Assembly: GCF_021028975.2 (NCBI RefSeq)
Contig: NC_059429.1
Span: 91,016,001 to 91,080,000, forward strand
DNA length: 64,000 nucleotides
Direction of reading: 5' to 3'
From: Sphaerodactylus townsendi
Taxonomy: Eukaryota
In this document: one piece after another, positions 1-64,000 of the stretch
How the letters are laid out: each line of letters starts with the position of its first letter
Numbering within the stretch: the stretch's first letter is position 1
Made by a program: the position numbers and the translations under genes
Notes under the pieces: model-generated
The model's database searches: none
What the model was told of the DNA's origin: nothing
The model's input: the letters and a program-made list of their open reading frames with translations, nothing else

Positions 1-1255
1 CCTTGTTGTCTTTTGAAGTGATCGACAACATTGGGGTTGCATTTTCTAGCACACACCTTTTTTCCTATTCTTTGACCCCAGAAGATATTTCAAAACCCAC
101 TCAAGACTGTATTATTAGTTTTAAAATATGTACTACAGAAAGCACATAACACTATTGCAGCACAGGGGGATGCAGGGTTCTCCATTATTTCCACCTCTTG
201 AATCTGTTTCTAGTTTCCGAGCCTGCCTTGTTTTCATCATCCAACTGTCCTCCATAATTCCCCAGAATATGTTTGAATTCAGAATAAAAGATCAATCATT
301 CCATTTTGAGTTCATCTATATGTATTGACTATCTGAGCTGGGTAGCTGTACAGCAGAGAACATTTCCACACTCACACTCTTTCCCCTAAACTTGATCAAG
401 AAAAAGAGTTAGCCATTCCTATAGAATGGGCCTGCTAAAAATCTTCTTCAGAAAAAAACAACAGAAAATAGATCTCCTAGCAGCAGACATGCTTTGTGTT
501 CAGTTAGAAGTCCAAATGAAGAAAGTCATGCAAACAAAGAACAGGCTGTGTCAAAGTGAGTATGTGAGTTGGAAAAAAAGTGACTCGGTGCACCCCTGCA
601 CTCTCCTTCTCAGCTTTGAACTGACAACTCAGGGTATAGGAAATTGCTGAAAGTGCCCCGATTCACAGCACTGTGATGATCCAGAAACTGAGCCATACAA
701 CACCCTCTCTTATCAGTGGCAGGCCACTCCTTGTGCTGTAAAATGATACACTTGGTCAACTGTTTACAGCAAGCTTGTGATTGTGAAGCTGGTTAACATG
801 TTAATGGAGACCCTGATGTACATATAAAGAGGCTGGAAACAATCTCAGGTTGGTTAGTGTTGAGTTGGAAAGTTGCTGAAGTTGTGGTCTGCCCTAACAG
901 CTGCAAGGAACAGAGAACTCATTCTAGGGCTGCCTGAACATCCACTGATTTGGTTCACATCCTGTTTGTCAGTTCAGAACAAGGAGCAAGCATTTAAATG
1001 ATTCATTGCCAAATGAAACAAACCCTGTGATTGGCTCATATATGATGGTCACACTAGAACAAGGTAAGTCACTGCTGAATATGTTTGATGCATTTCTAAC
1101 TGATTCACCATCCCTTCCTATTGATTAATATCCATTTTTTGGAGAGAGAAAAGCTATGCAGAAAAAGGTGATTCAGAAAAAAGTGATGCGGAGCCTTCCA
1201 GCCAATCAGAGTGCAGAGGGCTATGCATGATGTGCACGCAGCCTTTTTTTTGTTT

Positions 1256-2802
1256 TATTTTTATTTATTTATTTATTTATTTATTAAACTTTTATACCGC
1301 CCCATCCTCCAGGGGCTCTGGGCGGTGTACAGCATAAAACATGGTAAAACAAGTCACTAAAATCTTTAAAACAGCGGTAACAAACATTAATAGTAATCCA
1401 TAAAATAGCTTAAAACTCATAAAACAGCAAAAAACCATAATACATAATAAAAGGCGTCCGACCCCAATTTAAAACCTACCCCCATGAGGGGGGATGGCAG
1501 GACCCCTCAATATGAGGGGACCCTGATGTAACTGCCCTAGGGGCAGGGCAGTAAGGGGGCACCATATCAGCAGCTGGACACTCCAAAGGCCCGGTGGAAC
1601 AACACAGTCTTACAGGCCCTGCGGAACTCACCCAGGTCCCGCAGGGCCCGGACAGCTGGAGGAAGGGTGTTCCACCAGGCCGGGGCCAGTGCCGTAAAGG
1701 TCCTGGCCCGCGTGGAGGCCAGCCGCATCATAGAGGGGCCGGGGGCCACCAGTAAGTTGGCCTCTGCAGAGCGCAGAGGCCGAGTTGGGACATATGGGGT
1801 GATGCGGTCCCGAAGGTACGAGGGTCCCAGGCCGCGCAAAGCCTTAAAGGTCAAAACCCACACCTTGAAGATGATTCGGAATTCAACCGGGAGCCAATGC
1901 AGCTGTCGCAACACAGGCTGGATGTGTTCTCTGAAGGCGCCTCCTGTGAGCAGGCGTGCTGCCGCATGTTGGACCAGTTTTAACTTCCGAATCAAACGCA
2001 AGGGAAGGCCGGCGTACAGCGAGTTACAATAGTCCAGCCTGGAGGTGACCGTTGCATGGATCACAGTGGCCAGATCCGCCTGGGAGAGGAAGGGAGCCAA
2101 CCGCCGGGCCTGGCGAAGATGGAAAAATGCAGTCCGGGTTGTATGGGCCACCTGGGTCTCCATTGAGAGAGACGAATCCAGGTGGACCCCCAGACTGCGA
2201 ACAGAGGGGGTCGGCGCCAATGAGACCCCCTCCCACACCGGCGGCTGGAAATCCCTAACCTCACCCCTGCGGTCTAGCCAGAGGATCTCCGTCTTCGATG
2301 GATTCAGTTGCAACCTGCTCTGCCGCAACCAACCAGCTACCGCCTCCAAACAATGCTGGAGAGCCGCAGGGGCGGCAACCGCTCCCCCCTCCATCAACAG
2401 AATGAGCTGAGTGTCATCAGCATATTGATGACAGATCAGCCCAAAGCTCCGCACCAACTGAGCAAGTGGTCGCATATAGATGTTAAATAATAGCGGGGAT
2501 AGCAGCGCTCCCTGCGGTACTCCGCACTGAAGCGGGCACCTCCGGGAGGCTTCATCCCCGCACCACACTTGCTGACTCCGGTCCCGGAGAAACGAGGCAA
2601 TCCACTGAAGGACAGTGCCCCGTACCCCGGAAGCGGCCAGGCGGTGGGTCAAAAGGTCGTGATCGACCATATCAAACGCTGCGGTAAGATCTAACAAAAC
2701 CAGCAGCGCCGATCCGCCCCGGTCGAGTTGCATACGGAGCGTGTCTGTGATGGCGACAAGAGCGGTCTCCGTCCCATGCCCAGCACGGAAGCCGGACTGG
2801 AA
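1256..2802 (-). mobile_element. L2-clade LINE, 5'-truncated, young
   Basis: RT ORF on the minus strand, a 3' UTR and an (ATAA)n tail at ~1256-1285. The 5' break falls at 2802 within FQSGFRAGHGTET. CpG-rich. Possible short TSD GTTTT. Confidence 0.9.
1567..2802 (-). CDS. LINE ORF2 reverse transcriptase, C-terminal part (open frame, 5'-truncated)
   Basis: Motifs QSGFR, LLDLTAAFDMVDH, GVPQGALLSPLLFNIY, YADDTQL and the L2-type tail SRLDYCNSL...LHWLPV. The frame stays open upstream of the tracked Met at 2733. Confidence 0.9.
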   Translation of the reverse strand, partial: FQSGFRAGHGTETALVAITDTLRMQLDRGGSALLVLLDLTAAFDMVDHDLLTHRLAASGVRGTVLQWIASFLRDRSQQVWCGDEASRRCPLQCGVPQGALLSPLLFNIYMRPLAQLVRSFGLICHQYADDTQLILLMEGGAVAAPAALQHCLEAVAGWLRQSRLQLNPSKTEILWLDRRGEVRDFQPPVWEGVSLAPTPSVRSLGVHLDSSLSMETQVAHTTRTAFFHLRQARRLAPFLSQADLATVIHATVTSRLDYCNSLYAGLPLRLIRKLKLVQHAAARLLTGGAFREHIQPVLRQLHWLPVEFRIIFKVWVLTFKALRGLGPSYLRDRITPYVPTRPLRSAEANLLVAPGPSMMRLASTRARTFTALAPAWWNTLPPAVRALRDLGEFRRACKTVLFHRAFGVSSC

Positions 2803-3530
2803 GTTTTGTGCTGGTGGTGGCTACATTGAAACACGGCTGTGTGGAATGTGATTTCTGTGCCATCTGTAAGCTAAAATTAGACTTTTATGCCAATGCAGCT
2901 GCATGGGCAAAGAATGCCAAAAAACTAGAAGCCGTGCATAAACGTAGCTTAGTGTAGGCGGGGAAATCTATGTATGTGCATAGAGATATAGCTGTGCAAA
3001 AAAAGTTTTTAAAAATTCCCACCCCAACACAACGCAACAGCCAATCAGGACAAGGAACAACAGAGTCGCTGAGCAGATCACGCGTTCGTGGGGAGTGCTG
3101 CACTGTTTGAAACCGTGATAAACACTGATGTCCTTATCAAACTCATGCTGTAGTGGGGAGGGTGAAACTGCAATGAAAAGGTTCTGTTTCTTTTGAAACC
3201 TGGTTGTATTTGGCTTTAATTTGCCAGTGGGGATTCCACCTTTATGAAACCCAGTGTAAAAATGCAGTTTTCAAATAAAAAATAATACTGTGGAGTTAAA
3301 CTTTGACAATAACTTTGTATTTTGCTCACTCATGCATGGATCAGATTATTTTAGTTATTTAATTTGTATGCTGCTTTTAAGCCCATCTGTGGTTTCCAGG
3401 ACTACTTGCAACATTTTTAAAAACACACAGTGATTTCAGTCACAATATAGTAAAGCAAAGTAAGGCACCATCCTGAGCTAATTAGTCCAAATTCTGGACT
3501 CATTTTTCCCCCTAGTTTTCCCTGGAAGAC

Positions 3531-4404
3531 TGTCCAGGAGTGGGGACCACCCCCTCCTCAGACTTGCCAGCCAAGCCCTGCTGAGTCGGGTCCATTCCTG
3601 CACTGGGGTGCAGGCGGGAAGTGGCTGGGAACCTGGCCTCCCTTTCCCCCGTGTGGGAGAGGGACGTGGAGGCTCTCATTGTCTGTGGAACCAGGTGCGG
3701 CGGGAGGATGGTGGGCCTGAGAAGTTGGCACAGAGTGTTTCAGACAAGGTAGGCCAGACACCATCAGAGGCACCCTGTAGGGGTGCGCCCCTACAGAGTC
3801 GAGGCTGCTTCGGCTGGGGAGGTGGCTTTTGGGCGCCTGAGCAATTGCCCGGCTGGGCAAGGACAATGGGAGAGGGCGGGGCAGAACTGGGGGGGGGCTT
3901 GTTGCAGGAGCTGAGACGGAAGGGGATAAGAAGAGCGGCACAAGGAAGGGCGAGTTCGTCTGTTGGGATAAGGGAGTGAAGCGGGTGGCTGAGCATGTGG
4001 AGGGTGGACGGGAGAGAAGGAGTGAGGAAGGAGGAGAACAGTAAAGAAGTGAGAAGTAGAGAGGAAGAGGCAAGGGGAGATAGAGAGCAGAAGAAGGGAG
4101 AAGGCGCTGACAGGGAACAGGAGGAAGAGAGAGAGACCAGGGAAACCCACAGGCTCAAAAGCATAGAGCCAGCAACATCAGGCGGGCCAAGCTTATAGGA
4201 CATGCATTTGAGAGCTCTCCCTAATCAGTCAGACAAGCTGTGGCTTCAAAGATTGACCCAGCTAGTCCACCCCCCCTGAGAACGGGGGTGAGGCTGGGGA
4301 TTCCAACACCCAGGCAGGAGTAGGAGGGTTGGTACCAGGGGCTCTGTTGGGGACCTTGCAAGGGGAGCGGGACAAAGACCTAAAGAGACCGTGCCAGCCT
4401 TACA
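3531..4404. repeat. GC/purine-rich interspersed repeat, possible solo LTR
   Basis: Abrupt GC-rich block beginning TGT and ending CCTTACA, with a GA-rich tract at ~3990-4150. No clean TSD; boundaries approximate. Confidence 0.35.
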
Positions 4405-5859
4405 TCCTGAGAGAAGGAATTCCCACCAATCTTACCTCAAACAAGGGTGGATTGTCTATTTGCTTTACTAGGAAAATTCCAGTGTCTCACTGCCCTGGAT
4501 GGACATCCAGCTTTGTCCAGCCTGAAGGCAGAAAATAGGCACACAGCAGTACTTTCCTGCTATCCGATTGGTTCTTTGGCCCTCATGCAGTTGAGAGTTG
4601 GTATGGCAGTCAGACAAGGCAGGGCCCTTTTGGCCTTGTAGGTTGCCACAGGTGGTACCAAAGTACATAATTAAAATGAATAGCTATTTTTTTTTCAAAA
4701 GGTTTGCCTATAATGGAATGAACATTTAATTTCTTCAGGTAATAAGAGATCTGAATTGTAGCTCACTTGATCAAGATTTTGGAATGTTTGGAATTTAACT
4801 CCTCAGCAAATCAATGAATTGTCAACATGTCTGACAATGAAGTGGTTTCTGTTTTGCAAACTGTACATGATTAATCCTTAGCATAAAGCCAATGACTTGC
4901 ACAGAAGAATTTGGGACACTTTGTTTTGTATAATTGAACAGATGTATTGAATCAATACTGTCCTTTCTGTGAAACCACAGTGGTCCCATGGGAACTATTA
5001 CAGTCTCTGTGGAAAGAAATGTAAAGGAGGTGCAGTTGTTATCCTGAGATCATGGAAACAATAGTGCTTAATGGCTCCATTTGAGATCTTATGGTTGGTC
5101 ATGCCAATATATTGTTAGGGAATCTTGATCTAAAGATGATTGACATTTACACTGCATTCATTGCCTTCAGAACTGTTGTGGACATCTGTATAGCTAATGC
5201 ATTGCTTTGGACTACTGGACTGGAGATGTCGCATTTCAATAAAATTAGTGCTCATGTCATTGCCAACTAAAGCATTACACAATGAATCACACAAGCACTT
5301 CAGTAAATTCAGCTGAATGTCCTTGTACCCTGGCTGTGTTCCAGTTCAGATGACATTCATAATGCCTGCCTAGTCACCCTCTGAACTCCCACCTCCATTT
5401 CCATTTTTATGTTGCAAACAAATGTGTAATTTTGCTGTTCGCTATGCCCGAGGTGGGGGTGAACTACCTTTTTGCTGGAGGTTACAAGAAGGCTCTCCAT
5501 CTGGAACTGGGATGCTTGCCAAGAGTTTAGGACTGAAACAAACATCGCAAAGCTAAACTAACAGTACTAGTATAAATATTCAGTCTAGAAAATAAATATT
5601 TATATTAATGTATAGATTTTAAAAATATTGTTTTGATTCAGCTTAAATTAAATGAATACAATACACATTTCTTTTTTCTTAAGCAGCAAGAATTATTATG
5701 TAATATGTACAGAGAACTCTACAGATTATGCACCCTAAAAATCCTGCATATGTACCACTGCCAAGCTGTCTTTTTCTTCTATGTGGATTCATTTCTTCCC
5801 ACAATACCTTTGTCCTAACTCTGAATCTCTCTGCTTCTGAGTAACTGGAATATGCATGT

Positions 5860-6040
5860 AAGCACCTGCAACTGCTTTAATGGAGTTCTGGTTGTTGCAT
5901 CTCAAAATATTGCAGAGCTGGAAAAAGTATAGAAGAGGGCAGCCATGATGGGTGTGGAGATTATGAGGAAAGGCTGAAGAGAGTGGGGTTTCCAATGTAG
6001 AAATAAGGCAGCTGGCAACTCTACCATGAAGACCTGGGTT
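5860..6040 (+). mobile_element. CR1 LINE remnant
   Basis: ATATTGCAGAGCTGGAAAAAGTATAGAAGAGGGCAGCC resembles the CR1 ORF2 'ELEKVQKRAT' segment; degraded. Confidence 0.6.
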
Positions 6041-6164
6041 CAAATTTATACTCAGCCCTAATTATTACTAATTATGCAATTGAGATGATTATGATGATAG
6101 TAATTGTGATAACAGGGAGAAGAGCAGTTGTAGTAAGAAATAACCCAACATTAGAAAATAGTTT

Positions 6165-6580
6165 TAGTGCTGCCCCTCCCCTCTGGGGCTCTGGGTGGTT
6201 CACAACAAAGAATATACATACATAACATATAATATGATAAAATTATAAAACTAGAAATTCTAGAAATTGAAATCTGTATCAAAGTGGCAAAAACATCCCA
6301 TTACAACTGAGTTCAGATAAACTTTGAAAAAGAGGGTGAGGATAGAGAAGAAAGATTTACCATGGAATGGAGGTGGATGGGGGCAGAGATGATAATTGTT
6401 GCTGCCTCAACCATATGCCTGGTGGAACAGTTCCATCTTAAGGCTCTGCAGAACTGCATTAGATCCCGCAGAGCCCTAGACACAGAGCATGCCAGGGCCA
6501 GGGCTGAAAAAGCCCTGACTCTGATTGAGGCCAGCCGGACTTTCTCAGGTCAGTGACCACAGGTAAGTTATCACTCAATG
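6165..6580 (-). mobile_element. L2 LINE 3' remnant
   Basis: Similar to the 3' end of the 1256-2802 element (GGGGCTCTGGGTGG; GCCTGGTGGAACAG; GAGGCCAGCCG). Confidence 0.7.
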
Positions 6581-8914
6581 AACACAGTTTTCATTCAAAG
6601 TTTAAAAGTTTTTTAAAAATTTCTTTCCTGTTCCAAGCGTGATGTGTAGTTCTATCCTTTGATGATTTCCTAAGAAGCATTACTAGTAAAAGCATATAAC
6701 AGGAGGCATACTTCCTAAGTTACACATTGCTGACTCCTTTCTTTTGAAAAGGAACTGATGTATGGGCATCATTTCTTCACTTCTATCTTTATGATTTTGG
6801 CTCCCATACTATTGAAGGGTAGATTGGATTTGGAAGAACTTCTTGGCCTGATGTCCATGCTGCAAACTGCTGGCAAAGCAACGGCTGAAGTCTGGTAATT
6901 GCAATGAAGTTACAAATGGAACTGCCACAAGACCAGATGGGTTTCGGCAGGCTCAGGCATAACTGTTGCCAGAGGTACTGGACAATGTGCCAGAAGTAAC
7001 CATTAGCACTATACAGGAATTCCATTTTGGATACTACACATTCACGGGCACACAAGAGAACTTGATGGCTCATGAAATTTCTTCCAGTACTTTGTTTCTA
7101 TGATTCCGAGAAGTACAAAGCTTATATTATAAGCAATTTTCTGGCTGTGGGGTTGGAAGATAGATTGGTGCTTCATACATATGAATATAGTATCCCGCAT
7201 AAGTTGCTTCTACACTATCATCACAAACCCCATTAATAATTCTGCCTTTTTCAGTCTGCCGAGGTTTTGAAGTCTCTACTTAGTGCTAACAATAAGGTAA
7301 TTTTAATGTATGAATAAGAACAAAAAGTCAGCCTGATTACAAAGGAGGTCTGAGACCTTTGTGCTGCATTTCACTACCAGCCACCAGATAGCCCTTTTAT
7401 GGCCTTATAATAACCGAAACTTTTGAACAATCATCAGCCAACAATAGAGCTGATGTTCAAGAAATTGAGCTTTGTGCCACTGTATCCCTTCCAAGAAAAG
7501 CATCACACCCCCCCCCCCTTAAAAATACATATAATAATCAGGACTTTCTCAGACGTTTATTACTAGCCTGAAGTCATTTTCACACTTTAGAAATGACTTA
7601 ATAAGCAGGGAAATTAAACAGTGAAATTGGTTTGCATCTTCCTATTTGACTGAGTATATTCACAGGAGTGCTTTGGATCTTGATTCTACAGTGGAATTTT
7701 CAGTTTTTCAACTTAATCTACACACTAGCTTTGAATTGTGCAAGTAATGCTTACAACTTCTGTTTTATTTTGGTAATTTACAAATTCATGCCAGCTGGTG
7801 GCTGTCATTCAACAAGAGACTGGGGGGAGGGCCATGGAACATTCCATGAAATCAATGGGATGGCATCATTTCCAGAGCAAACATACAAGCAACATTATAC
7901 TACTTTGTGATTTTACCACAGAGTTTCCACTGAATCCTACAGCAGCATGACATTACTTCTGGGTTCACCCCAGAAATGAAATGATGCCACAAGGTCAGTG
8001 TGACAGCAATTTTTACCTTTTTTTCTTTTGCCAGCCTCCTGAATAGCAGCAGGGGTCAGGGGTTTGATATAGTGGGAGAACTGGAAACTGTAGATAATGG
8101 ATAAGCAGGAGAGGGGGCCAGGACACTCATGCTGGCTGCTACCCCCAAGTTCGTCATCCCTGAAGATCCCCTTTTTTGTCATAACTTCTTCTTTTCTCTG
8201 TACACATGTATGGCTCAGTGTGGGCCTAGAAATGATAGAATGAGTCTGAATTAAACTGATATCAAAAGGCATTGAGTCATGCTAAGAAGAAAGGGAATGC
8301 AGGGCAGCTCCTCTATCAATCATGCAAATACTCACTGAAGAGGGATTCAGTCAATGGTCATTTGCACCAAGGACCTAAGAGTTCTTACCAGATAATTTTT
8401 TCCTAACTAATGACTCAGATCTCCAATACAATAAGCAACAGGCCAATTTGAGCCCCACTGAATATAATCAGATTTACTTCTGTATAAACAAGCACAATAT
8501 TGAATTGTAGGGACAAAATCCTACCAAATTCTAGGACATTTTTGTGGCAGCCAGAGTTTTCAGAACAGACTGCAGTCCCCAATGGTTTCAAATCACTGTC
8601 GTTCATACAAACTAGTATATATTTTGGAAGCAGAGACATGTGGAATTAATGTTCCACTAGCCTTGAAGCTTGTGCGAGGCCTATAGACATCTGGTTTCTG
8701 GTTAATTTAGTTGACTTTCATTGTATTACATGAGATAAGAACATCAGTAACATAAACACGATTAGCCTTTTATATATATAGATGAGGGAGGAATTTTAGG
8801 TTTTTATTTTAGTCCTTCCATTCACAATTCAAGAAAATTGGGGGAGGGGTGAAGACAAAGAATATGTAAATGGGGTGGGGGAACCAAACTATGTCTTCAA
8901 CAATGGGAGAAAAC

Positions 8915-9090
8915 ATGGTTCAGTGTGGCAGAGCATCTGGTTGGCATACAAAGTTCTTGATTGCATTCACCAGCACCTCCCGTTAAAAGGATCAGGCGGT
9001 GGAAAATGTGAAAAAACCCTGCCTGAGACTCTGGAGAGCTGCTGCTAATCTGAATACCCAACAGTTGATGGATTAAGGGTCTGATTCTGT
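8915..9090 (+). mobile_element. tRNA-derived SINE with CR1-like tail, degraded
   Basis: Degenerate A/B-box head (TGGTTCAGTGTGGCAGAGCATCTG...) and body CCTGAGACTCTGGAGAGCTGCTGC. Confidence 0.55.
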
Positions 9091-10074
9091 TGGAGTGGGA
9101 CTATGGGGGTTGTTTGCCTCCATTTCTTTCAACAGTTTCCCTAGTCAGGCTGATTTCCAGTATCAGAACACATCTTGGGGAAAATATTTCCATCACAAGA
9201 GAACATTGCGGTAAGGCATGTCAGAGTTAGGAATTGTTCTTACCCACAGGCTCCACTTAGCTTTTAAAATTCATCCACTATCGCTGGCTTTAAATATGAA
9301 TAAGTACAGCCATGGATTGAATTCATACTGAACTGACAATTTCTGATTCCCCCTTCTTGCTGTAGACCCTCCTATGGCATACTTCAGGGCCACGAGGCAC
9401 ACGAAGCTGCAGTAAGAGAGAGGAAAGTTCCATTCTGCCACTGGTAAATTTAGACTGGATCTAACCTATTGCAGCCATTTATTCAGCTTGTTTGAATGTT
9501 GCTTTTTATTTTATTGCATACCTTTGTGTGCCCAGAACCTGCTTTCTTGTGTTGCCAAACACTGCCCCCCCCCCGGCCCCAGCTCATGCTACATGAAATA
9601 ATGTTAAAGGTTTTAAATTTTAAACAGAAGCTTTTTCTCCTATATGCCTGAAATTTGGCATCCAGTTGATTTGAGAGTTATAGTGAGAAATATGTTTTCC
9701 ACTAAAACCAATAGCAGTTTTTTTTTAAAGTAAGCATTATTACAACAAATTAAGAGGAACATTGTGAAACTGAAATGAAAATGAATAACATTTTTATTCA
9801 GGTCCATAAGCAAAATCAGAGAAGCGCCAGTGTGCAGCAATAAGCCCCATGGCAGGATTAATTAAAACCTTGATTGGCAGAGGAGAGGAGGCTCTGTTTG
9901 TTAACTGGAAATGCCTACCTGTAGGAGGTATGATACAGAGACTAGGTCAAGTTGTTGATAGCAGTGTTCACCTTATCTTGATTACTTACTTCTCCTGGCT
10001 ATCCTAGTTGTTTGAGGCTTACAAATATTTTTCCAGCTTTGTAACATTTTGATTTACAGACTACTTTACAGCTC

Positions 10075-10225
10075 CTGTTATATGTAGCCACACATAAGTC
10101 TTGCAAAGCAGATCACCATTATTCCTATGTCACAGATGGGGAGACTGAAACAATGTACATTGACCATGGCCATTTAAAGAGTCCATGGCAGAGATGAGAA
10201 CTGAGCCCAGATCTTTTGAACCAAA
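10075..10225 (-). mobile_element. MIR/CORE-like SINE remnant
   Basis: ATTATTCCTATGTCACAGATGGGGAGACTGAAA resembles the MIR core. Confidence 0.5.
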
Positions 10226-10439
10226 TCCAACTCTAAACCATCAGTTATGATGACATGAATCGGACATAATGCCAAACCATATTCTGGCATTTTATATATG
10301 AATTCTGTCCTTGCACACTCTCTCCTCTCCTCTTTTGAGCAATTGTAGTAAATGAATGACTTCCTCATAAGATGAAACCATAGTTCAGTATGATATCCAA
10401 AGCACCAACCGTGGTTTGGACAACAGTAGAAATAATAAT

Positions 10440-11224
10440 GTATTGAATCCAAGAAAGTGAGGGGATGAAGCACCAGTGCACACTGGCTTATTCCCACAGA
10501 CATGGTGCAGCCTTACCTGGCAGCTGCTGACGAGAGAAGGTAGGAAAAGGCAGGAAAGCCGAGCTGGCTGCTTGGTGCTTCTAAGGCAGAACTGTTGGTC
10601 AGATGGCATGTGAGTCCGCCTGCCTCAACAGTCTGAGTGTGGGTGGGACCAGGGGTGGGATTAAAACACAGCCCATCAGCCCTCATTCTCTTTCTCCTCT
10701 TTGGCTGGCCACATTTTACCTTCCTCCCTTCCCTCTTTGTTAAAAGTTGGACTAATGTTTAATTTTCTGCATGTCTTTTATTGTTTTTTTTCCCTTTTTC
10801 ACAGCTGGTGGGTTGACATTGGGGTGGAACTTTTGTGTGCCTGCCTCCCCATTGTTGGGGGACCCCATAACGGGTTTCAGGGGTTGTGGCAGGCCATGAT
10901 GCCACCTGTCTGTCCAGAAATAGTCAGCAGGACTACACCCCTGGGTGGCAAGGGGAGTGCCAGGTAGAGACTGGTGCCCTTATGGCCTCCCAATAACTTG
11001 CCACACCATGGTCCACCCCAGGCAGGCATGCAGGGGTTGAGGTGTTCATCGGGTCAGCAGGCGGGCTGCCCAATGCTTCAGATCTGCCCCCATGCCATAC
11101 CTTCACTCTTAATTGCTTATCATCAATAAATCAATTATGGTCAGCAAAATTTTACCAACAAAAGCATGTGATGCCTTTATTTGTCTACTGCCTTTCCCTC
11201 CTTCCCCTCCTTGGCCAGGCAACA
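10440..11224 (+). repeat. LTR-like solo terminal repeat
   Basis: GC-rich block with a TATA-like motif (GATTAAAA), AATAAA near 11125 and a CAACA end. It is flanked by an inverted motif (10371-10389 / 11224-11244). Start approximate. Confidence 0.4.
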
Positions 11225-12909
11225 CTAAACTATGGTTTCACATCAGAACCATACCACTCAATCAAATTCACAGACAGGCAGAAATCTGAGTGGACACCTG
11301 CAATATGTCAGACTTCATGATATTGTCCAGAACCCCCTATAACAGTCCAGTTTTCCATTTGGAAACATAGTTCCTCCTTTGATAGAAAAGACATTTGAGA
11401 GAAGGCCACTTTCATTTTTATGTAAGCTTGTTAATGAAAGAAGTAGGTGTTGTACAAAGAGATGGAAACCATTTATTCTTGTAAGTGAAGCCCATTGGTA
11501 AGCAGGAGATCCTTGCCATTTACTATTTTATGTTCCTCCTACGTACAAAATTCCCAAGCGCTAGATCTGAACTCAGCCTTATGCATAATGATTAGCAAAC
11601 AGCCAGGTTTACCTTCAAATGAGCCTGGGGTCAAAGCATTCCTTTGTGCTCGAGGGATTTGTTTTCTTTGCCTTTGGCAAAAAACCCAGATGAGAATTAA
11701 ACTACAGTTTATTGTCTCATAAAACCACAGTGGACAAATTACCCAGCTCCGCTATATTGGCTAGAATTGTTAGTTAAAAGTGACAAGCAAAGCTGTAATT
11801 TACACTGCAACACTGGCATTTTCAGCCACATTGCTGGCATTAAATCTTATACTGCAAAACCTTCTTTTGTATTTTGGATGTATTTTGTGTTCAGAATCAT
11901 TTAGCCACAGACCCTGACTGCTAATATACTTCCATCATATGCAAAGTATAAATCAAAATTACTGGATCACTCAAATTCAGACTGAGTCATTGTTTATATA
12001 GTGTTTTGCCATTTATTACATCTGCATGGGGGCTGTTAAATTATGATATATGACACATGTCTGCCTGCCATCTTGGCAGACCTTTTTCACAAATAAAAAA
12101 GTAGTGCTTAACCAATTACTCTCTTAGCTGTACAAAGAATAAGTAACAACGGTAATAAGAGCAGAACAGAGGATGACAGAACCAACTTGTTGCTTATGTA
12201 TTCAGCTTTGATATGCTAAATGAAGGAACTGCACCACTGCTCAAGAAACAACTCCTGAAACTGTTATGTGCTCTCCAAAGCATCTTTTACAACACATGTC
12301 AGAACTTTTTTCTACTTAAAAATGACACGTTCATCACTCCATGAAAGTCTTACCCAGAGATTCCACAGGGACTCGATGAACAACTCTGGTCTCTACAAAA
12401 GCTAGATCTTCTTTAGAACAATAATGAAACTTTGGGAAGGGTGTCTTGAATTCAAAGCTGAATTTCCACTGATTTTCTACCATCTTAAATGGAATCTGTA
12501 TGACAGATGAAAGACTCACAAGATACTAGAATGCCTTTGAGATCCATCATTCCTTGTCAGACAAATCAAGCCTCGTTAAGAAACAGAACATATTGGCAGT
12601 GGCTGCATTCAGATATACCAACAACCTGATCATTTAATCCAGGTTTAGACTCTTCGTTTGTAGGGAGAAAACTAGCTCCACTTAATTTGTGTACCTTCAG
12701 TTATGCAGCACAGATTATCAAAGGTAGTTTCTGACTAGGATTGTCTGTATGAAGTAGATGACCTGCGGACCCCCTGGTGTCAGACCCAGTCTTTGGGTGG
12801 TAGCAATACCAAGCCCTGGGCCCTGAATCAGTATTCCAAACTCAAAACAGAGATTTTATATTTTTTAACTAAAAGAGTGGTTGTAAATAATGGCACTAGA
12901 GTCAGCTAG

Positions 12910-13548
12910 GTCTGTAATTGCAACAGGGGGCAGGGCACGTGGTAAGAGCTTCAGAGGGGAACATGTGTGTCCCTGGGCGGCTGAACGGCTACGCCTTACC
13001 ACCTGGCAATTGCGGGCTGATGCACGCGGGCTTGAGGGTGGAGCAGGCTGCCTTTATAGGGCAACATGTGGTGGCCTCAGCCTCTTTTGATGCCTTTGAG
13101 GCAAACTGACCCACTCACCCTCCTGGAAGGGATGGGACATTTTAGTTTCTCGTTGCAGTCCTGAGGGGCAGTTTGGGTGGAGGAGCGCATAGTTTGGGGG
13201 GAGACCAGGCTTGCATGCCGGAGCTCCCTGCCCTTGGGAGCCTCCATAAGAGGCTTGGAGAAGGGGAGGGCTTGGGGAGCATGCCTCTAAGGGCCTCTGC
13301 AGGTGAGCTAGACACCCCAGATGGGTGGGCCACAAAAGGAATGGGGTAGATGCCCTGTGGCCCAGGAGATAAGTACTCCCTAAAATAGGGTGAAGCTGGG
13401 ATCAGCCTGGGAGGCTGACCAGCTGAGATCATGTGCTCCTCCTGCTCGCCCAGCTTCGCTTGTTAAGAATTATGTAAATAAAAAGAGCTGCGGCCCTATT
13501 TCAATCCAAACTGTGTCTGTGAGCTACTTGAATAGCCTCTGCACATCT
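12910..13548 (+). repeat. LTR-like terminal repeat, same family as 57552-58178
   Basis: Shared in order with the reverse complement of 57552-58178: TAATTGCRACAGGGGCAGGGCAC, AGGGTGGAGCA, GCAAACTGACCCAC, GCTGCGGCCC, CCTCTGCACATCTG. AATAAA near 13477. Confidence 0.7.
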
Positions 13549-15797
13549 GGCTGCAAAACAAAGGTTTAAAAACATACAGTAAACACACAATCATAAGGTG
13601 CTTTCTAGTGCTTACTAGAAAGAATACTTGCAAAAAAAATGGAAATAGAAGTCCTTACCACATGTGCAAAGTTCTCCCAGCAAAGTAGAGACAAAGCATC
13701 AACAAAGACAGAGAAAAGGAAAACATAACTGGTAACACTGGCCGTTTCTGCACGGTCAAAATATCCTGGGTTCAGAAGCATATCAAGTGAAAATGGTGCC
13801 TAGGAACAACACCTCCTCTGGGCATCCCCCTGCTCAGGGGGGGGGGGGGCTCAGTGATGGGGCTTGGAAACCTAACATACGGCACTGATAGAAAATATTC
13901 TTTCCCTAATAACACACCATATCAAAAACATTATGTGTTTAGGTATTGGAAGATTCACCATGGCTGGGCTTCTGTCAGCTAATTTGCATGATTAATGCTG
14001 ATTGGCTGCTTGCTGGAAATTATACCGTATGATTGGAAATTATGCAGCAGTGCTTTCTTGAAAGTGGACTATTTTTCATTGATAGTGGACTGTGGAAACC
14101 TTTGTATGATCCTGATATGAAAAGGACGAAGGTTGCATTGTCTTATGGCATAAATTAAAATTAAACTGGATGTATGATTAATTAAATAATGTGACAAAAA
14201 CAGATAGAGTCTTGGCTCTGGTTGACACAGGGATTAGTTAGCTTCCATTAATTTAATTTCAATGCCAAACCACTTTAATGAACTGTTTTAATGTTAGAAC
14301 ATACAAATGGAGAAACCAGAAGTACTTGTGGGGGTTATTTTCCCCACACCACCTTCTCCATACCATTTTTCTATTTCTATCCTCATGGTAGTCCCCATAG
14401 CCTATCTCCTTTTCTTGTTTCTTTTTCTTTTACCCACCCACCAGTCAATCAGTCTTGATTTACCCCCTTCCTGTCTTCAGCTTTCATTCCTTCCTTCCCA
14501 TTGCAATCTCTGTCTAGGAAAATCTCTTAGGCTCAGTTTCATTGTGGGAAACTTACAAGGACTTGTAGGAGTCACTATGTCCTGTTGCAACACTAATTTC
14601 CTACTTTTCTTTTCCCTGGCAACCTTTCCATGTTTCCTTCTCTTCTTCCACCCATCTACCAGCCTATCATTTATCAAACCCACCTCATTTTCAATTTTAT
14701 TTATTATTTGTTAATGTTTTTATACCCTGTTTGTCTCCACAAATGGAGGATTCTCCTCCATTTTATCCTCAGAATAATTACATGAGATAGGTTAGGTTGC
14801 AAAAATTAAGTCATCAGGTGATTGCTGTCAGGCCTGATCTCAATGAATCCTCCCTCAAAGGTCAAAACAGCCCTGAAAAATCTCTTGCATCCTCCTCCTT
14901 GGTATTGATGGACAGAATTCAGGACAGATTTATATATCTACAGAATTAGATATATTGACACTCACCCAATTCTCCATGCCACTTTGCTTTCCACCCATCT
15001 ATCCAGCATTCTCCTCAGCATGGTCCCCACACAGGCAGACAATCCTTCTCACCTGCTCCACATCACCTCTTCTGTGCCCCTATGGCTGCCCATCATGGCA
15101 GCACAGCCCCCTCAGACTCTGTGGCAGTGCATAGCATTTCAGCTTGACCTACAGGTTGCTCAGACAGGAGTTTCCCAGGGGAGGAGGAAGAAGGAGAAGC
15201 AGCAGTGCTGCCTCTTCTGAGCCACATGTAGCTGATGCTTGACTCTCAGTTTTGCAGTAAGCATTTTTTCCCCTTCTCAAATAAAAGGAGAGAGGGAGGC
15301 AGATGCAGTAGCTGCTCCAGCAGAGGTGTGTTGCAAGCATTGTTTGGGGTGATTTCACCATACATACTGTTCTATTTTCTCCAGATTAGGAAGCACATAT
15401 ATTGATACTTTGTAAAAGAGTTTGGTTTTTAATTTTTAAAGTTACAGATTAAACCATTATAAAATGAACCAATTTATACCCTTAGCAAGTAAAGTTCAGT
15501 AATGTTGTGACTCCCTTTGGCTTCCTCCCAGTCAGAAAACCGGGTAACACACCCTTTATCCTATGTGAATGGCAAGTCAACCTTCCATTAGATCACCAGA
15601 TTATTTCCCTATGTCTTAGTTTATGCATGGAAGTGAGGGTCTGAGATGTGCAATAAGAGCCAGGCTTTGTAACAGTATCTATGGCTGTTAACACCACAAA
15701 TGAGGAGTTGGCAAGCCCTTTCCCAATTATACAAACTGGAAGAAAGTGAATGAGGTAAACATATGACTACATTGCTGATGTCTGCAACACCTCCTGA

Positions 15798-16211
15798 CAG
15801 TGGCGAAGCTACAAGGGGATGGGGGGTGCACTGTGTACTGGGCGCATGCCTGGGGGGCCTGGAAAATCACCCCCAGGCCCCTCCCCTTTTCCCCCTCCCC
15901 CGTGGACCCCCCTTTCCCCTTCCCCCCTTAGTTCCTTTCCTTTTTGAGAACTTTTTCAGGCTGCAAAAGGCCTGTTTGCCGTAAAAACTCCTTGGGGAAC
16001 TACAGTTCCTAGGAGACCTTGGGGCTCACTTGGGAAGTATAGTTCCCATCAGGCTGTTTTTACTGAGAACAGTCCTTTTGCAGCCTGAAAAAGTTCTCAA
16101 AAAGGAAAGGAACTAAGGTAAGGGGGAAGGGGGTGCCGCGGGGGTCGCTGTGGGGAGGGGCAGAAAATATAAAATGTGCACCGGGCGCAGTTTGGCCCAG
16201 CTCTGCCTCTG
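15798..16211. mobile_element. non-autonomous hAT MITE with long internal inverted repeat
   Basis: TIRs CAGTGGCGAAGCT / AGCTCTGCCTCTG. 8-bp TSD CCTCCTGA / CCTCCCGA. Internal arms at ~15905-16010 and ~16030-16145. Confidence 0.85.
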
Positions 16212-19200
16212 CCTCCCGATATATATACTGTGATTGCCACAATTCATTGATCTGGGGATACAACAATGCATTGGATACCTAACTTTACATTATTGGGCCC
16301 CCAGTTACTTCACTCATAGTGGAAAAGTTAACTTAGGAACTTCTTTCTCCTATCTTCCCAATCATTGGCCTTAGTTGGGGGACTTGTGATGTCAGATTTC
16401 TGGAGCAAGGAATATATTTTTCACATAAAAGGGATAGGCCTCTAATTCTGAAAAGACCTAGAAAGTATTCTGATGACCACTGTATGGATTGATTGTTTAA
16501 TTATGTACAGCTGCACTGTGCTTTTGACAAATTCATAATTTGAACAGTTCAGCTCTAACACAGACTACTGTTTGGTGTGCTCCTTGACACTTCGTAAATG
16601 GATTGCCAAATGGTAGCATGCCAAAATGTAATTATGCTTGTGACAAACAGTTAAGACCACTGGCTCACTATGAGCATAAGGATATTGTAGGTTTCTGGCC
16701 AAATGCATACTTATTGTGAGAACTGGCCTTAAAGACAGAGATTGTTACCACTTGGTTATCTCATTTGACAACTTTGGACACCAGAAAGGACAATCACTAG
16801 GAAACAGTAGCGTGAGCCTGAACACTCAAATAAGGGATATATTGGAAGCTAAACATAATGTGACATATTTATGTTTGTGCCCCTGCCTTTATTTCTTCAT
16901 TTAGATTTTTGAGTGCCAATATGCTGCCTTGGACACATTAGATAAATTAAGATGACAAAATTCAATACAGAAATTAGGATCATTAACATCCTAACCAACC
17001 TGCCAATATTACAAAAGGAAAATAATAATAACAGAAGCTTGCCAAATTCCCATCATAGTAATGACCTATATCAGAGTGTTTGTCCATTTCAGACAAATCC
17101 CTAGAATTATGTCTTTCTACTGAAGCATGAAGCATTGTCGTCTGTCAGGCACTGGATATGAGAGTTTATGGATGAGTGGTTTGATTCTGGCAAGCAAATC
17201 CCTTGTTGTTATTCTCTAGATCATAGGTCTTTTGTCATGTGACTTCCTGAGTGTTTCATAACACCATGCAGAATTCTTTGTCTTAGAGGAATTGCATTTA
17301 CATATTAAACAATAATTCCTCAGGTGTTATCCAGGATCCTTTGAAATGCCTTGTCTTTGATTAAAGTGATCTTTCTGCTAATCATATGTTAGTTATCCTT
17401 TTCAGAAATCTAAGAATCCTTCAACTGGTAAACAGTAGGAAAATAGCCTATATATATAGATGAATCTAAATGCAAGTACCCCAGTTCCGTGGACAGCAGT
17501 AGATGATAGGCTGTTAAAATTATCTCCTTTACCTTAACCTTCAGCACAGTATCTATCATGGGAAGGCTTACATTATGATAATGAATGTTTGCCTTGATTT
17601 CAAAGGATGACACAAGCTTTTCATGTTTCATACAAAATTTAAAATCTGAATGAAACTGCTAGCATTACTAGAGGGTTTGTATAGCATTGCATAAGTAAAT
17701 ATTATTCTGATCCATTACTATTGGAGAAAAAACCCTTCAAAACAGTTGGTAAATGATTATTTTCTGGATGTTTTAACAATATTGTTTTGAAATAAATTTC
17801 AATCATAAAATACTTGAAGCAATTTTTAGAAAGAATTAGATTTCTTATTTTGAAACACAATATTTTCTATCTAAAGACTTTGATTATCAGATTTACAGCT
17901 ATTTCTTTTTTTAAAAATTCCTGTTCTCTTCAGACAGTAATAGCAATAGATTAAAATACAAACAGACAAGCTGCTCTCCAGGCAAAGGCATGGTTTTTAC
18001 AAATACATGCTCTCTTCTGCTGATGACATTTCTTCCAATGACAAAAGGTCACAGAACTAATTAATGGCAAATCAGAGCCATGAAAAATGGATATTAATGA
18101 AGTGTAACTCTGAGTAATAAAGCTATAAGTAACCCCTGATAACAAACACGTTTTCCTAATAACATCTTCAATTATCTTCATTAATGCTTCTCCATAGCAA
18201 GATGTACCAGCTAGACTCTCAGCAGCATGGGCAGCAGAAGATTTGGTATGTGCCCTTTGGATACTTTCCCTTTAACATACTCAGCAAAGAGTATGTTGAT
18301 GAGAGGCTTTAATGATGATAATGTGCATTTATCTTAATTTTTGAGGGAGACATATGCTTTGTGTGTGTCATGAGGAACTGGAAAATTCAATAAGATTGCT
18401 TGAGTTACTCAGGAAATTCATGGGCCTCATGGGATATGTGAAGCGTTTGTGCCTGTCAAATGTTTATAGTCCTGCTTTCATAACCATGCAACTGCTAGGT
18501 TTGCTGTCACTGAACTTGAGTCCATCACTGCTGTACTTGTCTCAGTCACATGTTCAGGCTGAATGGCATCGGTGTGTTTAATGCATGCATCCAGAATGTC
18601 TCTCTCTCCTCTTCAGTAGATGCTGAAATACAAAACTGATTATTATAGACTTTCAGTTAACTGAAACTTCAGCTACTTATCTGAGTGCTTCAAGGTCATG
18701 AAATGACTGAACAGTACAACCTGCATTCATTGTAATCTAATGTGCTCACATATACATGTTTTAATAGATCTTGTGGTCATGTGCACATATAATCACTCAT
18801 GGGGCTTGCATAGCATGGATCACATCTTTAGAATTATAATTTGCAAATGATCTTACATAGAAATGTCTGGTACAAGAAGGACCTCCAAATACATTTGTTT
18901 TAAGACATAGCCAAAATGATGTGCTAGACCAGCTATCTGAAAGCTTATTGTAAAGGCTAAAGCAGCGAGTAGCAGAAGCTGTCTTACATTGAATCAGACT
19001 AATGATTTGCCTTGTTTAAGCCTCTATGCCAGTGATGTCTCATGTTGCCTCAGAAAATGTTGTTCTCATATTCGAAATGTGTCCTTCCCAAATGCTTGTA
19101 CTGCCTGTGTCAGAGACTGAAGGGATAACCTTTAGCATGCTTGATGCTACCAAATCTCAAACTCTCCCTTAAATACAAGTTATAGTATCCTACTGAAAAA

Positions 19201-19819
19201 AGAAATCAATTAAAATTTCTTTTAATTAATGAAAAGCACTTGCCAAACAGTTATAGGATTCCTGTTGCATCCGAACAAGGAATGGCTATATCAATAATGC
19301 ATGGATAAATGCCTACAATGTTAGCCAATATCAGGATGATGGTAGTACAGATGAGGATGGAAATGTTCAGGACTTCACGGCATTCCCAGTGACATTACAG
19401 CAAGCCCCATGTGATTCTACCTGTTTCTGAAACTCAGCAGTATTTGCTAATTTATTGTGCCAATTTACTAGCAAATAGCTCAAATTGTCAAAGTCTGATT
19501 CCAAGATTTGGGGGAGGCAGGGCTTGTCTATAGAATTAGTCAACTTTCACAGCCTTCCCAAAGCTACTTAACTGATGCAACAATTAGTGGAAATTGAAAA
19601 CAGTGAGGCACAAAATGGCATCAGGACGATCCTGTTTGGCATAAACTCATTTAGTTGGACAGAGTTTCTGTCACAAACATATCTGCATATGCTTTGACAC
19701 TCTATCTCTTGCAGTTTTTCACATTACCCATAAAAATGAAAGCAAAGTGCAAAGTGCCAGAATAACCTATCACACTGAATGATTTAAGATTTGTCTGAAG
19801 TAGTACAAATACATTTACT

Positions 19820-20050
19820 TTTATTTAGATATTTATATCCTACTTTCCTGTCCAATGGGGAACCCAAAGCAACTTAGAAAATTATTCTTATGTCCTTCAT
19901 TTTATTCTTACAACAGCCATGTGAAGACGTTAATCTAAAAAAGTGTGTCTTGCCCAATGACACTTTTACACAAAGAACTTAAGTGGCAGATGAAGGATTC
20001 AAACCTGTATCTCCAAGAATCTAATCTTATACTAACTATTGCACCATGCA
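19820..20050 (-). mobile_element. old Squam3/MIR-related SINE
   Basis: TTTAGATATTTATATCC tail, CATTTTATTCTTACAACAGCCATGTGA core and reversed B box GGATTCAAACC. Confidence 0.65.
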
Positions 20051-20170
20051 GTAGCAAATGACCCTGGAATTAGCCATTTATAAATAGGCATTTTGGGGGC
20101 TGAATCTGGTTAATTACCTTCTTGACAGCTAATCCCTGGGGAAGTTCTCCATAGTAACTTCTCTCACTTA

Positions 20171-20311
20171 GGGCCTTTCCACACATGCAGAATAATGCAC
20201 TTTCAATTCACTTTCACAATTGTTTGCAAGTGGATTTTGCTGTTCTGCACAGCTGCAAAGTGGATTGAAAGTGCATTGAAAGTGCATTATTCTGCATGCA
20301 TGGAAGGGACC
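20171..20311. mobile_element. PIF/Harbinger MITE (palindromic)
   Basis: Long TIRs (..CATGCAGAATAATGCACTTTCAA / TTGAAAGTGCATTATTCTGCATG..). Flanks TTA/TCA. Same family as 39048-39188. Confidence 0.85.
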
Positions 20312-20569
20312 TCAGAAGACATTTGTCTAACATAGATGTTAGACATTGGTCTAACAAATATTATAAAGCAATATATTAAAATGCTGAATGTGTTGATTTA
20401 TTCTTGATGTCAGTGGAATGATATCTGCTACATTTATTAGAAGATCACACTCATACAGATATATTTCCTTTTAATAATAGGTTTCAACCAGAAAGGTTAA
20501 AAAAAAAGGAGATGATCCTTTGGTGCCTGGCCACTTAAATATATGTGTACTTTTTGTTGATCTTACTCT

Positions 20570-21111
20570 GGCCGTTTCTGCACGGCCCATGTATGACGGC
20601 CTGGGGGCGCCAAAAAAGGCGCCCCCAGGCCGCCGTTCGCACAGGCGCCGCTGCTGCAACGCAGCAGCGGCGACCTGACTCTTCTTCCCTCCCCCCAGGG
20701 CGGCGTCAAGCCACCCTAAACAACAACCCTTTAAAGGGTTGTTGTTGGGGAGAAAGCGTCTAATGTGGCGCGGTGGGAACCGCGCCTTTGCCGAAAAGAC
20801 GCTATAATCTCCGCCCCCACTCGATTGTCCTCCTGCGTGCTGTGGGGCGTCGCAGGCGTGTATTTTACTGTCCTCCGACCTCCAGGGGTCGGAGGGCAGT
20901 GTGGGCAGGGCTGCAACGCCCCGCAGGCAACGAGGAGGACACCGTCGTGGGGCAGCTGAAGGCGCTGACTCGTCTCCGTGCGAAGCCGCCTGCATACTGC
21001 CGGCCTCGCCTTTACCTGCTACCGCACGCATGCGTGCAATAGGCTCCATTGCCCGACGCCGGCAGAACTCCTGCCGGCGTGGGAGCGCCTCCTGGCCGTG
21101 CAGAAACGGCC
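20570..21111. mobile_element. PIF/Harbinger non-autonomous element, young
   Basis: Perfect 18-bp TIR GGCCGTTTCTGCACGGCC and 3-bp TSD TCT. CpG-rich, with internal palindrome AACAACAACCCTTTAAAGGGTTGTTGTT. Confidence 0.9.
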
Positions 21112-21199
21112 TCTGAGATTATAATTCTGTCTTCCAAACATTGCCTGATATTCTGAATCCATTGATTCTTGAAATAGTGGAAACAGATAGTTGTAGCAC

Positions 21200-21413
21200 T
21201 ATTGAAGGCTTTCACGGCTGGTTGTGGTGGGTTTTCCAGGCTGTGTAGCCGTGGTCTGGTAGATCTTATTCCTAACATTTTGCTTGCATCTGTGGCTGGC
21301 ATCTTCAGAGGTGTATCACAAAGAGAAGTCTGTAACAGTGTGTATGGAAATGTTAGGAACAAGATCTACCAGACCACAGCCACACAACTTGGAAAACCCA
21401 CCACAACCAGTTG
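21200..21413. mobile_element. Penelope-like element terminal remnant in inverted arrangement
   Basis: The minus-strand arm (CTCTGAAGATGCCAGCCACAGATGCAAGCAAAATGTTAGGAA...GTGAAAGCCTTCA) faces a plus-strand arm (GAAATGTTAGGAACAAGATCTACCAGACCAC...CAACCAG). Confidence 0.75.
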
Positions 21414-21612
21414 GAGCACTGGTCTCAGTTTCTTATAACTCCAGTAAACAGAGTAATCTGTACAGTCAGTCTTGGAATCTTTTATGTCAGTTTTCAGTAC
21501 TGTTAAGAGCAAGACTGTTTTCAAACTGTGATTCTATGATACTGATGCACCTGAAACAACCATGCTAATAACTCGACAGTTATACAGCTTTGGCCCTTGT
21601 CTGCTGAGATAG

Positions 21613-21930
21613 TGTAAAGGTTTCAATGGTGTTGATTCTCAGCACAGCCGCTTGGCCTTGACTGAATTCCAGGACTCGGGCGATGGGCCAGAAGCGGCGG
21701 CTATTTCCCTGGTAGAGGCCTTATCTCACAGAAAGAGATGAGAATGCCGTTCCCATGAGAATGGGACTGGGGAAACCGGGAGGGGGATGGGACGGAAAAG
21801 CTTATAACCTGTGGTTCTGGCGGGAGACTTCATTCCTGTCACGGCGTGTACGTGAGCTTTCTAAGATGTCTGAATAAACGGTCTTTCAACCAAAAAAGCC
21901 TTTTATTTCTGCTCTATGGAATTCCTTACA
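21613..21930 (+). repeat. 5' LTR of element A (318 bp)
   Basis: TGTAAAGG...CCTTACA. TATAA at 21803, initiator-like TCATTC at 21830, AATAAA at 21873. Confidence 0.97.
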
Positions 21931-21932
21931 TT

Positions 21933-21943
21933 GTGACAGGAAT
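21933..21943 (+). promoter_or_regulatory. self-priming PBS of element A
   Basis: GTGACAGGAAT is the exact reverse complement of ATTCCTGTCAC at 21832-21842, the predicted transcript start. Confidence 0.85.
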
Positions 21944-21989
21944 CCTCTTCATTTTACTTCTAAATATCAGTGGACCTCTGGGTTTCCGG

Positions 21990-24185
21990 CATGCAGAGGT
22001 TGAATATTCCTGAAACTGTGGAAGGCACGGTAGCCCCCATAGAGGGCTCCGAACCTTCCCTTCCTGACTTGGAAGAACCAGTGGGAGAACGGGTCTCGCT
22101 GGTAACTCTCTCCCGTCCTCGCCTCCACACGAGTCTTCCCTTACTTCGTTGGGATGAGGGACACGGAAACGATCATGCGGAGTTGCATGAGTCGTTTGGG
22201 GCGCTGTCTATGGATCGTGCGCCTGTGGATCGGATCTCTACCCGTTTTCGTGTGGATTACAAACCTCAGATGCAACGTGTCGCGGAGGAGATGGGTGTGA
22301 CCACCGTTCATGCGGCTACCCAGGAGTTCCATTGAACGGTTCCTTGACTTCGTATTTCGATGTTACGTATTCAAGAATCCACAGTGGCATAGCAATCGGG
22401 TCAATCGTCCCAAGACGCCAGTTGATACCGGGACTCAGTTAGCGGGATCGGGGATTGGGAGAAGAGGTTTCCGAGTCATTCTCAACCGGGCCCCTCAGAT
22501 CCGGGACGTAGCATAGCTGAAGCACAAGAGTATTCGCTGGAGTCGCGTCGGTGGACTTGAGGTGCTGCTCTCCGATGCCGAGGAGAATCCGAAGAAAGTC
22601 ATGACTCATCCGGATTTACTCCCGTCCAAAGAAAACTGGAACGAGGAAGTGGCCCCGACTGCAAGATGCCCAAGAAGGCGTGTGGAGCGTGAGCGCCAGG
22701 CTAAGTGGGAGGAGGAACGAGAACAGCTAAAAGAAAGCGTGAGAACCTGCAAAGAGACCGTGAAAACAGCGCAAAGCACATCTAAGCTTCGAACTGGACC
22801 GAGCCAAAAGACGGCGTTGCAACGGCAATATAAGCAGGATTTATCGATCCATGATAAGTGGTCCTGGAGCACTCTAGAATGGACCTGGAACGTCAACGCG
22901 AAGGCATTAAAGCCATCCGTCGACGCAGAGTGAACTAATCTGCGTAGCCATGCAACGACCGAAATAGCCAAATTGGACCGAGAAAAGCGGCCCTGCATGC
23001 GATCAAAGATGCCTTTATTCCCGCAAGGAGATAGGGTCATGAAGCTGTCTTGGAGCAGGAGTTGAAGAAACAGCGGGATAGGACCTTTGAGTTGGTACTT
23101 TCGCTTATCACCCAAAGCGCCCAACGATCAATGCCCCTCCTCGGAGCCACAGCTTCTAGGTCCTACTACTTATATGCACATTCCGCCTCCCAAGGACCAT
23201 GCTTTCGCCAAAGAGGGGTCAGCGGTGCGCCAGGCCCAGTGCCTCCATCAATCGATTACTGCGTCTTCCCCCTCCGCCGCATCAACCAGCGCCCAACCCG
23301 CAGTCTCCAGCGGGCCTCCAAGGGCCATGGAGAGGGGATACCACAGGCCCCTGATCCCACGTCTGCAAGTTTCGACGGGACCGCTTCTAAACTTCCCTAC
23401 TTCATTGCTGCAACTTCGATGCACAGTATGGAGGAGTATGGCTGACTTATATCGGTATTCTGACAGGCATTGAGAAATGCGGGACATCCCGGGTCTGTAC
23501 AAGATGGGGTGGCTGCTGACTGGTTTTGTGACTCTTTTGAGCTGCAAGCGGATATACTCGACAGTGGCTGCATTTCTTCAAGCCTTCACGGGCTCCTCGC
23601 TTCCAAGATCCGGACGCTGAAAATGAAGCCATCCGCGCCATAAAAATCTATTCGGCAGGGCAACCCATTACTTTTGCCGAATTTTGCTGCGTTAATTCGC
23701 GTGCGGGCGGCTGCTCGACTTCACTCCTGAGTGGCCTGAACGCATGAAATGTGGAGAATACTTCTCTTCGATGCCATTGACATCGTAAAACTTTCTGAAC
23801 GGTTGTTTCTCATCCGTATCCCTCGCGCATCTATTGCTGAATGGATCGAATTGGGATCTTCAAATGGCGGCGTTCGTTTGGATACGTCGGCTGGCTTTCG
23901 GTGTCGTCCACGCCCAAACCCCGCTTCTCTGTTTAACGCCTAGGCGACTGCGCAAGTCAAGCTCCAGCCGTCTCTACCGAAAACCACCTCCGAGCATGCG
24001 ATGCGTCATTTGGGATTGTGCGCTCTATTGGAGGAGGTGACCAGGGCCATCTGGCTGCCAACTGCCCGAAAAAAAACAGAAGTCCACCGCTCCGACCCCA
24101 CGCACCCCCCCTCTGCCAAATGGCAATATCGGAGATCGGGTCCTCCTCCAGCAGGCTCGTCTAAAGCTGTTGCCGAAGGCTAAGA
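21990..24185 (+). pseudogene. gag: gag of element A (frameshifted in this assembly)
   Basis: Coiled-coil segment RVERERQAKWEEEREQLKE, capsid-type motif ASFDGTASKLPYFI (~23365) and CCHC knuckle remnant GLC..(C)....GHLAANCPKK (~24010-24075). Bounds approximate. Confidence 0.75.
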
Positions 24186-24289
24186 TCCCGAGGAGAGTGG
24201 CTATTTGCCTCTCATCAGCACCCATGGATGTGGATCCTACTCCTGATGCTTGTTGAGTGAAGGCAGCACCCTGCCATTACTGTTCAAGC

Positions 24290-27200
24290 GGTTCTCGGCC
24301 AACCCTACTAAACGCATACATTCGCATTCCTAGCACTCACGAGCCCTCGCGATTCTGGCTGCTCCCATTTGCTTAATGCGGCCCCAAGTGGCTGAAGAGC
24401 TCTGGTTTTAGACCGAGTTCCTAATAGCAAAGCCCATACCGTTTCACATAAATGGACGGTAGCTCACTCGGAGCGAGAGGTCCGTTTCTCGATTCAAAAC
24501 GCGGCCTGTCGGCTTCTTCGTTGCTAGCTGACCATTTGGGAGAGGATTGGTTTTATACTTGCTCCAGTGGCCAAACTTATTCCATTGTCCTGGGCATGCC
24601 ATGGTTAAGTTGGTTACATGAACCAAATATTATTTGGAAAGAATGGATTCTAGAATTCCACTGATCCCCCATGTGGAGAAAGCATATGCATTGGGGAGAC
24701 AGCCCCACCATCCAAATGACACCGGAAACCCTGGTTTCTTCGGTTGTGCACATCCCAATGACTTTCAATTCCACAGGCATTCCACCCAGCTTACCAGGAC
24801 TTGTAGCCAGAGTGTTTCAGGAGAACAGGAATGTGATCAATACTGCCCCCATAGAGACACTGACTGCAAAATTCATATGTATTACAACCGGGGCTCAACT
24901 ACACCAAGGGTAGAATCTATCGTTATGAGTTCTCAGCGAAGAGAAGGAAACTCCGTGCGCTTCTTAGATAAAAACCTTGCTCGCTGATTCATCCAGCATT
25001 GAGGCGCTACTAAACATGCACTTACGCTGCTCCTGTCCTATTTGTAAAGAAAAGCGATCGGGTCTTTAAAGACTTTGTACTGATTACCGAGGGATTAAAT
25101 GCTGTTTCCATGTCAATAAATACCCTTTGCCCTTAATCAAGGACCTCTTAGATGCATTGTTGGGCAAAGGGACGCATTCTTTACTTCGAAGTTGGATTTG
25201 AGGGAAGCTCACTACTACAGAGTCAGGATTGCCGAGGAAGGCTACCTGAACATTTAACAGCATTTAATACTAAATTTGGACAGTTATGAATACTTAATTA
25301 TGCCATTCGGGTTAGCTTGGGGCACCCCGGCGCATTCATAGCCCTCATCAATGAAGTTTTGCATGACTTACTATATAAAGGAGTAGTTGTGTAATGTAGG
25401 CGATTGTTTTAATTTATTCACAATAAACCATGGAGGGCATGAGGCTTTGGTTCGGGAAGTATTGCAGCGTTTACTCAACAACTCCTCTTCGCTAAAACTG
25501 TCTAGAGTGCTGTTTTCATCAATCCTCCATAGACTATTTAGGCTGCCAGGATCTCATCTGAGGGTTTAAAAAATGGATCCTCGCGAAGATTGACGTTGAT
25601 CCTCAATGGCCTGCCCCACACCAACCGGAAGGAGCTCCAATCCTTCCCCTAGGATTTGCTAATTTTTATCGTGATTTTATGCACCCCAATTTTGCTGAAC
25701 TAACCCTTCCCCACTCTCACAGACCTTTACTACGCATCTAAGGGGTAAAGACCTCACAGGCTACCAAAGCCCGGGGCTCCCCTCCTTGGTCTCAGGAATG
25801 TCAAACAGCCTTCCAGCTTTTGAAATCGGCTTTCCACTACCGATGGCCTGTCTTAAAACACCCCGACCCAGACCTTCGCTTTCATGGTTCCGCGTGCGAT
25901 GCTTTGGACAAAGGCGCTTGGCGCAGCCCTGTTGCAGAGAAATAAAGATGGTAGGCTTGTTTCCGTATGCTTATTTATCAAAAGAAATTCTCCGGCTCAG
26001 AACTCAACTTGGACGTAGGGGATAAAGAGACTGCTGCCCATCGGGTAAGCGCTTTCCCACTTCTGAAGGTCACTTTGGCTTGAGGGGGCTAAACGCTCCA
26101 GGTTTGGTCGGATCACAAGAACTTTGGCTGCCCTCTCCACCCCCCCTCAGAATGTCTGCAAAGGAAACAACTTCGTTGAGGCCGATTTCTTTCCTGTTTT
26201 TCTTTCCTGTCCATTTTTCCCCCGGAAAAACCAAATAAACTTCTTTGATGCTTTGTCGGCGCCTTCCTCGAGGAGGGGTGGAGCTGCTTCTACGAGACAT
26301 CCCGTGCACTGTTCTCTCCCCCTCCCAACTAGGGCTGGTCACGTCACTTTCGATTCTCAGAGTCATCGCTCCTCCTCCATGCAGCCCGTTCCTTCCAGCC
26401 TGGTCTACGCCTTCCTGCGGGAACTTCGAGGTAGCGGGTCTTGGCGGGAACTTCGCCGGCGGATAGTGAAGGCGACTCCCAGTTGCGCTTTGGTGAATGG
26501 AGTTTTGGAAGCCCGGGGGGGGAATTGTTGGTACGTGCCTCCTTCGTAGAAAGCAAGTTCTCGAAGCCTGTCATGATGCCCTTTCGGCTGGACATTTTGG
26601 CTTTCTCAAAACACTCGCATTTCAGCCCGCCGTCAATTCTGGTGGCAACGCCATCGCGTAAAGAACATTTGAGAAACGCTTATATCGAAGGGGTGCTTTC
26701 TGTTTGTGCGTGAGGCCAAATCCATTCAGGGGAAAGCCCCATGGACTGGCTTCAAAACCTCCTCGGTTGCCTCCCGTCCCTGGGAAGTTATCTCAATGGA
26801 TTTTATTACGGATTTACCAGAGGAGTTTGCAAGCAGAAACACAGTCTTGTGGGGGGGTGGTGGACCCTATTCTCCAAACAAAAAAGCCCATTTCATTCCC
26901 TGCACCTCCATTCCCTCGGCTCCTAAATTAGGCGCTACTGTTCATTCAACATATATATCGTCTACACTCCTCCCCCCTCAAGGTGGTGTCGACCAGCTTG
27001 GGCCTCAATTCATTTTCAAAATTCTGGAAAGCTTTCCTGGGCTTATTGGGGGGGCCACCCCGGCCGGTTGCCGTCGCCCTACCATGTTCAAAGTGGCGGT
27101 GAAGGTCGGAAAGCAAAGCGAACAGAACTCTTGAACAGATATTTACGTTGTTACACCAACTATCACCAAGACAACTGGTCGCGATTTAATTCCGTTTGCA

Positions 27201-27950
27201 GAATATGCCTACAACAATGCCGTTCATAAAGGCGATGCGCAAAAAAAAACCCCTTGAAATTGTGTCTGGCGGCTCCTTCCACGCCATTGCCCGCCAACTA
27301 CCCGTGAATGCTTCAATCCTCAGAATTCCAGCAATGGATTTCATCTCTGTGGCGGAGGGGTGGAAAACGGTTCAGACCTCTGCTTTTGCAACAAGCTAAA
27401 AGATTCCCCCCCCAAAAGTTCCAGGCGGATAAACATCGTTCTGACTTTCCTTTGCGTGTTGGGGCTTGGGTCTGATTTGTCATACGCCTAAAACCTCAGA
27501 AGGCGATACATAAATTTCTCGGGGAAACCTGGGCAAAAAGTTCGTTAGGACCTTTTAGAATTACAAAAGTGCGATTAATGATGTTACTGCCCGGTTAGAT
27601 TTGCCTAGTGGATTAAAGTAATATCCATCCTGTCTTTCATTCCAGCTTGCTCAAGGAGGCTCCCGCTTCCCGACATGCCTGGCACGACACCTCCGGAAAT
27701 ACCCCGCCGACTATAATACCGATGGCCACAAGCATTATGAAATTGACACCCGGATCCTGGACTCTGCGTTTTAATGCGCTTAATGCGCCATTGCAATACT
27801 TGGTTTCTTGGGTGGGGTATTCCTCTGGGTATGGCGAATTCAATGGAATTATTATTCAGAAAATATTGACGCCCCCTCCCTTATTTCTGCTTTCCACTTC
27901 GTACCTTCCCGCACAAACCAGGGGAGAAGTTTTTCTTAGGGAGAGCAGCA
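24290..27950 (+). pseudogene. pol: pol of element A: protease, RT, RNase H, integrase, chromodomain (frameshifted in this assembly)
   Basis: DSGCS (~24350), KYPLPLIKDLLDAL and KLDLREA (~25120-25210), LIMPFGL, PWEVISMDFITDLP, YLRCYTNYHQDNW, GPFRI, LQYLVSWVGY. Confidence 0.9.
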
Positions 27951-27951
27951 G

Positions 27952-28277
27952 TGTAAAGGTTTCGAATGGTGTTGATTGCTCAACTGGCATGTCGCATGGC
28001 ATTCGACTGAATTCCAGGACTTCGAGGCGATTGGGCCAGAAGCGTGACTATTTCCCTGGTAGAGGCCTTATCTCACAGAAAGAGATGAGAATGCCGTTCC
28101 CATGAGAATGGGACTGGGGAAACCGGGAGGGGGATGGGACGGAAAAGCTTATAACCTGTGGTTCTGGCGGGAGACTTCATTCCTGTCACGGCGTGTACGT
28201 GAGCTTTCTAAGATGTCTGAATAAACGGTCTTTCAACCAAAAAAGCCTTTTATTTCTGCTCTATGGAATTCCTTACA
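27952..28277 (+). repeat. 3' LTR of element A
   Basis: The last 230 bp are identical to 21701-21930; the first ~95 bp differ by scattered indels and substitutions. Confidence 0.97.
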
Positions 28278-31004
28278 GATAGGTAGGTAGTAAGTGTTCA
28301 ACTAGGTGTGCAGAACAGTAAAAATAAAATAGTATCTGGCCATTTGGCACCCAGATGATGCCTGACTCATGAAAAGTTTCTTTTAGGAAGGCTTTAAAGT
28401 GAGAAGACTTTAGAGAACTTGATAGTATTATGTGGGGATCCAGATTTAATGAATTGGGTTCATCAACTGGCTTTGCACCAGTACTCAGCCCTCTTTCTGA
28501 GAACTGCAGCTCAGTTGGCAAGATAGGCTTCATGACCCAGTAATGATATAAGGAAGATCAATGATACCTTATACTGCGTTAGGATTTTTTTTACTGCAGA
28601 TCTATGAACTGCAGCACAGTGGCTCATTAGATTTGTTCATTTATAGATAAGAGTGATCTCTCTTCAAAAGGATAATGAAAGCTTAATCATTTCCAGCAGC
28701 ACTTCATACTTTTCTTGAATGCAGCACTCTTGTTTTTGTCTGCAGTTCCTTTTGATCCCTGTCAAATACCTTGATCATTCAAAACACAATGTGTAAAACA
28801 CTAAGAATATTACAACTGTCATCATTATAAAACTTTGTGAGAGAACTCCAGTTGTGAAATGCAATTCTAGTCTCTTTGATCTTTAACTGAATAACTTAGT
28901 CTTCTATGTGCAAAGACCCTCTGAGATGCAGTTATGGATCCATTTTGGAATATGGAGCAGAAAAGTCTAGGAATGTTTCTGGGGAGAGTAAGAATAATGG
29001 ACATGAGTAAAAAATGTGGTAAAAAACTAATCCATGCTTAAATAGAGAGATCCTTCTCTTGGAATGTCATGCAAACCCAGTTTAATGTCATTGGGTATAC
29101 GATAAGGCAAATGAGAAGTATCAAACATGATGAAGAAGCTTAGATATTTATCTGTGTTTTCATGGAGTGTGTTTGAAAATGAGGGAGATGACAACCCCTG
29201 GTTTGACCCTGAAATTTGCAAATTCGGCTGAAAATTTACAGTGAACTTTTATTCGGCTGAAAATTCGGCTGAAAATTTATAGTGAACAGAAAAAGCAGTA
29301 TTCTTGATCATGAAGAAGGAGCTTATTCAAAATTCATCACATATAAGGCCAAAATTCATCATATAGAAGACATGCTCTTGCTCCCCTTCATGCCCGCTCA
29401 GTGAATCAATGAATGAATGTCTGAAGAGAGCAACTACATCCACTTAGTACAATCTTTGCAGATTTGAGGAGGGAATGTGGTAAGGTATAAGGGAAGACAA
29501 AGACCTGCACAACATTCTTATTTTGGTAGGAAATTGGCCACAGATACAGGCAAAGGAGCAGAGGTGCAGCAAGGGGAAAGATCCTAGATCTCAGATCCTG
29601 CTGTCTGATGAATACCACTCCTAGCCCAGCTGTTGGGGGAAACCTCAGATCCTGTCATCAGGCAACCCATACGCCATCTGTGGAAACACCTTTCTCCAGG
29701 TTGCCTGCTACTGAAAACTATGGAATAGGAGGTAACTGGAGGCCAAGCAAGTTCTGGCTTCTACATGATCCCCTTGCCAGTTAAAGGTGTCGACCAGCTG
29801 GCTGCCCCCATCTGGGTATGCAGCTTGGTGGTTTTCCACAACTAAAGACCAACAATGGGGAGGCAGGCACTCAGGCACAGCCCCCTCCAAATGGATCTGT
29901 CACAATGTCCAATCTGCCAAATTGTCACAGAATGCAAAAACAAAATCAAAGAAAACAACATAACCACTGTAAGAACTGGATCCAACCAACAAGATAAACA
30001 CAAGGAGAGTGGGTGGGCAATTTTTACTCTCTAGAAAGAGTCACAAAGCCAACTGATGAATGGGCATTGGAAATCTTAATTTATTCAGTTCTTAACATTG
30101 CCCTCAGAAAGGTAAGTATGAAGAAGGAATTTTAAAGAATTTATTCTAAAAGGCATTTTCTACAGCTTGAAAAAAATCCACACAAATGGTTGTTTCTGAA
30201 AAACATTTCCATTGCAAGTGTTAAGGCCATATTAAATTGATTTGTGACACTGGAATATGCAGCATTATTGTTGCTGTGTTTGGCTTTGGAAGAAAGACGA
30301 GAAAGAAAAAAGTTTAGAAATAGCAAAAGGCCTTTGTACATGATTTCATACATTCCCCTTGCTTATAATAATATTTTCCTTGTAGTGCTATTGTTTTGTT
30401 CAGCATGACTGTGAAAACACAGACTAGCTGAAAGCTCTCATAAATATAGACACCCATTGAAACTGAAGTCCTCTTATTCTTGTCAGTGCATAATACTCCC
30501 TAGTACATTGAAAAGATATGATCCTTGTCCAAAAAACCTTGTGTTTTAGTAATAAAAAGAAGCATGAAAAATGAGGCAAAGGCAAGCAATCAGATAGCAA
30601 AAGCCAAGGGTAATAAACAGAATGCAGTGGAGGTAATTATGCAATGTGACCGATTAGGTGCATTAAAAGACAAGCCAGTTTTTAATATTTGTGAAAAGCA
30701 TGCATAAGTCAACAAGACCTTGTTCTCAACAAGGGTCAGTTAAGCCTGGCACTGACAACAGTGAACACCAGAGTTAGCCTAGCATATTTGCTGGGCTATA
30801 ACTGGCCAACCAGTGTAGGGCAGGAGAGACTTGTAAAGTGGTACAACCATTTGTGAAGAAAACTGACTCATTCTGTCTTCTTAATGACATGTAGCATTAA
30901 CTGGTCACTTCAGTGCCAAGCAAGAATTTTTGGAGTCTTTTCATTTTGGTCTATGCACATACAGCCAACACTGAGGAAACTGGTCAATTGGTTTCAGGAT
31001 CAAA

Positions 31005-31640
31005 CTCAATGTGCTGGTTTTTAAAGCCCTTAATGGTCTGGGACAGTCAAACATGAAGGACCGCCTCTCCTAATCTAACCCACCATTTTGCTAGAGGGGG
31101 TGCAAGGCCCTCTAACAGCTTGCATTTCCTCTATTATAATAAGGCTGTTATCTTTCAGGTGGCCCAAAACGTAGTTTATCGTGACAGTTGCTTTATCAAA
31201 GCGATCGTTGCGTATACCCAGCTAGATCTTGTAGCTTCTTCAGGTCGCCGTATTATAGCTCTTGCCGAACTGATCTTTGATTGGTCGCCGGATATCTTGC
31301 AACTGTATTGTTTCCACTTGATCATTTGACTGTTGGGTGGTTGGTTGCAGCCATGTTCAATAAGAAATTTATATATCTGGTTTTTAATTGTGTTATATAT
31401 TTATTATTTTTGCTTGACAGGTTTATTGAACTCTAGCCTCACTTGGGCTGATTCCGCATGGGCCAAAAAACAGTGGTGTGAAAACGGTGTGAAAACAGTA
31501 TAAACCCTTTTACACCATTTTAAACCCTTTTAGACTGTTTTCACACCGTTTTCACACTGCTGTTTTTGACCCATGCGGAATCAGCCTTGTTGAGGGAGTA
31601 GCAGGGTAAAATTTGACAATACAATTCAATAAAATGTGAT
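31005..31640 (+). mobile_element. L2 LINE 3' remnant interrupted by a MITE
   Basis: GTGCTGGTTTTTAAAGCCCTTAATGGTCTGGGA encodes VLVFKALNGLG, matching VLTFKALRGLG in the young copy. T-rich 3' UTR follows. Confidence 0.65.
31446..31586. mobile_element. PIF/Harbinger MITE (near-perfect hairpin)
   Basis: TIR GGCTGATTCCGCATGGG / CCCATGCGGAATCAGCC, TSD TTG and internal GGTGTGAAAAC repeats. Confidence 0.9.
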
Positions 31641-31888
31641 TAAAACAAATAAAACTGACTATGGGAAGTTCACATTGCTTGTGTAGGGAGGTATATGACC
31701 AATAGATCTGATTTCATCTTGTCAGGCTCTACCTAAAGGTTAAACAGGATTAGTGTGGGTTAGGTACTTCAACCTAAATACATCAGCAAGTTTCCTGAGA
31801 TATCTATGGAGGGAGAGAGAGGCTGACCAAAGCAATAACTACAGTGTGCCTTAGGAGAGTGGTCTCTGTGTTGGATCACCATCCAAAC

Positions 31889-32206
31889 TATGGTTGCCAG
31901 GCCATGACGGGCAACTAGCAGGAGGCTCTGGGAAGGGGAACATAAGCCTCAACTTTCTGAGCATTTCTGTGTCACTTCTTGACAGAAAAACAGAAGTGAT
32001 GTACAGTAGCTCTAGAAATGGCCAGAAATTCCATGGCAATTCTGGCAATTCCTAGAGTTACTTTACGTCATTTCTGAGTTTTGCCTTGGAAATGACATGG
32101 AGGCACATAAGATGCCAACTGTTTTGTTTAAATCTATTTTTCTTCCACCACTGCTTGCAGCGGCAGCAAGAAAGGCCAACTGCCAACAGAAGGCCTAGCA
32201 ACCCTA
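31889..32206. mobile_element. hAT (Blackjack-like) MITE
   Basis: TIR TATGGTTGCCAGGCC / GGCCTAGCAACCCTA. Degenerate 8-bp TSD ATCCAAAC / ATCTGAAC. Confidence 0.7.
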
Positions 32207-32704
32207 ATCTGAACCCACATCTTGATCAGAATCATAGTATCATAGTAACAGTTTCACCACTTTGGCATGTGACAAGGAAAAGTTAGGAGAAATCCAAGCT
32301 TTACATCCGTGTGGTTCTGCCCAAACCATGCTCAAGCTTTGAGTGACTTCCTAGGAAATCTGCACTAATAAATAATTAACATTACAAAGTGCAGATTAGT
32401 TTTAAATAATAAATGTCAGCTTTTCCCAAATATTGTTGTTCAACGTCTTCATTTTGTGGTGAATCATGACCATCTGAATTTATAAAGATACCTTATGACC
32501 ATATAAGTATATCTTATTATGAGCTAAACAGTTGGTCTCTCCTACACAGTATTGTCTCCTGCAAGGTGTTGTGATTCTACATGGTTCTGGACAGAGGCTC
32601 CCCCAGTCTTTCTGACAACTGACATATTTGTAACTGGTATCTCCATGTAGTGGACAAGTACACTATTCAGAGATGCTTACCTTTCCTTCCCACGCTTCAG
32701 CATG

Positions 32705-32995
32705 GTGTAGCATGGTGCTGGCAGGAGATGCAATCAGGTATTTTGGAGAAAAAGGTTTGATTCCACGCTCCACCACTTGAGCTGCAGAGGCTTATCTGGT
32801 GAACCAGATTAGCTTGTGCACTCCAACACATGCCAGCTGGGTGACCTTGGGCTAGTCACAGTTCTTCAGAGCTCTCTCAGCCCCACCTACCTCACAGAAT
32901 GTTTGTTGTGGGGAGGGGGGAAAGGAGATTGTAAGCCCCTTTGAGTCTCCTTACAGGAGAGAAGGGGTGGGGTATAAATCCGAACTCTTCTTCTT
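32705..32995 (+). mobile_element. Squam3-type tRNA-derived SINE
   Basis: B box GGTTTGATTCC, body GCTGGGTGACCTTGGGCTAGTCACAG...CTCAGCCCCACCTACCTCACAG and a (CTT)n tail. Confidence 0.85.
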
Positions 32996-34665
32996 TAGAG
33001 GTGAAGAGCACATATTCTCTGGTTGTGGTAGTGACAAACGGTTGAACCAGTGGACCAATCACGGCAATACAATAAACACCGGGGATTTACACTTCTACCC
33101 AATTCTTCCTCTGAGAAGCTCAAAGCAGTTGACATATCCAAGCAATCTTTCATCTAGGCACTAGGTAGCCTTCGGTGTGGTTTGGGAAGTCAGCTAATTT
33201 AATTTCATTCCCAACTGGTTAATCAGTGTTTAACGGTATTTTTATTCACACCTTTTCCTCTTCCTTCACAACAATGATACGATAGTACAGCCCAATCTCC
33301 TACTGAAACCCTTCACCAGGCCCACGAGAAAATCTTACTCCTGAGAGGCATTTTGCTGCGTTGACTTTCCAAACCACATTTCCATAAAAGAGATTTTAAA
33401 TGGCTTTTGAATTCTGCTCCTCTTTGCCCCATCTCTTCTAACAGATTGGAGAAATAACTGCACCCACCAGTTTATTAACAACTTGCCCCCACTCGTATCT
33501 CACCTTTGTAATGAGATAGAACAGATATGATGGATTACATTTTGTCGCCCACTTCCATTCAGAATGAAATTGTATTATATTCTCAAGTCAAGTTGGAGAT
33601 CTGGTACTGCCCAGGTACCACCAATTATGAAAGACAGGAATGATTTATGAAGAAAAAAAGAAAAGGTCACACAGAGAAAGCAGGATTACCAAAGAACCTT
33701 GGAAGAGGCTGTGCCACCTATCATAGCTGTCTATTCAGAGATATGCAACAGTAAAGTGCCCAGTTAATGGAAACAGTTTGAAAATGGGTTGCAGCTGTAT
33801 TACAGTTTCCTTATACAGTTCTTATGAAGTGGTGGTGGCATGTTGAAGGCATATGAATGTCTCACAGTTCTCTGAAGTGCATCTGCTCTTGGTTGGGTCC
33901 TGGGAACCTTTCCTATGAAGGCAAGAAAGCATGTCAAGCATCTCTCAAACCATTTACAAGGTTGGTAATGCATTATTTTAAAAACAAAATGGCCAAGTAT
34001 GAGCTATGGTGGATGCATTATGTCACATCCTCATCAAAGTGCCTAAGAGAATGAAATAGTATAAATTACTGGAGATTAGCAGTTCCCCTCCTTTTTGTCA
34101 CAATCACAAACAGTTGCTGTTCAAAGACTAAATCAAAACAGTGTTTATACTGCCTTCCTACAGAAGTTCTCAGAAGGGAATAGTCCTCTTTGTCCCTATG
34201 TGTGGATACAGATTCCCATGTAGCAAAAAGAGGAAGGTGTCATTTCTAACTCATGTTGGTCATGGCAAAGATTTTTCAGCAACAAAATTATGGATGTACA
34301 TAGAGCCAAGAGACTTGTATGCAGTTATATTCAGCTGACTTTGCCAGAAACCAGATAAACCTTCACTCCATTCCTTACATCAGGCTTACTTGTATATACA
34401 TTAATCTGAGCGCCTTCAGAGTTACTCCTGACTACTTTCTATATGAAGTGCCTTTCTGCGCTTGTCCCATTCCACCTTGAGTTCCCATCTTCTCAGATTT
34501 CAATAACAAGCATAAGGAGCCACTTCAACACCAGCAAGTCTTACGGCTCATGTGGAGTCCACCTGCCTTCTTCCTTGTTTACAAATCAGGACCTCTTACA
34601 CAGCAAGTATATTGGCAGAGGAGGATCCTGCATTCTCTCTCACCCCACTTAATGTCTCATGTATA

Positions 34666-35110
34666 TGTAGCCCTCATGCTCAGAATGGGTTGACCCAGGA
34701 AGGGGTGGAGACCCAAAGCAGGAGGAGGCTGCAGAGCTCATGTGGTTTGGAGGAGACAAGGCTACCAGACTCGGACCTGATTTCAGTGAAGACTTTAACA
34801 CCCTGAGTTATGGTTTTCGTATGTTTGTAATGGGTGAGAGTTCTCCTGGAAACCTTCATCATGTTGAATCCTGTTCATCAAGTCCTTGGAGTCTTCAGGA
34901 ACCAACCCACTTGCAAAGAAGAATTGGACTTGGCAGTATCAGTAGACTGTAAATATAAGAACTTGAAAATGCAACCCGAACAGGACCTTGAAATGTGATG
35001 TTAAATGTTGATGTTATATGTTAAGAAAGTAAACCATTTTGTTTTTAAAAATTTGTTGTTGCAAACTCATTCCAAGTTCTGCCCCACAGAACCCACAAGC
35101 TGAGGTTACA
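34666..35110 (+). mobile_element. solo LTR
   Basis: Inverted termini TGTAGCCCTC...GAGGTTACA, 4-bp TSD TATA on both sides and AGTAAA near 35028. Confidence 0.75.
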
Positions 35111-36449
35111 TATACTCTCCTCCTCTTTTACTCAGTTCAGGGGAAAGCATTGGGTTCCTGGAATTAGCACATGGACATCAGTGCTTAAGTGGCTCAATAC
35201 CAATTTCTCCTCAACTTTTCGCTTAGTTCCAGTAATCCGCACCAATTTCTAGGTGTTTGGGAATGTGGGTAGTGCCTGACACCTCTATGATAGCAGAATG
35301 CAACACCCTTTCTCTAAACTTTATTAGAGTTATTATTTATTAAAACTTGATACATAACACATTGCCTAAGCTTATCCCACTAAATTGTAGGCAGAATAGT
35401 GTAGGGAGAATATTGATTACATATTCATATATGTAAGCACCCGATAAAATGTCTATAGAGTCCAGTTTATAGTACTCTATCTGATTTCATCCTCTGGAAA
35501 ATGAGACAAATTAGTTACAGAATATTCATTTCCTGTCTACCTAATGGGAAAATACATAAGAAAATCTGTCCCATGCAGTTTCAGCAGTGACCTCTGGAAT
35601 ACATCTCTCTCTCTTTCTCTCTCTCTCTTCCTCAAGAACTTTCTATCAGTTTAGTAACATGAATCACTGGTTCCTTATTACCCAGGAGCTCATTTTAAAG
35701 ATAATGAAGAAATGTCATTAAGCAATCAATTAATTAGGGAAGAACAGATCATCTCCATTCCATTACTGTTTGGGAATGTTTTCTGCCTGTTGCATTCCAC
35801 TGCTCTTTAATTCAAATTTCACTAGGGTAATTTCTAAAAAAAATAATTCTGTAAGTGGTTCATAAACAGCTTTCCACAGCCTTCAGTTCATTTGCATCTT
35901 GTTCCCAACTCCACAGAAGTCTCAGTCACTGCAGGGCTGGGTTGGTGTCTTAATTGGATCCCCATGTGGGGGGGATGGGCAGAAGCATTCCTGGGGGCAG
36001 AGCTGATGTTAGTTGGTTTCCTCATGGGGTGTAGAACTGGCAGCACAATGCCTGGCCCTCAAGTCATTTAAGCCCCATGGAGGGTTTTCTGGAAGGGGGT
36101 TGCATTTTTCACTCCCCACACCATCGGAAAGCCCTCTTGGAGATGGCGGGGCAGCACCATAGTGATGCCACATCTTGCCACCTAGAGCCATGGACTGTTA
36201 AAAGTCCTACCTTAGCCAGTGAAATAGCCATTGTGGCTGTAAAATGAACATATTAGAAGGGAAAAAATTGCTGAATTTGCTGTCTGGAAAACATCTATAT
36301 CAATTACATTACCTTCCCCCACCCCCTTCTCTGATCTACATCCACTTAACTAAACAGCTAAGTTCCACAAAAACGATAAATTACCTTATATTAACATATT
36401 ATTATGTATTTATATATTTGTCACATTTAATAGACTGGAGCTTCACCTC

Positions 36450-36870
36450 TTTATAGCCTTGGTGGTGTACAGTCCATTTGGGAACATAAACGGTTAAAAC
36501 CTGTGTTAAAAGTGTGAGCAAACATGAGTAAATAAACTAATGCCCAAACCCGGAGTCCAGTAAAACAAGAGCATATGACAATTAAATAAACAGTGACCAA
36601 TTTAGGGCGTCGTGGTAAACATACTACTAGATGGAAATGCAGGGGAAGGCACCCTCTACTGCTGACCCCGGAAAACAAACCTCGGCGAATCAACTCTATC
36701 TTGCAGGCCCTATCGAACTGTTTTCTAAGTCCCACAAAATCCGGATGGCATGGAGGAAGAGTGTTCGCCCAGGTTGGGGCCAGGTATCTGCAAAGGTATT
36801 AACCCAGGTGGCGGTCAGCCATATCATGAAGGGGCCAGGGACCACCAGTAAATTGGCCTCTGCCAATTTG
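36450..36870 (-). mobile_element. L2 LINE 3' remnant
   Basis: GAAGGGGCCAGGGACCACCAGTAAATTGGCCTCTGC closely matches 1731-1768. Confidence 0.75.
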
Positions 36871-38934
36871 GTATAGTGATAACATTAACTGAAATGACTT
36901 TTTGTTTCATTATTCAGTTTGTCAATATCCAAATTCACATCTATATCATAGAGGTAAATTCATTTTGTGATGGTCACTCAGATGCATTGTGTACTGAACC
37001 ATGACATCCTGACCCCCAAATCATTTTCTATAAGCCTGATAACTGACTTTCAATATACCTCTGTAGCAGGCTTTCTCACCATCCACCTACATACAATAAA
37101 CCTTACTGCAATCTTTTCTTGCAAATGTTATTTTTAAAACCCATTTCTAACCCATTGTTAAAAGAAATACTTCCCATCATTAACATTAACACCAAGCTGG
37201 AAATTAATACCTGAGGTGTAATGGATTTTTGATAGCAACCATATCCAAATGGGTCATTAGACTCAGAAGGCACCTCCAGCTTATTTTACTGAAACCCAAT
37301 AAATTGTCCATTTGGAAATGCAAGAAAGGAGGGGGTGGGAAAGAGGTTCATCAACTTCTTAATAACATATCAGACACCATTAATTTCCACCTTTAAAAGT
37401 TTTATGTTGTGATGAGTGTATTTGGCATATTGATTTTTCTGATAAGGCTAATTTAGTACAAGCTCAAAATTGGCTTTCAGGTACCATATATTTTATGAAA
37501 ACATTTTAAGAATACCTTTCCTCCATCACTTGTCCTCTGTACTGTTATGTTACAAATTCAGACCTGTAAAATATCACAAAGGGTTTTTGGGTGGAGGGTT
37601 GTGGAGGAAGGGGGAATGTGTGGACCATAGATAAAGCTGGGCAGGGTCCTCCCATTTCCAGAGAAGGGCTCTCCTCCTGATAAGCATAAGGTAATGATCG
37701 CACTGCCTCATAAGGTAGGTAGAAAATCCTGCATCAACCAGCATATTTTGAACTGTCATTTAATGTTTACAAATAATTAGCTCTTTCCAATTATGAATAT
37801 ATTTTAAGCATCATGGGGTATAGCATTTGCATTTTCTTCCTCAAGCCACAAAACATTTTAAGTTAAAATTGTCTCCAGGTATTTGAAAGTCATGTAAAAC
37901 AAATTTTATCATCCAAATTACATCATTTTCAGCTTCAAATTTTAAAGCAAAACATTACTTGTCTTAAATCCATTTTGAATGATACATCAGGCTGAAGAAA
38001 CATGAAACAATGTGCCATTCACCAAATTCACTTGAAATAGAATTTTGTTTATCATTTTTCTCCTGCCCCGTTTCTACCTCTTTAATCCGTATAACTGATT
38101 CTGGTTGTGACTCCTTCTAGTGCAGCATCAATCCTAATGTCTAACCTTTCTTGTGCCCATGATGTATCTCCTTTCCTCACATCAGCAGACTACTTTATTG
38201 TAAGAATGTTTTAATCCCTCTAGTGATCCCTTAGACCTGACCTTTCTACATGAAAATACTTCTACCTCCCCCCCATAGCATATAAGCCTAAAATCTTCAT
38301 CTGATAGATAAAAATATCACAATAAACTGCATGACATTTTAGATATATGTACAGTAGTAATAAATGCTAAATTTTCTGTTGTGGAGTCTCAATTGAATTT
38401 GAATGTCAGGGCTTTAGCTTGTAAAATTTAAAATTTAAAGTCCTGGGTTGTACCCTTGCTTTATGAAAACCCTGAAATATTCTTTTCAGAATGATTCAGG
38501 CTAAATTATACGCAACATTGTGCACTATTTCATTATTCTATTTTCTGTGTTTCTCTTTCTGTGTGGGTATATGTGTCTTATATCCTAAAATAACTCTTAA
38601 CACAGCATCATATTTGAACTATGGTTAGCTTGTAAAACCGAGATTCAGCTTGTAGCTGCCCATTCAAATCCTTTTTGCCTTGAGAAATGCTAGTCCCATC
38701 ACCTTTACTTCTGCCCTGCCTGAGAGATGTGGTTGGTATTATGGCCTGCCTTGTGACAAGGGTAGCACCAGGGGACAAGCCAAAATTACTTCAGAATTAT
38801 TCTGTACATTATACAAAACTGTAGGTAAAACTAAATGAGGTTATAAACCATTTTCAAACCATAGATTTAAATCCTAGTTTGATATAACCTAAGAAACCAT
38901 AGGTAGACATGTTACCTAAATTCAAATCATCCCA

Positions 38935-39240
38935 TCTTTCTCTTCGTTTTATCCTCACAGCAAACCTCCAAAAGTAGGTTAGGCTGAGAGTGTATGTCTG
39001 GTCTAAAGTCACCCAACTTTTCATGGCATGGACGGGATTCACTCCTGGGCTCATTCTGCACATGCAGAATAATGCACTTTCAAACTGCTTTCAGTGCTCT
39101 TTGAAGCTGTGCAGAATGGCAAAATCCACTTGCAAACAGTTGTGAAAGTGGTTTGAAAATGCACTATTTTGCGTGTGCGGAAGGGGCCCTGGATTAACCA
39201 GATCCTACTGCGATACTCTAATGACCACACCACTCTGACT
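38935..39240 (-). mobile_element. Squam3/MIR-related SINE interrupted by a Harbinger MITE
   Basis: TTTATCCTCACAGCAAACC...GTAGGTTAGGCTGAGAG...GGGATTCA, resuming after 39191. Confidence 0.7.
39048..39188. mobile_element. PIF/Harbinger MITE
   Basis: Ends GGCTCATTCTGCAC / GTGCGGAAGGGGCC, TSD CTG, homologous to 20171-20311. Confidence 0.88.
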
Positions 39241-40438
39241 CTCAAGCAAAACTAACTCACTAACCATAGCCAGTTTAATTAAACTATGGTTTTGTGTGAT
39301 GTCTGAACTGAGTTTGTGCAACCTCTTAACTTCTGCTCATTTTCATCTTTCCCAAGCTGTTTTCCACCAACTGGTAAGAGGAAAGTAAAAGATCCTGAAT
39401 CTTTCCCACATATTTTTCACTCATGATTTAAAAAGTAGTTTTGAGGGGAAAGGATTCAGCATCCCTTCTCCACCTGCCCTTCTTCCACTTTGAGCCAAGT
39501 TGCTTTGGATTTTAAAAACCTTAAGAAAGAATTGTAAAGCAGGTTGCATGTGGTTTGAGTCAAAGTGTACAGAAGAGCAATGGCTTTCAGTGTTCTTGGT
39601 CTTGTTTCATAAGTAGCACATGTGGTGATGAGGTGATCGCTACAACTTCTGAAAAGAAAAAAATATGATATGCATTTTAGTGCTTTAGAATGGTTGATTT
39701 GGGGGCATGAAATCAAACAAGTACATCTGTCGCTGTCAGTGTGCTATCCAGATTCACAATTTGCACACCAAACTCTCTCTCTCTCTCTCTTTTACATTAG
39801 TTACTTTTTTTACATTAGTTACTCCTTTTTAGTGCTACTGTACCTCTAAGCTTCCGAGCCGGGATGCGTTTATGAACTAGATTCGGTTAACGCTTTTGGC
39901 ATATGTTGATGGTGCCCTGTTGATTGGGGACCTCAGCAAATAGTATTGTTGGATCCATTTACTGTGAGGCAAGACAAGACTCCAGTTATTTTAAGGAAGA
40001 CAACATTAAGGCTAACTAGATTCCCAGCCAACACAAGACCAAAACTGCCATCCACATATATTGAAGCACTCTTGCAGAAAGAGCCATTGAGGTCTAAGAA
40101 ACTATTACTGTACTTCTCCAGAAGGAATACTTTCGTGATTTTCAGTCACAATGTTCCTAACAGTTTAATAAAACATTTTCACTTCAGTCCTGCTTGTTTA
40201 ATCCCTATATAACTTTAGTTAATCTATGTATTTTGCACTCCGTCTTCCAGTACAAATAGAATCAGAAAATGCCCAATGGCTATTAGATGTTTCAGGTTTC
40301 TGAAATATTGTTACTTTAATTTTATTTGGGGAGACCCAACATATGAGCACATATTGAAGAGTCATTCAATGAAGCTGTTGTCCAGTATCTTCAAGTCCAA
40401 GAAAGGTAACCACTTTATAAAATGTATAGTGTCTCCAT

Positions 40439-41044
40439 TGTAACATTGCCACAAAACACTGTGGGGACTGTTAGCTGTAGGGTTTCTTTAAAAAATGGAA
40501 ATATTTATGCTACTGATATTTTATTAAAGTACTAATATCCCTCTACTGCTCTTGTGTATCATGGAGCCTCTGATTGAGGGCTGCCTCATCTCTGTTTTCT
40601 CTGGGAGACTAGGTGATCCTCTGATCCTCTTCACTTTGTACTTTGTACTTTGCCTTTGTACTTAATCTCTTATGTCTTTCATAGGATATTCCTTTGTTGG
40701 CCTACAAAGGCAGAATCCTCCCCAGTTCACCCCTTCCTATGCCAGTTGTTAGACTGCTGTTCCTTCTTAAATGGGCAGGAATATCCTGCAGGTAAGTTTA
40801 GTCATCCTGCCTTTTCTAGATGCTTGGGAATCTCTTCCCCTGATTCTTTATCCCCAGTTTGCCTGTTTCAAGGATTTTTCTCTGCCTCACCGCTTCCCGC
40901 CCGCAGTAAACCCAGAGTTTTTTCAGTGGTGAAAATACGGTGTATACGCATCCAGCAGTTCTGTTTTCGCACCTGATACTTGTGTGTGTTCATTTAATAA
41001 AGGAAGAGTCCTTGTTTGTTTGTTTCTGTTTTGGGGTAGTTACA
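40439..41044 (+). mobile_element. probable solo LTR
   Basis: Termini TGTAAC...GTTACA, with AATAAA at ~40995 followed by a GT-rich tract. TSD not clean. Confidence 0.55.
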
Positions 41045-41577
41045 ACTATAGACTGGCTGAGCTCCCTTTGACTGAAACCAGTTGCTTCCATTCTCAAGCT
41101 TTGCTGCTGATAAATGATTGTTGTTTTGAACATTTTGTCACACTCTGGACTGTTCAATAACAGGACTCTCTGGTTTCAGTTGATTTCTTTATTATGAAAC
41201 AGCATCTGGAAATGAATTTTTAGACTTTTGTTGCCAGAACTAAGCATAATCAATATTGAAAGCACCATTATACTTCACATCACCCCTACATCCTGCCACC
41301 CCACTCTGCTAAGGAGTTTCCAAAGATGGGGAGGTCCCAGTCCCATGGTCTGCTGCAAGGAGAAATTGCTTTCCCCCACTTGGGTCAAAATAACCTACAT
41401 TCCACATTACTGAGAGAACTGCAATAGTAGGGGCTAACAAGGTGGTAATGGGTCTGAGAAAAGGAAAGCAGTTTAACTAAGAGGAGGGAGGAGGTGGGTC
41501 TGAACAGAAGCAGGTTCCTAGGTCCCAGGCAGGAGGTGAAGCAGGGCAGAATCAAACAAGGGCTGATCATGACACAT

Positions 41578-42015
41578 GTATTTGTTTGCTTGTTTGTTTA
41601 TTTCTGTAAATTTATATCTCACCTATAACCAAAGTCCCTGGTCGAGGTACAGTCATAAAAGCACAATTTAGAAATACAACTGTAAAAAATACTATTAAAA
41701 ATTATTTTTAAATTACATAAAATACAATTATAAAAATATCTAAAAACAATGAGAAAGCTAGTACAGATTCCCCCCCCACAAAAAAAGGGGAGAGAGGGGA
41801 GGCACCACCAAAAGGGGTCAGCTGCGTGCCTGGATACAGTGGGTGGTCTTAGCTGGAATCTAATCTTTTGCAGAATTGATGCCTGGTGGACCTCTGAGGG
41901 GAGAGTGTTCCAAAGCACTGGGACCACTGCAGAGAAGGCTCTCTGGGCAGTCCTAACCCTTCTGAATCTCAAAAAGTGGTGGGGCTGCCAGAAACCCCCC
42001 ACCCAACTTGTTGCC
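41578..42015 (-). mobile_element. L2 LINE 3' remnant
   Basis: Translation RTAQRAFSAVVPVLWNTLPSEV matches STRARTFTALAPAWWNTLPPAV; (AAAC)n tail. Confidence 0.8.
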
Positions 42016-42496
42016 ATACTGACCTATGGTGAACCAAGAAGCCCTGTTTTAATAAAGTGCCATCTCTACCACCTCAACCAACCTTGGGATGCCCAGCAGC
42101 AGTGCCAAAATAGGCACTGTTTTGGGCAGCCTTCAAGGAAAAAGAACTCTGTCTGGACCTATCCCCCTCCAAAGCAACTTGCATATTGTCCCCCCACACC
42201 CTTCCTGACAGGATTAAGTCTACACAAAAGATCTTGTGTGGAGAGAGTTACCATCTCCTGGACCATACATATCGGAGAAAATAAAGTATGTATTAATGTG
42301 CTTACTTGCCCTGTATTGTACTAACTGACATTTCTTCCTAGGAGTAACGCTTTTAATGACCACCTTACTTTACATTATCATTGTTTCACAGCTGTAATCT
42401 CTTCAGTTATCTTCCCTGGACACATCAGGCTGATGTCTCAACCCATTAGACTGATGACCCACCATTAAAGTTGATATTTGGCTCTCATCCTTCCCA

Positions 42497-42610
42497 GAAC
42501 ATAAAAAAGAGCCTGCTGGATCAGACCAGAGTCCATCTAGCCCAGCACTCTGCTACTCACAGTGGCCCACCAGATACCTTTGGGAGCTCACATGCAGGAT
42601 GTGAAAGCAG
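42497..42610 (-). mobile_element. CR1 LINE 3' end
   Basis: AGAACATAAAAAAGAGCCTGCTGGATCAGACCAGAGTCCATCTAG resembles the squamate CR1 terminus. Confidence 0.7.
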
Positions 42611-42821
42611 GAAATTCCTTTTGCCTAGGGAGATTTAGGATTATTCTGCATAAACCTGAGGGTCAATTTTTCCCATTAGAAAGTGTTCAATATCTCTGGA
42701 CAACTCTCTGTCTGTGGTACTGTTTCACAAAGCTAAGCATGGGTTGCTCAGTTCTGTTCCTTGAACCATTCCATTCCAAGATCAGGTGACTACAATTTTT
42801 TGCTCCTCTCTATATTCCTTA

Positions 42822-42927
42822 TCAACAGTTTTTATTAAAGGGATAAAAATGGGGGTACACCAGCACACAATAAAACAATAGAACACTGGTGTACCCCCAT
42901 TTTTATCCCTTTAATAAAAACTGTTGA
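42822..42927. repeat. perfect 42-bp inverted repeat with 22-nt spacer
   Basis: 42822-42863 is the exact reverse complement of 42886-42927. Confidence 0.95.
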
Positions 42928-43370
42928 ACCTTTATTCACTCTCCTGCATTTTTCTATACAAAAGCTGACTCTTGTATAATAAGGTATTCAAGACCCCATG
43001 TTTCCCGGCCCTTTGCAAGCCAAGAGTCTGCTCCTGCTAATTTCCCCACACTAAAAGGGAAAGACTTCCCACCACTTTGGGTAACACACTGACATCAGTG
43101 CCCAGGCAGGTCTGTATGGGAGGAGACACTTCTGTCTCTAATGTGTGAACCTAAGAGTAGGAACAAGACAGCAGGAACTAGAGAGAGTACCCTTTATTGA
43201 TTTGCCAAAAAAGGGAACATCATACCTTTCCAGACTGTGGGGGGAAGGTTCCTGCCTTGTTGGTAGTGTCTTTCAGCCTAGCCCGGCATCCAAACATCGT
43301 GGAACTTCTTGAACACTGAGACCCTCAAGGCAACTAACTATAAAGAAAAAAATACACCATGGGACATAGG

Positions 43371-43506
43371 TAGTGGTGGGATTCAAATAATTTAACAACT
43401 GGTTCTGGTGGTGGGATTCAAATAATTTAACAAATGATTGTTTACAAGCACCATTTTAACAACTGGTTCTGCCGAAGTGGTGCAAACCTGCTGAATCCCT
43501 CCACTG
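43371..43506. mobile_element. hAT MITE
   Basis: TIR TAGTGGTGGGATTCA / TGAATCCCTCCACTG and perfect 8-bp TSD GACATAGG. The left end is duplicated internally in tandem. Confidence 0.9.
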
Positions 43507-44544
43507 GACATAGGTCTACCAATTTAACCATAATAGCTTAACCTCCATTTACTGCTTATAAATTGCCAGAGGACTCTGACTACTGGTAGAAACTCAGCAC
43601 TGGACTGAAAGTAGATTGGTCTGATCCACATAGTGTTCTTATATAGGAATCTTCAGATTTCATGGAAAACATATTTGACCATTGAGTTGGGTTTTTGCTA
43701 AACTGCATGGAAGAAAATGCTAGCAGTCTAAGCAAATGAGGAGCCACTGATGACACTAAGGACTATTTAGACTAACATTGAATGGAAGGGTTTTGTTGTT
43801 TAAACACAGCATTTATTTATGATTAATTCATATGATTTCTGACTGATTTAAACAATTGTCTGTCAAGAAGAGCAGCAGCGCAGCAAAGATAGGGAGAAAC
43901 AGAACTCTGCTGGGCTGTATGCTAATATGCACGTGCAAAAAGCTGATTGCACTGTATTCTTAGAAGCAACCTACTGAACAGCCACTAACACGTAATTAAA
44001 TGGATGAACAGTCTGTCAGAAAATTGACTGCCTGATTGTGACTATCAAAGAAGACATAAGCCAAACTTGCAAATGTTTGTGCACGTCTATTGTCGTGTTC
44101 TATAAAAACACAAGCAGGTAGATTACTGAGCAATCCTAAGCAGAATCAAAACCATCTAAATCTACTGAAATAAATAAATTTAGAAGAATCTAACCCTGAT
44201 TGGGATAGCATTGTTAGATACCTAATTTGCACTGAAAGGCATGTAGCACCTGTGGACACATTCTTTGGTCTCCAATTACTTGGACAGCGAGGATTAATCT
44301 CCAGAATGTTTCAGTGCTCACAGGCCAGAGTGACTGAATTACGTAGCACTCTCCCTCTGTTACTGGCACTTCTTGTCAATTATTGTGCACATCTGCTCTA
44401 CCCAGTCCTTGCCCATTCAATGACATAGTTCCTTGGACTTTGGGGGATGGAATGTGCTATGATGAGCCAAAGTTCAGCCTGTAATGAGTCATGTAAAGAG
44501 AAAGCAAAATGTTGCTGGGAATCTGCTTCTAAACTGCCATGTGT

Positions 44545-44860
44545 ATTTATTTATTTATTTTTTATTTATATTTCAAACTTATAGGCCGCCTCTTCCCCAG
44601 GGGGCTCGAGGCGGCTTCCAACATGGCTGTTCTCTGACAGCAACTCCAACAACATAACTTAACACATTTAAAATCCAGCAGCAATCATATACAATTTAAA
44701 CAGTAAAACAGTAGACTAATAAAACGGTAAAAACGGGCGCCCGATCCCAAGGCTAAAAAGGGAGAAGTAGTAATAGAAAAGGAAAAGGAGGGAGCAGGGG
44801 GGCCCAGATGGAATCAACAGTGGGCCCGACCGAAATAACAGGGGATGGAGAATGGCAGCC
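44545..44860 (-). mobile_element. L2 LINE 3' UTR fragment
   Basis: An (ATTT)n tail, then CCGCCTCTTCCCCAGGGGGCTCGAGGCGG, similar to the 1297-1325 terminus. Confidence 0.75.
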
Positions 44861-45977
44861 ATGTATCAGTCTAGCATGGGTTTGGCCACATCTAGTTTGA
44901 GTGTTTTAATGTCACCATAAACCATCCCAACAATTCCATCCTAAGTAGAATGATACTCTTCTAATCGCTTTGACTTTTATTGTTTTAGAGAGCTACACTT
45001 CTGCTTAGGATGCTAATGTACATATCACTTAACAGTGGCATGCTGGAACATGTCAGTCAGTGTATGTACATATACAATCAACTCACTGGCTGGAACCCAA
45101 GATTTACCCAAATGTTTTAATTCTAGTGTTTATGTATTTGAATGGTTTTAGTCCTTAAAGATGAGCTGTTGTTTATATTGTTGTATGTGTCAGGCCTGTA
45201 CCATTCCAGTTGGGCAATTTGCATGTCCACACCCCGGTTACAGATGGCTCAGCCATTATCATTGCTCAAGGCTACAGAGGCCTCCCACTGCTTGCGAAGT
45301 AACTAGCCTAAGAGTGCTTAGCCATTCACTCTTATCTGCCTTTCTGAAGGAGTGAACTGTCTGCTGTTGCTCCCACTGTCTTTTCACATGCTGATATTAT
45401 GGGAATGTGCGGGTGGGGGATGTCAAGGGTTGAACTAAACTGTAAGGTATATACCAGGGATCAGAGAGCCAAACCCCTCAGTTTCAGCTATCTGAACCTG
45501 GGATGACACAGTTCCAATAAAGCTTTTGAAATCTTCCTGAGTCTTGTTGATGACTGTAGTAACAGACCCTTACAGTATGGCCCTTTTCACACACAAGGTT
45601 TGCTGTGGAATTACTGCAACACGCATTGACATCCCGACCTTTTTGTTGCTGGTTCGCTTGCCGCCGACATGTCATTCGCTATGACTTCTTGCCAGTTTTT
45701 TTTTTTTTTCGTGAGTCTGGAACCGCATCTGAATCCAGAAACCCCGATAGTTTGCATTGCTGCGGAATGCAATACAAATGAGAGTTCTGATTGGCTGCTT
45801 AGCCGTTCCTGGACATGTCGTTTGTGACGTTTGGCCCTGTCATCACGTTGTCATGCTGTGATGTGGCCACGAGATGTCGACACACCAATCTTCCCATTGG
45901 CTGACGTTACCTCGAGATGTCTCACATTGAGTGTGCCAAGGCACTGTCCCTTGACACAGCATCGGCAGAAGCGCCCA

Positions 45978-46409
45978 CTACACATTCTGTCGCCCTGAGC
46001 TGGTGCAGCAGGCTAATGCTTCTGTCCCCCCCCCCCATATCTGTCCCAGCTCTTCAAAGTAAGGCATGGTCCGAGGACCATTACCGGAAGTCTTGTTGGG
46101 CTGATTAACTCTTTTGAAGTCACGTTTTAAAGTTTTTGCTTTTGTCCTACACTCAAGGGCAGTTCTCTTGTGCCCCCTGAGGTGCATCTCTGCTGCCACC
46201 TTCTCAAAAACATCTAATAAGTTTCTATAGCTGGACTTTAGGGAGCACTGTACTTCCTCCTCTTCCCATACTGCAATCAGATCCCTTGTCTCATCATTCC
46301 GCCATGACACACCCCTCCCAAGAGCTTTGTCTGAGTTGGTGGCTGAGCTTTTCGGTCCATTCATTTGATCTCCCCGGGCACGGACGTAACACAGCCAATG
46401 AGCTACCAA
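45978..46409 (-). CDS. Myb/SANT-like (trihelix, Myb_DNA-bind_4-type) DNA-binding protein of Harbinger
   Basis: RGVSWRNDETRDLIAVWEEEEVQ...VFEKVAAEM..RGHKRTALECRTKAKTLKRDFK...MPYFEEL. C-terminal frame is uncertain at a homopolymer near 46026-46036. Confidence 0.85.
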   Translation of the reverse strand: MVAHWLCYVRARGDQMNGPKSSATNSDKALGRGVSWRNDETRDLIAVWEEEEVQCSLKSSYRNLLDVFEKVAAEMHLRGHKRTALECRTKAKTLKRDFKRVNQPNKTSGNGPRTMPYFEELGQIWGGGTEALACCTSSGRQNV

Positions 46410-46777
46410 TTAAGCATTATCTCACAGTCTCACAGCACCGTTGCGCAGAGATCTTGTTTTCTTGAGACCTCGCTGCAGCGAGACAATGCAATGCCTGACC
46501 AAGGGTGAGGAGAGGCGGGAGGCGAGTGAGACGGAAACAGAACAGTAAAATCTGCGCATGCAACTGGCAAATTCCTTGCTCCTCCCGATTGGCTGGGAGA
46601 AATCGCATCACTGCGGGGGCATGATTCCTAAAACCTGCTCGGTAGCATGACGTTGCCCACATAGGGGCAGAAATATGGAGGGAAACCGTTTTATCTGAAA
46701 AAGTTGCAGAAGCATTGAGCAACAGGAAAAATGTGAGGCGATGCCTCGAATGGGTGACAGAGTAGGGGTCGAACTGC

Positions 46778-47108
46778 TGTAAGGGTGGGGGTTAGTTTCT
46801 GCTCTTTCTGCCTGGCCTTCCAGCGATATCCTCGTTCTTGGGCTTCGCGTCCGGGGTGGTTTGTGGCCTTAACCTTGTGCTGTGATTATCTTGTGTGTTT
46901 GAAGCTTGTTTCTGTTCTGTCATGGGAATTCTGCTGGGACGTTTGGGGGAGGTGGCTGAAGGTTCCGTAAAAGCGACACCTGAAGCCCGGGAAAGTCAGA
47001 ATCTGGTGATCCCGGTATTGGCGACATTACTGAAGTTTCTTATGAAATAAACGTACATTGAACTCAGTTGCCCTTTCGTCGTTCGAAGTCCTTTTGAGGT
47101 TCCTTACA
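46778..47108 (+). repeat. 5' LTR of element B (331 bp)
   Basis: Colinear with 53371-53679, with extra small insertions. AATAAA at ~47046. Confidence 0.95.
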
Positions 47109-47110
47109 TT

Positions 47111-47123
47111 ATGCGCGGATTCT
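47111..47123 (+). promoter_or_regulatory. putative self-priming PBS of element B
   Basis: ATGC(GC)GGATTCT is complementary to AGAATCCGCAT in the 3' LTR (53585-53595) if a 2-nt insertion is allowed. Confidence 0.65.
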
Positions 47124-47199
47124 CACTTCTCTCTATCTTCGGATTGATTTTGGGTCACTACACCTTGTCCATCCGGTTTTGTGGGATCCCCCTGATACC

Positions 47200-50100
47200 C
47201 AATCCAGACATGTAGGGATTTCCTGAACACCGAGAGCTCGCCGTGACTTGGAAGGTGATTAAGACTCGTGGTAGCCCCCAAAGAGAGGGCTCCATATCTT
47301 CCTTCCAATAACAACGCGGTCTCCTCTTGGAGGGAGCCAGCGGAACCCGGCCTCCCTGGTGACTCCTCTCTAAGCCCCTCCTCGCTCAGCCGGAGCTTTC
47401 AGGGCCTTCCTCCAACTGCATGAGCAAATGGAAGAAGCCCCCCTGATGGCTCGGCACACTGTTTCGGCCGGCCAGCAAGTAAGCGCCAGGATTTCGTACC
47501 GCATCCTGGTGGGCGAGTGGAGGTCGATGGGATCATGCTTCTGGGGGGCAACATTCTCACCACCCGCCAGCATAAGGGATTTCATAAACCGGTGATGCAA
47601 TGTGTCGAGGGAGGAAATCGGGTATCAAATCCATCCACGGGACACAGCAAGAGACCCCTGGGCAAGATTCCTTCTGGATCAATACCTCGAGGATCCCTCT
47701 CCCAAGATCACTGAGTAGAGCACCGAGCACGCCTACGAAAGGTTTATACTCTCTAACGCACTCCAGGATCTCCTCCTCCTCTGAGGGAGGAAGTGTTGGA
47801 GTTACCTAACACTTCCAGACTCAGGGCTCCACTTTCACAGAAGATGCCCGCATCTCGCTAACCCTCCGGACTTCATCGGATCTCGAGGAAGCGTTAGCCA
47901 GCTGCCTCTTGGAGCGGTGCCCGGCCTCCCAGATCTTGACTCTTGGATGGGGCTACCAGCCTCTACCGCCTATGCGGATGCAACGGCCCTCCTGGTTAAT
48001 CGGATCTTTGGGGAACAGATGGAGGCTCTCGAGAGAACCAAACGGGACTGGGAGCAGGAACGGATGGCTCTCGTGAAAGCCAGCGCAGCGAAGCCTTAGA
48101 ACAAGAACGTGAACAGCAGCCAGGGAGCCGTGGAAGTGTAGCGAACTTTCATCAGAGAAGGATGTCCTAAGAGATCAGTTCCTCAAAGACCTCACTTCCC
48201 GTGGACCGAAGTCCCAGAACACCTCCCTGACTCGAGCTCCAGCGCCAACGCCAATGCCTTTAAAGCGCTGGAAACCAAGGAGTAGTCGAGGCGGAACTGC
48301 AACGTAGGAGAACGGGATAGACTTGGCAACGCGAATGGGAGGCTCCCTCACACCGCCGTGGGAGAGGGAGTTGGCGTGGCAAGGGAGGCTGCACGCCCGG
48401 AGAGATCTCCCGCCACCAGTGGCTTCCTACTCCAGCACCGGTGGTGCAACTCACCTGGCCTATTCATCAGCCTCGGGATCGTACTCACTCCCCCACCCCA
48501 GCTGCAGAGTCCTACTCCCCGTGCAAACCTCCAGCCCCGGGTCCAGGGGGGCGCAACCACCGCCTGCACAAGCTCCCGCCCCAGTCTCCACGGAAGCTGG
48601 TAGGGGTTACCCTCGCCTTCCGCCATTCCTGCACGCTTTGGATGGGACAGCTTCCAGTGTTGCCATATTTCATCCTTACAACTCGGGACGCACACATGCT
48701 TTGAGTTTGATGGGATTTTATAGGTCCTAAGCTTTCGAGAAGCTGTTGCGTGACATCGGGTCCGTGGCTGGATGGAGACGCTGAGCAGAATGGTTTTTCT
48801 GTGGAATTGTAATTGAAGTAGCAGGGGGCCCTGGAACTTCAAACCGTGGCAGCTTACTTCAAGGGGTTGCAGTAAACTTCTGTTTTCAAGATCCGAAGAG
48901 GTGAGCAAAGCCATCCAAGACTGTTAAAACTCTCAAGCAGGGGAAATAGGCCAAACTCTTTGCAGAGTTCACCCGAGTAATTCCGGTTGGCCACGTAAGC
49001 AAGCTCCCCGCGAGTCTCGCCCTAACGCATGAAATGTGAATACTACTCCACCATGCTGTTGAGGGAGGAAATCTGCACCTGGGTACATGCATGCGTGCGT
49101 GGAACCCCAGACCATTGCCAGAGTGGGATTACAACCGGGCAACCTTATTGCGGCCCGCCTTTAATCACTCCAAGATGGGGGAAAACCGCCCACCAAACTC
49201 CCTCCTGCCAAACCCTTCTGCCAAGCAAACGGGTAACGACGGTCGCCGGCCTCTCCGCCGGTAAGGCGGAAAGTGCAGTGACCGCCGTCAGCCAATCCAC
49301 CTTCTGGAGCACCGCCTGCCGCCAAGGCTGCCTCATTGTGGCCAGGGCCCGGGCCCTACATGGCGGCCAACTGGGCCGTTCTAAAAAAACAAAAGGTGCG
49401 CCTGTCCCTCAGCCCCCCGCAAGTCAACGGCACTTTAACTCCTCAAGTAAAGGACAGGTCCTCGGGGGCCTGTACAAGGAGCTGCGAAACCACCTGGCTA
49501 TGATGACGCAGTCTGGGGAGACCGGCTGACACCGGAACTTGAAGGTGCAGCCTTTCACAGTGGTCCCATGTATCGTGGAAGAGTTTCCTGGGCGCCAGGA
49601 TGCGGGTGGAGTGAAGGGCTGAAGCCCTCTATAACTATTAAGTGACCACGCCAACCGTAACACCTCCAAGCACACCCATTATTCTGGCACGAAGCTCAGG
49701 AGGATTCCTGCTGGCTGTTGCTAATTTCCACTTGCCTTTATGAAGCCCTCCCAGGTGGCTGGACGCAACTAGGACTCGAACGTGAGTAGCATTGGCTTCA
49801 AAACCACTCCAATTCTCTACTTCAAGTGGATGTGGTAGCCCGTTGGGCACCAACGGTCCCGGCCCCAAGCTTCTGAAGACTCCAAACCAGTGCTTCTAAG
49901 TATGTGCTGAATAACACTGGGAAAGATCGTAGCTTCATTTTGGCTCCAGTCGCCAAACATCCCAGGTAGTGCTGGGCATGCCCTGGCTCCTCTCCCATGA
50001 ACCCACCTCATCTTCTGGGGACAACGAGATAGTCTCGGGATTCCCAATTCCGGATCCCCCTCTGTGTGGGAATTCATTACATGCACGTAGGGGTGAGCCG

Positions 50101-52287
50101 CACCGGCAGAGGGGTTGGCTAAAGAAGACCCTTCAGACTCCCCAGGCAATGGTTTTAGCCAGCCACCCCAGCTCCAGAATCCGCTGGCCAGAGTTCCCAA
50201 ACAGTACTTGGGACTTAGCCAAAAGTCTTTGCAGAACAGGAATGCGCGCATCAACTCCCCTGCATAGGGACACAGACTGTAAAATCCTTCTTTGGTCCCA
50301 GGGGCCCAAACTCCTAAAAGGTAGAATATGAATAATGGATGAGCTCCAACTGAGGAGAAGGAGCTTCGGAGCTCTGTTCTCGAAGTAAGAATTCACTGGC
50401 TCAAGGTTTCATTCGGGCTGAAAGCACTCAAGAGCACCTAATAGCTTATAAACCCGCTTTATTTTGTGAAAAAAAGAAAGATGGGAACCCTACGCTCTGT
50501 GCACTGGATTATCGTGGTCTCAACGCTTGTTTCATTGTCAAATAAATACCCCTTGCCCCTCATCAAGGACCTGCTCGATGCCTTGGGAAAGGGGCGTATT
50601 TCTTTACCAAACTGGGATCTGAGGGAGGCTTATTACCTGAAAGTACCTAATCTGTTGAGGGTTTTGTGGAGCATTTAACAGCATTTCTAATACCAAATTT
50701 GGCCAGTATGAATATCTTGTAATGCCATTCGATTAGTCCGCTCCCCATGGGCTTTCTAAGTGGCTTCACCTCTATTTAAATGGACGTGCTTCTACAAGAT
50801 TTTCTGGTTTAAAGGGGTGGTGGTGTATTTCGGATGATCGCTTCTAATATATCTCCCAAACGATGTGGAAGAGCATGAACGCTTTTGGTCCGGGCTGTGT
50901 TGCAAACGCCTGTTCGATAACTCACCTCTTTCAAGGGCTAAACTGTCCAAAATGTGCTTTCCACCAAACCTCCATGGATTACCTAGGGTGCATTGGATCC
51001 TCTCCAGAGGGCCTGGAGATGGACCCGGCAAAAGTTGCAGCCTGTAGTGAATTGGCCGATACCCACCACCCAGAAGTGAACTTCAATCGCTTCTAGGTTT
51101 TGGTGGAACTTTTATCTAGATTTTATCCCCCCCCAATTCTGCTAAGGGTGCTTGGCTCTACCACTCACAGACTTTACTATTGAGGTACTAAAGGAAAGGG
51201 GCCCCAGGCATCAAAACAAACCGGGGCTCCCCTTTCCTGGTCCCCTGAGTGTCAAAAAATTAGTTTCTAGGCTCTTTAAGACAGCTTTTACTACTGGAAC
51301 CCATTTTGAAACACCCAGTTCCCACTTTGCCTTTCACTCCGTGTATGTCGACAAGCTTCCGATAAAGCCCTAGGAGCAGCACTCTTGCAGAAAAAATAAA
51401 GATAACAAACTCTGTGACCGTGGTGCTTCATTTTTTTATCAAAAAAAACTGTCCTGCCCCTGGAACTCAACTGGACGGTTAGGGATAAAGAAACTGCAGC
51501 CATTAAGTGAGGTTTCTTTATTCACGTATGCATTGGCTGGACAGTATGCGTTTCTCCGCTCCAAGTCTGGTCAATGGACTTTCATTATAAAACTTGGCAG
51601 CTTTGTCTACTCCACCTCAAAATGTCGGCCAAACAATTGAGATGGGCGGATTTTTTTCTCCAGATTCCAACTTCTTACCTGTCCATTTTTCCCCTGGTAA
51701 TAGTAACAAATTAGCTGGGACGCCTCTGTCCTGCCTCCCCCCCAGGGGATCTTGACACTTCACGGCAAGCATGGCCCTCATACTATTCTCTACACCTTTC
51801 CTCAATTGGGGGTTGGTGGTAACCCGATCTCCAGACAGTTACGCTCTCAAACATTCCCCATGTGAAGGTCCCGGGATCGCTTTCTTTATCCCCGTTTTTT
51901 TTTTCTACACTCATCACCTGGAGGAGGCGTGGATGACAGGAGGTTCCGAAAGAGGGAATCTGACCACCTCCCTGCAGCCGGTGCAAGTGGGGAGTGTGGG
52001 AGATGGGGTGGATTGGCTGGTACGTCTCCGACCGCCTTATCGTAAGGGCAGATTCTACTGGTTGAGAGCCGCGACGCCCGACAAGCGGGACACCTTTGGA
52101 TTTTTTGAAAAAACGCTTTCACCTACTTCTAGGGAGGCAGTTTTGGTGGTGCACCATGCGCAAGGGACATTGAGGCATACATAAAAGGGTGTCCGGACGC
52201 GGCGCGCAGAGGTTGCTAAGGCCATCCCTGGTAAGCCACACGGATTACTAAGCACCCCATCCCCATGGCTCGGCTGCGCCGTGGCAA
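47200..52287 (+). pseudogene. gag and PR/RT/RNase H of element B (frameshifted in this assembly)
   Basis: ALERTKRDWEQERMAL coiled coil, DGTASSVAIF (~48640), knuckle remnant (~49325-49375), LSNKYPLPLIKDLLDALGKGR, DLREAYY, GLEMDPAKVAA. Confidence 0.85.
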
Positions 52288-53388
52288 GTGATTTCCATGG
52301 ATTTCATCACAGATCTCCCCGAAAGCCATGGTAATACAGTACTTTGGGTAGTGGTGGACCTCTTTTCCAAACAGGCGCACTTTGTTCCATGTTCCACCAT
52401 TCTCTCGGCGCCTAAATTGGCCAAATTATTTATTCAACATATCTATCGTTTGCATTCATCGCTGGAGAGAGTGATCTCCGACAGGGGCCCACAGTTCATA
52501 TCTAAGTTTTGGAAAGCGTTCCTGGAGTTGTTGGGAACGGCCTCAGCTGTGGCTGCCCCGTACCACGTGCAAAGTGATGGCCAGACCGAACGGACCAACA
52601 GAACGCTAGAGCAGTACCTACGTTGCTACACCAACTATCATCAGGATAACTGGGCGGAGCTTCTTCCCTTCGCCGAGTATGCCTACAACAACGCGGTTCA
52701 CAGCAGCACCAATAAAACTCCGTTTGAAGTGGTCTCGGGTCGTTCGTTTCCCCCGTTACCCCAGCTCCCCGATCCTGCGCTCCAACCCCCTGACTTTGGT
52801 GACTGGATCCGGTCTTTAGCTGAAGGCTGGAAATCCGTCTCTTCCTCGCTCTCGCAAGCGCAGGAAGCCCCAAAAAAACAAGCGGACAAACATAGAATGG
52901 ATTTTCCTCTGCAAGTGGGGGCGTGGGTTTATTTGTCTACCAAAAACCTTAGGGATGTGCATAAATATTCTAAGCTAGGCAAGAAATTCATAGGCCTGTT
53001 TAGGATCACCCAGGTGATCAACGATGTGACTGCTCGGTTAGAATTGCCCAATTCTCTCAGTAATATTCACCTTGTATTTCATTCTAGCTTACTCAAGCGG
53101 GCTCCAGATTCAGATGCTTGGCACGACCCAATGGAGGTTCCCCCGCCGGTGATCATTGATGGCCACAAACACTACAAAATCGACGCTATTCTGGATTCTT
53201 GTTACATACGCAAACGTTTGCAATATTTGGTGTCCTGGGTGGGATATCCCTCGGGCCATAATCAATGGGTGTATGTTGAAAACATTGACGCCCCCCCTTT
53301 GATCGCTGCTTTTCATAAGGCTTTCCCTCATAAACCGGGGGGAGAGGGGGCTTTTGTAGAGGAGGCGGAGTGTAAGGGTGGGGGTTAG
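52288..53388 (+). CDS. pol: integrase core, GPY/F-like module and chromodomain (intact 3' part of pol)
   Basis: DDE triad SMDFITDLP / ISDRGPQF / DGQTERTN, KKFIGLFRI and chromodomain HYKIDAILDS...LQYLVSWVGYP...NQW. Uninterrupted 366 codons; the stop lies inside the 3' LTR. Confidence 0.95.
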   Translation: MISMDFITDLPESHGNTVLWVVVDLFSKQAHFVPCSTILSAPKLAKLFIQHIYRLHSSLERVISDRGPQFISKFWKAFLELLGTASAVAAPYHVQSDGQTERTNRTLEQYLRCYTNYHQDNWAELLPFAEYAYNNAVHSSTNKTPFEVVSGRSFPPLPQLPDPALQPPDFGDWIRSLAEGWKSVSSSLSQAQEAPKKQADKHRMDFPLQVGAWVYLSTKNLRDVHKYSKLGKKFIGLFRITQVINDVTARLELPNSLSNIHLVFHSSLLKRAPDSDAWHDPMEVPPPVIIDGHKHYKIDAILDSCYIRKRLQYLVSWVGYPSGHNQWVYVENIDAPPLIAAFHKAFPHKPGGEGAFVEEAECKGGG

Positions 53389-53679
53389 TTTCTGCTCTTT
53401 CTGCCTGGCCTTGGCGCATTCCTCATTCTGGGCTTCGTGCCCGGGGTGGTTGTGGCCTTAACCTTGCTGTGATTATCTTGTGTGTTTGAAGCTTGTTTCT
53501 GTTCTGTCGTGGGAATTCTGCTGGGACGTTTGGGGGAGGTGGCTGAAGGTTCCGTAAAAGCGACACCTGAAGCCCGGGAAAGTCAGAATCCGCATCCCGT
53601 GTATTGCGATCATTGAAGTTTATGAAATAAACGTACTGAACTCAGTTCCTTTGTTTCGAGTCCTTTGAGGTTCCTTACA
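53371..53679 (+). repeat. 3' LTR of element B (309 bp)
   Basis: TGTAAGGG...TTCCTTACA, direct repeat of 46778-47108. Confidence 0.95.
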
Positions 53680-55477
53680 TTGAGGTTCCAGAGCTAGTAT
53701 GTGCAAACAACAAGCAGAAACCATGACGACCACAAATATTTAATCCAGAACAAACCGTGTGTGCGAAAAGGGCCTATGACAGGTTTTAATAATTTTAAAA
53801 TGTGATTTCTACTATGTATGTTTTCATTTGTTAGTTGCTATAGTGGCCCCTGTAAGGGCAGAAAAATGGGATATAAATTTTGTAAAACAAAAATTAAAGA
53901 TACAGCAGTTTCAAACAGCCTTGCAAGCTTAAGCAATCATGTGAATTGTCTGTTCCTCCTTTGCACAAGGTGTGAGGAAAATGAGTCTACTCTGCTTTAT
54001 TTCATGAAGTCTTGCTCAGTAGATGAGACACCCACGCAAGTTCCTGTAATATTAACAAAGGTGTATCTTTCCTGCAGACAAGAAAGGGCCCAAGGTATGC
54101 ATGAAATATAGTTCAGGGAAAGCCAGGCAATTGTCTGAAGCATCAGGACTGATGCTTTTACCGTATGCAGAAATCTAATTTGCAGCCTTTGATAATGCAA
54201 TCATCCCCAGTTCCTCTGAAGCTCCCACGTCTGTTCTGCTCTTTTTTCCTACCTAACCCGTCTGCAGCATCTGACTTTCTTTGTTGAAAAAAACACACAT
54301 CTGTGAAAAGAGATTAGCTTCACATTATTAGCCCACTGGCAACCAGCCAAGCCATTCCTTTCCCTCTTCTTGTGTAAGCACCACAGTATTTCTGAGCTTT
54401 GCGCTTTTGTATCTATGTGTGTGTGGCATGACTGTCTGTCCCCCTTGTATTTTCATAAAGGACACCATTGCTGACATGCCATGCTGTAGATGCTTTCCAT
54501 TTCACCAGGGTGCTAGACAGTTGGCATCCTTTATCATGAAAAACTGAACCTTCTGTCTCTGCTGACCTAGGTGTTAATCTCTCTTTTAAAAATTGGACCA
54601 AACAGCTGGTTAGGAAATGCTCAGTGGTAATATTTGGGGACTGGTAGGTCTGAATGCAGAAACAGCTTCGGTGGGGGGGGGTAATTGTTTCTTGCAAGAG
54701 TTTTGAATATTAATTACAATAGCAGCTTTGAAAGAGGAACCATATACCCCAAGCTTGGCTGAAGTACGGTCTTGGGAGGCACATGTCTCCCTGAGCAATG
54801 GGACTCATTCTTAAGGCCTAGGTACGATTCTAGGTAATTTTAATCAGAAGTAAATTCCCCTTTATTAAATGGCCCTTATGCCAAGGTAAGTATGCATAGG
54901 TTCACAACCTGAGCCACAATACTTAAATGACAAACCAGTCAATCATCTGGAATGAGCAGATGCTCCCCAATTTACTCCTTTTCTTTGTCAAGGGATTAGA
55001 TTTTTCATGTTTTGCAGTTGGTTTTGGATATTTGTCTGTATTGTGTACACGTAGTATATGATTTTAATATGCAATTTATGCAATGCTTAAGCATGCAATG
55101 TACATTATTTATACATACAACAAACATATAATATACAAGGCTGATTTATTGATGCAGAAATAACGCTGAAAATGCATACATTTTAGGGGAGAAAAATTCA
55201 CTGTGAGAAAATAGAGTGACATGCAAATGTCACTCACAGGTTCAGTTTGCACTTGGGAGAATAAAAATCAAAATGGAGATTTGTGGGCCAAAAGATCAGA
55301 GGCGAGCAGTTCTGCTAAGATTTCCAAAAGCTGGGATTCCTGATTATTAGAGGCTGCAAATATAATCAGGTAAGGAACGTGTCCCTCAGATACCTTAGTC
55401 TCAGATTATTTAGGGTTTTAATGGTAATAACTGTCTTGATCAGGAGCTGAAACCATGGCAACTGTTTATTTGCTAAT

Positions 55478-55680
55478 GGAGCAGCAGTGGCGTAGTGGTT
55501 AAGAGTAGGTGTATTCTAATCTGGAGGAACCAGGTTTGATTCCCTGTTCTGCCGCTTGAGCTGGGGAGGCTTATCTGGGGAATTCAGATCAGCCTGTGCA
55601 CTCCCACATATGCCAGCTGGGTGACCTTGGGCTAGTCACAGTTCTTCAGAGCTCTCTCAGCCCCACCCACCTCACCCACC
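55478..55680 (+). mobile_element. Squam3-type SINE, 3'-truncated
   Basis: A box TGGCGTAGTGG, B box GGTTTGATTCC, body matching 32750-32895. Confidence 0.85.
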
Positions 55681-55761
55681 CCATGCGGACGGTCCCAGCG
55701 TTGTGGGGTCGGCGTGGTTTACGCCAACCCAACCCCCTTCCGCCTCCGTGCGGAAGGGGCC
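55681..55761. mobile_element. single end of a Harbinger MITE
   Basis: Ends GTGCGGAAGGGGCC, the same terminus as 39175-39188. No partner TIR. Confidence 0.65.
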
Positions 55762-56495
55762 TGAGTCTCAATATGTTGCAAAGGTGGGAGTGAAAACCAT
55801 AAAAGAAAAGTACAAGCAGCACTTGTATTCCTGAAAAACATGTTCATGATGTTCTGGATAAGTTCTGTGGAAATTTTCTGCCTGTTCAACTTGTCATTTT
55901 ATGTATAAGTGTTAAAAAAAATTTCTGAAAGATGAGCAAATAAGCTAGAAAGCAGAAAGGATTAAAATTCATTCAGATGTGAAAAGGGCCAACTCTTCCC
56001 CAACATTTCTTCTGGCTAACACATTATCTTTTACTAAATTTCTCTGTGGCTTGTAATAGACATTTTTCTGTGTAGTGTGCCAAATCCTTGTTCATTAAAT
56101 GGTTAAGCTGCAGGCACACACTTCATAAGAAAATTAGTTTTCCACCAACTTCCACTGTTTGCACAGCATGATGGAGTTTGTGACTGGGCAGGCAAAAAGT
56201 ATGTCACAATATGAAATCTAGCCAAAGGGGTGCATGTGTTTCTTTTTGAAGTCACAAGGATACTTTCCATTGACTCTGTGCTGTATTTGGAGTAGATCTA
56301 GAGAATGAAGCTTCAGCTTCAAAATTCCATGGCCTTCTGATGAGCACATGTTGATTAAGGTAAGCAGGAACTCCAATATTACTTTTCAAATTAACAATTA
56401 ATCAGAAGTAAGCAATGTGTTTTACTTAGGTTACACAGCACAAAATATTTCTGCTTAAACTTTGACATGAAGTTATTTGCAAGAATGTATGCATG

Positions 56496-57550
56496 TATTA
56501 TTATCATTTTGTTTGATATCACAGCTGGCAGTTCTTTAGCTGGTTGTTGGCCGTTCATTACAATTCGAACCTCACCCAAAGCCCTAGGAAGTTGAAATGT
56601 ATCAACGTAGTATTCATGCGGATCCCAGCAGGGCTGCCTTCTGAATCTGACAGATGTTCATTTTATCAATTTGAAGGTGTTTCAAGTGCTGCCTCAGTGT
56701 TTTCGGAATGGCTCCCAGGGTGCTGATTATCACTGGGATGACCTCAGCTGTTTGTGCCATAGTGGTTGAATCTCAATTTTCAAATTGTGGTATTTAGTGA
56801 CCTTCTCGTGTTCTTTTTCAACAACCCTGCTATTACCAGGTACCGCTATGTAGACGATGGTCACTTTCTTGTCTGCATTCAAAAGTCCCACAGGATCTTG
56901 ACCTTCTCATTTTCCATTACTTTCTCTGGACAATGTTCCCACCAGTTTTTAACTGTTCTTATGCTGTAATTCTTGCATAAATTCCAGTGGATCATCTTGG
57001 CCACTGAGTTGTGCCTCTGTTTGTATTCAGTCTGGCTGATCCTTTTTCAGCAGCTGTGAACATGACCTACAGGTTCGTCGGCTTCCTTGCACAATCTTCA
57101 CTTTGCATCATCTGAGGATTTTTCTATTCTGGCCTTGATCATATTTGCCCTAATGGCCTGCTCTTGAGCGATGAAAATCAGTGATTCCATTTCCTTTTTC
57201 AGAGTTCCAGCTGCTAACCACAGCCAGGTCTTTTCAATGTCCACCTTATCCTTGATCTTCTCCAGAAATTGGCCATGCAATGCTTTGTTGTGCCAGCTTT
57301 CAGTACTCATTTTAATTGCATTTTTTTCTGTACTCCTGCTTGGTTCTCTGGGCTTTCAGTAAATTTCTTTGCTTCACTTCAAACAATGCCTGTTCTTGAC
57401 TTTCTTTCACAGAATCGACCAGCTTTCTCCTCCTCCACTGTTAGCTATAATTGCAGCAAGCCTCTGTCACCAGCTCTTTGGGGAAGGAATAGTCTATCAG
57501 TATCACTACATTGGTGTAAAGCATAAAGCATTGTCAAAAACACTATTGCG
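56496..57550 (-). mobile_element. R4/Dong-clade non-LTR retrotransposon, 3' fragment (copy 1)
   Basis: DRLFLPQRAGDRGLLQL, WHNKALHGQF, AQEQAIRANMIKARIEK, RHNSVAKMIHWNLC, KILWDF and EKEHEKVTKY (restriction-like endonuclease region). The 3' UTR ends in a TAA repeat. Confidence 0.85.
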
Positions 57551-57551
57551 C

Positions 57552-58178
57552 ACAGATGTGCAGAGGTTCCATCTGGTGAAATAACCACAGGACACGTCTT
57601 GGAATTAAGTTGGGCCGCAGCCCTTTTTTGAGGCAGAAGCTGGGCAAGCAAGAAGAGCGCATCTGTATTGTGGCTGGTCAGCACCCCTGGCTGACCCCAG
57701 CACCACACCCCAATCCATATTGGGGAGGACAGGAGGTACTGGGCCACCTGGGCGCCTGCCTGCTGTGGCCCCCCTTTTGCTGGGGTGTCAGGCTCGAATT
57801 GCAGAGGCCTCTGTGGCATGCGCCATGAGCCTGCCACACCCCAAGCCCCTTATGGAGGCCCCCAACCTCAGGGAGGACTGGCGCGCAAGCTTGGCCTACC
57901 CCTAAATATGCGCTCTTCTGCCCAAACCGCCAAGGCTGCAAAAAATGAGCAGCACCAAAACTCTGCCAAAATAGGGAGGGTGGGTCAGTTTGCTCGAGGC
58001 ATCGAAGAAGGCCAGAGCAACCGCGTGCTGCCTAATATATAGGGAGTGTGCTCCACCCCTAATGCTTGTTCACATCACATGATCAGGCCGGGTGTGGCTC
58101 AGCCACCCGGCCAGCCCAGAGCACGCATGCTCACTACTCCGGAGCTCACCATGTGCCCTGCCCCTGTCGCAATTATGG
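57552..58178 (-). repeat. LTR-like terminal repeat, same family as 12910-13548
   Basis: Shares ordered motifs with 12910-13548 and sits between R4 fragments. Confidence 0.7.
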
Positions 58179-58194
58179 CCCAGTTGATTCTGGG

Positions 58195-58472
58195 ACCATT
58201 ATTTCTTGCATAAATTCTAGTAGATTATCTTGGCCACTGAGTTGTGCCTCTGTTTGTACTCAGTCTGGGTGATCTTTTTGCAGCAGCTGAGTACAGCTTC
58301 CTTGCCCAAACTACACTTTGCATCATCTGAGGATTTTTCAATTATAGCCTTGATCGTATTTCTCCTAATGGCCTGCCCTTGAGCAGCTAAAATCAGTGAT
58401 TCCATTTCTTTTTTCAGAGTTCCAGCTGCTAACCACAGCCAGGTCTTTTTGTTGTCCAACTTGTCCTTGATC
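58195..58472 (-). mobile_element. R4/Dong-clade fragment (copy 2)
   Basis: KTWLWLAAGTLKKEMESLILAAQGQAIR...YKQRHNSVAK, paralogous to 56970-57260. Confidence 0.85.
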
Positions 58473-58474
58473 TT

Positions 58475-58850
58475 TTATTATTATTAATTAATTTTGTTTA
58501 GTAGCACAGCTGCCTGTTCTGCAGCTGGTTGTTGGCCTTTCATTACAATTTGAGCCTCACCTAGAGGCCTAGGATGTTGTAATGTATAAGCATAGTATTC
58601 ATGTAGATCCCATCAGGGCAGCCCTTGAATCTGACCAATATTGATTTTGTTGATTTGAAGATGTTTCAAGCATTGCCCTAGTGTTTTTGGAGTGCTGCTA
58701 ACCACTGGGATGAGCTCAGCTGGTTTGTGCCATAGTTGCTGAAGCTCGATTTTCAAATAGTGGCATTTAGTGACTTTCTCATGCTCTTTTTCAGTGACCC
58801 TGCTGTCACCAGGCTTTGCTATGTTGAGGATGGTCACTTTCTTTTTCTCC
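58475..58850 (-). mobile_element. R4/Dong-clade 3' end (copy 3)
   Basis: TILNIAKPGDSRVTEKEHEKVTK..LKIELQQLWHKP plus a 3' UTR paralogous to 56496-56870. Flanked by (TAA)n and (CAA/TAA)n. Confidence 0.85.
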
Positions 58851-61360
58851 TTGTTGTTGTTATTATTTTAAACTAAATATTATTTGAAGGGTCAAATCCA
58901 CTCATGATTTTGTGTGTATGTGCGCTTGTACACAAGTGAGAGATTTAAACTTAACATCAAACATCTCAGAGCCAAAAAAATGTGGACAAATGATTTGCTT
59001 TTCCCCTCGGTGTTCTTGGTACAAGTATGAAACTAACAAGTAAACTTCAAAAAGGAGCATCACAATGGGGCAAAAGCCATTTCCTGGTAATGTGATGAGA
59101 CAGCAAAACAAAATGCGGGGTTCACAAGTCCGGATCATTTGATTCTCATTTTTGATGCCTCATTTTTCAGGCTCTGCCTCAGACATTCAGGACTTAATAA
59201 CTTACCAAGTAAAGAGTTTCATCAAATAGGAAAACAATAAGCACTGGATCTGCCATCCAAATAATTTGTTTATACTTTCCACCAAAGAGCTCATCCCTGT
59301 TGAGTGAGAGAGGGCAAGAGAGAAACGATAGCTGAGCTATCAATCTGAATCACAGGGAAGATTTAATTTGCTAGGCTAGAGTCTTTATATTCCTTCCTTC
59401 CACCTCTGGCAATGTGAAAGGAGAGAGATGCATCTTTTGAAAGAAGATGCAGATCCTCAACCAAGCTAGGCATCTGCAAAGAAGTAATTGGCAAGTTCTC
59501 ATTTCAAAGGTCAGTCAGAATATGCTTGAAATGGTAATATAAGTGTAGCATGTGATTTTTTTGGTATCACACATTCCCCTATGGCTATTAGTGAAAGTGG
59601 AAAACAATTGATGTATCTAAAGGTGATTAATTTCAGCATATTTGTTTGGCCTCATAATTATCTGAGACATCTTCCCCAAAAAGTTTTCTCACTATTATTT
59701 TAAATATTTCTCACAAATATTTTAAACTCTCCAGAAAACAAAATGTTGTAACCTGTAACTGTGAGTTCTTTAGATATTGAAAACTATTGGGCTTTGGTAT
59801 ATCACACAATCTTTCCCACTGCATGCTAATGAAAGATAGATGCTTTAATGGGAAAAAATCAGTAGTACAACCGAATTGCTGGAAAAAACACGAAGGTACA
59901 CTGCTGCATTTGTACTTAAGACTGTTGAGACAGATTGAGAGCACATAAAATAGAGATGTGACCGCTCAAACAAGATTAGGTAATCTGGCCTAACACATTG
60001 GTAGAGACATTTCTACATATGAAGCAATACCGATTTGCCCAGGAGAATGGGGAACCTCTGTTGTTTCAATTTTCTAAAAAATATTCTATTGTACATGCAT
60101 CTATCAGGTATATGAACATGCATCTGCTTTACATGCAGGTTGTACTTCTTTTTGGAAGGGGGTGGGCTGAATAATTCATTTGACTTCCATGCTGCAACAA
60201 GATTCAATGAATAGTAAAATATGAATTGCAATATAGTTTCTGATCTCAAACCAATCTGGTGGGTGGATGGACAACTAGGGAAATTTATGTTATTTGAATT
60301 TTACTGCCTTGATTTTGCACTGTGTTACAGCTTGATCAAAGCTACTATTATTAAAAGGCAGGGTACTCAAAAGGAGCTTCACACTGCTTCACCTCTTTAG
60401 CAACTGATCATCAGAGTCTTGAGGATTCATTTTTGTACTCAGGCTGCAATTTGTATGTTCAAGCTCAAGGCCAGCTCAATCAATCAGAGAAAGGTAAAGA
60501 TCTGCCATCCAATGGAACATGAATTAGAACATTTCCTTTTTCTATCAGTGTAACTTATAGTGCTCCCATCTGTAGCATCTAATACAAATCTTCTAAATTG
60601 TGCTATTTTTGGGTTCTATACCAGGCTTTCTAGATGTCACAAACCTGCTTAGAATGCCTCCTTCCTCCATATGCTTGGGATCACTGTAACTCCATTTGGA
60701 AATATCTTATTTTTGTGACACTCAGAAAGTCATGTCATCTTTCCAGACTGTTTAGCTAAATATCTGCCAGAAAAGCCATTAAATGCTGAACGATCCATTT
60801 GGGGCAATTCATAAGGCCTTTCAAAATTTGCCACAGGCAGCAAGAGGACATATAATGGCACAACTGCATCAATATTTTGGTTTCATTTTATTGCATGTTT
60901 CAACATATTCTGCCACCATGGCATAAAAACATTTTCATTTCAAGTCATTTTTGTTCATGTTAAGAATTCAGCCATGAAATGAATGTCCACTGCCCAGCAT
61001 TTGTTAAATAAGGGTGAAAAACAGTTGACATGCAAACAGTACAAAACAAGACTAACCCATAATAATACCCACCATTTAACTGACTGGAATACAGCTCTTC
61101 CTAAATCAGTTTTATTGCATGCAGTCAATGTGATTGACGTTCATAATAAGAATTCAAACAGTAGTGTACATAATCCTTTGGAAAATTGAAGTGCAATTTT
61201 TATAGCAAGAGACACTAAAGTCTATTCACTCTGCCAAGAAAAATGTATTCTAACCTTTAGATAATTAAAAAAATTGTTTATATGGTTTGCATCTCAACCC
61301 TAACACATTACCTGGAAGAAAATTACTTCAATTTATTTAAAAAATAAGCATGTAATAGGG

Positions 61361-61545
61361 CAGTGGTTCTCAACCTTCCTAATGCCGCAACCCTTTAATA
61401 CAGTTCCTCACGTTGTGGTGACCCCCAACCATAAAATTGGTATATATAAAATATAAAAAGACCGCTTTCCGATGGTCTTAGGCGACCCCTGTGAAAGGGT
61501 CATTTGACCCCCAAAGGGGTCGCACCCCCAGGTTGAGAACCACTG
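61361..61545. mobile_element. SPIN-type (URR1-like) non-autonomous hAT/Charlie element
   Basis: Perfect TIR CAGTGGTTCTCAACCT and perfect 8-bp TSD TAATAGGG. Internal CCCTTTAATACAGTTCCTCA..TTGTGGTGACCCCCAACCATAAAAT and GGTCTTAGGCGACCCCTGTGAAAGGGTC. Confidence 0.9.
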
Positions 61546-62534
61546 TAATAGGGCAACCATAAGCACAACCAACAAATGAGCTGCAAGTCTGTGATGATGT
61601 CCTCAAGAAGATCTGTGCAAAAAGGGTATTCAGTACTAGAGTGATTTTCTATGTGATAGCTGATTCTCATTTGCCAACTCACTGCATCAGAAATGCAATG
61701 GTGTCATACAAGTTTTACCCCAGGACAGGTACTCATAGCAGCTAACTCAATTCAAATTAAAAATACTACAATAATCATGCAATAAAACACCTCAAAAATG
61801 ACAAACACAGAAAACATATTTTAAACAATGACTAGATAGGTGGCTAAACACCTCTTGGATGTGAATAGGAGGAAAGGGGGCAAGGGGAATCATGACAATG
61901 TCATTACACTGGCATAAGCCGTAATGTTGGGCAACACTCTAGCATTGACCTCAAATTCTCTGGTGAAACCATAGGGTTTGGGGCAATACTAAAGCATTAT
62001 TACCTAGCTGTACCCATAACTGCATTGTGGAATCCAACCTTTCCCCTCTTATTTGCAGCATGAGAACATAATCTGGGGAGGCGAATCAGCTTTCCTGTTT
62101 TTGACAAAAGAGGCAGCAATGGAACGTGAAATAGATGCCACAATAATTGCTTCTCTACTTCCTTTTACTGATCACATTAAATTATTATTTTGTCAAATTC
62201 CATTAAGCTCTAAGATAAAGGAAGATTACATGCAAAGTACTGAAATAATACACAAAAAGGTAATTATCTTCACAATTGGGTGGTACTTGTTTAATTGGGT
62301 AAGGGATACGCACTAATCCTTTGGGAAGGTCTAGACTGCTGCAGATGCATCTGCCAAAGGTGATTTTATCATGTGGACTATTGGACCATTGCTAATGAAG
62401 TGCAGAAATCTAAGCCTAATTGTCGACTATTTTTTACATTCATATTATTGTTGTGAACAAAAGATACGTTAATAGCAATATCACAAAATGGTACCAATTT
62501 AGGAACACAGGAAATGTATGCAGATGTATGCAGT

Positions 62535-63070
62535 TGAATCAAGTTCAAGATTTTGGTACTCACTTTCAAAACCCTAAATGGTCTGCGGCCATCATACTTG
62601 CAGGACCATCTTACCTGTTATGTTCACTGAAGAGCACTATGTTCACAAATAACAACTGGCCTGAAAGAGATCCAGCTGGCCTCAACCAGGGCCAGGGCAT
62701 TTTTGGCTGATGAAACATTGCGATGAAATGTTCTGTCAGATGAAACCCAAACCCTGCGGGACCTGAGGCAGTTCTGCACGGCCTGTAAGATGGATCTGTT
62801 CCACCAGGCTTATGGTTGAGGCAGCAACGGCATATAATACTATCTAATGGCTTCCCTCTTCTCTTTCTTTCCATTTCTTCTCTTATTTTGCAGCTCTGAG
62901 ATAAGGATTTTAATACAAAGTGTTGCTCGTCATCGGACTTTAAGTTCATTTATTGATTATGATATGTTTTTTAACTTTTGTTTTATTGTATTTGAATAGT
63001 GGTGGAAGCCCCCTTGACCTGCAAGGGGAAGGGTGGCCTATAAAAGCAATAAAGAAATTAAAAAAAAAAT
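62535..63070 (+). mobile_element. L2 LINE 3' remnant
   Basis: VLTFK-like start and QFCTACKMDLFHQAYG (compare EFRRACKTVLFHRAFG), followed by an A-rich tail. Confidence 0.75.
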
Positions 63071-63324
63071 TGTAGGATTCCACTGGGTAAAATGACGCTT
63101 AGCTATGCTTCCGTTGCATGTAGCTCATCATATGCTGCATTTCTGAGAGGTATACCTAAGATTTTGTAGACGTACATCCAGATTGCTTGCTTGCGAATGT
63201 TTTCAACTACATATATAATACAGATGCACTGATCCTCAGATCATAATTGACAACAGCTTCCTGCTGAGGGTACACTTTAACAAACCTGTGTTTGTCTCTG
63301 TGTACTGTGCCTAGTAAATATTGT

Positions 63325-63388
63325 GATGTGATGTCACCCCATGGGTCAGTAATGACCTGGTGCTTGCAGGGGACTACCTTTACCTTTT
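63325..63388 (+). mobile_element. Sauria SINE 3' end
   Basis: GGGTCAGTAATGACCTGGTGCTTGCAGGGGACTACCTTTACCTTT with an (ACCTTT)n tail. Confidence 0.7.
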
Positions 63389-64000
63389 AATGTGTGAAAT
63401 GTTCCTCAAGGATGTCATGTTCCGGTTCTACAAATGGTGTGATACTACATTTCTGCTGATAGCTGCAGCTATGTCTTGCAATCAAACTGTCAAATAACGA
63501 GGGGGGAGAAATGAAGGGGGTAAATCATTTTAGAAATTTGCTGATCGTTGGCACAGGCTGCCAGAAACCTTGCTGAGGCAGCAAGACACCCATAACTATC
63601 AGCAAGATGGTATCTCTTCTTCACAGGCACTTCACTTCCCCCCTCTCTTTGTTTATTTTATTGACCAACCAAGATCTTGGGCAGATAGCTAAACAAACAG
63701 AGTTCTTTATTTATGCAGATAACAAGTTCATTTGACATTGTGCTGCCATAAATCTTGTCTCTCAGCCATTGTATCCACTGATCTTGAGCCATAAACACTG
63801 CTTAAAAGTTTTCCCTCTGATCCAGCAACTTGCCTGAGGGTAGCATCCTTAGATGAGAAGCTGCTTATTATCTGACCTCCTGATTGCCAGCATTTCTTCC
63901 CATCTTCAGAGTTGCAATTCTGCCCCCAACTGAAGATGGTATAAAGACTTGCTACCTGAGCATGGGAAGGGACAAACAGCTCCACCTCAGTCTATAAGGA

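Follow-up and report, generated by a model that had tools for sequence, protein, structure and literature searches.

The window analysed here, a 64-kb stretch of the Sphaerodactylus townsendi genome, contains an LTR retrotransposon on the plus strand at 21613-28277, which we call element A. Its parts and immediate borders are the following.

21608-21612, plus strand: 5' TSD, GATAG; the identical 5 nt follow the 3' LTR at 28278-28282
21613-21930, plus strand: 5' LTR of 318 bp, TG...CA, aligning to 27952-28277
21803-21807, plus strand: TATAA box, 29 nt before the first paired base, A21832
21832-21842, plus strand: primer segment ATTCCTGTCAC, nt 1-11 of the predicted transcript (start site inferred), the exact complement of the PBS
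21846-21850, plus strand: 5' arm of a short stem, GUGUA, which in the MFE folds pairs with the U5 end and spacer (21927-21931) and stacks under the primer/PBS duplex
21873-21878, plus strand: AATAAA polyadenylation signal, inside the R hairpin
21931-21932, plus strand: TT spacer from the LTR end (CA) to the PBS; each related junction has a spacer of 1-3 nt, mostly 2
21933-21943, plus strand: PBS GTGACAGGAAT, complementary to 21832-21842
21944-27937, plus strand: interior, with remnants of gag, protease, RT, RNase H and integrase in Ty3/gypsy order, and many frameshifts and stops
27938-27951, plus strand: polypurine tract AGGGAGAGCAGCAG, adjoining the 3' LTR
27952-28277, plus strand: 3' LTR of 326 bp, TG...CA, with a copy of the primer segment at 28179-28189 whose 8th base is also T
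28278-28282, plus strand: 3' TSD, GATAG, matching the 5' TSD

Two observations concern the left flank of this insertion. About 200 nt upstream of element A lies an inverted repeat, 21218-21410, whose 63-nt arms (21218-21280 and 21348-21410) are 92% complementary and 67 nt apart; it is possibly the remnant of a hairpin-forming MITE or a SINE. In addition, a 4535-nt contig from one public DNA run (X2, a second sample of the same organism as another run) matches 21400-21612 with no differences. The match stops exactly at 21612, the insertion boundary, so that the contig may represent an empty-site allele or may simply break at the repeat. Elsewhere in the window, at 56506-58843, there are several families of direct repeats (96-179 nt, 83-90% identity, spacing 1.2-2.0 kb), which suggest local duplication.

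The interior of element A is heavily damaged. It carries 57-85 stops per frame, and when the gag, RT and IN proteins of a related S. townsendi element (L001, described below) are mapped onto it they fall in that order with all three frames interleaved. Pfam searches of ten ORF fragments returned one match only, a weak, sub-threshold RT_RNaseH_2, and were blank for the C-terminal fragment 27617-28102, in which a chromodomain was sought; residues 250-530 of the L001 integrase, chromodomain included, nevertheless align to 27074-27979 of element A. The two LTRs differ unevenly: the last 230 columns of their alignment are 100% identical, and the 6 mismatches and 12 gap columns all lie within the first ~98 (21613-21710 versus 27952-28057). 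This uneven distribution, together with the frameshifted interior, suggests either recombination or conversion, or local errors of assembly or polishing. An earlier reading of the letters alone (the sequence-only reading) had described a young element with an intact priming structure; as a description, young and intact fits only the R-U5-PBS structure and the TSD, the coding interior being frameshifted throughout. As assembled, element A is non-autonomous and could undergo reverse transcription only with proteins supplied in trans, and since the locus has no usable ORFs, its priming module is a fossil.

A second, diverged element, element B, occupies 46778-53679 of the same window and shares ~67% identity with element A in pol. 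The following parts of it are used below.

46778-47108 and 53371-53679: LTRs of element B
47111-47123, plus strand: PBS ATGCGCGGATTCT, 2 nt (TT) after the 5' LTR (46778-47108)
53587-53597: partner of this PBS in the 3' LTR, AGAATCCGCAT

The flanks of element B lack a matching 5-bp TSD (ACTGC versus TTGAG), and its LTRs are several indels apart in their R-U5 part and nearly identical in their U3 part. It retains an intact 378-aa integrase ORF (52252-53385) with rve, SH3_Tf2-1 and Chromo domains in Pfam (Chromo E=2.6e-9). The best relatives of this ORF are squamate proteins, the closest from Sphaerodactylus townsendi, and then fungal chromoviruses. A better preserved relative of element A is L001, found on another S. 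townsendi contig, with ~70% nucleotide identity over nearly the whole length of element A. Its 318-bp LTRs are 100% identical to each other, and its ORFs contain, by Pfam, a Ty3-type gag/capsid, protease, RT, RNase H, integrase and Chromo (E=2.4e-11) in Ty3/gypsy order; Ty3 is also the best solved-structure match. The RT has further relatives in geckos, snakes, lizards, tuatara, frogs, many teleosts and one smut fungus, and the gag protein search gave one relative only. Judged by these similarities, element A is best classified as a defunct vertebrate chromovirus, one of the chromodomain-bearing Ty3/gypsy elements that make up the sushi-like clade. Chromoviruses of reptiles were already known (PMC2774666, citing Piskurek et al. 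2008), and the same paper describes a “Fungi/Vertebrates” chromovirus cluster whose vertebrate members (Amn-like and Sushi-like) form the V-clade. The order of the matches seen here, vertebrate proteins first and fungal chromoviruses next, fits that cluster.

The feature of element A that concerns us most is the relation between its PBS and its own LTR. As the sequence-only reading had pointed out, 21933-21943 is the exact reverse complement of 21832-21842, at 11 of 11 nt (GTGACAGGAAT versus ATTCCTGTCAC), and the upstream arm begins at an initiator-like site (A21832 within TCATTCC) 29 nt after the TATAA box at 21803-21807; both statements are correct. The PBS begins 2 nt (TT) past the end of the 5' LTR, and the only further exact copy of either arm within the window is the 3' LTR copy of the first arm at 28179-28189. 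Watson-Crick pairing is confined to these 11 nt, as nt 12 and 13 (G, G) could form only G.U pairs with the TT spacer; it likewise ends after nt 11 in L001, in a B-like element of S. townsendi (the L004 element), in L005 and in L007, two of the loci listed below. Nine of 20,000 dinucleotide shuffles of the element A LTR give a complement of at least 11 nt at offsets 0-4 (4.5e-4). When every seventh position of the window was compared with its preceding 318 nt as a real-sequence control, 39 of 9,072 positions passed the same test of at least 11 nt (~4e-3). Given these rates, a single LTR/PBS match of at least 11 nt is, on its own, suggestive only, and the weight of the argument rests on the relatives.

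Folding of the R-U5-PBS region is predicted to bring the two arms together. The segment 21832-21946 pairs its 5' end with the PBS at a ΔG of -35.2 kcal/mol (z -5.5), and 0 of 200 shuffles are as stable. In single-sequence folds of element A, L001, L004 and L005, the R-U5 region is closed by the 5'-end/PBS duplex in every case, with z from -3.0 to -5.5. In an RNAalifold consensus of four gecko leaders, the terminal duplex is kept, with compensatory double changes in 12 of 27 pairs, and a second stem, in which GUGUA pairs with UUACA at the U5 end, is nearly invariant among the four sequences. The AATAAA signal also keeps its place, at +40/+41 from the predicted start in element A, L001 and the L004 element. 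A search of Rfam gave no family match in 21500-22200.

We compared element A with twelve other junctions, taken from geckos, rattlesnakes, a Logan contig, medaka and element B in the window. They are given below as LTR partner, spacer and PBS where these can be written out.

L001, S. townsendi: ATTCCTGCCAT / TT / ATGGCAGGAAT, at LTR position 220, the same as in element A
L004 B-like element, S. townsendi: AGATTCAGCAT / TT / ATGCTGAATCT
Element B, this window: 3' LTR AGAATCCGCAT versus PBS ATGCGCGGATTCT, a 2-nt indel from a perfect duplex; the 5' LTR partner is degraded
L007, Paroedura picta: GTTATTATCAA / AA / TTGATAATAAC
L006, P. picta: a 14-mer after TC
L006, P. picta, opposite strand: GGAAGCTCTTAC / TC / GTAAGAGCTTCC, a 12-mer
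L003, Crotalus adamanteus: AGCGCAAACTTT / GG / AAAGTTTGCGCT
L003, second copy: AGCGCGAACTTT with AAGGTTCGCGCT, showing one A.T to G.C switch at paired positions and one G.U
L005, C. adamanteus: AGTGCTGACTT / GT / AAGTCAGCACT
L002, C. tigris: one mismatch in the duplex
L009, Logan contig: AGCACTGACTT / GG / AAGTCAGTGCT
L008, medaka Oryzias melastigma: GCCAGATCGT / TT / ACGATCTGGC, a 10-mer

All twelve keep a PBS complementary to their own LTR, while the letters themselves differ and co-vary; family copies without the complementarity, which would have spoken against the self-priming idea, were not among them. The complements measure 10-14 nt, and 1-3 nt (mostly 2) separate them from the end of the LTR, which is the terminal CA at all junctions except for GA in L009. 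A TATA-like box stands ~29-32 nt upstream of the LTR partner at nine of the junctions. No such box can be made out in L005, the second L003 copy or L006a; in L006b the distance between the box and the beginning of the extended complement is only ~18 nt. Element B and the C. tigris copy have imperfect duplexes, as one would expect after decay. It is this comparative evidence that is decisive, and the complementarity is maintained in active lineages.

Two details of the comparison should be recorded separately. At L002, a repeat at 6063-6858 with a 10-nt match was considered as the LTR and rejected, as the true LTR ends upstream at ...GCTGACA. On the minus strand of L006 (26459-26954, P. picta), LTR and leader are complementary over ~25 nt, interrupted by a 1-nt bulge; on its upstream side this stretch passes beyond the TATA-guided start position, so that part of it may lie in U3.

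Variation among the copies of element A's own family (family A) was surveyed in Logan contigs from four public DNA runs of three organisms. The family is extremely abundant, with thousands of contigs in these runs. At 21839, the 8th base of the primer segment, 86-100% of the summed family depth has C, compared with T in element A; a family A solo LTR in S. townsendi, ATTCCTGCCAC, has C as well. The contigs also show a PBS variant, GTGGCAGGAAT; at loose contig ends it reads TTGTGGCAGGAATCC, with G at 21936, the pairing partner of 21839. In element A itself, both LTRs read T (21839 and 28186) and the PBS reads A. Because both LTRs derive from one cDNA, the T.A pair was already matched when element A integrated, and it is a compensatory variant of an active lineage, not a product of decay after insertion. 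The next base of the leader, 21843 (nt 12), is polymorphic (G or T) among family A copies, which fits a need for pairing at nt 1-11 only.

Taking these results together, we think it very probable that element A belongs, as a dead copy, to a very abundant gecko chromovirus and keeps in its leader a working-looking self-priming module of the Tf1 type. The Tf1-style, tRNA-independent priming put forward in the sequence-only reading thus gains support, in that the complementarity is kept in place and co-varies in each related copy or family; the priming step itself is what we infer from this. We propose the following scheme, in which start site, RNase H cleavage and priming are all predicted steps. 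Pol II would start at A21832, 29 nt after TATAA. The first 11 nt of the transcript are predicted to fold back on the PBS at 21933-21943 and to close a hairpin of ~100 nt containing R and U5. By analogy with Tf1, cleavage by the element's RNase H would follow at the nt 11/12 bond and leave C21842, the partner of G21933, with a free 3' OH. From there, synthesis would run through TT, U5 and R as far as nt 12. The product would be a minus-strand strong-stop DNA of ~90 nt, and no tRNA would be required. In the general retroviral scheme, plus-strand strong-stop synthesis copies the primer, and changes in the primer can in this way pass to the PBS. Such copying of the primer into the PBS would help both arms to stay matched.

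The pairing of the 5' end with the PBS could also be real and under selection for a different function (packaging, dimerisation, translation control or shielding of the PBS, for instance), with some other primer in use. Structure and covariation prove that a pairing is conserved, not that it primes, and retroviral leaders likewise hold conserved U5-leader stems. However, at all junctions examined the paired segment takes up the very position required of a PBS, just after the LTR, and no alternative conserved PBS is visible at them; in Tf1, moreover, the same arrangement is the proven primer (PMC7175516). Because the paired segment holds the place of the PBS and has no conserved competitor for it, a purely structural role is the less economical explanation, and we consider it unlikely.

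Priming by a host tRNA, tRNA half or tRNA fragment, with an incidental match to the LTR, seems still less probable, at a few chances in a hundred at most. The sequence-only reading had stressed that the PBS contains no TGG. That is so in element A (TTGTGACAGG) but not in its family, since the commoner PBS, TTGTGGCAGG, and that of the S. townsendi relative L001, TTATGGCAGG, both contain TGG. The commoner family A variant, TGGCAGGAATCC, in fact begins with TGG, and CCTGCCAC is, we presume, similar to the anticodon loop of tRNA-Gly-GCC. A fixed host primer nevertheless fails to explain why the PBS differs among gecko, snake and fish families while each family's own LTR changes in step, and the PBS of element A lost its TGG while the LTR partner changed to match. 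A scan with ARAGORN detected no tRNA genes in the 64-kb window or in eight loci of relatives. As for a chance inverted repeat, ~0.4% of arbitrary window positions do pass the same test, but the comparative data refute this explanation, as the twelve other related junctions all repeat the geometry with letters that differ and co-vary, and we give it practically no credence.

Self-priming of this kind is known from fission yeast. The PBS of Tf1 is complementary to the first 11 nt of its own mRNA, which is cleaved after nt 11 and before nt 12 (PMC7175516). Self-priming has been implicated from fungi to vertebrates (PMC4600332, PMC6317226) and was proposed for vertebrate sushi-group elements (Butler et al. 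2001, as cited in PMC4600332 and PMC6317226). With Tf1 and Tf2 of Schizosaccharomyces pombe and Tj1 of S. japonicus, the element A group shares a PBS matching the predicted first 11 nt of its own RNA (PMC7175516, PMC4600332), a duplex that closes the R-U5 structure with a short stem beside it, a 5-bp TSD, an integrase chromodomain (here in element B and L001) and, probably, no need for a tRNA-type PBS. It differs from them in its squamate host, in its unrelated DNA sequence and in a duplex length that ranges from 10 to 14 nt among the vertebrate relatives; cleavage at nt 11/12 and priming, moreover, are proven in Tf1, whereas for element A they are only inferred.

Among vertebrate elements, the closest comparison is with the sushi-group or V-clade, which includes sushi-ichi of pufferfish and Amn-ichi, Amn-ni and Amn-san of Anolis (PMC2774666). 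These are chromodomain-bearing Ty3/gypsy elements like family A, and lizards, snakes, tuatara, frogs and teleosts supply the proteins nearest to those of element A, element B and L001. Family A is distinct from them as a separate gecko family of very high copy number, its kinship being judged by protein matches. The Tcn1-clade of fungi, mosses and club-mosses is also predicted to self-prime and clusters with the Tf1/Sushi chromoviruses (PMC6317226); we liken it to element A by its description. Its hosts are different, and fungal chromoviruses are the nearest non-vertebrate matches to our elements.

Element A is therefore no discovery of a mechanism, but a further, well-supported example of one already described for vertebrate sushi-group elements, and it leaves the known picture of self-priming unchanged. 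Its value is that of a clean, covariation-backed case in a squamate, for a mechanism whose proof comes from fission yeast alone and which, in vertebrates, has the standing of a proposal. We know of no experimental demonstration of self-priming in a vertebrate element of the sushi-like group. From medaka through geckos to rattlesnakes the geometry is conserved, with a spacer of 1-3 nt (mostly 2), a duplex of 10-14 nt and, in most cases, a TATA-like box ~30 nt upstream. For annotation, this means that PBS finders based on tRNAs will miss such abundant reptile elements, and a rule based on self-complementarity would catch them.

We also suggest, tentatively and at rather less than even chances, that family A is active in the gecko lineage now or was so very recently. 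The suggestion draws on its thousands of copies, on the T.A variant present in both LTRs and the PBS, on a relative with 100% identical LTRs and on the possible empty-site allele of another individual. If it is true, the genealogy of the copies would record how changes in the 11 nt pass from primer to PBS during self-primed reverse transcription in an amniote; such transfer of information has, to our knowledge, been studied so far only in fission yeast.

A last observation concerns the S. townsendi locus L004. At 1-10271 of this locus, the B-like element is present in tandem with a period of 6281, and 1-3966 is repeated at 6282-10271 with 98.7% identity. Each tandem unit contains a family A solo LTR in reverse orientation (831-1135 and 7136-7440) with the TSD GTCTC.

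What the first reader, a model, noticed from the sequence alone, without database searches (positions are those of the whole stretch)
47109..53595. Element B shows the same self-priming geometry with a different, co-varied sequence
Seen: PBS ATGC[GC]GGATTCT again begins 2 nt after the LTR and pairs with AGAATCCGCAT (53585-53595). That motif begins at TC-A about 30 nt after a TATA-like GTAAAA. A and B share position and length but not sequence, which amounts to compensatory covariation between two families in one window. Caveat: the match needs a 2-nt bulge, and the 5' LTR copy of the motif is garbled; I attribute both to read error.
Basis: partly seen in the sequence, partly recalled or inferred. 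Interest (0 to 1): 0.7.

Follow-up and report, generated by a model that had tools for sequence, protein, structure and literature searches.

The report
Self-priming retrotransposon with fold-back fossils
This jumping gene has, where DNA copying starts, eleven letters that pair with its own end repeat, so it likely primes itself with the tip of its own RNA, as already known for its wider family; some sister copies carry backwards run-on copies of the end repeat that likely record misfires of that step.

Summary
Element B is a Ty3/gypsy chromovirus. The 11-nt word after LTR+TT pairs perfectly with an LTR word in the family: 75 copies carry it, the window's bulged form occurs once. The window's 5' half shows long-read-type insertion errors. 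Ten different 11-mers keep the same geometry across families in this genome, and a sister subfamily of B changes both sides together. This is the self-priming layout known for the Tf1/sushi group, vertebrates included. The covariation is better read as templated than as selected compensation: where the PBS runs on, it copies the copy's own LTR backwards (26 of 27 readable cases), up to a 545-bp palindrome with a near-perfect target duplication. PBS+1 is almost always C, and in family A PBS+2 is hypervariable with no tree signal, as cap copying plus untemplated addition would give. No RNA start was measured. The scan noted self-priming in at least 11 genomes before, and fold-backs once, in a fungus. 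Known kind, with good fossil evidence.

The parts
46778..47108 (+). 5' LTR of element B (331 nt here, mostly 307-310 in clean copies; insertion-rich)
46998..47010 (+). garbled 5' LTR copy of the R-start word
   Evidence: contigs of all four runs break off at 47003-47005
47109..47110 (+). TT spacer between LTR end and PBS
   Evidence: same spacer in the 11 perfectly paired elements
47111..47123 (+). primer-binding site (13 letters in this assembly; 11 in 75 other copies)
47124..47124 (+). C at PBS+1, not complementary to the LTR base before the R word; likely copy of the RNA cap (inferred)
49577..51122 (+). stretch holding the reverse transcriptase region; broken by many indels here
   Evidence: 78% match to L006, whose frame hits RVT_1 at E 2.6e-29; 0 of 23 window fragments hit Pfam
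51275..52251 (+). RNase H and integrase zinc-finger region, broken by indels here
   Evidence: 76% match to L048, whose frame hits RT_RNaseH, Integrase_H2C2, rve in this order
52252..53388 (+). integrase core, Tf2-1-like SH3 domain, chromodomain (378 aa open frame)
   Evidence: Pfam rve, SH3_Tf2-1, Chromo over cut-off; best PDB match Ty3-G Gag-Pol, E 7.7e-31
53358..53370 (+). polypurine tract
   Evidence: same last five letters before the 3' LTR in 9 of 30 loci
53371..53679 (+). 3' LTR (309 nt, clean)
   Evidence: 96-99% identical to the other full-length matches
53554..53559 (+). TATA-like GTAAAA about 30 nt before the R word
   Evidence: TATAA or other AT-rich words at the same place in most sister families
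53585..53595 (+). R-start word, predicted self-primer
53600..53603 (+). TGTA, predicted to pair with the LTR-terminal TACA (inner helix of the Tf1-type structure)
   Evidence: in the minimum-energy fold of 6 of 10 representatives, those of the A, B and C families
53626..53631 (+). AATAAA polyadenylation signal
53680..53689 (+). right junction: no target duplication; 6-nt filler plus 4 letters shared with the host, together repeating the LTR end
45576..46777 (+). host repeat into which B inserted; it resumes at 53686-53774
   Evidence: 7 of 7 other copies fetched join the two sides directly
21613..28277 (+). element A: R word 21832-21842, PBS 21933-21943, perfect 11-nt pairing, 5-bp target duplication

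Best explanation
Element B is a Ty3/gypsy chromovirus whose primer-binding site is complementary to an 11-nt word in its own LTR, and it likely primes reverse transcription Tf1-style with the first 11 nt of its own RNA. Inferred steps: transcription starts at the A of the word, about 30 nt after the TATA-like box; the RNA 5' end pairs with the PBS two letters behind the LTR; RNase H would cut after nt 11; the plus strand later copies this primer, then the cap (C) and an untemplated letter, so the PBS is rewritten from the R start and the two covary without needing selection on two independent changes. Because the plus strand ends in the complement of the R word, it sometimes pairs with an R word (its own strand, a second cDNA or the 3' LTR of the RNA) and copies U3 backwards; the run-on copies, deleted mini-elements and the palindrome are likely such misfires, fixed by integration. 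The window copy's bulge is assembly error.
For: 75 vs 1 copies. Perfect complement at offset +2 in 11 of 19 LTR-bounded elements found among 40 SH3_Tf2-1 loci followed up; ten distinct words; in 10 representatives 9 of 11 pair positions vary and all stay Watson-Crick, position 1 is always A. Within family B, PBS ATGCAG goes with LTR word AGAATCTGCAT in 11 of 17 readable junctions, against 1 of 47 for the main PBS. L118 keeps 9 PBS letters behind a 3' LTR, as Tf1 cDNA does (PMC11042837, passages). PBS+1 is C in 39 of 39 family A rows and 99 of 100 listed A' rows; family A PBS+2 has all four letters, diversity 0.75, above 525 of 525 background columns, 15 changes on the tree vs 15.7 shuffled.
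Against: No RNA start, cleavage or cDNA was observed. The third Tf1 duplex (behind the PBS) is not better than shuffled in A or B (44-143 of 200 shuffles as low; 3-4 of 200 only in two other families). 8 of 19 LTR-bounded elements had partial (3) or no readable (5) pairing. 6 of 17 ATGCAG junctions and 4 copies with PBS ATCGCAGTTCT do not match their own LTR. The 10 representatives were chosen for pairing, and the Fisher value ignores kinship. In family B the +2..+6 diversity is not outside background (28-131 of 526 columns as high). The family A tree is poorly resolved (5 of 27 branches well supported). The letter after a run-on is C in only 11 of 24 cases, weak support for cap copying. The inner-joint contig of L111 has 42+26 letters, under the tool's 31-letter rule, and runs X1 and X4 are one sample that may be the assembly's source.
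Confidence: 0.85

Rival explanations
1. Self-priming is right, but the run-on copies come from RNAs that began further upstream: a longer primer was cut off and copied, with no fold-back or mis-priming on an R word.
For: Short run-ons of 1-4 nt followed by C and then normal internal sequence (L062, L068, L069, L228, L230) look like start-site wobble plus cap; L067 and L126 also end in C. Alternative Tf2 start sites are known (PMC5341516, passages).
Against: L111 and L071 stop exactly at the LTR's first base, and L111 has an integrase-type end with a near-perfect duplication; L223 runs through U3, the PPT and about 170 nt of internal sequence. Likely true for the short class only.
Confidence: 0.3
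2. The pairing is a structural helix kept by selection, priming uses a tRNA or tRNA half, and run-ons are later DNA-level template switches at an 11-bp inverted repeat in the chromosome.
For: No direct test of the primer here; tRNA halves were not compared; chromosomal fold-back at short inverted repeats is a known process (PMC4689423, listing only).
Against: No TGG (complement of tRNA CCA; recalled rule) at the site; ten different words; run-ons start exactly at the PBS end and jump into distant pol or gag sequence, as strand-transfer errors do (deletions from the PBS are known in MLV, PMC3185545, passage); L111's duplication flanks the inverted end, so it predates insertion; at least 6 of 75 B junctions are affected.
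Confidence: 0.07
3. The match is chance or an artefact of a noisy assembly.
For: The window copy and several others are indel-rich; missed adapters in long reads can make false palindromes (recalled).
Against: 75 exact copies vs 0 control; 4 of 200,000 shuffles; short-read contigs carry the L111 joints with 0 differences; the L111 arms differ by 4%.
Confidence: 0.02

Closest known systems
Tf1/Tf2 of Schizosaccharomyces pombe, Tj1, Tosmo1-3 (PMC7175516, PMC4600332, bioRxiv 2022.12.06.519325; passages read)
   Same: Chromodomain integrase; 11-nt word at the predicted RNA start complementary to the PBS; inner helix next to the LTR end; PBS copy retained at a cDNA end and untemplated additions (PMC11042837, passages).
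   Different: Vertebrate host; the duplex behind the PBS is not supported in A or B; here the evidence is from genomic copies, not experiments.
Vertebrate Tf1/sushi group (sushi-ichi, Amn-ichi/ni/san; GyDB V-clade)
   Same: [quoted passage not shown]
   Different: Copy-level tallies of run-ons, PBS+1/+2 and palindromic by-products were not found in the papers I could search.
Deletions starting at the PBS in retroviral replication (MLV; PMC3185545, passage)
   Same: Errors of plus-strand transfer that join the PBS to distant internal sequence.
   Different: Here an inverted copy of U3 lies between, which needs a PBS complementary to the element's own LTR.

Membership tests
Ty3/gypsy chromovirus | TG...CA LTRs, PPT, order RT-RNase H-integrase | tested here: met
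   (RT and RNase H placed through two sister copies; window fragments gave no hit)
Ty3/gypsy chromovirus | chromodomain at the integrase C-terminus | tested here: met
   Pfam Chromo 37.3 bits, cut-off 25.1
Ty3/gypsy chromovirus | 5-bp target duplication | tested here: inconclusive
   present in 6 solo LTRs and 3 LTR pairs of the family; absent at the window copy
Tf1/sushi group | PBS complementary to about 11 nt in the element's own LTR, no tRNA-type site | tested here: met
   tRNA halves not compared
Tf1/sushi group | that word is the RNA 5' end | not testable with these tools
   no RNA holder listed; TATA-like spacing and run-on pattern are indirect
Tf1/sushi group | three-duplex 'pretzel' | tested here: inconclusive
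   central and inner helices in the folds; third duplex not above shuffles in A or B
Tf1/sushi group | RNase H cleavage after nt 11; primer kept and copied | tested here: inconclusive
   cleavage untested; copying supported by L118 and run-ons
Tf1/sushi group | RT-integrase tree places it with sushi/Amn elements | not tested
   no named reference sequences were fetched

The most novel reading that the evidence does not exclude
Integrated copies keep a per-copy record of the primer's 5' end: PBS, then a cap-templated C, then an untemplated letter rewritten at many jumps, so the RNA start and self-priming can be read from genomes alone. Self-priming also carries a built-in failure that tRNA priming lacks: the plus strand pairs back on the R word and yields integrase-inserted U3-U3 palindromes and deleted mini-elements (about 1% of family A' junctions, at least 6 of 75 in B), a route from an LTR element to inverted-repeat elements; the cap C would act as a guard against it.
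Probability: 0.45. Interest if true: 0.55.

Novelty: new member of a known kind. Interest (0 to 1): 0.33.

Why it matters
The mechanism was shown by experiment only in yeast Tf1 and predicted from complementarity elsewhere. These copies add evidence of another kind in a vertebrate: replication errors that follow each copy's own LTR letters and are expected only if the plus strand ends in the complement of the R start. The same signatures (run-ons, PBS+1 C, variable PBS+2) give a genome-only test for self-priming in other lineages, and warn that PBS/R covariation is likely templated and should not be scored as selected RNA covariation.

Tried and rejected
No RNA holder listed; no bearing on expression. 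ARAGORN found no tRNA gene in the window; no tRNA set was compared. Pfam on 23 short window fragments of gag-pol: no hit, put down to frameshifts. Third pretzel duplex: not supported in A or B. Hypervariability behind the PBS in family B: not outside background. No run-on in family A: 0 of 39. 21 of 40 SH3 loci gave no LTR pair; 110 of the 150 listed were not followed. Patterns ending in H drop matches with G there, so counts are lower bounds and the A' rate (18 over 1,339) mixes two patterns. Papers not held: Atwood-Moore 2006 and 2005, Lin and Levin 1997, Butler 2001, Esnault and Levin 2015; they may already describe cap copying or fold-backs. Ten searches listed no paper on fold-back by-products of self-priming LTR elements; this library lacks most subscription papers. 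No supplements were opened. No sister LTR was found for the PBS variant ATCGCAGTTCT (4 copies), and no genome search for that LTR word was run.

Full report
1. What is there. Element B runs from 46778 to 53679 with LTRs at 46778-47108 and 53371-53679. Its 3' open frame carries integrase core, SH3_Tf2-1 and chromodomain (best PDB match Ty3-G). RT, RNase H and the integrase zinc finger were placed through two internally deleted sister copies. It is a Ty3/gypsy chromovirus. Four LTR pairs of the family are 98.7-99.7% identical, so the family is young.

2. The bulge. An exact search for LTR end, TT and the 11-nt word gave 75 copies and 0 in the reversed control; the 13-letter form gave only the window. 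Against 9 single copies the window's first 923 bases show 46-58 extra-letter events and 5-23 missing, while three clean control pairs show 0-1 (the other five control pairs include garbled copies) and the window's last 1.4 kb shows 1-3. Short-read contigs from 3 of 4 runs lack two letters at 47113 (mostly paralogues). The insertion bias is that of unpolished long reads (recalled).

3. Not chance. 4 of 200,000 shuffled LTRs hold the word; only offset +2 of 1,490 has an 11-mer complement in the LTR of copy L007. 27 of 30 LTR copies keep the word. In family A, 23 of 30 copies have a perfect match in their own 5' LTR.

4. Covariation. I followed 40 of 150 listed SH3_Tf2-1 loci. 19 gave an LTR pair; 11 had a perfect complement of 11 or more letters starting two letters behind the LTR, 85-101 nt from its end, 3 were partial and 5 unreadable or unmatched. 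With A, B and a B sister this makes ten different words. In 10 representatives (8 words, chosen for pairing) 9 of 11 positions vary with all pairs kept; position 1 is always A. Inside family B, the ATGCAG site goes with the matching LTR word in 11 of 17 readable junctions against 1 of 47 for the main site; the 6 mismatches are likely later CpG decay (kinship not corrected). The primer helix and an inner TGTA/TACA helix form in the folds; the third Tf1 duplex is not above shuffles in A or B.

5. Run-on copies. In some copies the PBS goes on as the reverse complement of that copy's own U3. When PBS+1 is not C it complements the copy's own LTR base in 26 of 27 readable junctions. The B search demanded G, so the fair test is family A', where G or A was allowed: 9 of 9 and 6 of 6 follow the own base (18 matches, 17 distinct, 15 readable). 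Exact run-ons of 7-45 nt occur in L028, L048, L067, L072, L126, L184, L223, L227, L238, L239, most then jumping into gag or pol or back to the PBS. L028/L020 and L232 have perfect 5-bp duplications. L111 is a 545-bp palindrome: LTR, TT, PBS, all of U3 backwards (96% identical arms), ending at the LTR's first base, flanks AACAG and AACGG. Contigs of X1, X2 and X4 cover both outer junctions and, with 0 differences and single-copy depth, the inner joint (42+26 letters, under the tool's 31 rule). L071 also ends at the LTR start; L223 runs on through the PPT into about 170 nt of internal sequence, which needs a plus-sense template beyond strong-stop DNA. L118 is a 3' LTR followed by TT, 9 PBS letters and host DNA. 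Rates: at least 6 of 75 in B, 18 against 1,339 in A' (two patterns), 0 of 39 in A.

6. Letters behind the PBS. PBS+1 is C in 39 of 39 A rows and 99 of the 100 listed A' rows, although the LTR base before the word is mostly C too and cannot pair. In family A, +2 has all four letters (diversity 0.75, above all 525 background columns; 25 distinct rows), no clustering on a weakly resolved tree of 30 copies (15 changes vs 15.7) and no link to a haplotype about 10 nt away. In family B the +2..+6 diversity is not outside background. RT copying a cap as C is recalled; untemplated addition by Tf1 RT is in PMC11042837 and PMC3185545 (passages).

7. Mechanism. Shown: complementarity, position, covariation, run-ons that copy the own LTR, constant C, variable +2 in A. 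Inferred: RNA start at the word, cleavage after nt 11, primer copied into the PBS, cap and untemplated letters, mis-pairing of the plus-strand end on an R word. On this reading a change in R passes to the PBS within a few jumps, so covariation is templated. Short run-ons may instead come from RNAs starting 1-4 nt upstream (rival 1).

8. Known work. Self-priming defines the Tf1/sushi group in fungi, vertebrates and mosses (PMC6317226, bioRxiv 2022.12.06.519325, PMC4600332, PMC7175516: passages). Tf1 cDNA keeps a PBS copy at its 3' end (PMC11042837, passages). PMC3601003, PMC5341516, PMC4131045, PMC3185545: passages only. The primary papers were not held, so prior description of the cap C or of fold-backs cannot be excluded; ten searches listed none. 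The scan's notes hold 31 findings on Tf1/sushi self-priming in at least 11 genomes, one with fold-back by-products in a fungus (unchecked AI notes, seen after my own result); no look-alike of this LTR.

9. Verdict. Real, correctly read, of a known kind. The copy-level fossils are the added value. Interest 0.33; most novel reading 0.45 likely, worth 0.55.

Noticed in passing
window 46777 and 53680-53689: Element B has no target duplication. Seven other copies of the host repeat join the two flanks directly; the right junction holds a short filler that repeats the LTR end and shares 4 letters with the host, like a repair-made joint.
   Followed up: partly
L240-L243 (L241=L026, L242=L006); L050: Four B-type LTRs are followed by a different site, ATCGCAGTTCT, that does not match their own R word; L050 has an LTR word close to its complement but the standard PBS. 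Possibly priming or recombination between co-packaged sister RNAs; unexplained.
   Followed up: partly
G000:C1:132699954-132700575; table 5c: Two B LTRs head to tail a few letters apart, and a contig joining LTR end to LTR start: tandem or circle-junction type.
   Followed up: no
L028/L020, L070, L232: Internally deleted mini-elements with both LTRs (TRIM-like) that begin with a run-on; two have perfect 5-bp duplications.
   Followed up: partly
family A': At least 1,339 junctions; three sampled LTR pairs are 99.3-100% identical: a very recent burst.
   Followed up: no
L010, L023, L027: LTR ends followed by TT without a PBS and, for L023 and L027, without a target duplication; possibly unprocessed ends.
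   Followed up: no
L004: This copy is deletion-rich against its sisters (26 events), so assembly errors in this genome run in both directions.
   Followed up: no
window 1567-2820 (-): Open frame of 417 aa with an RVT_1 domain, likely a LINE fragment.
   Followed up: no
window 15926-16118, 21218-21410, 42822-42927: Short inverted-repeat elements (63-nt arms 67 nt apart, twice; 42-nt perfect arms).
   Followed up: no
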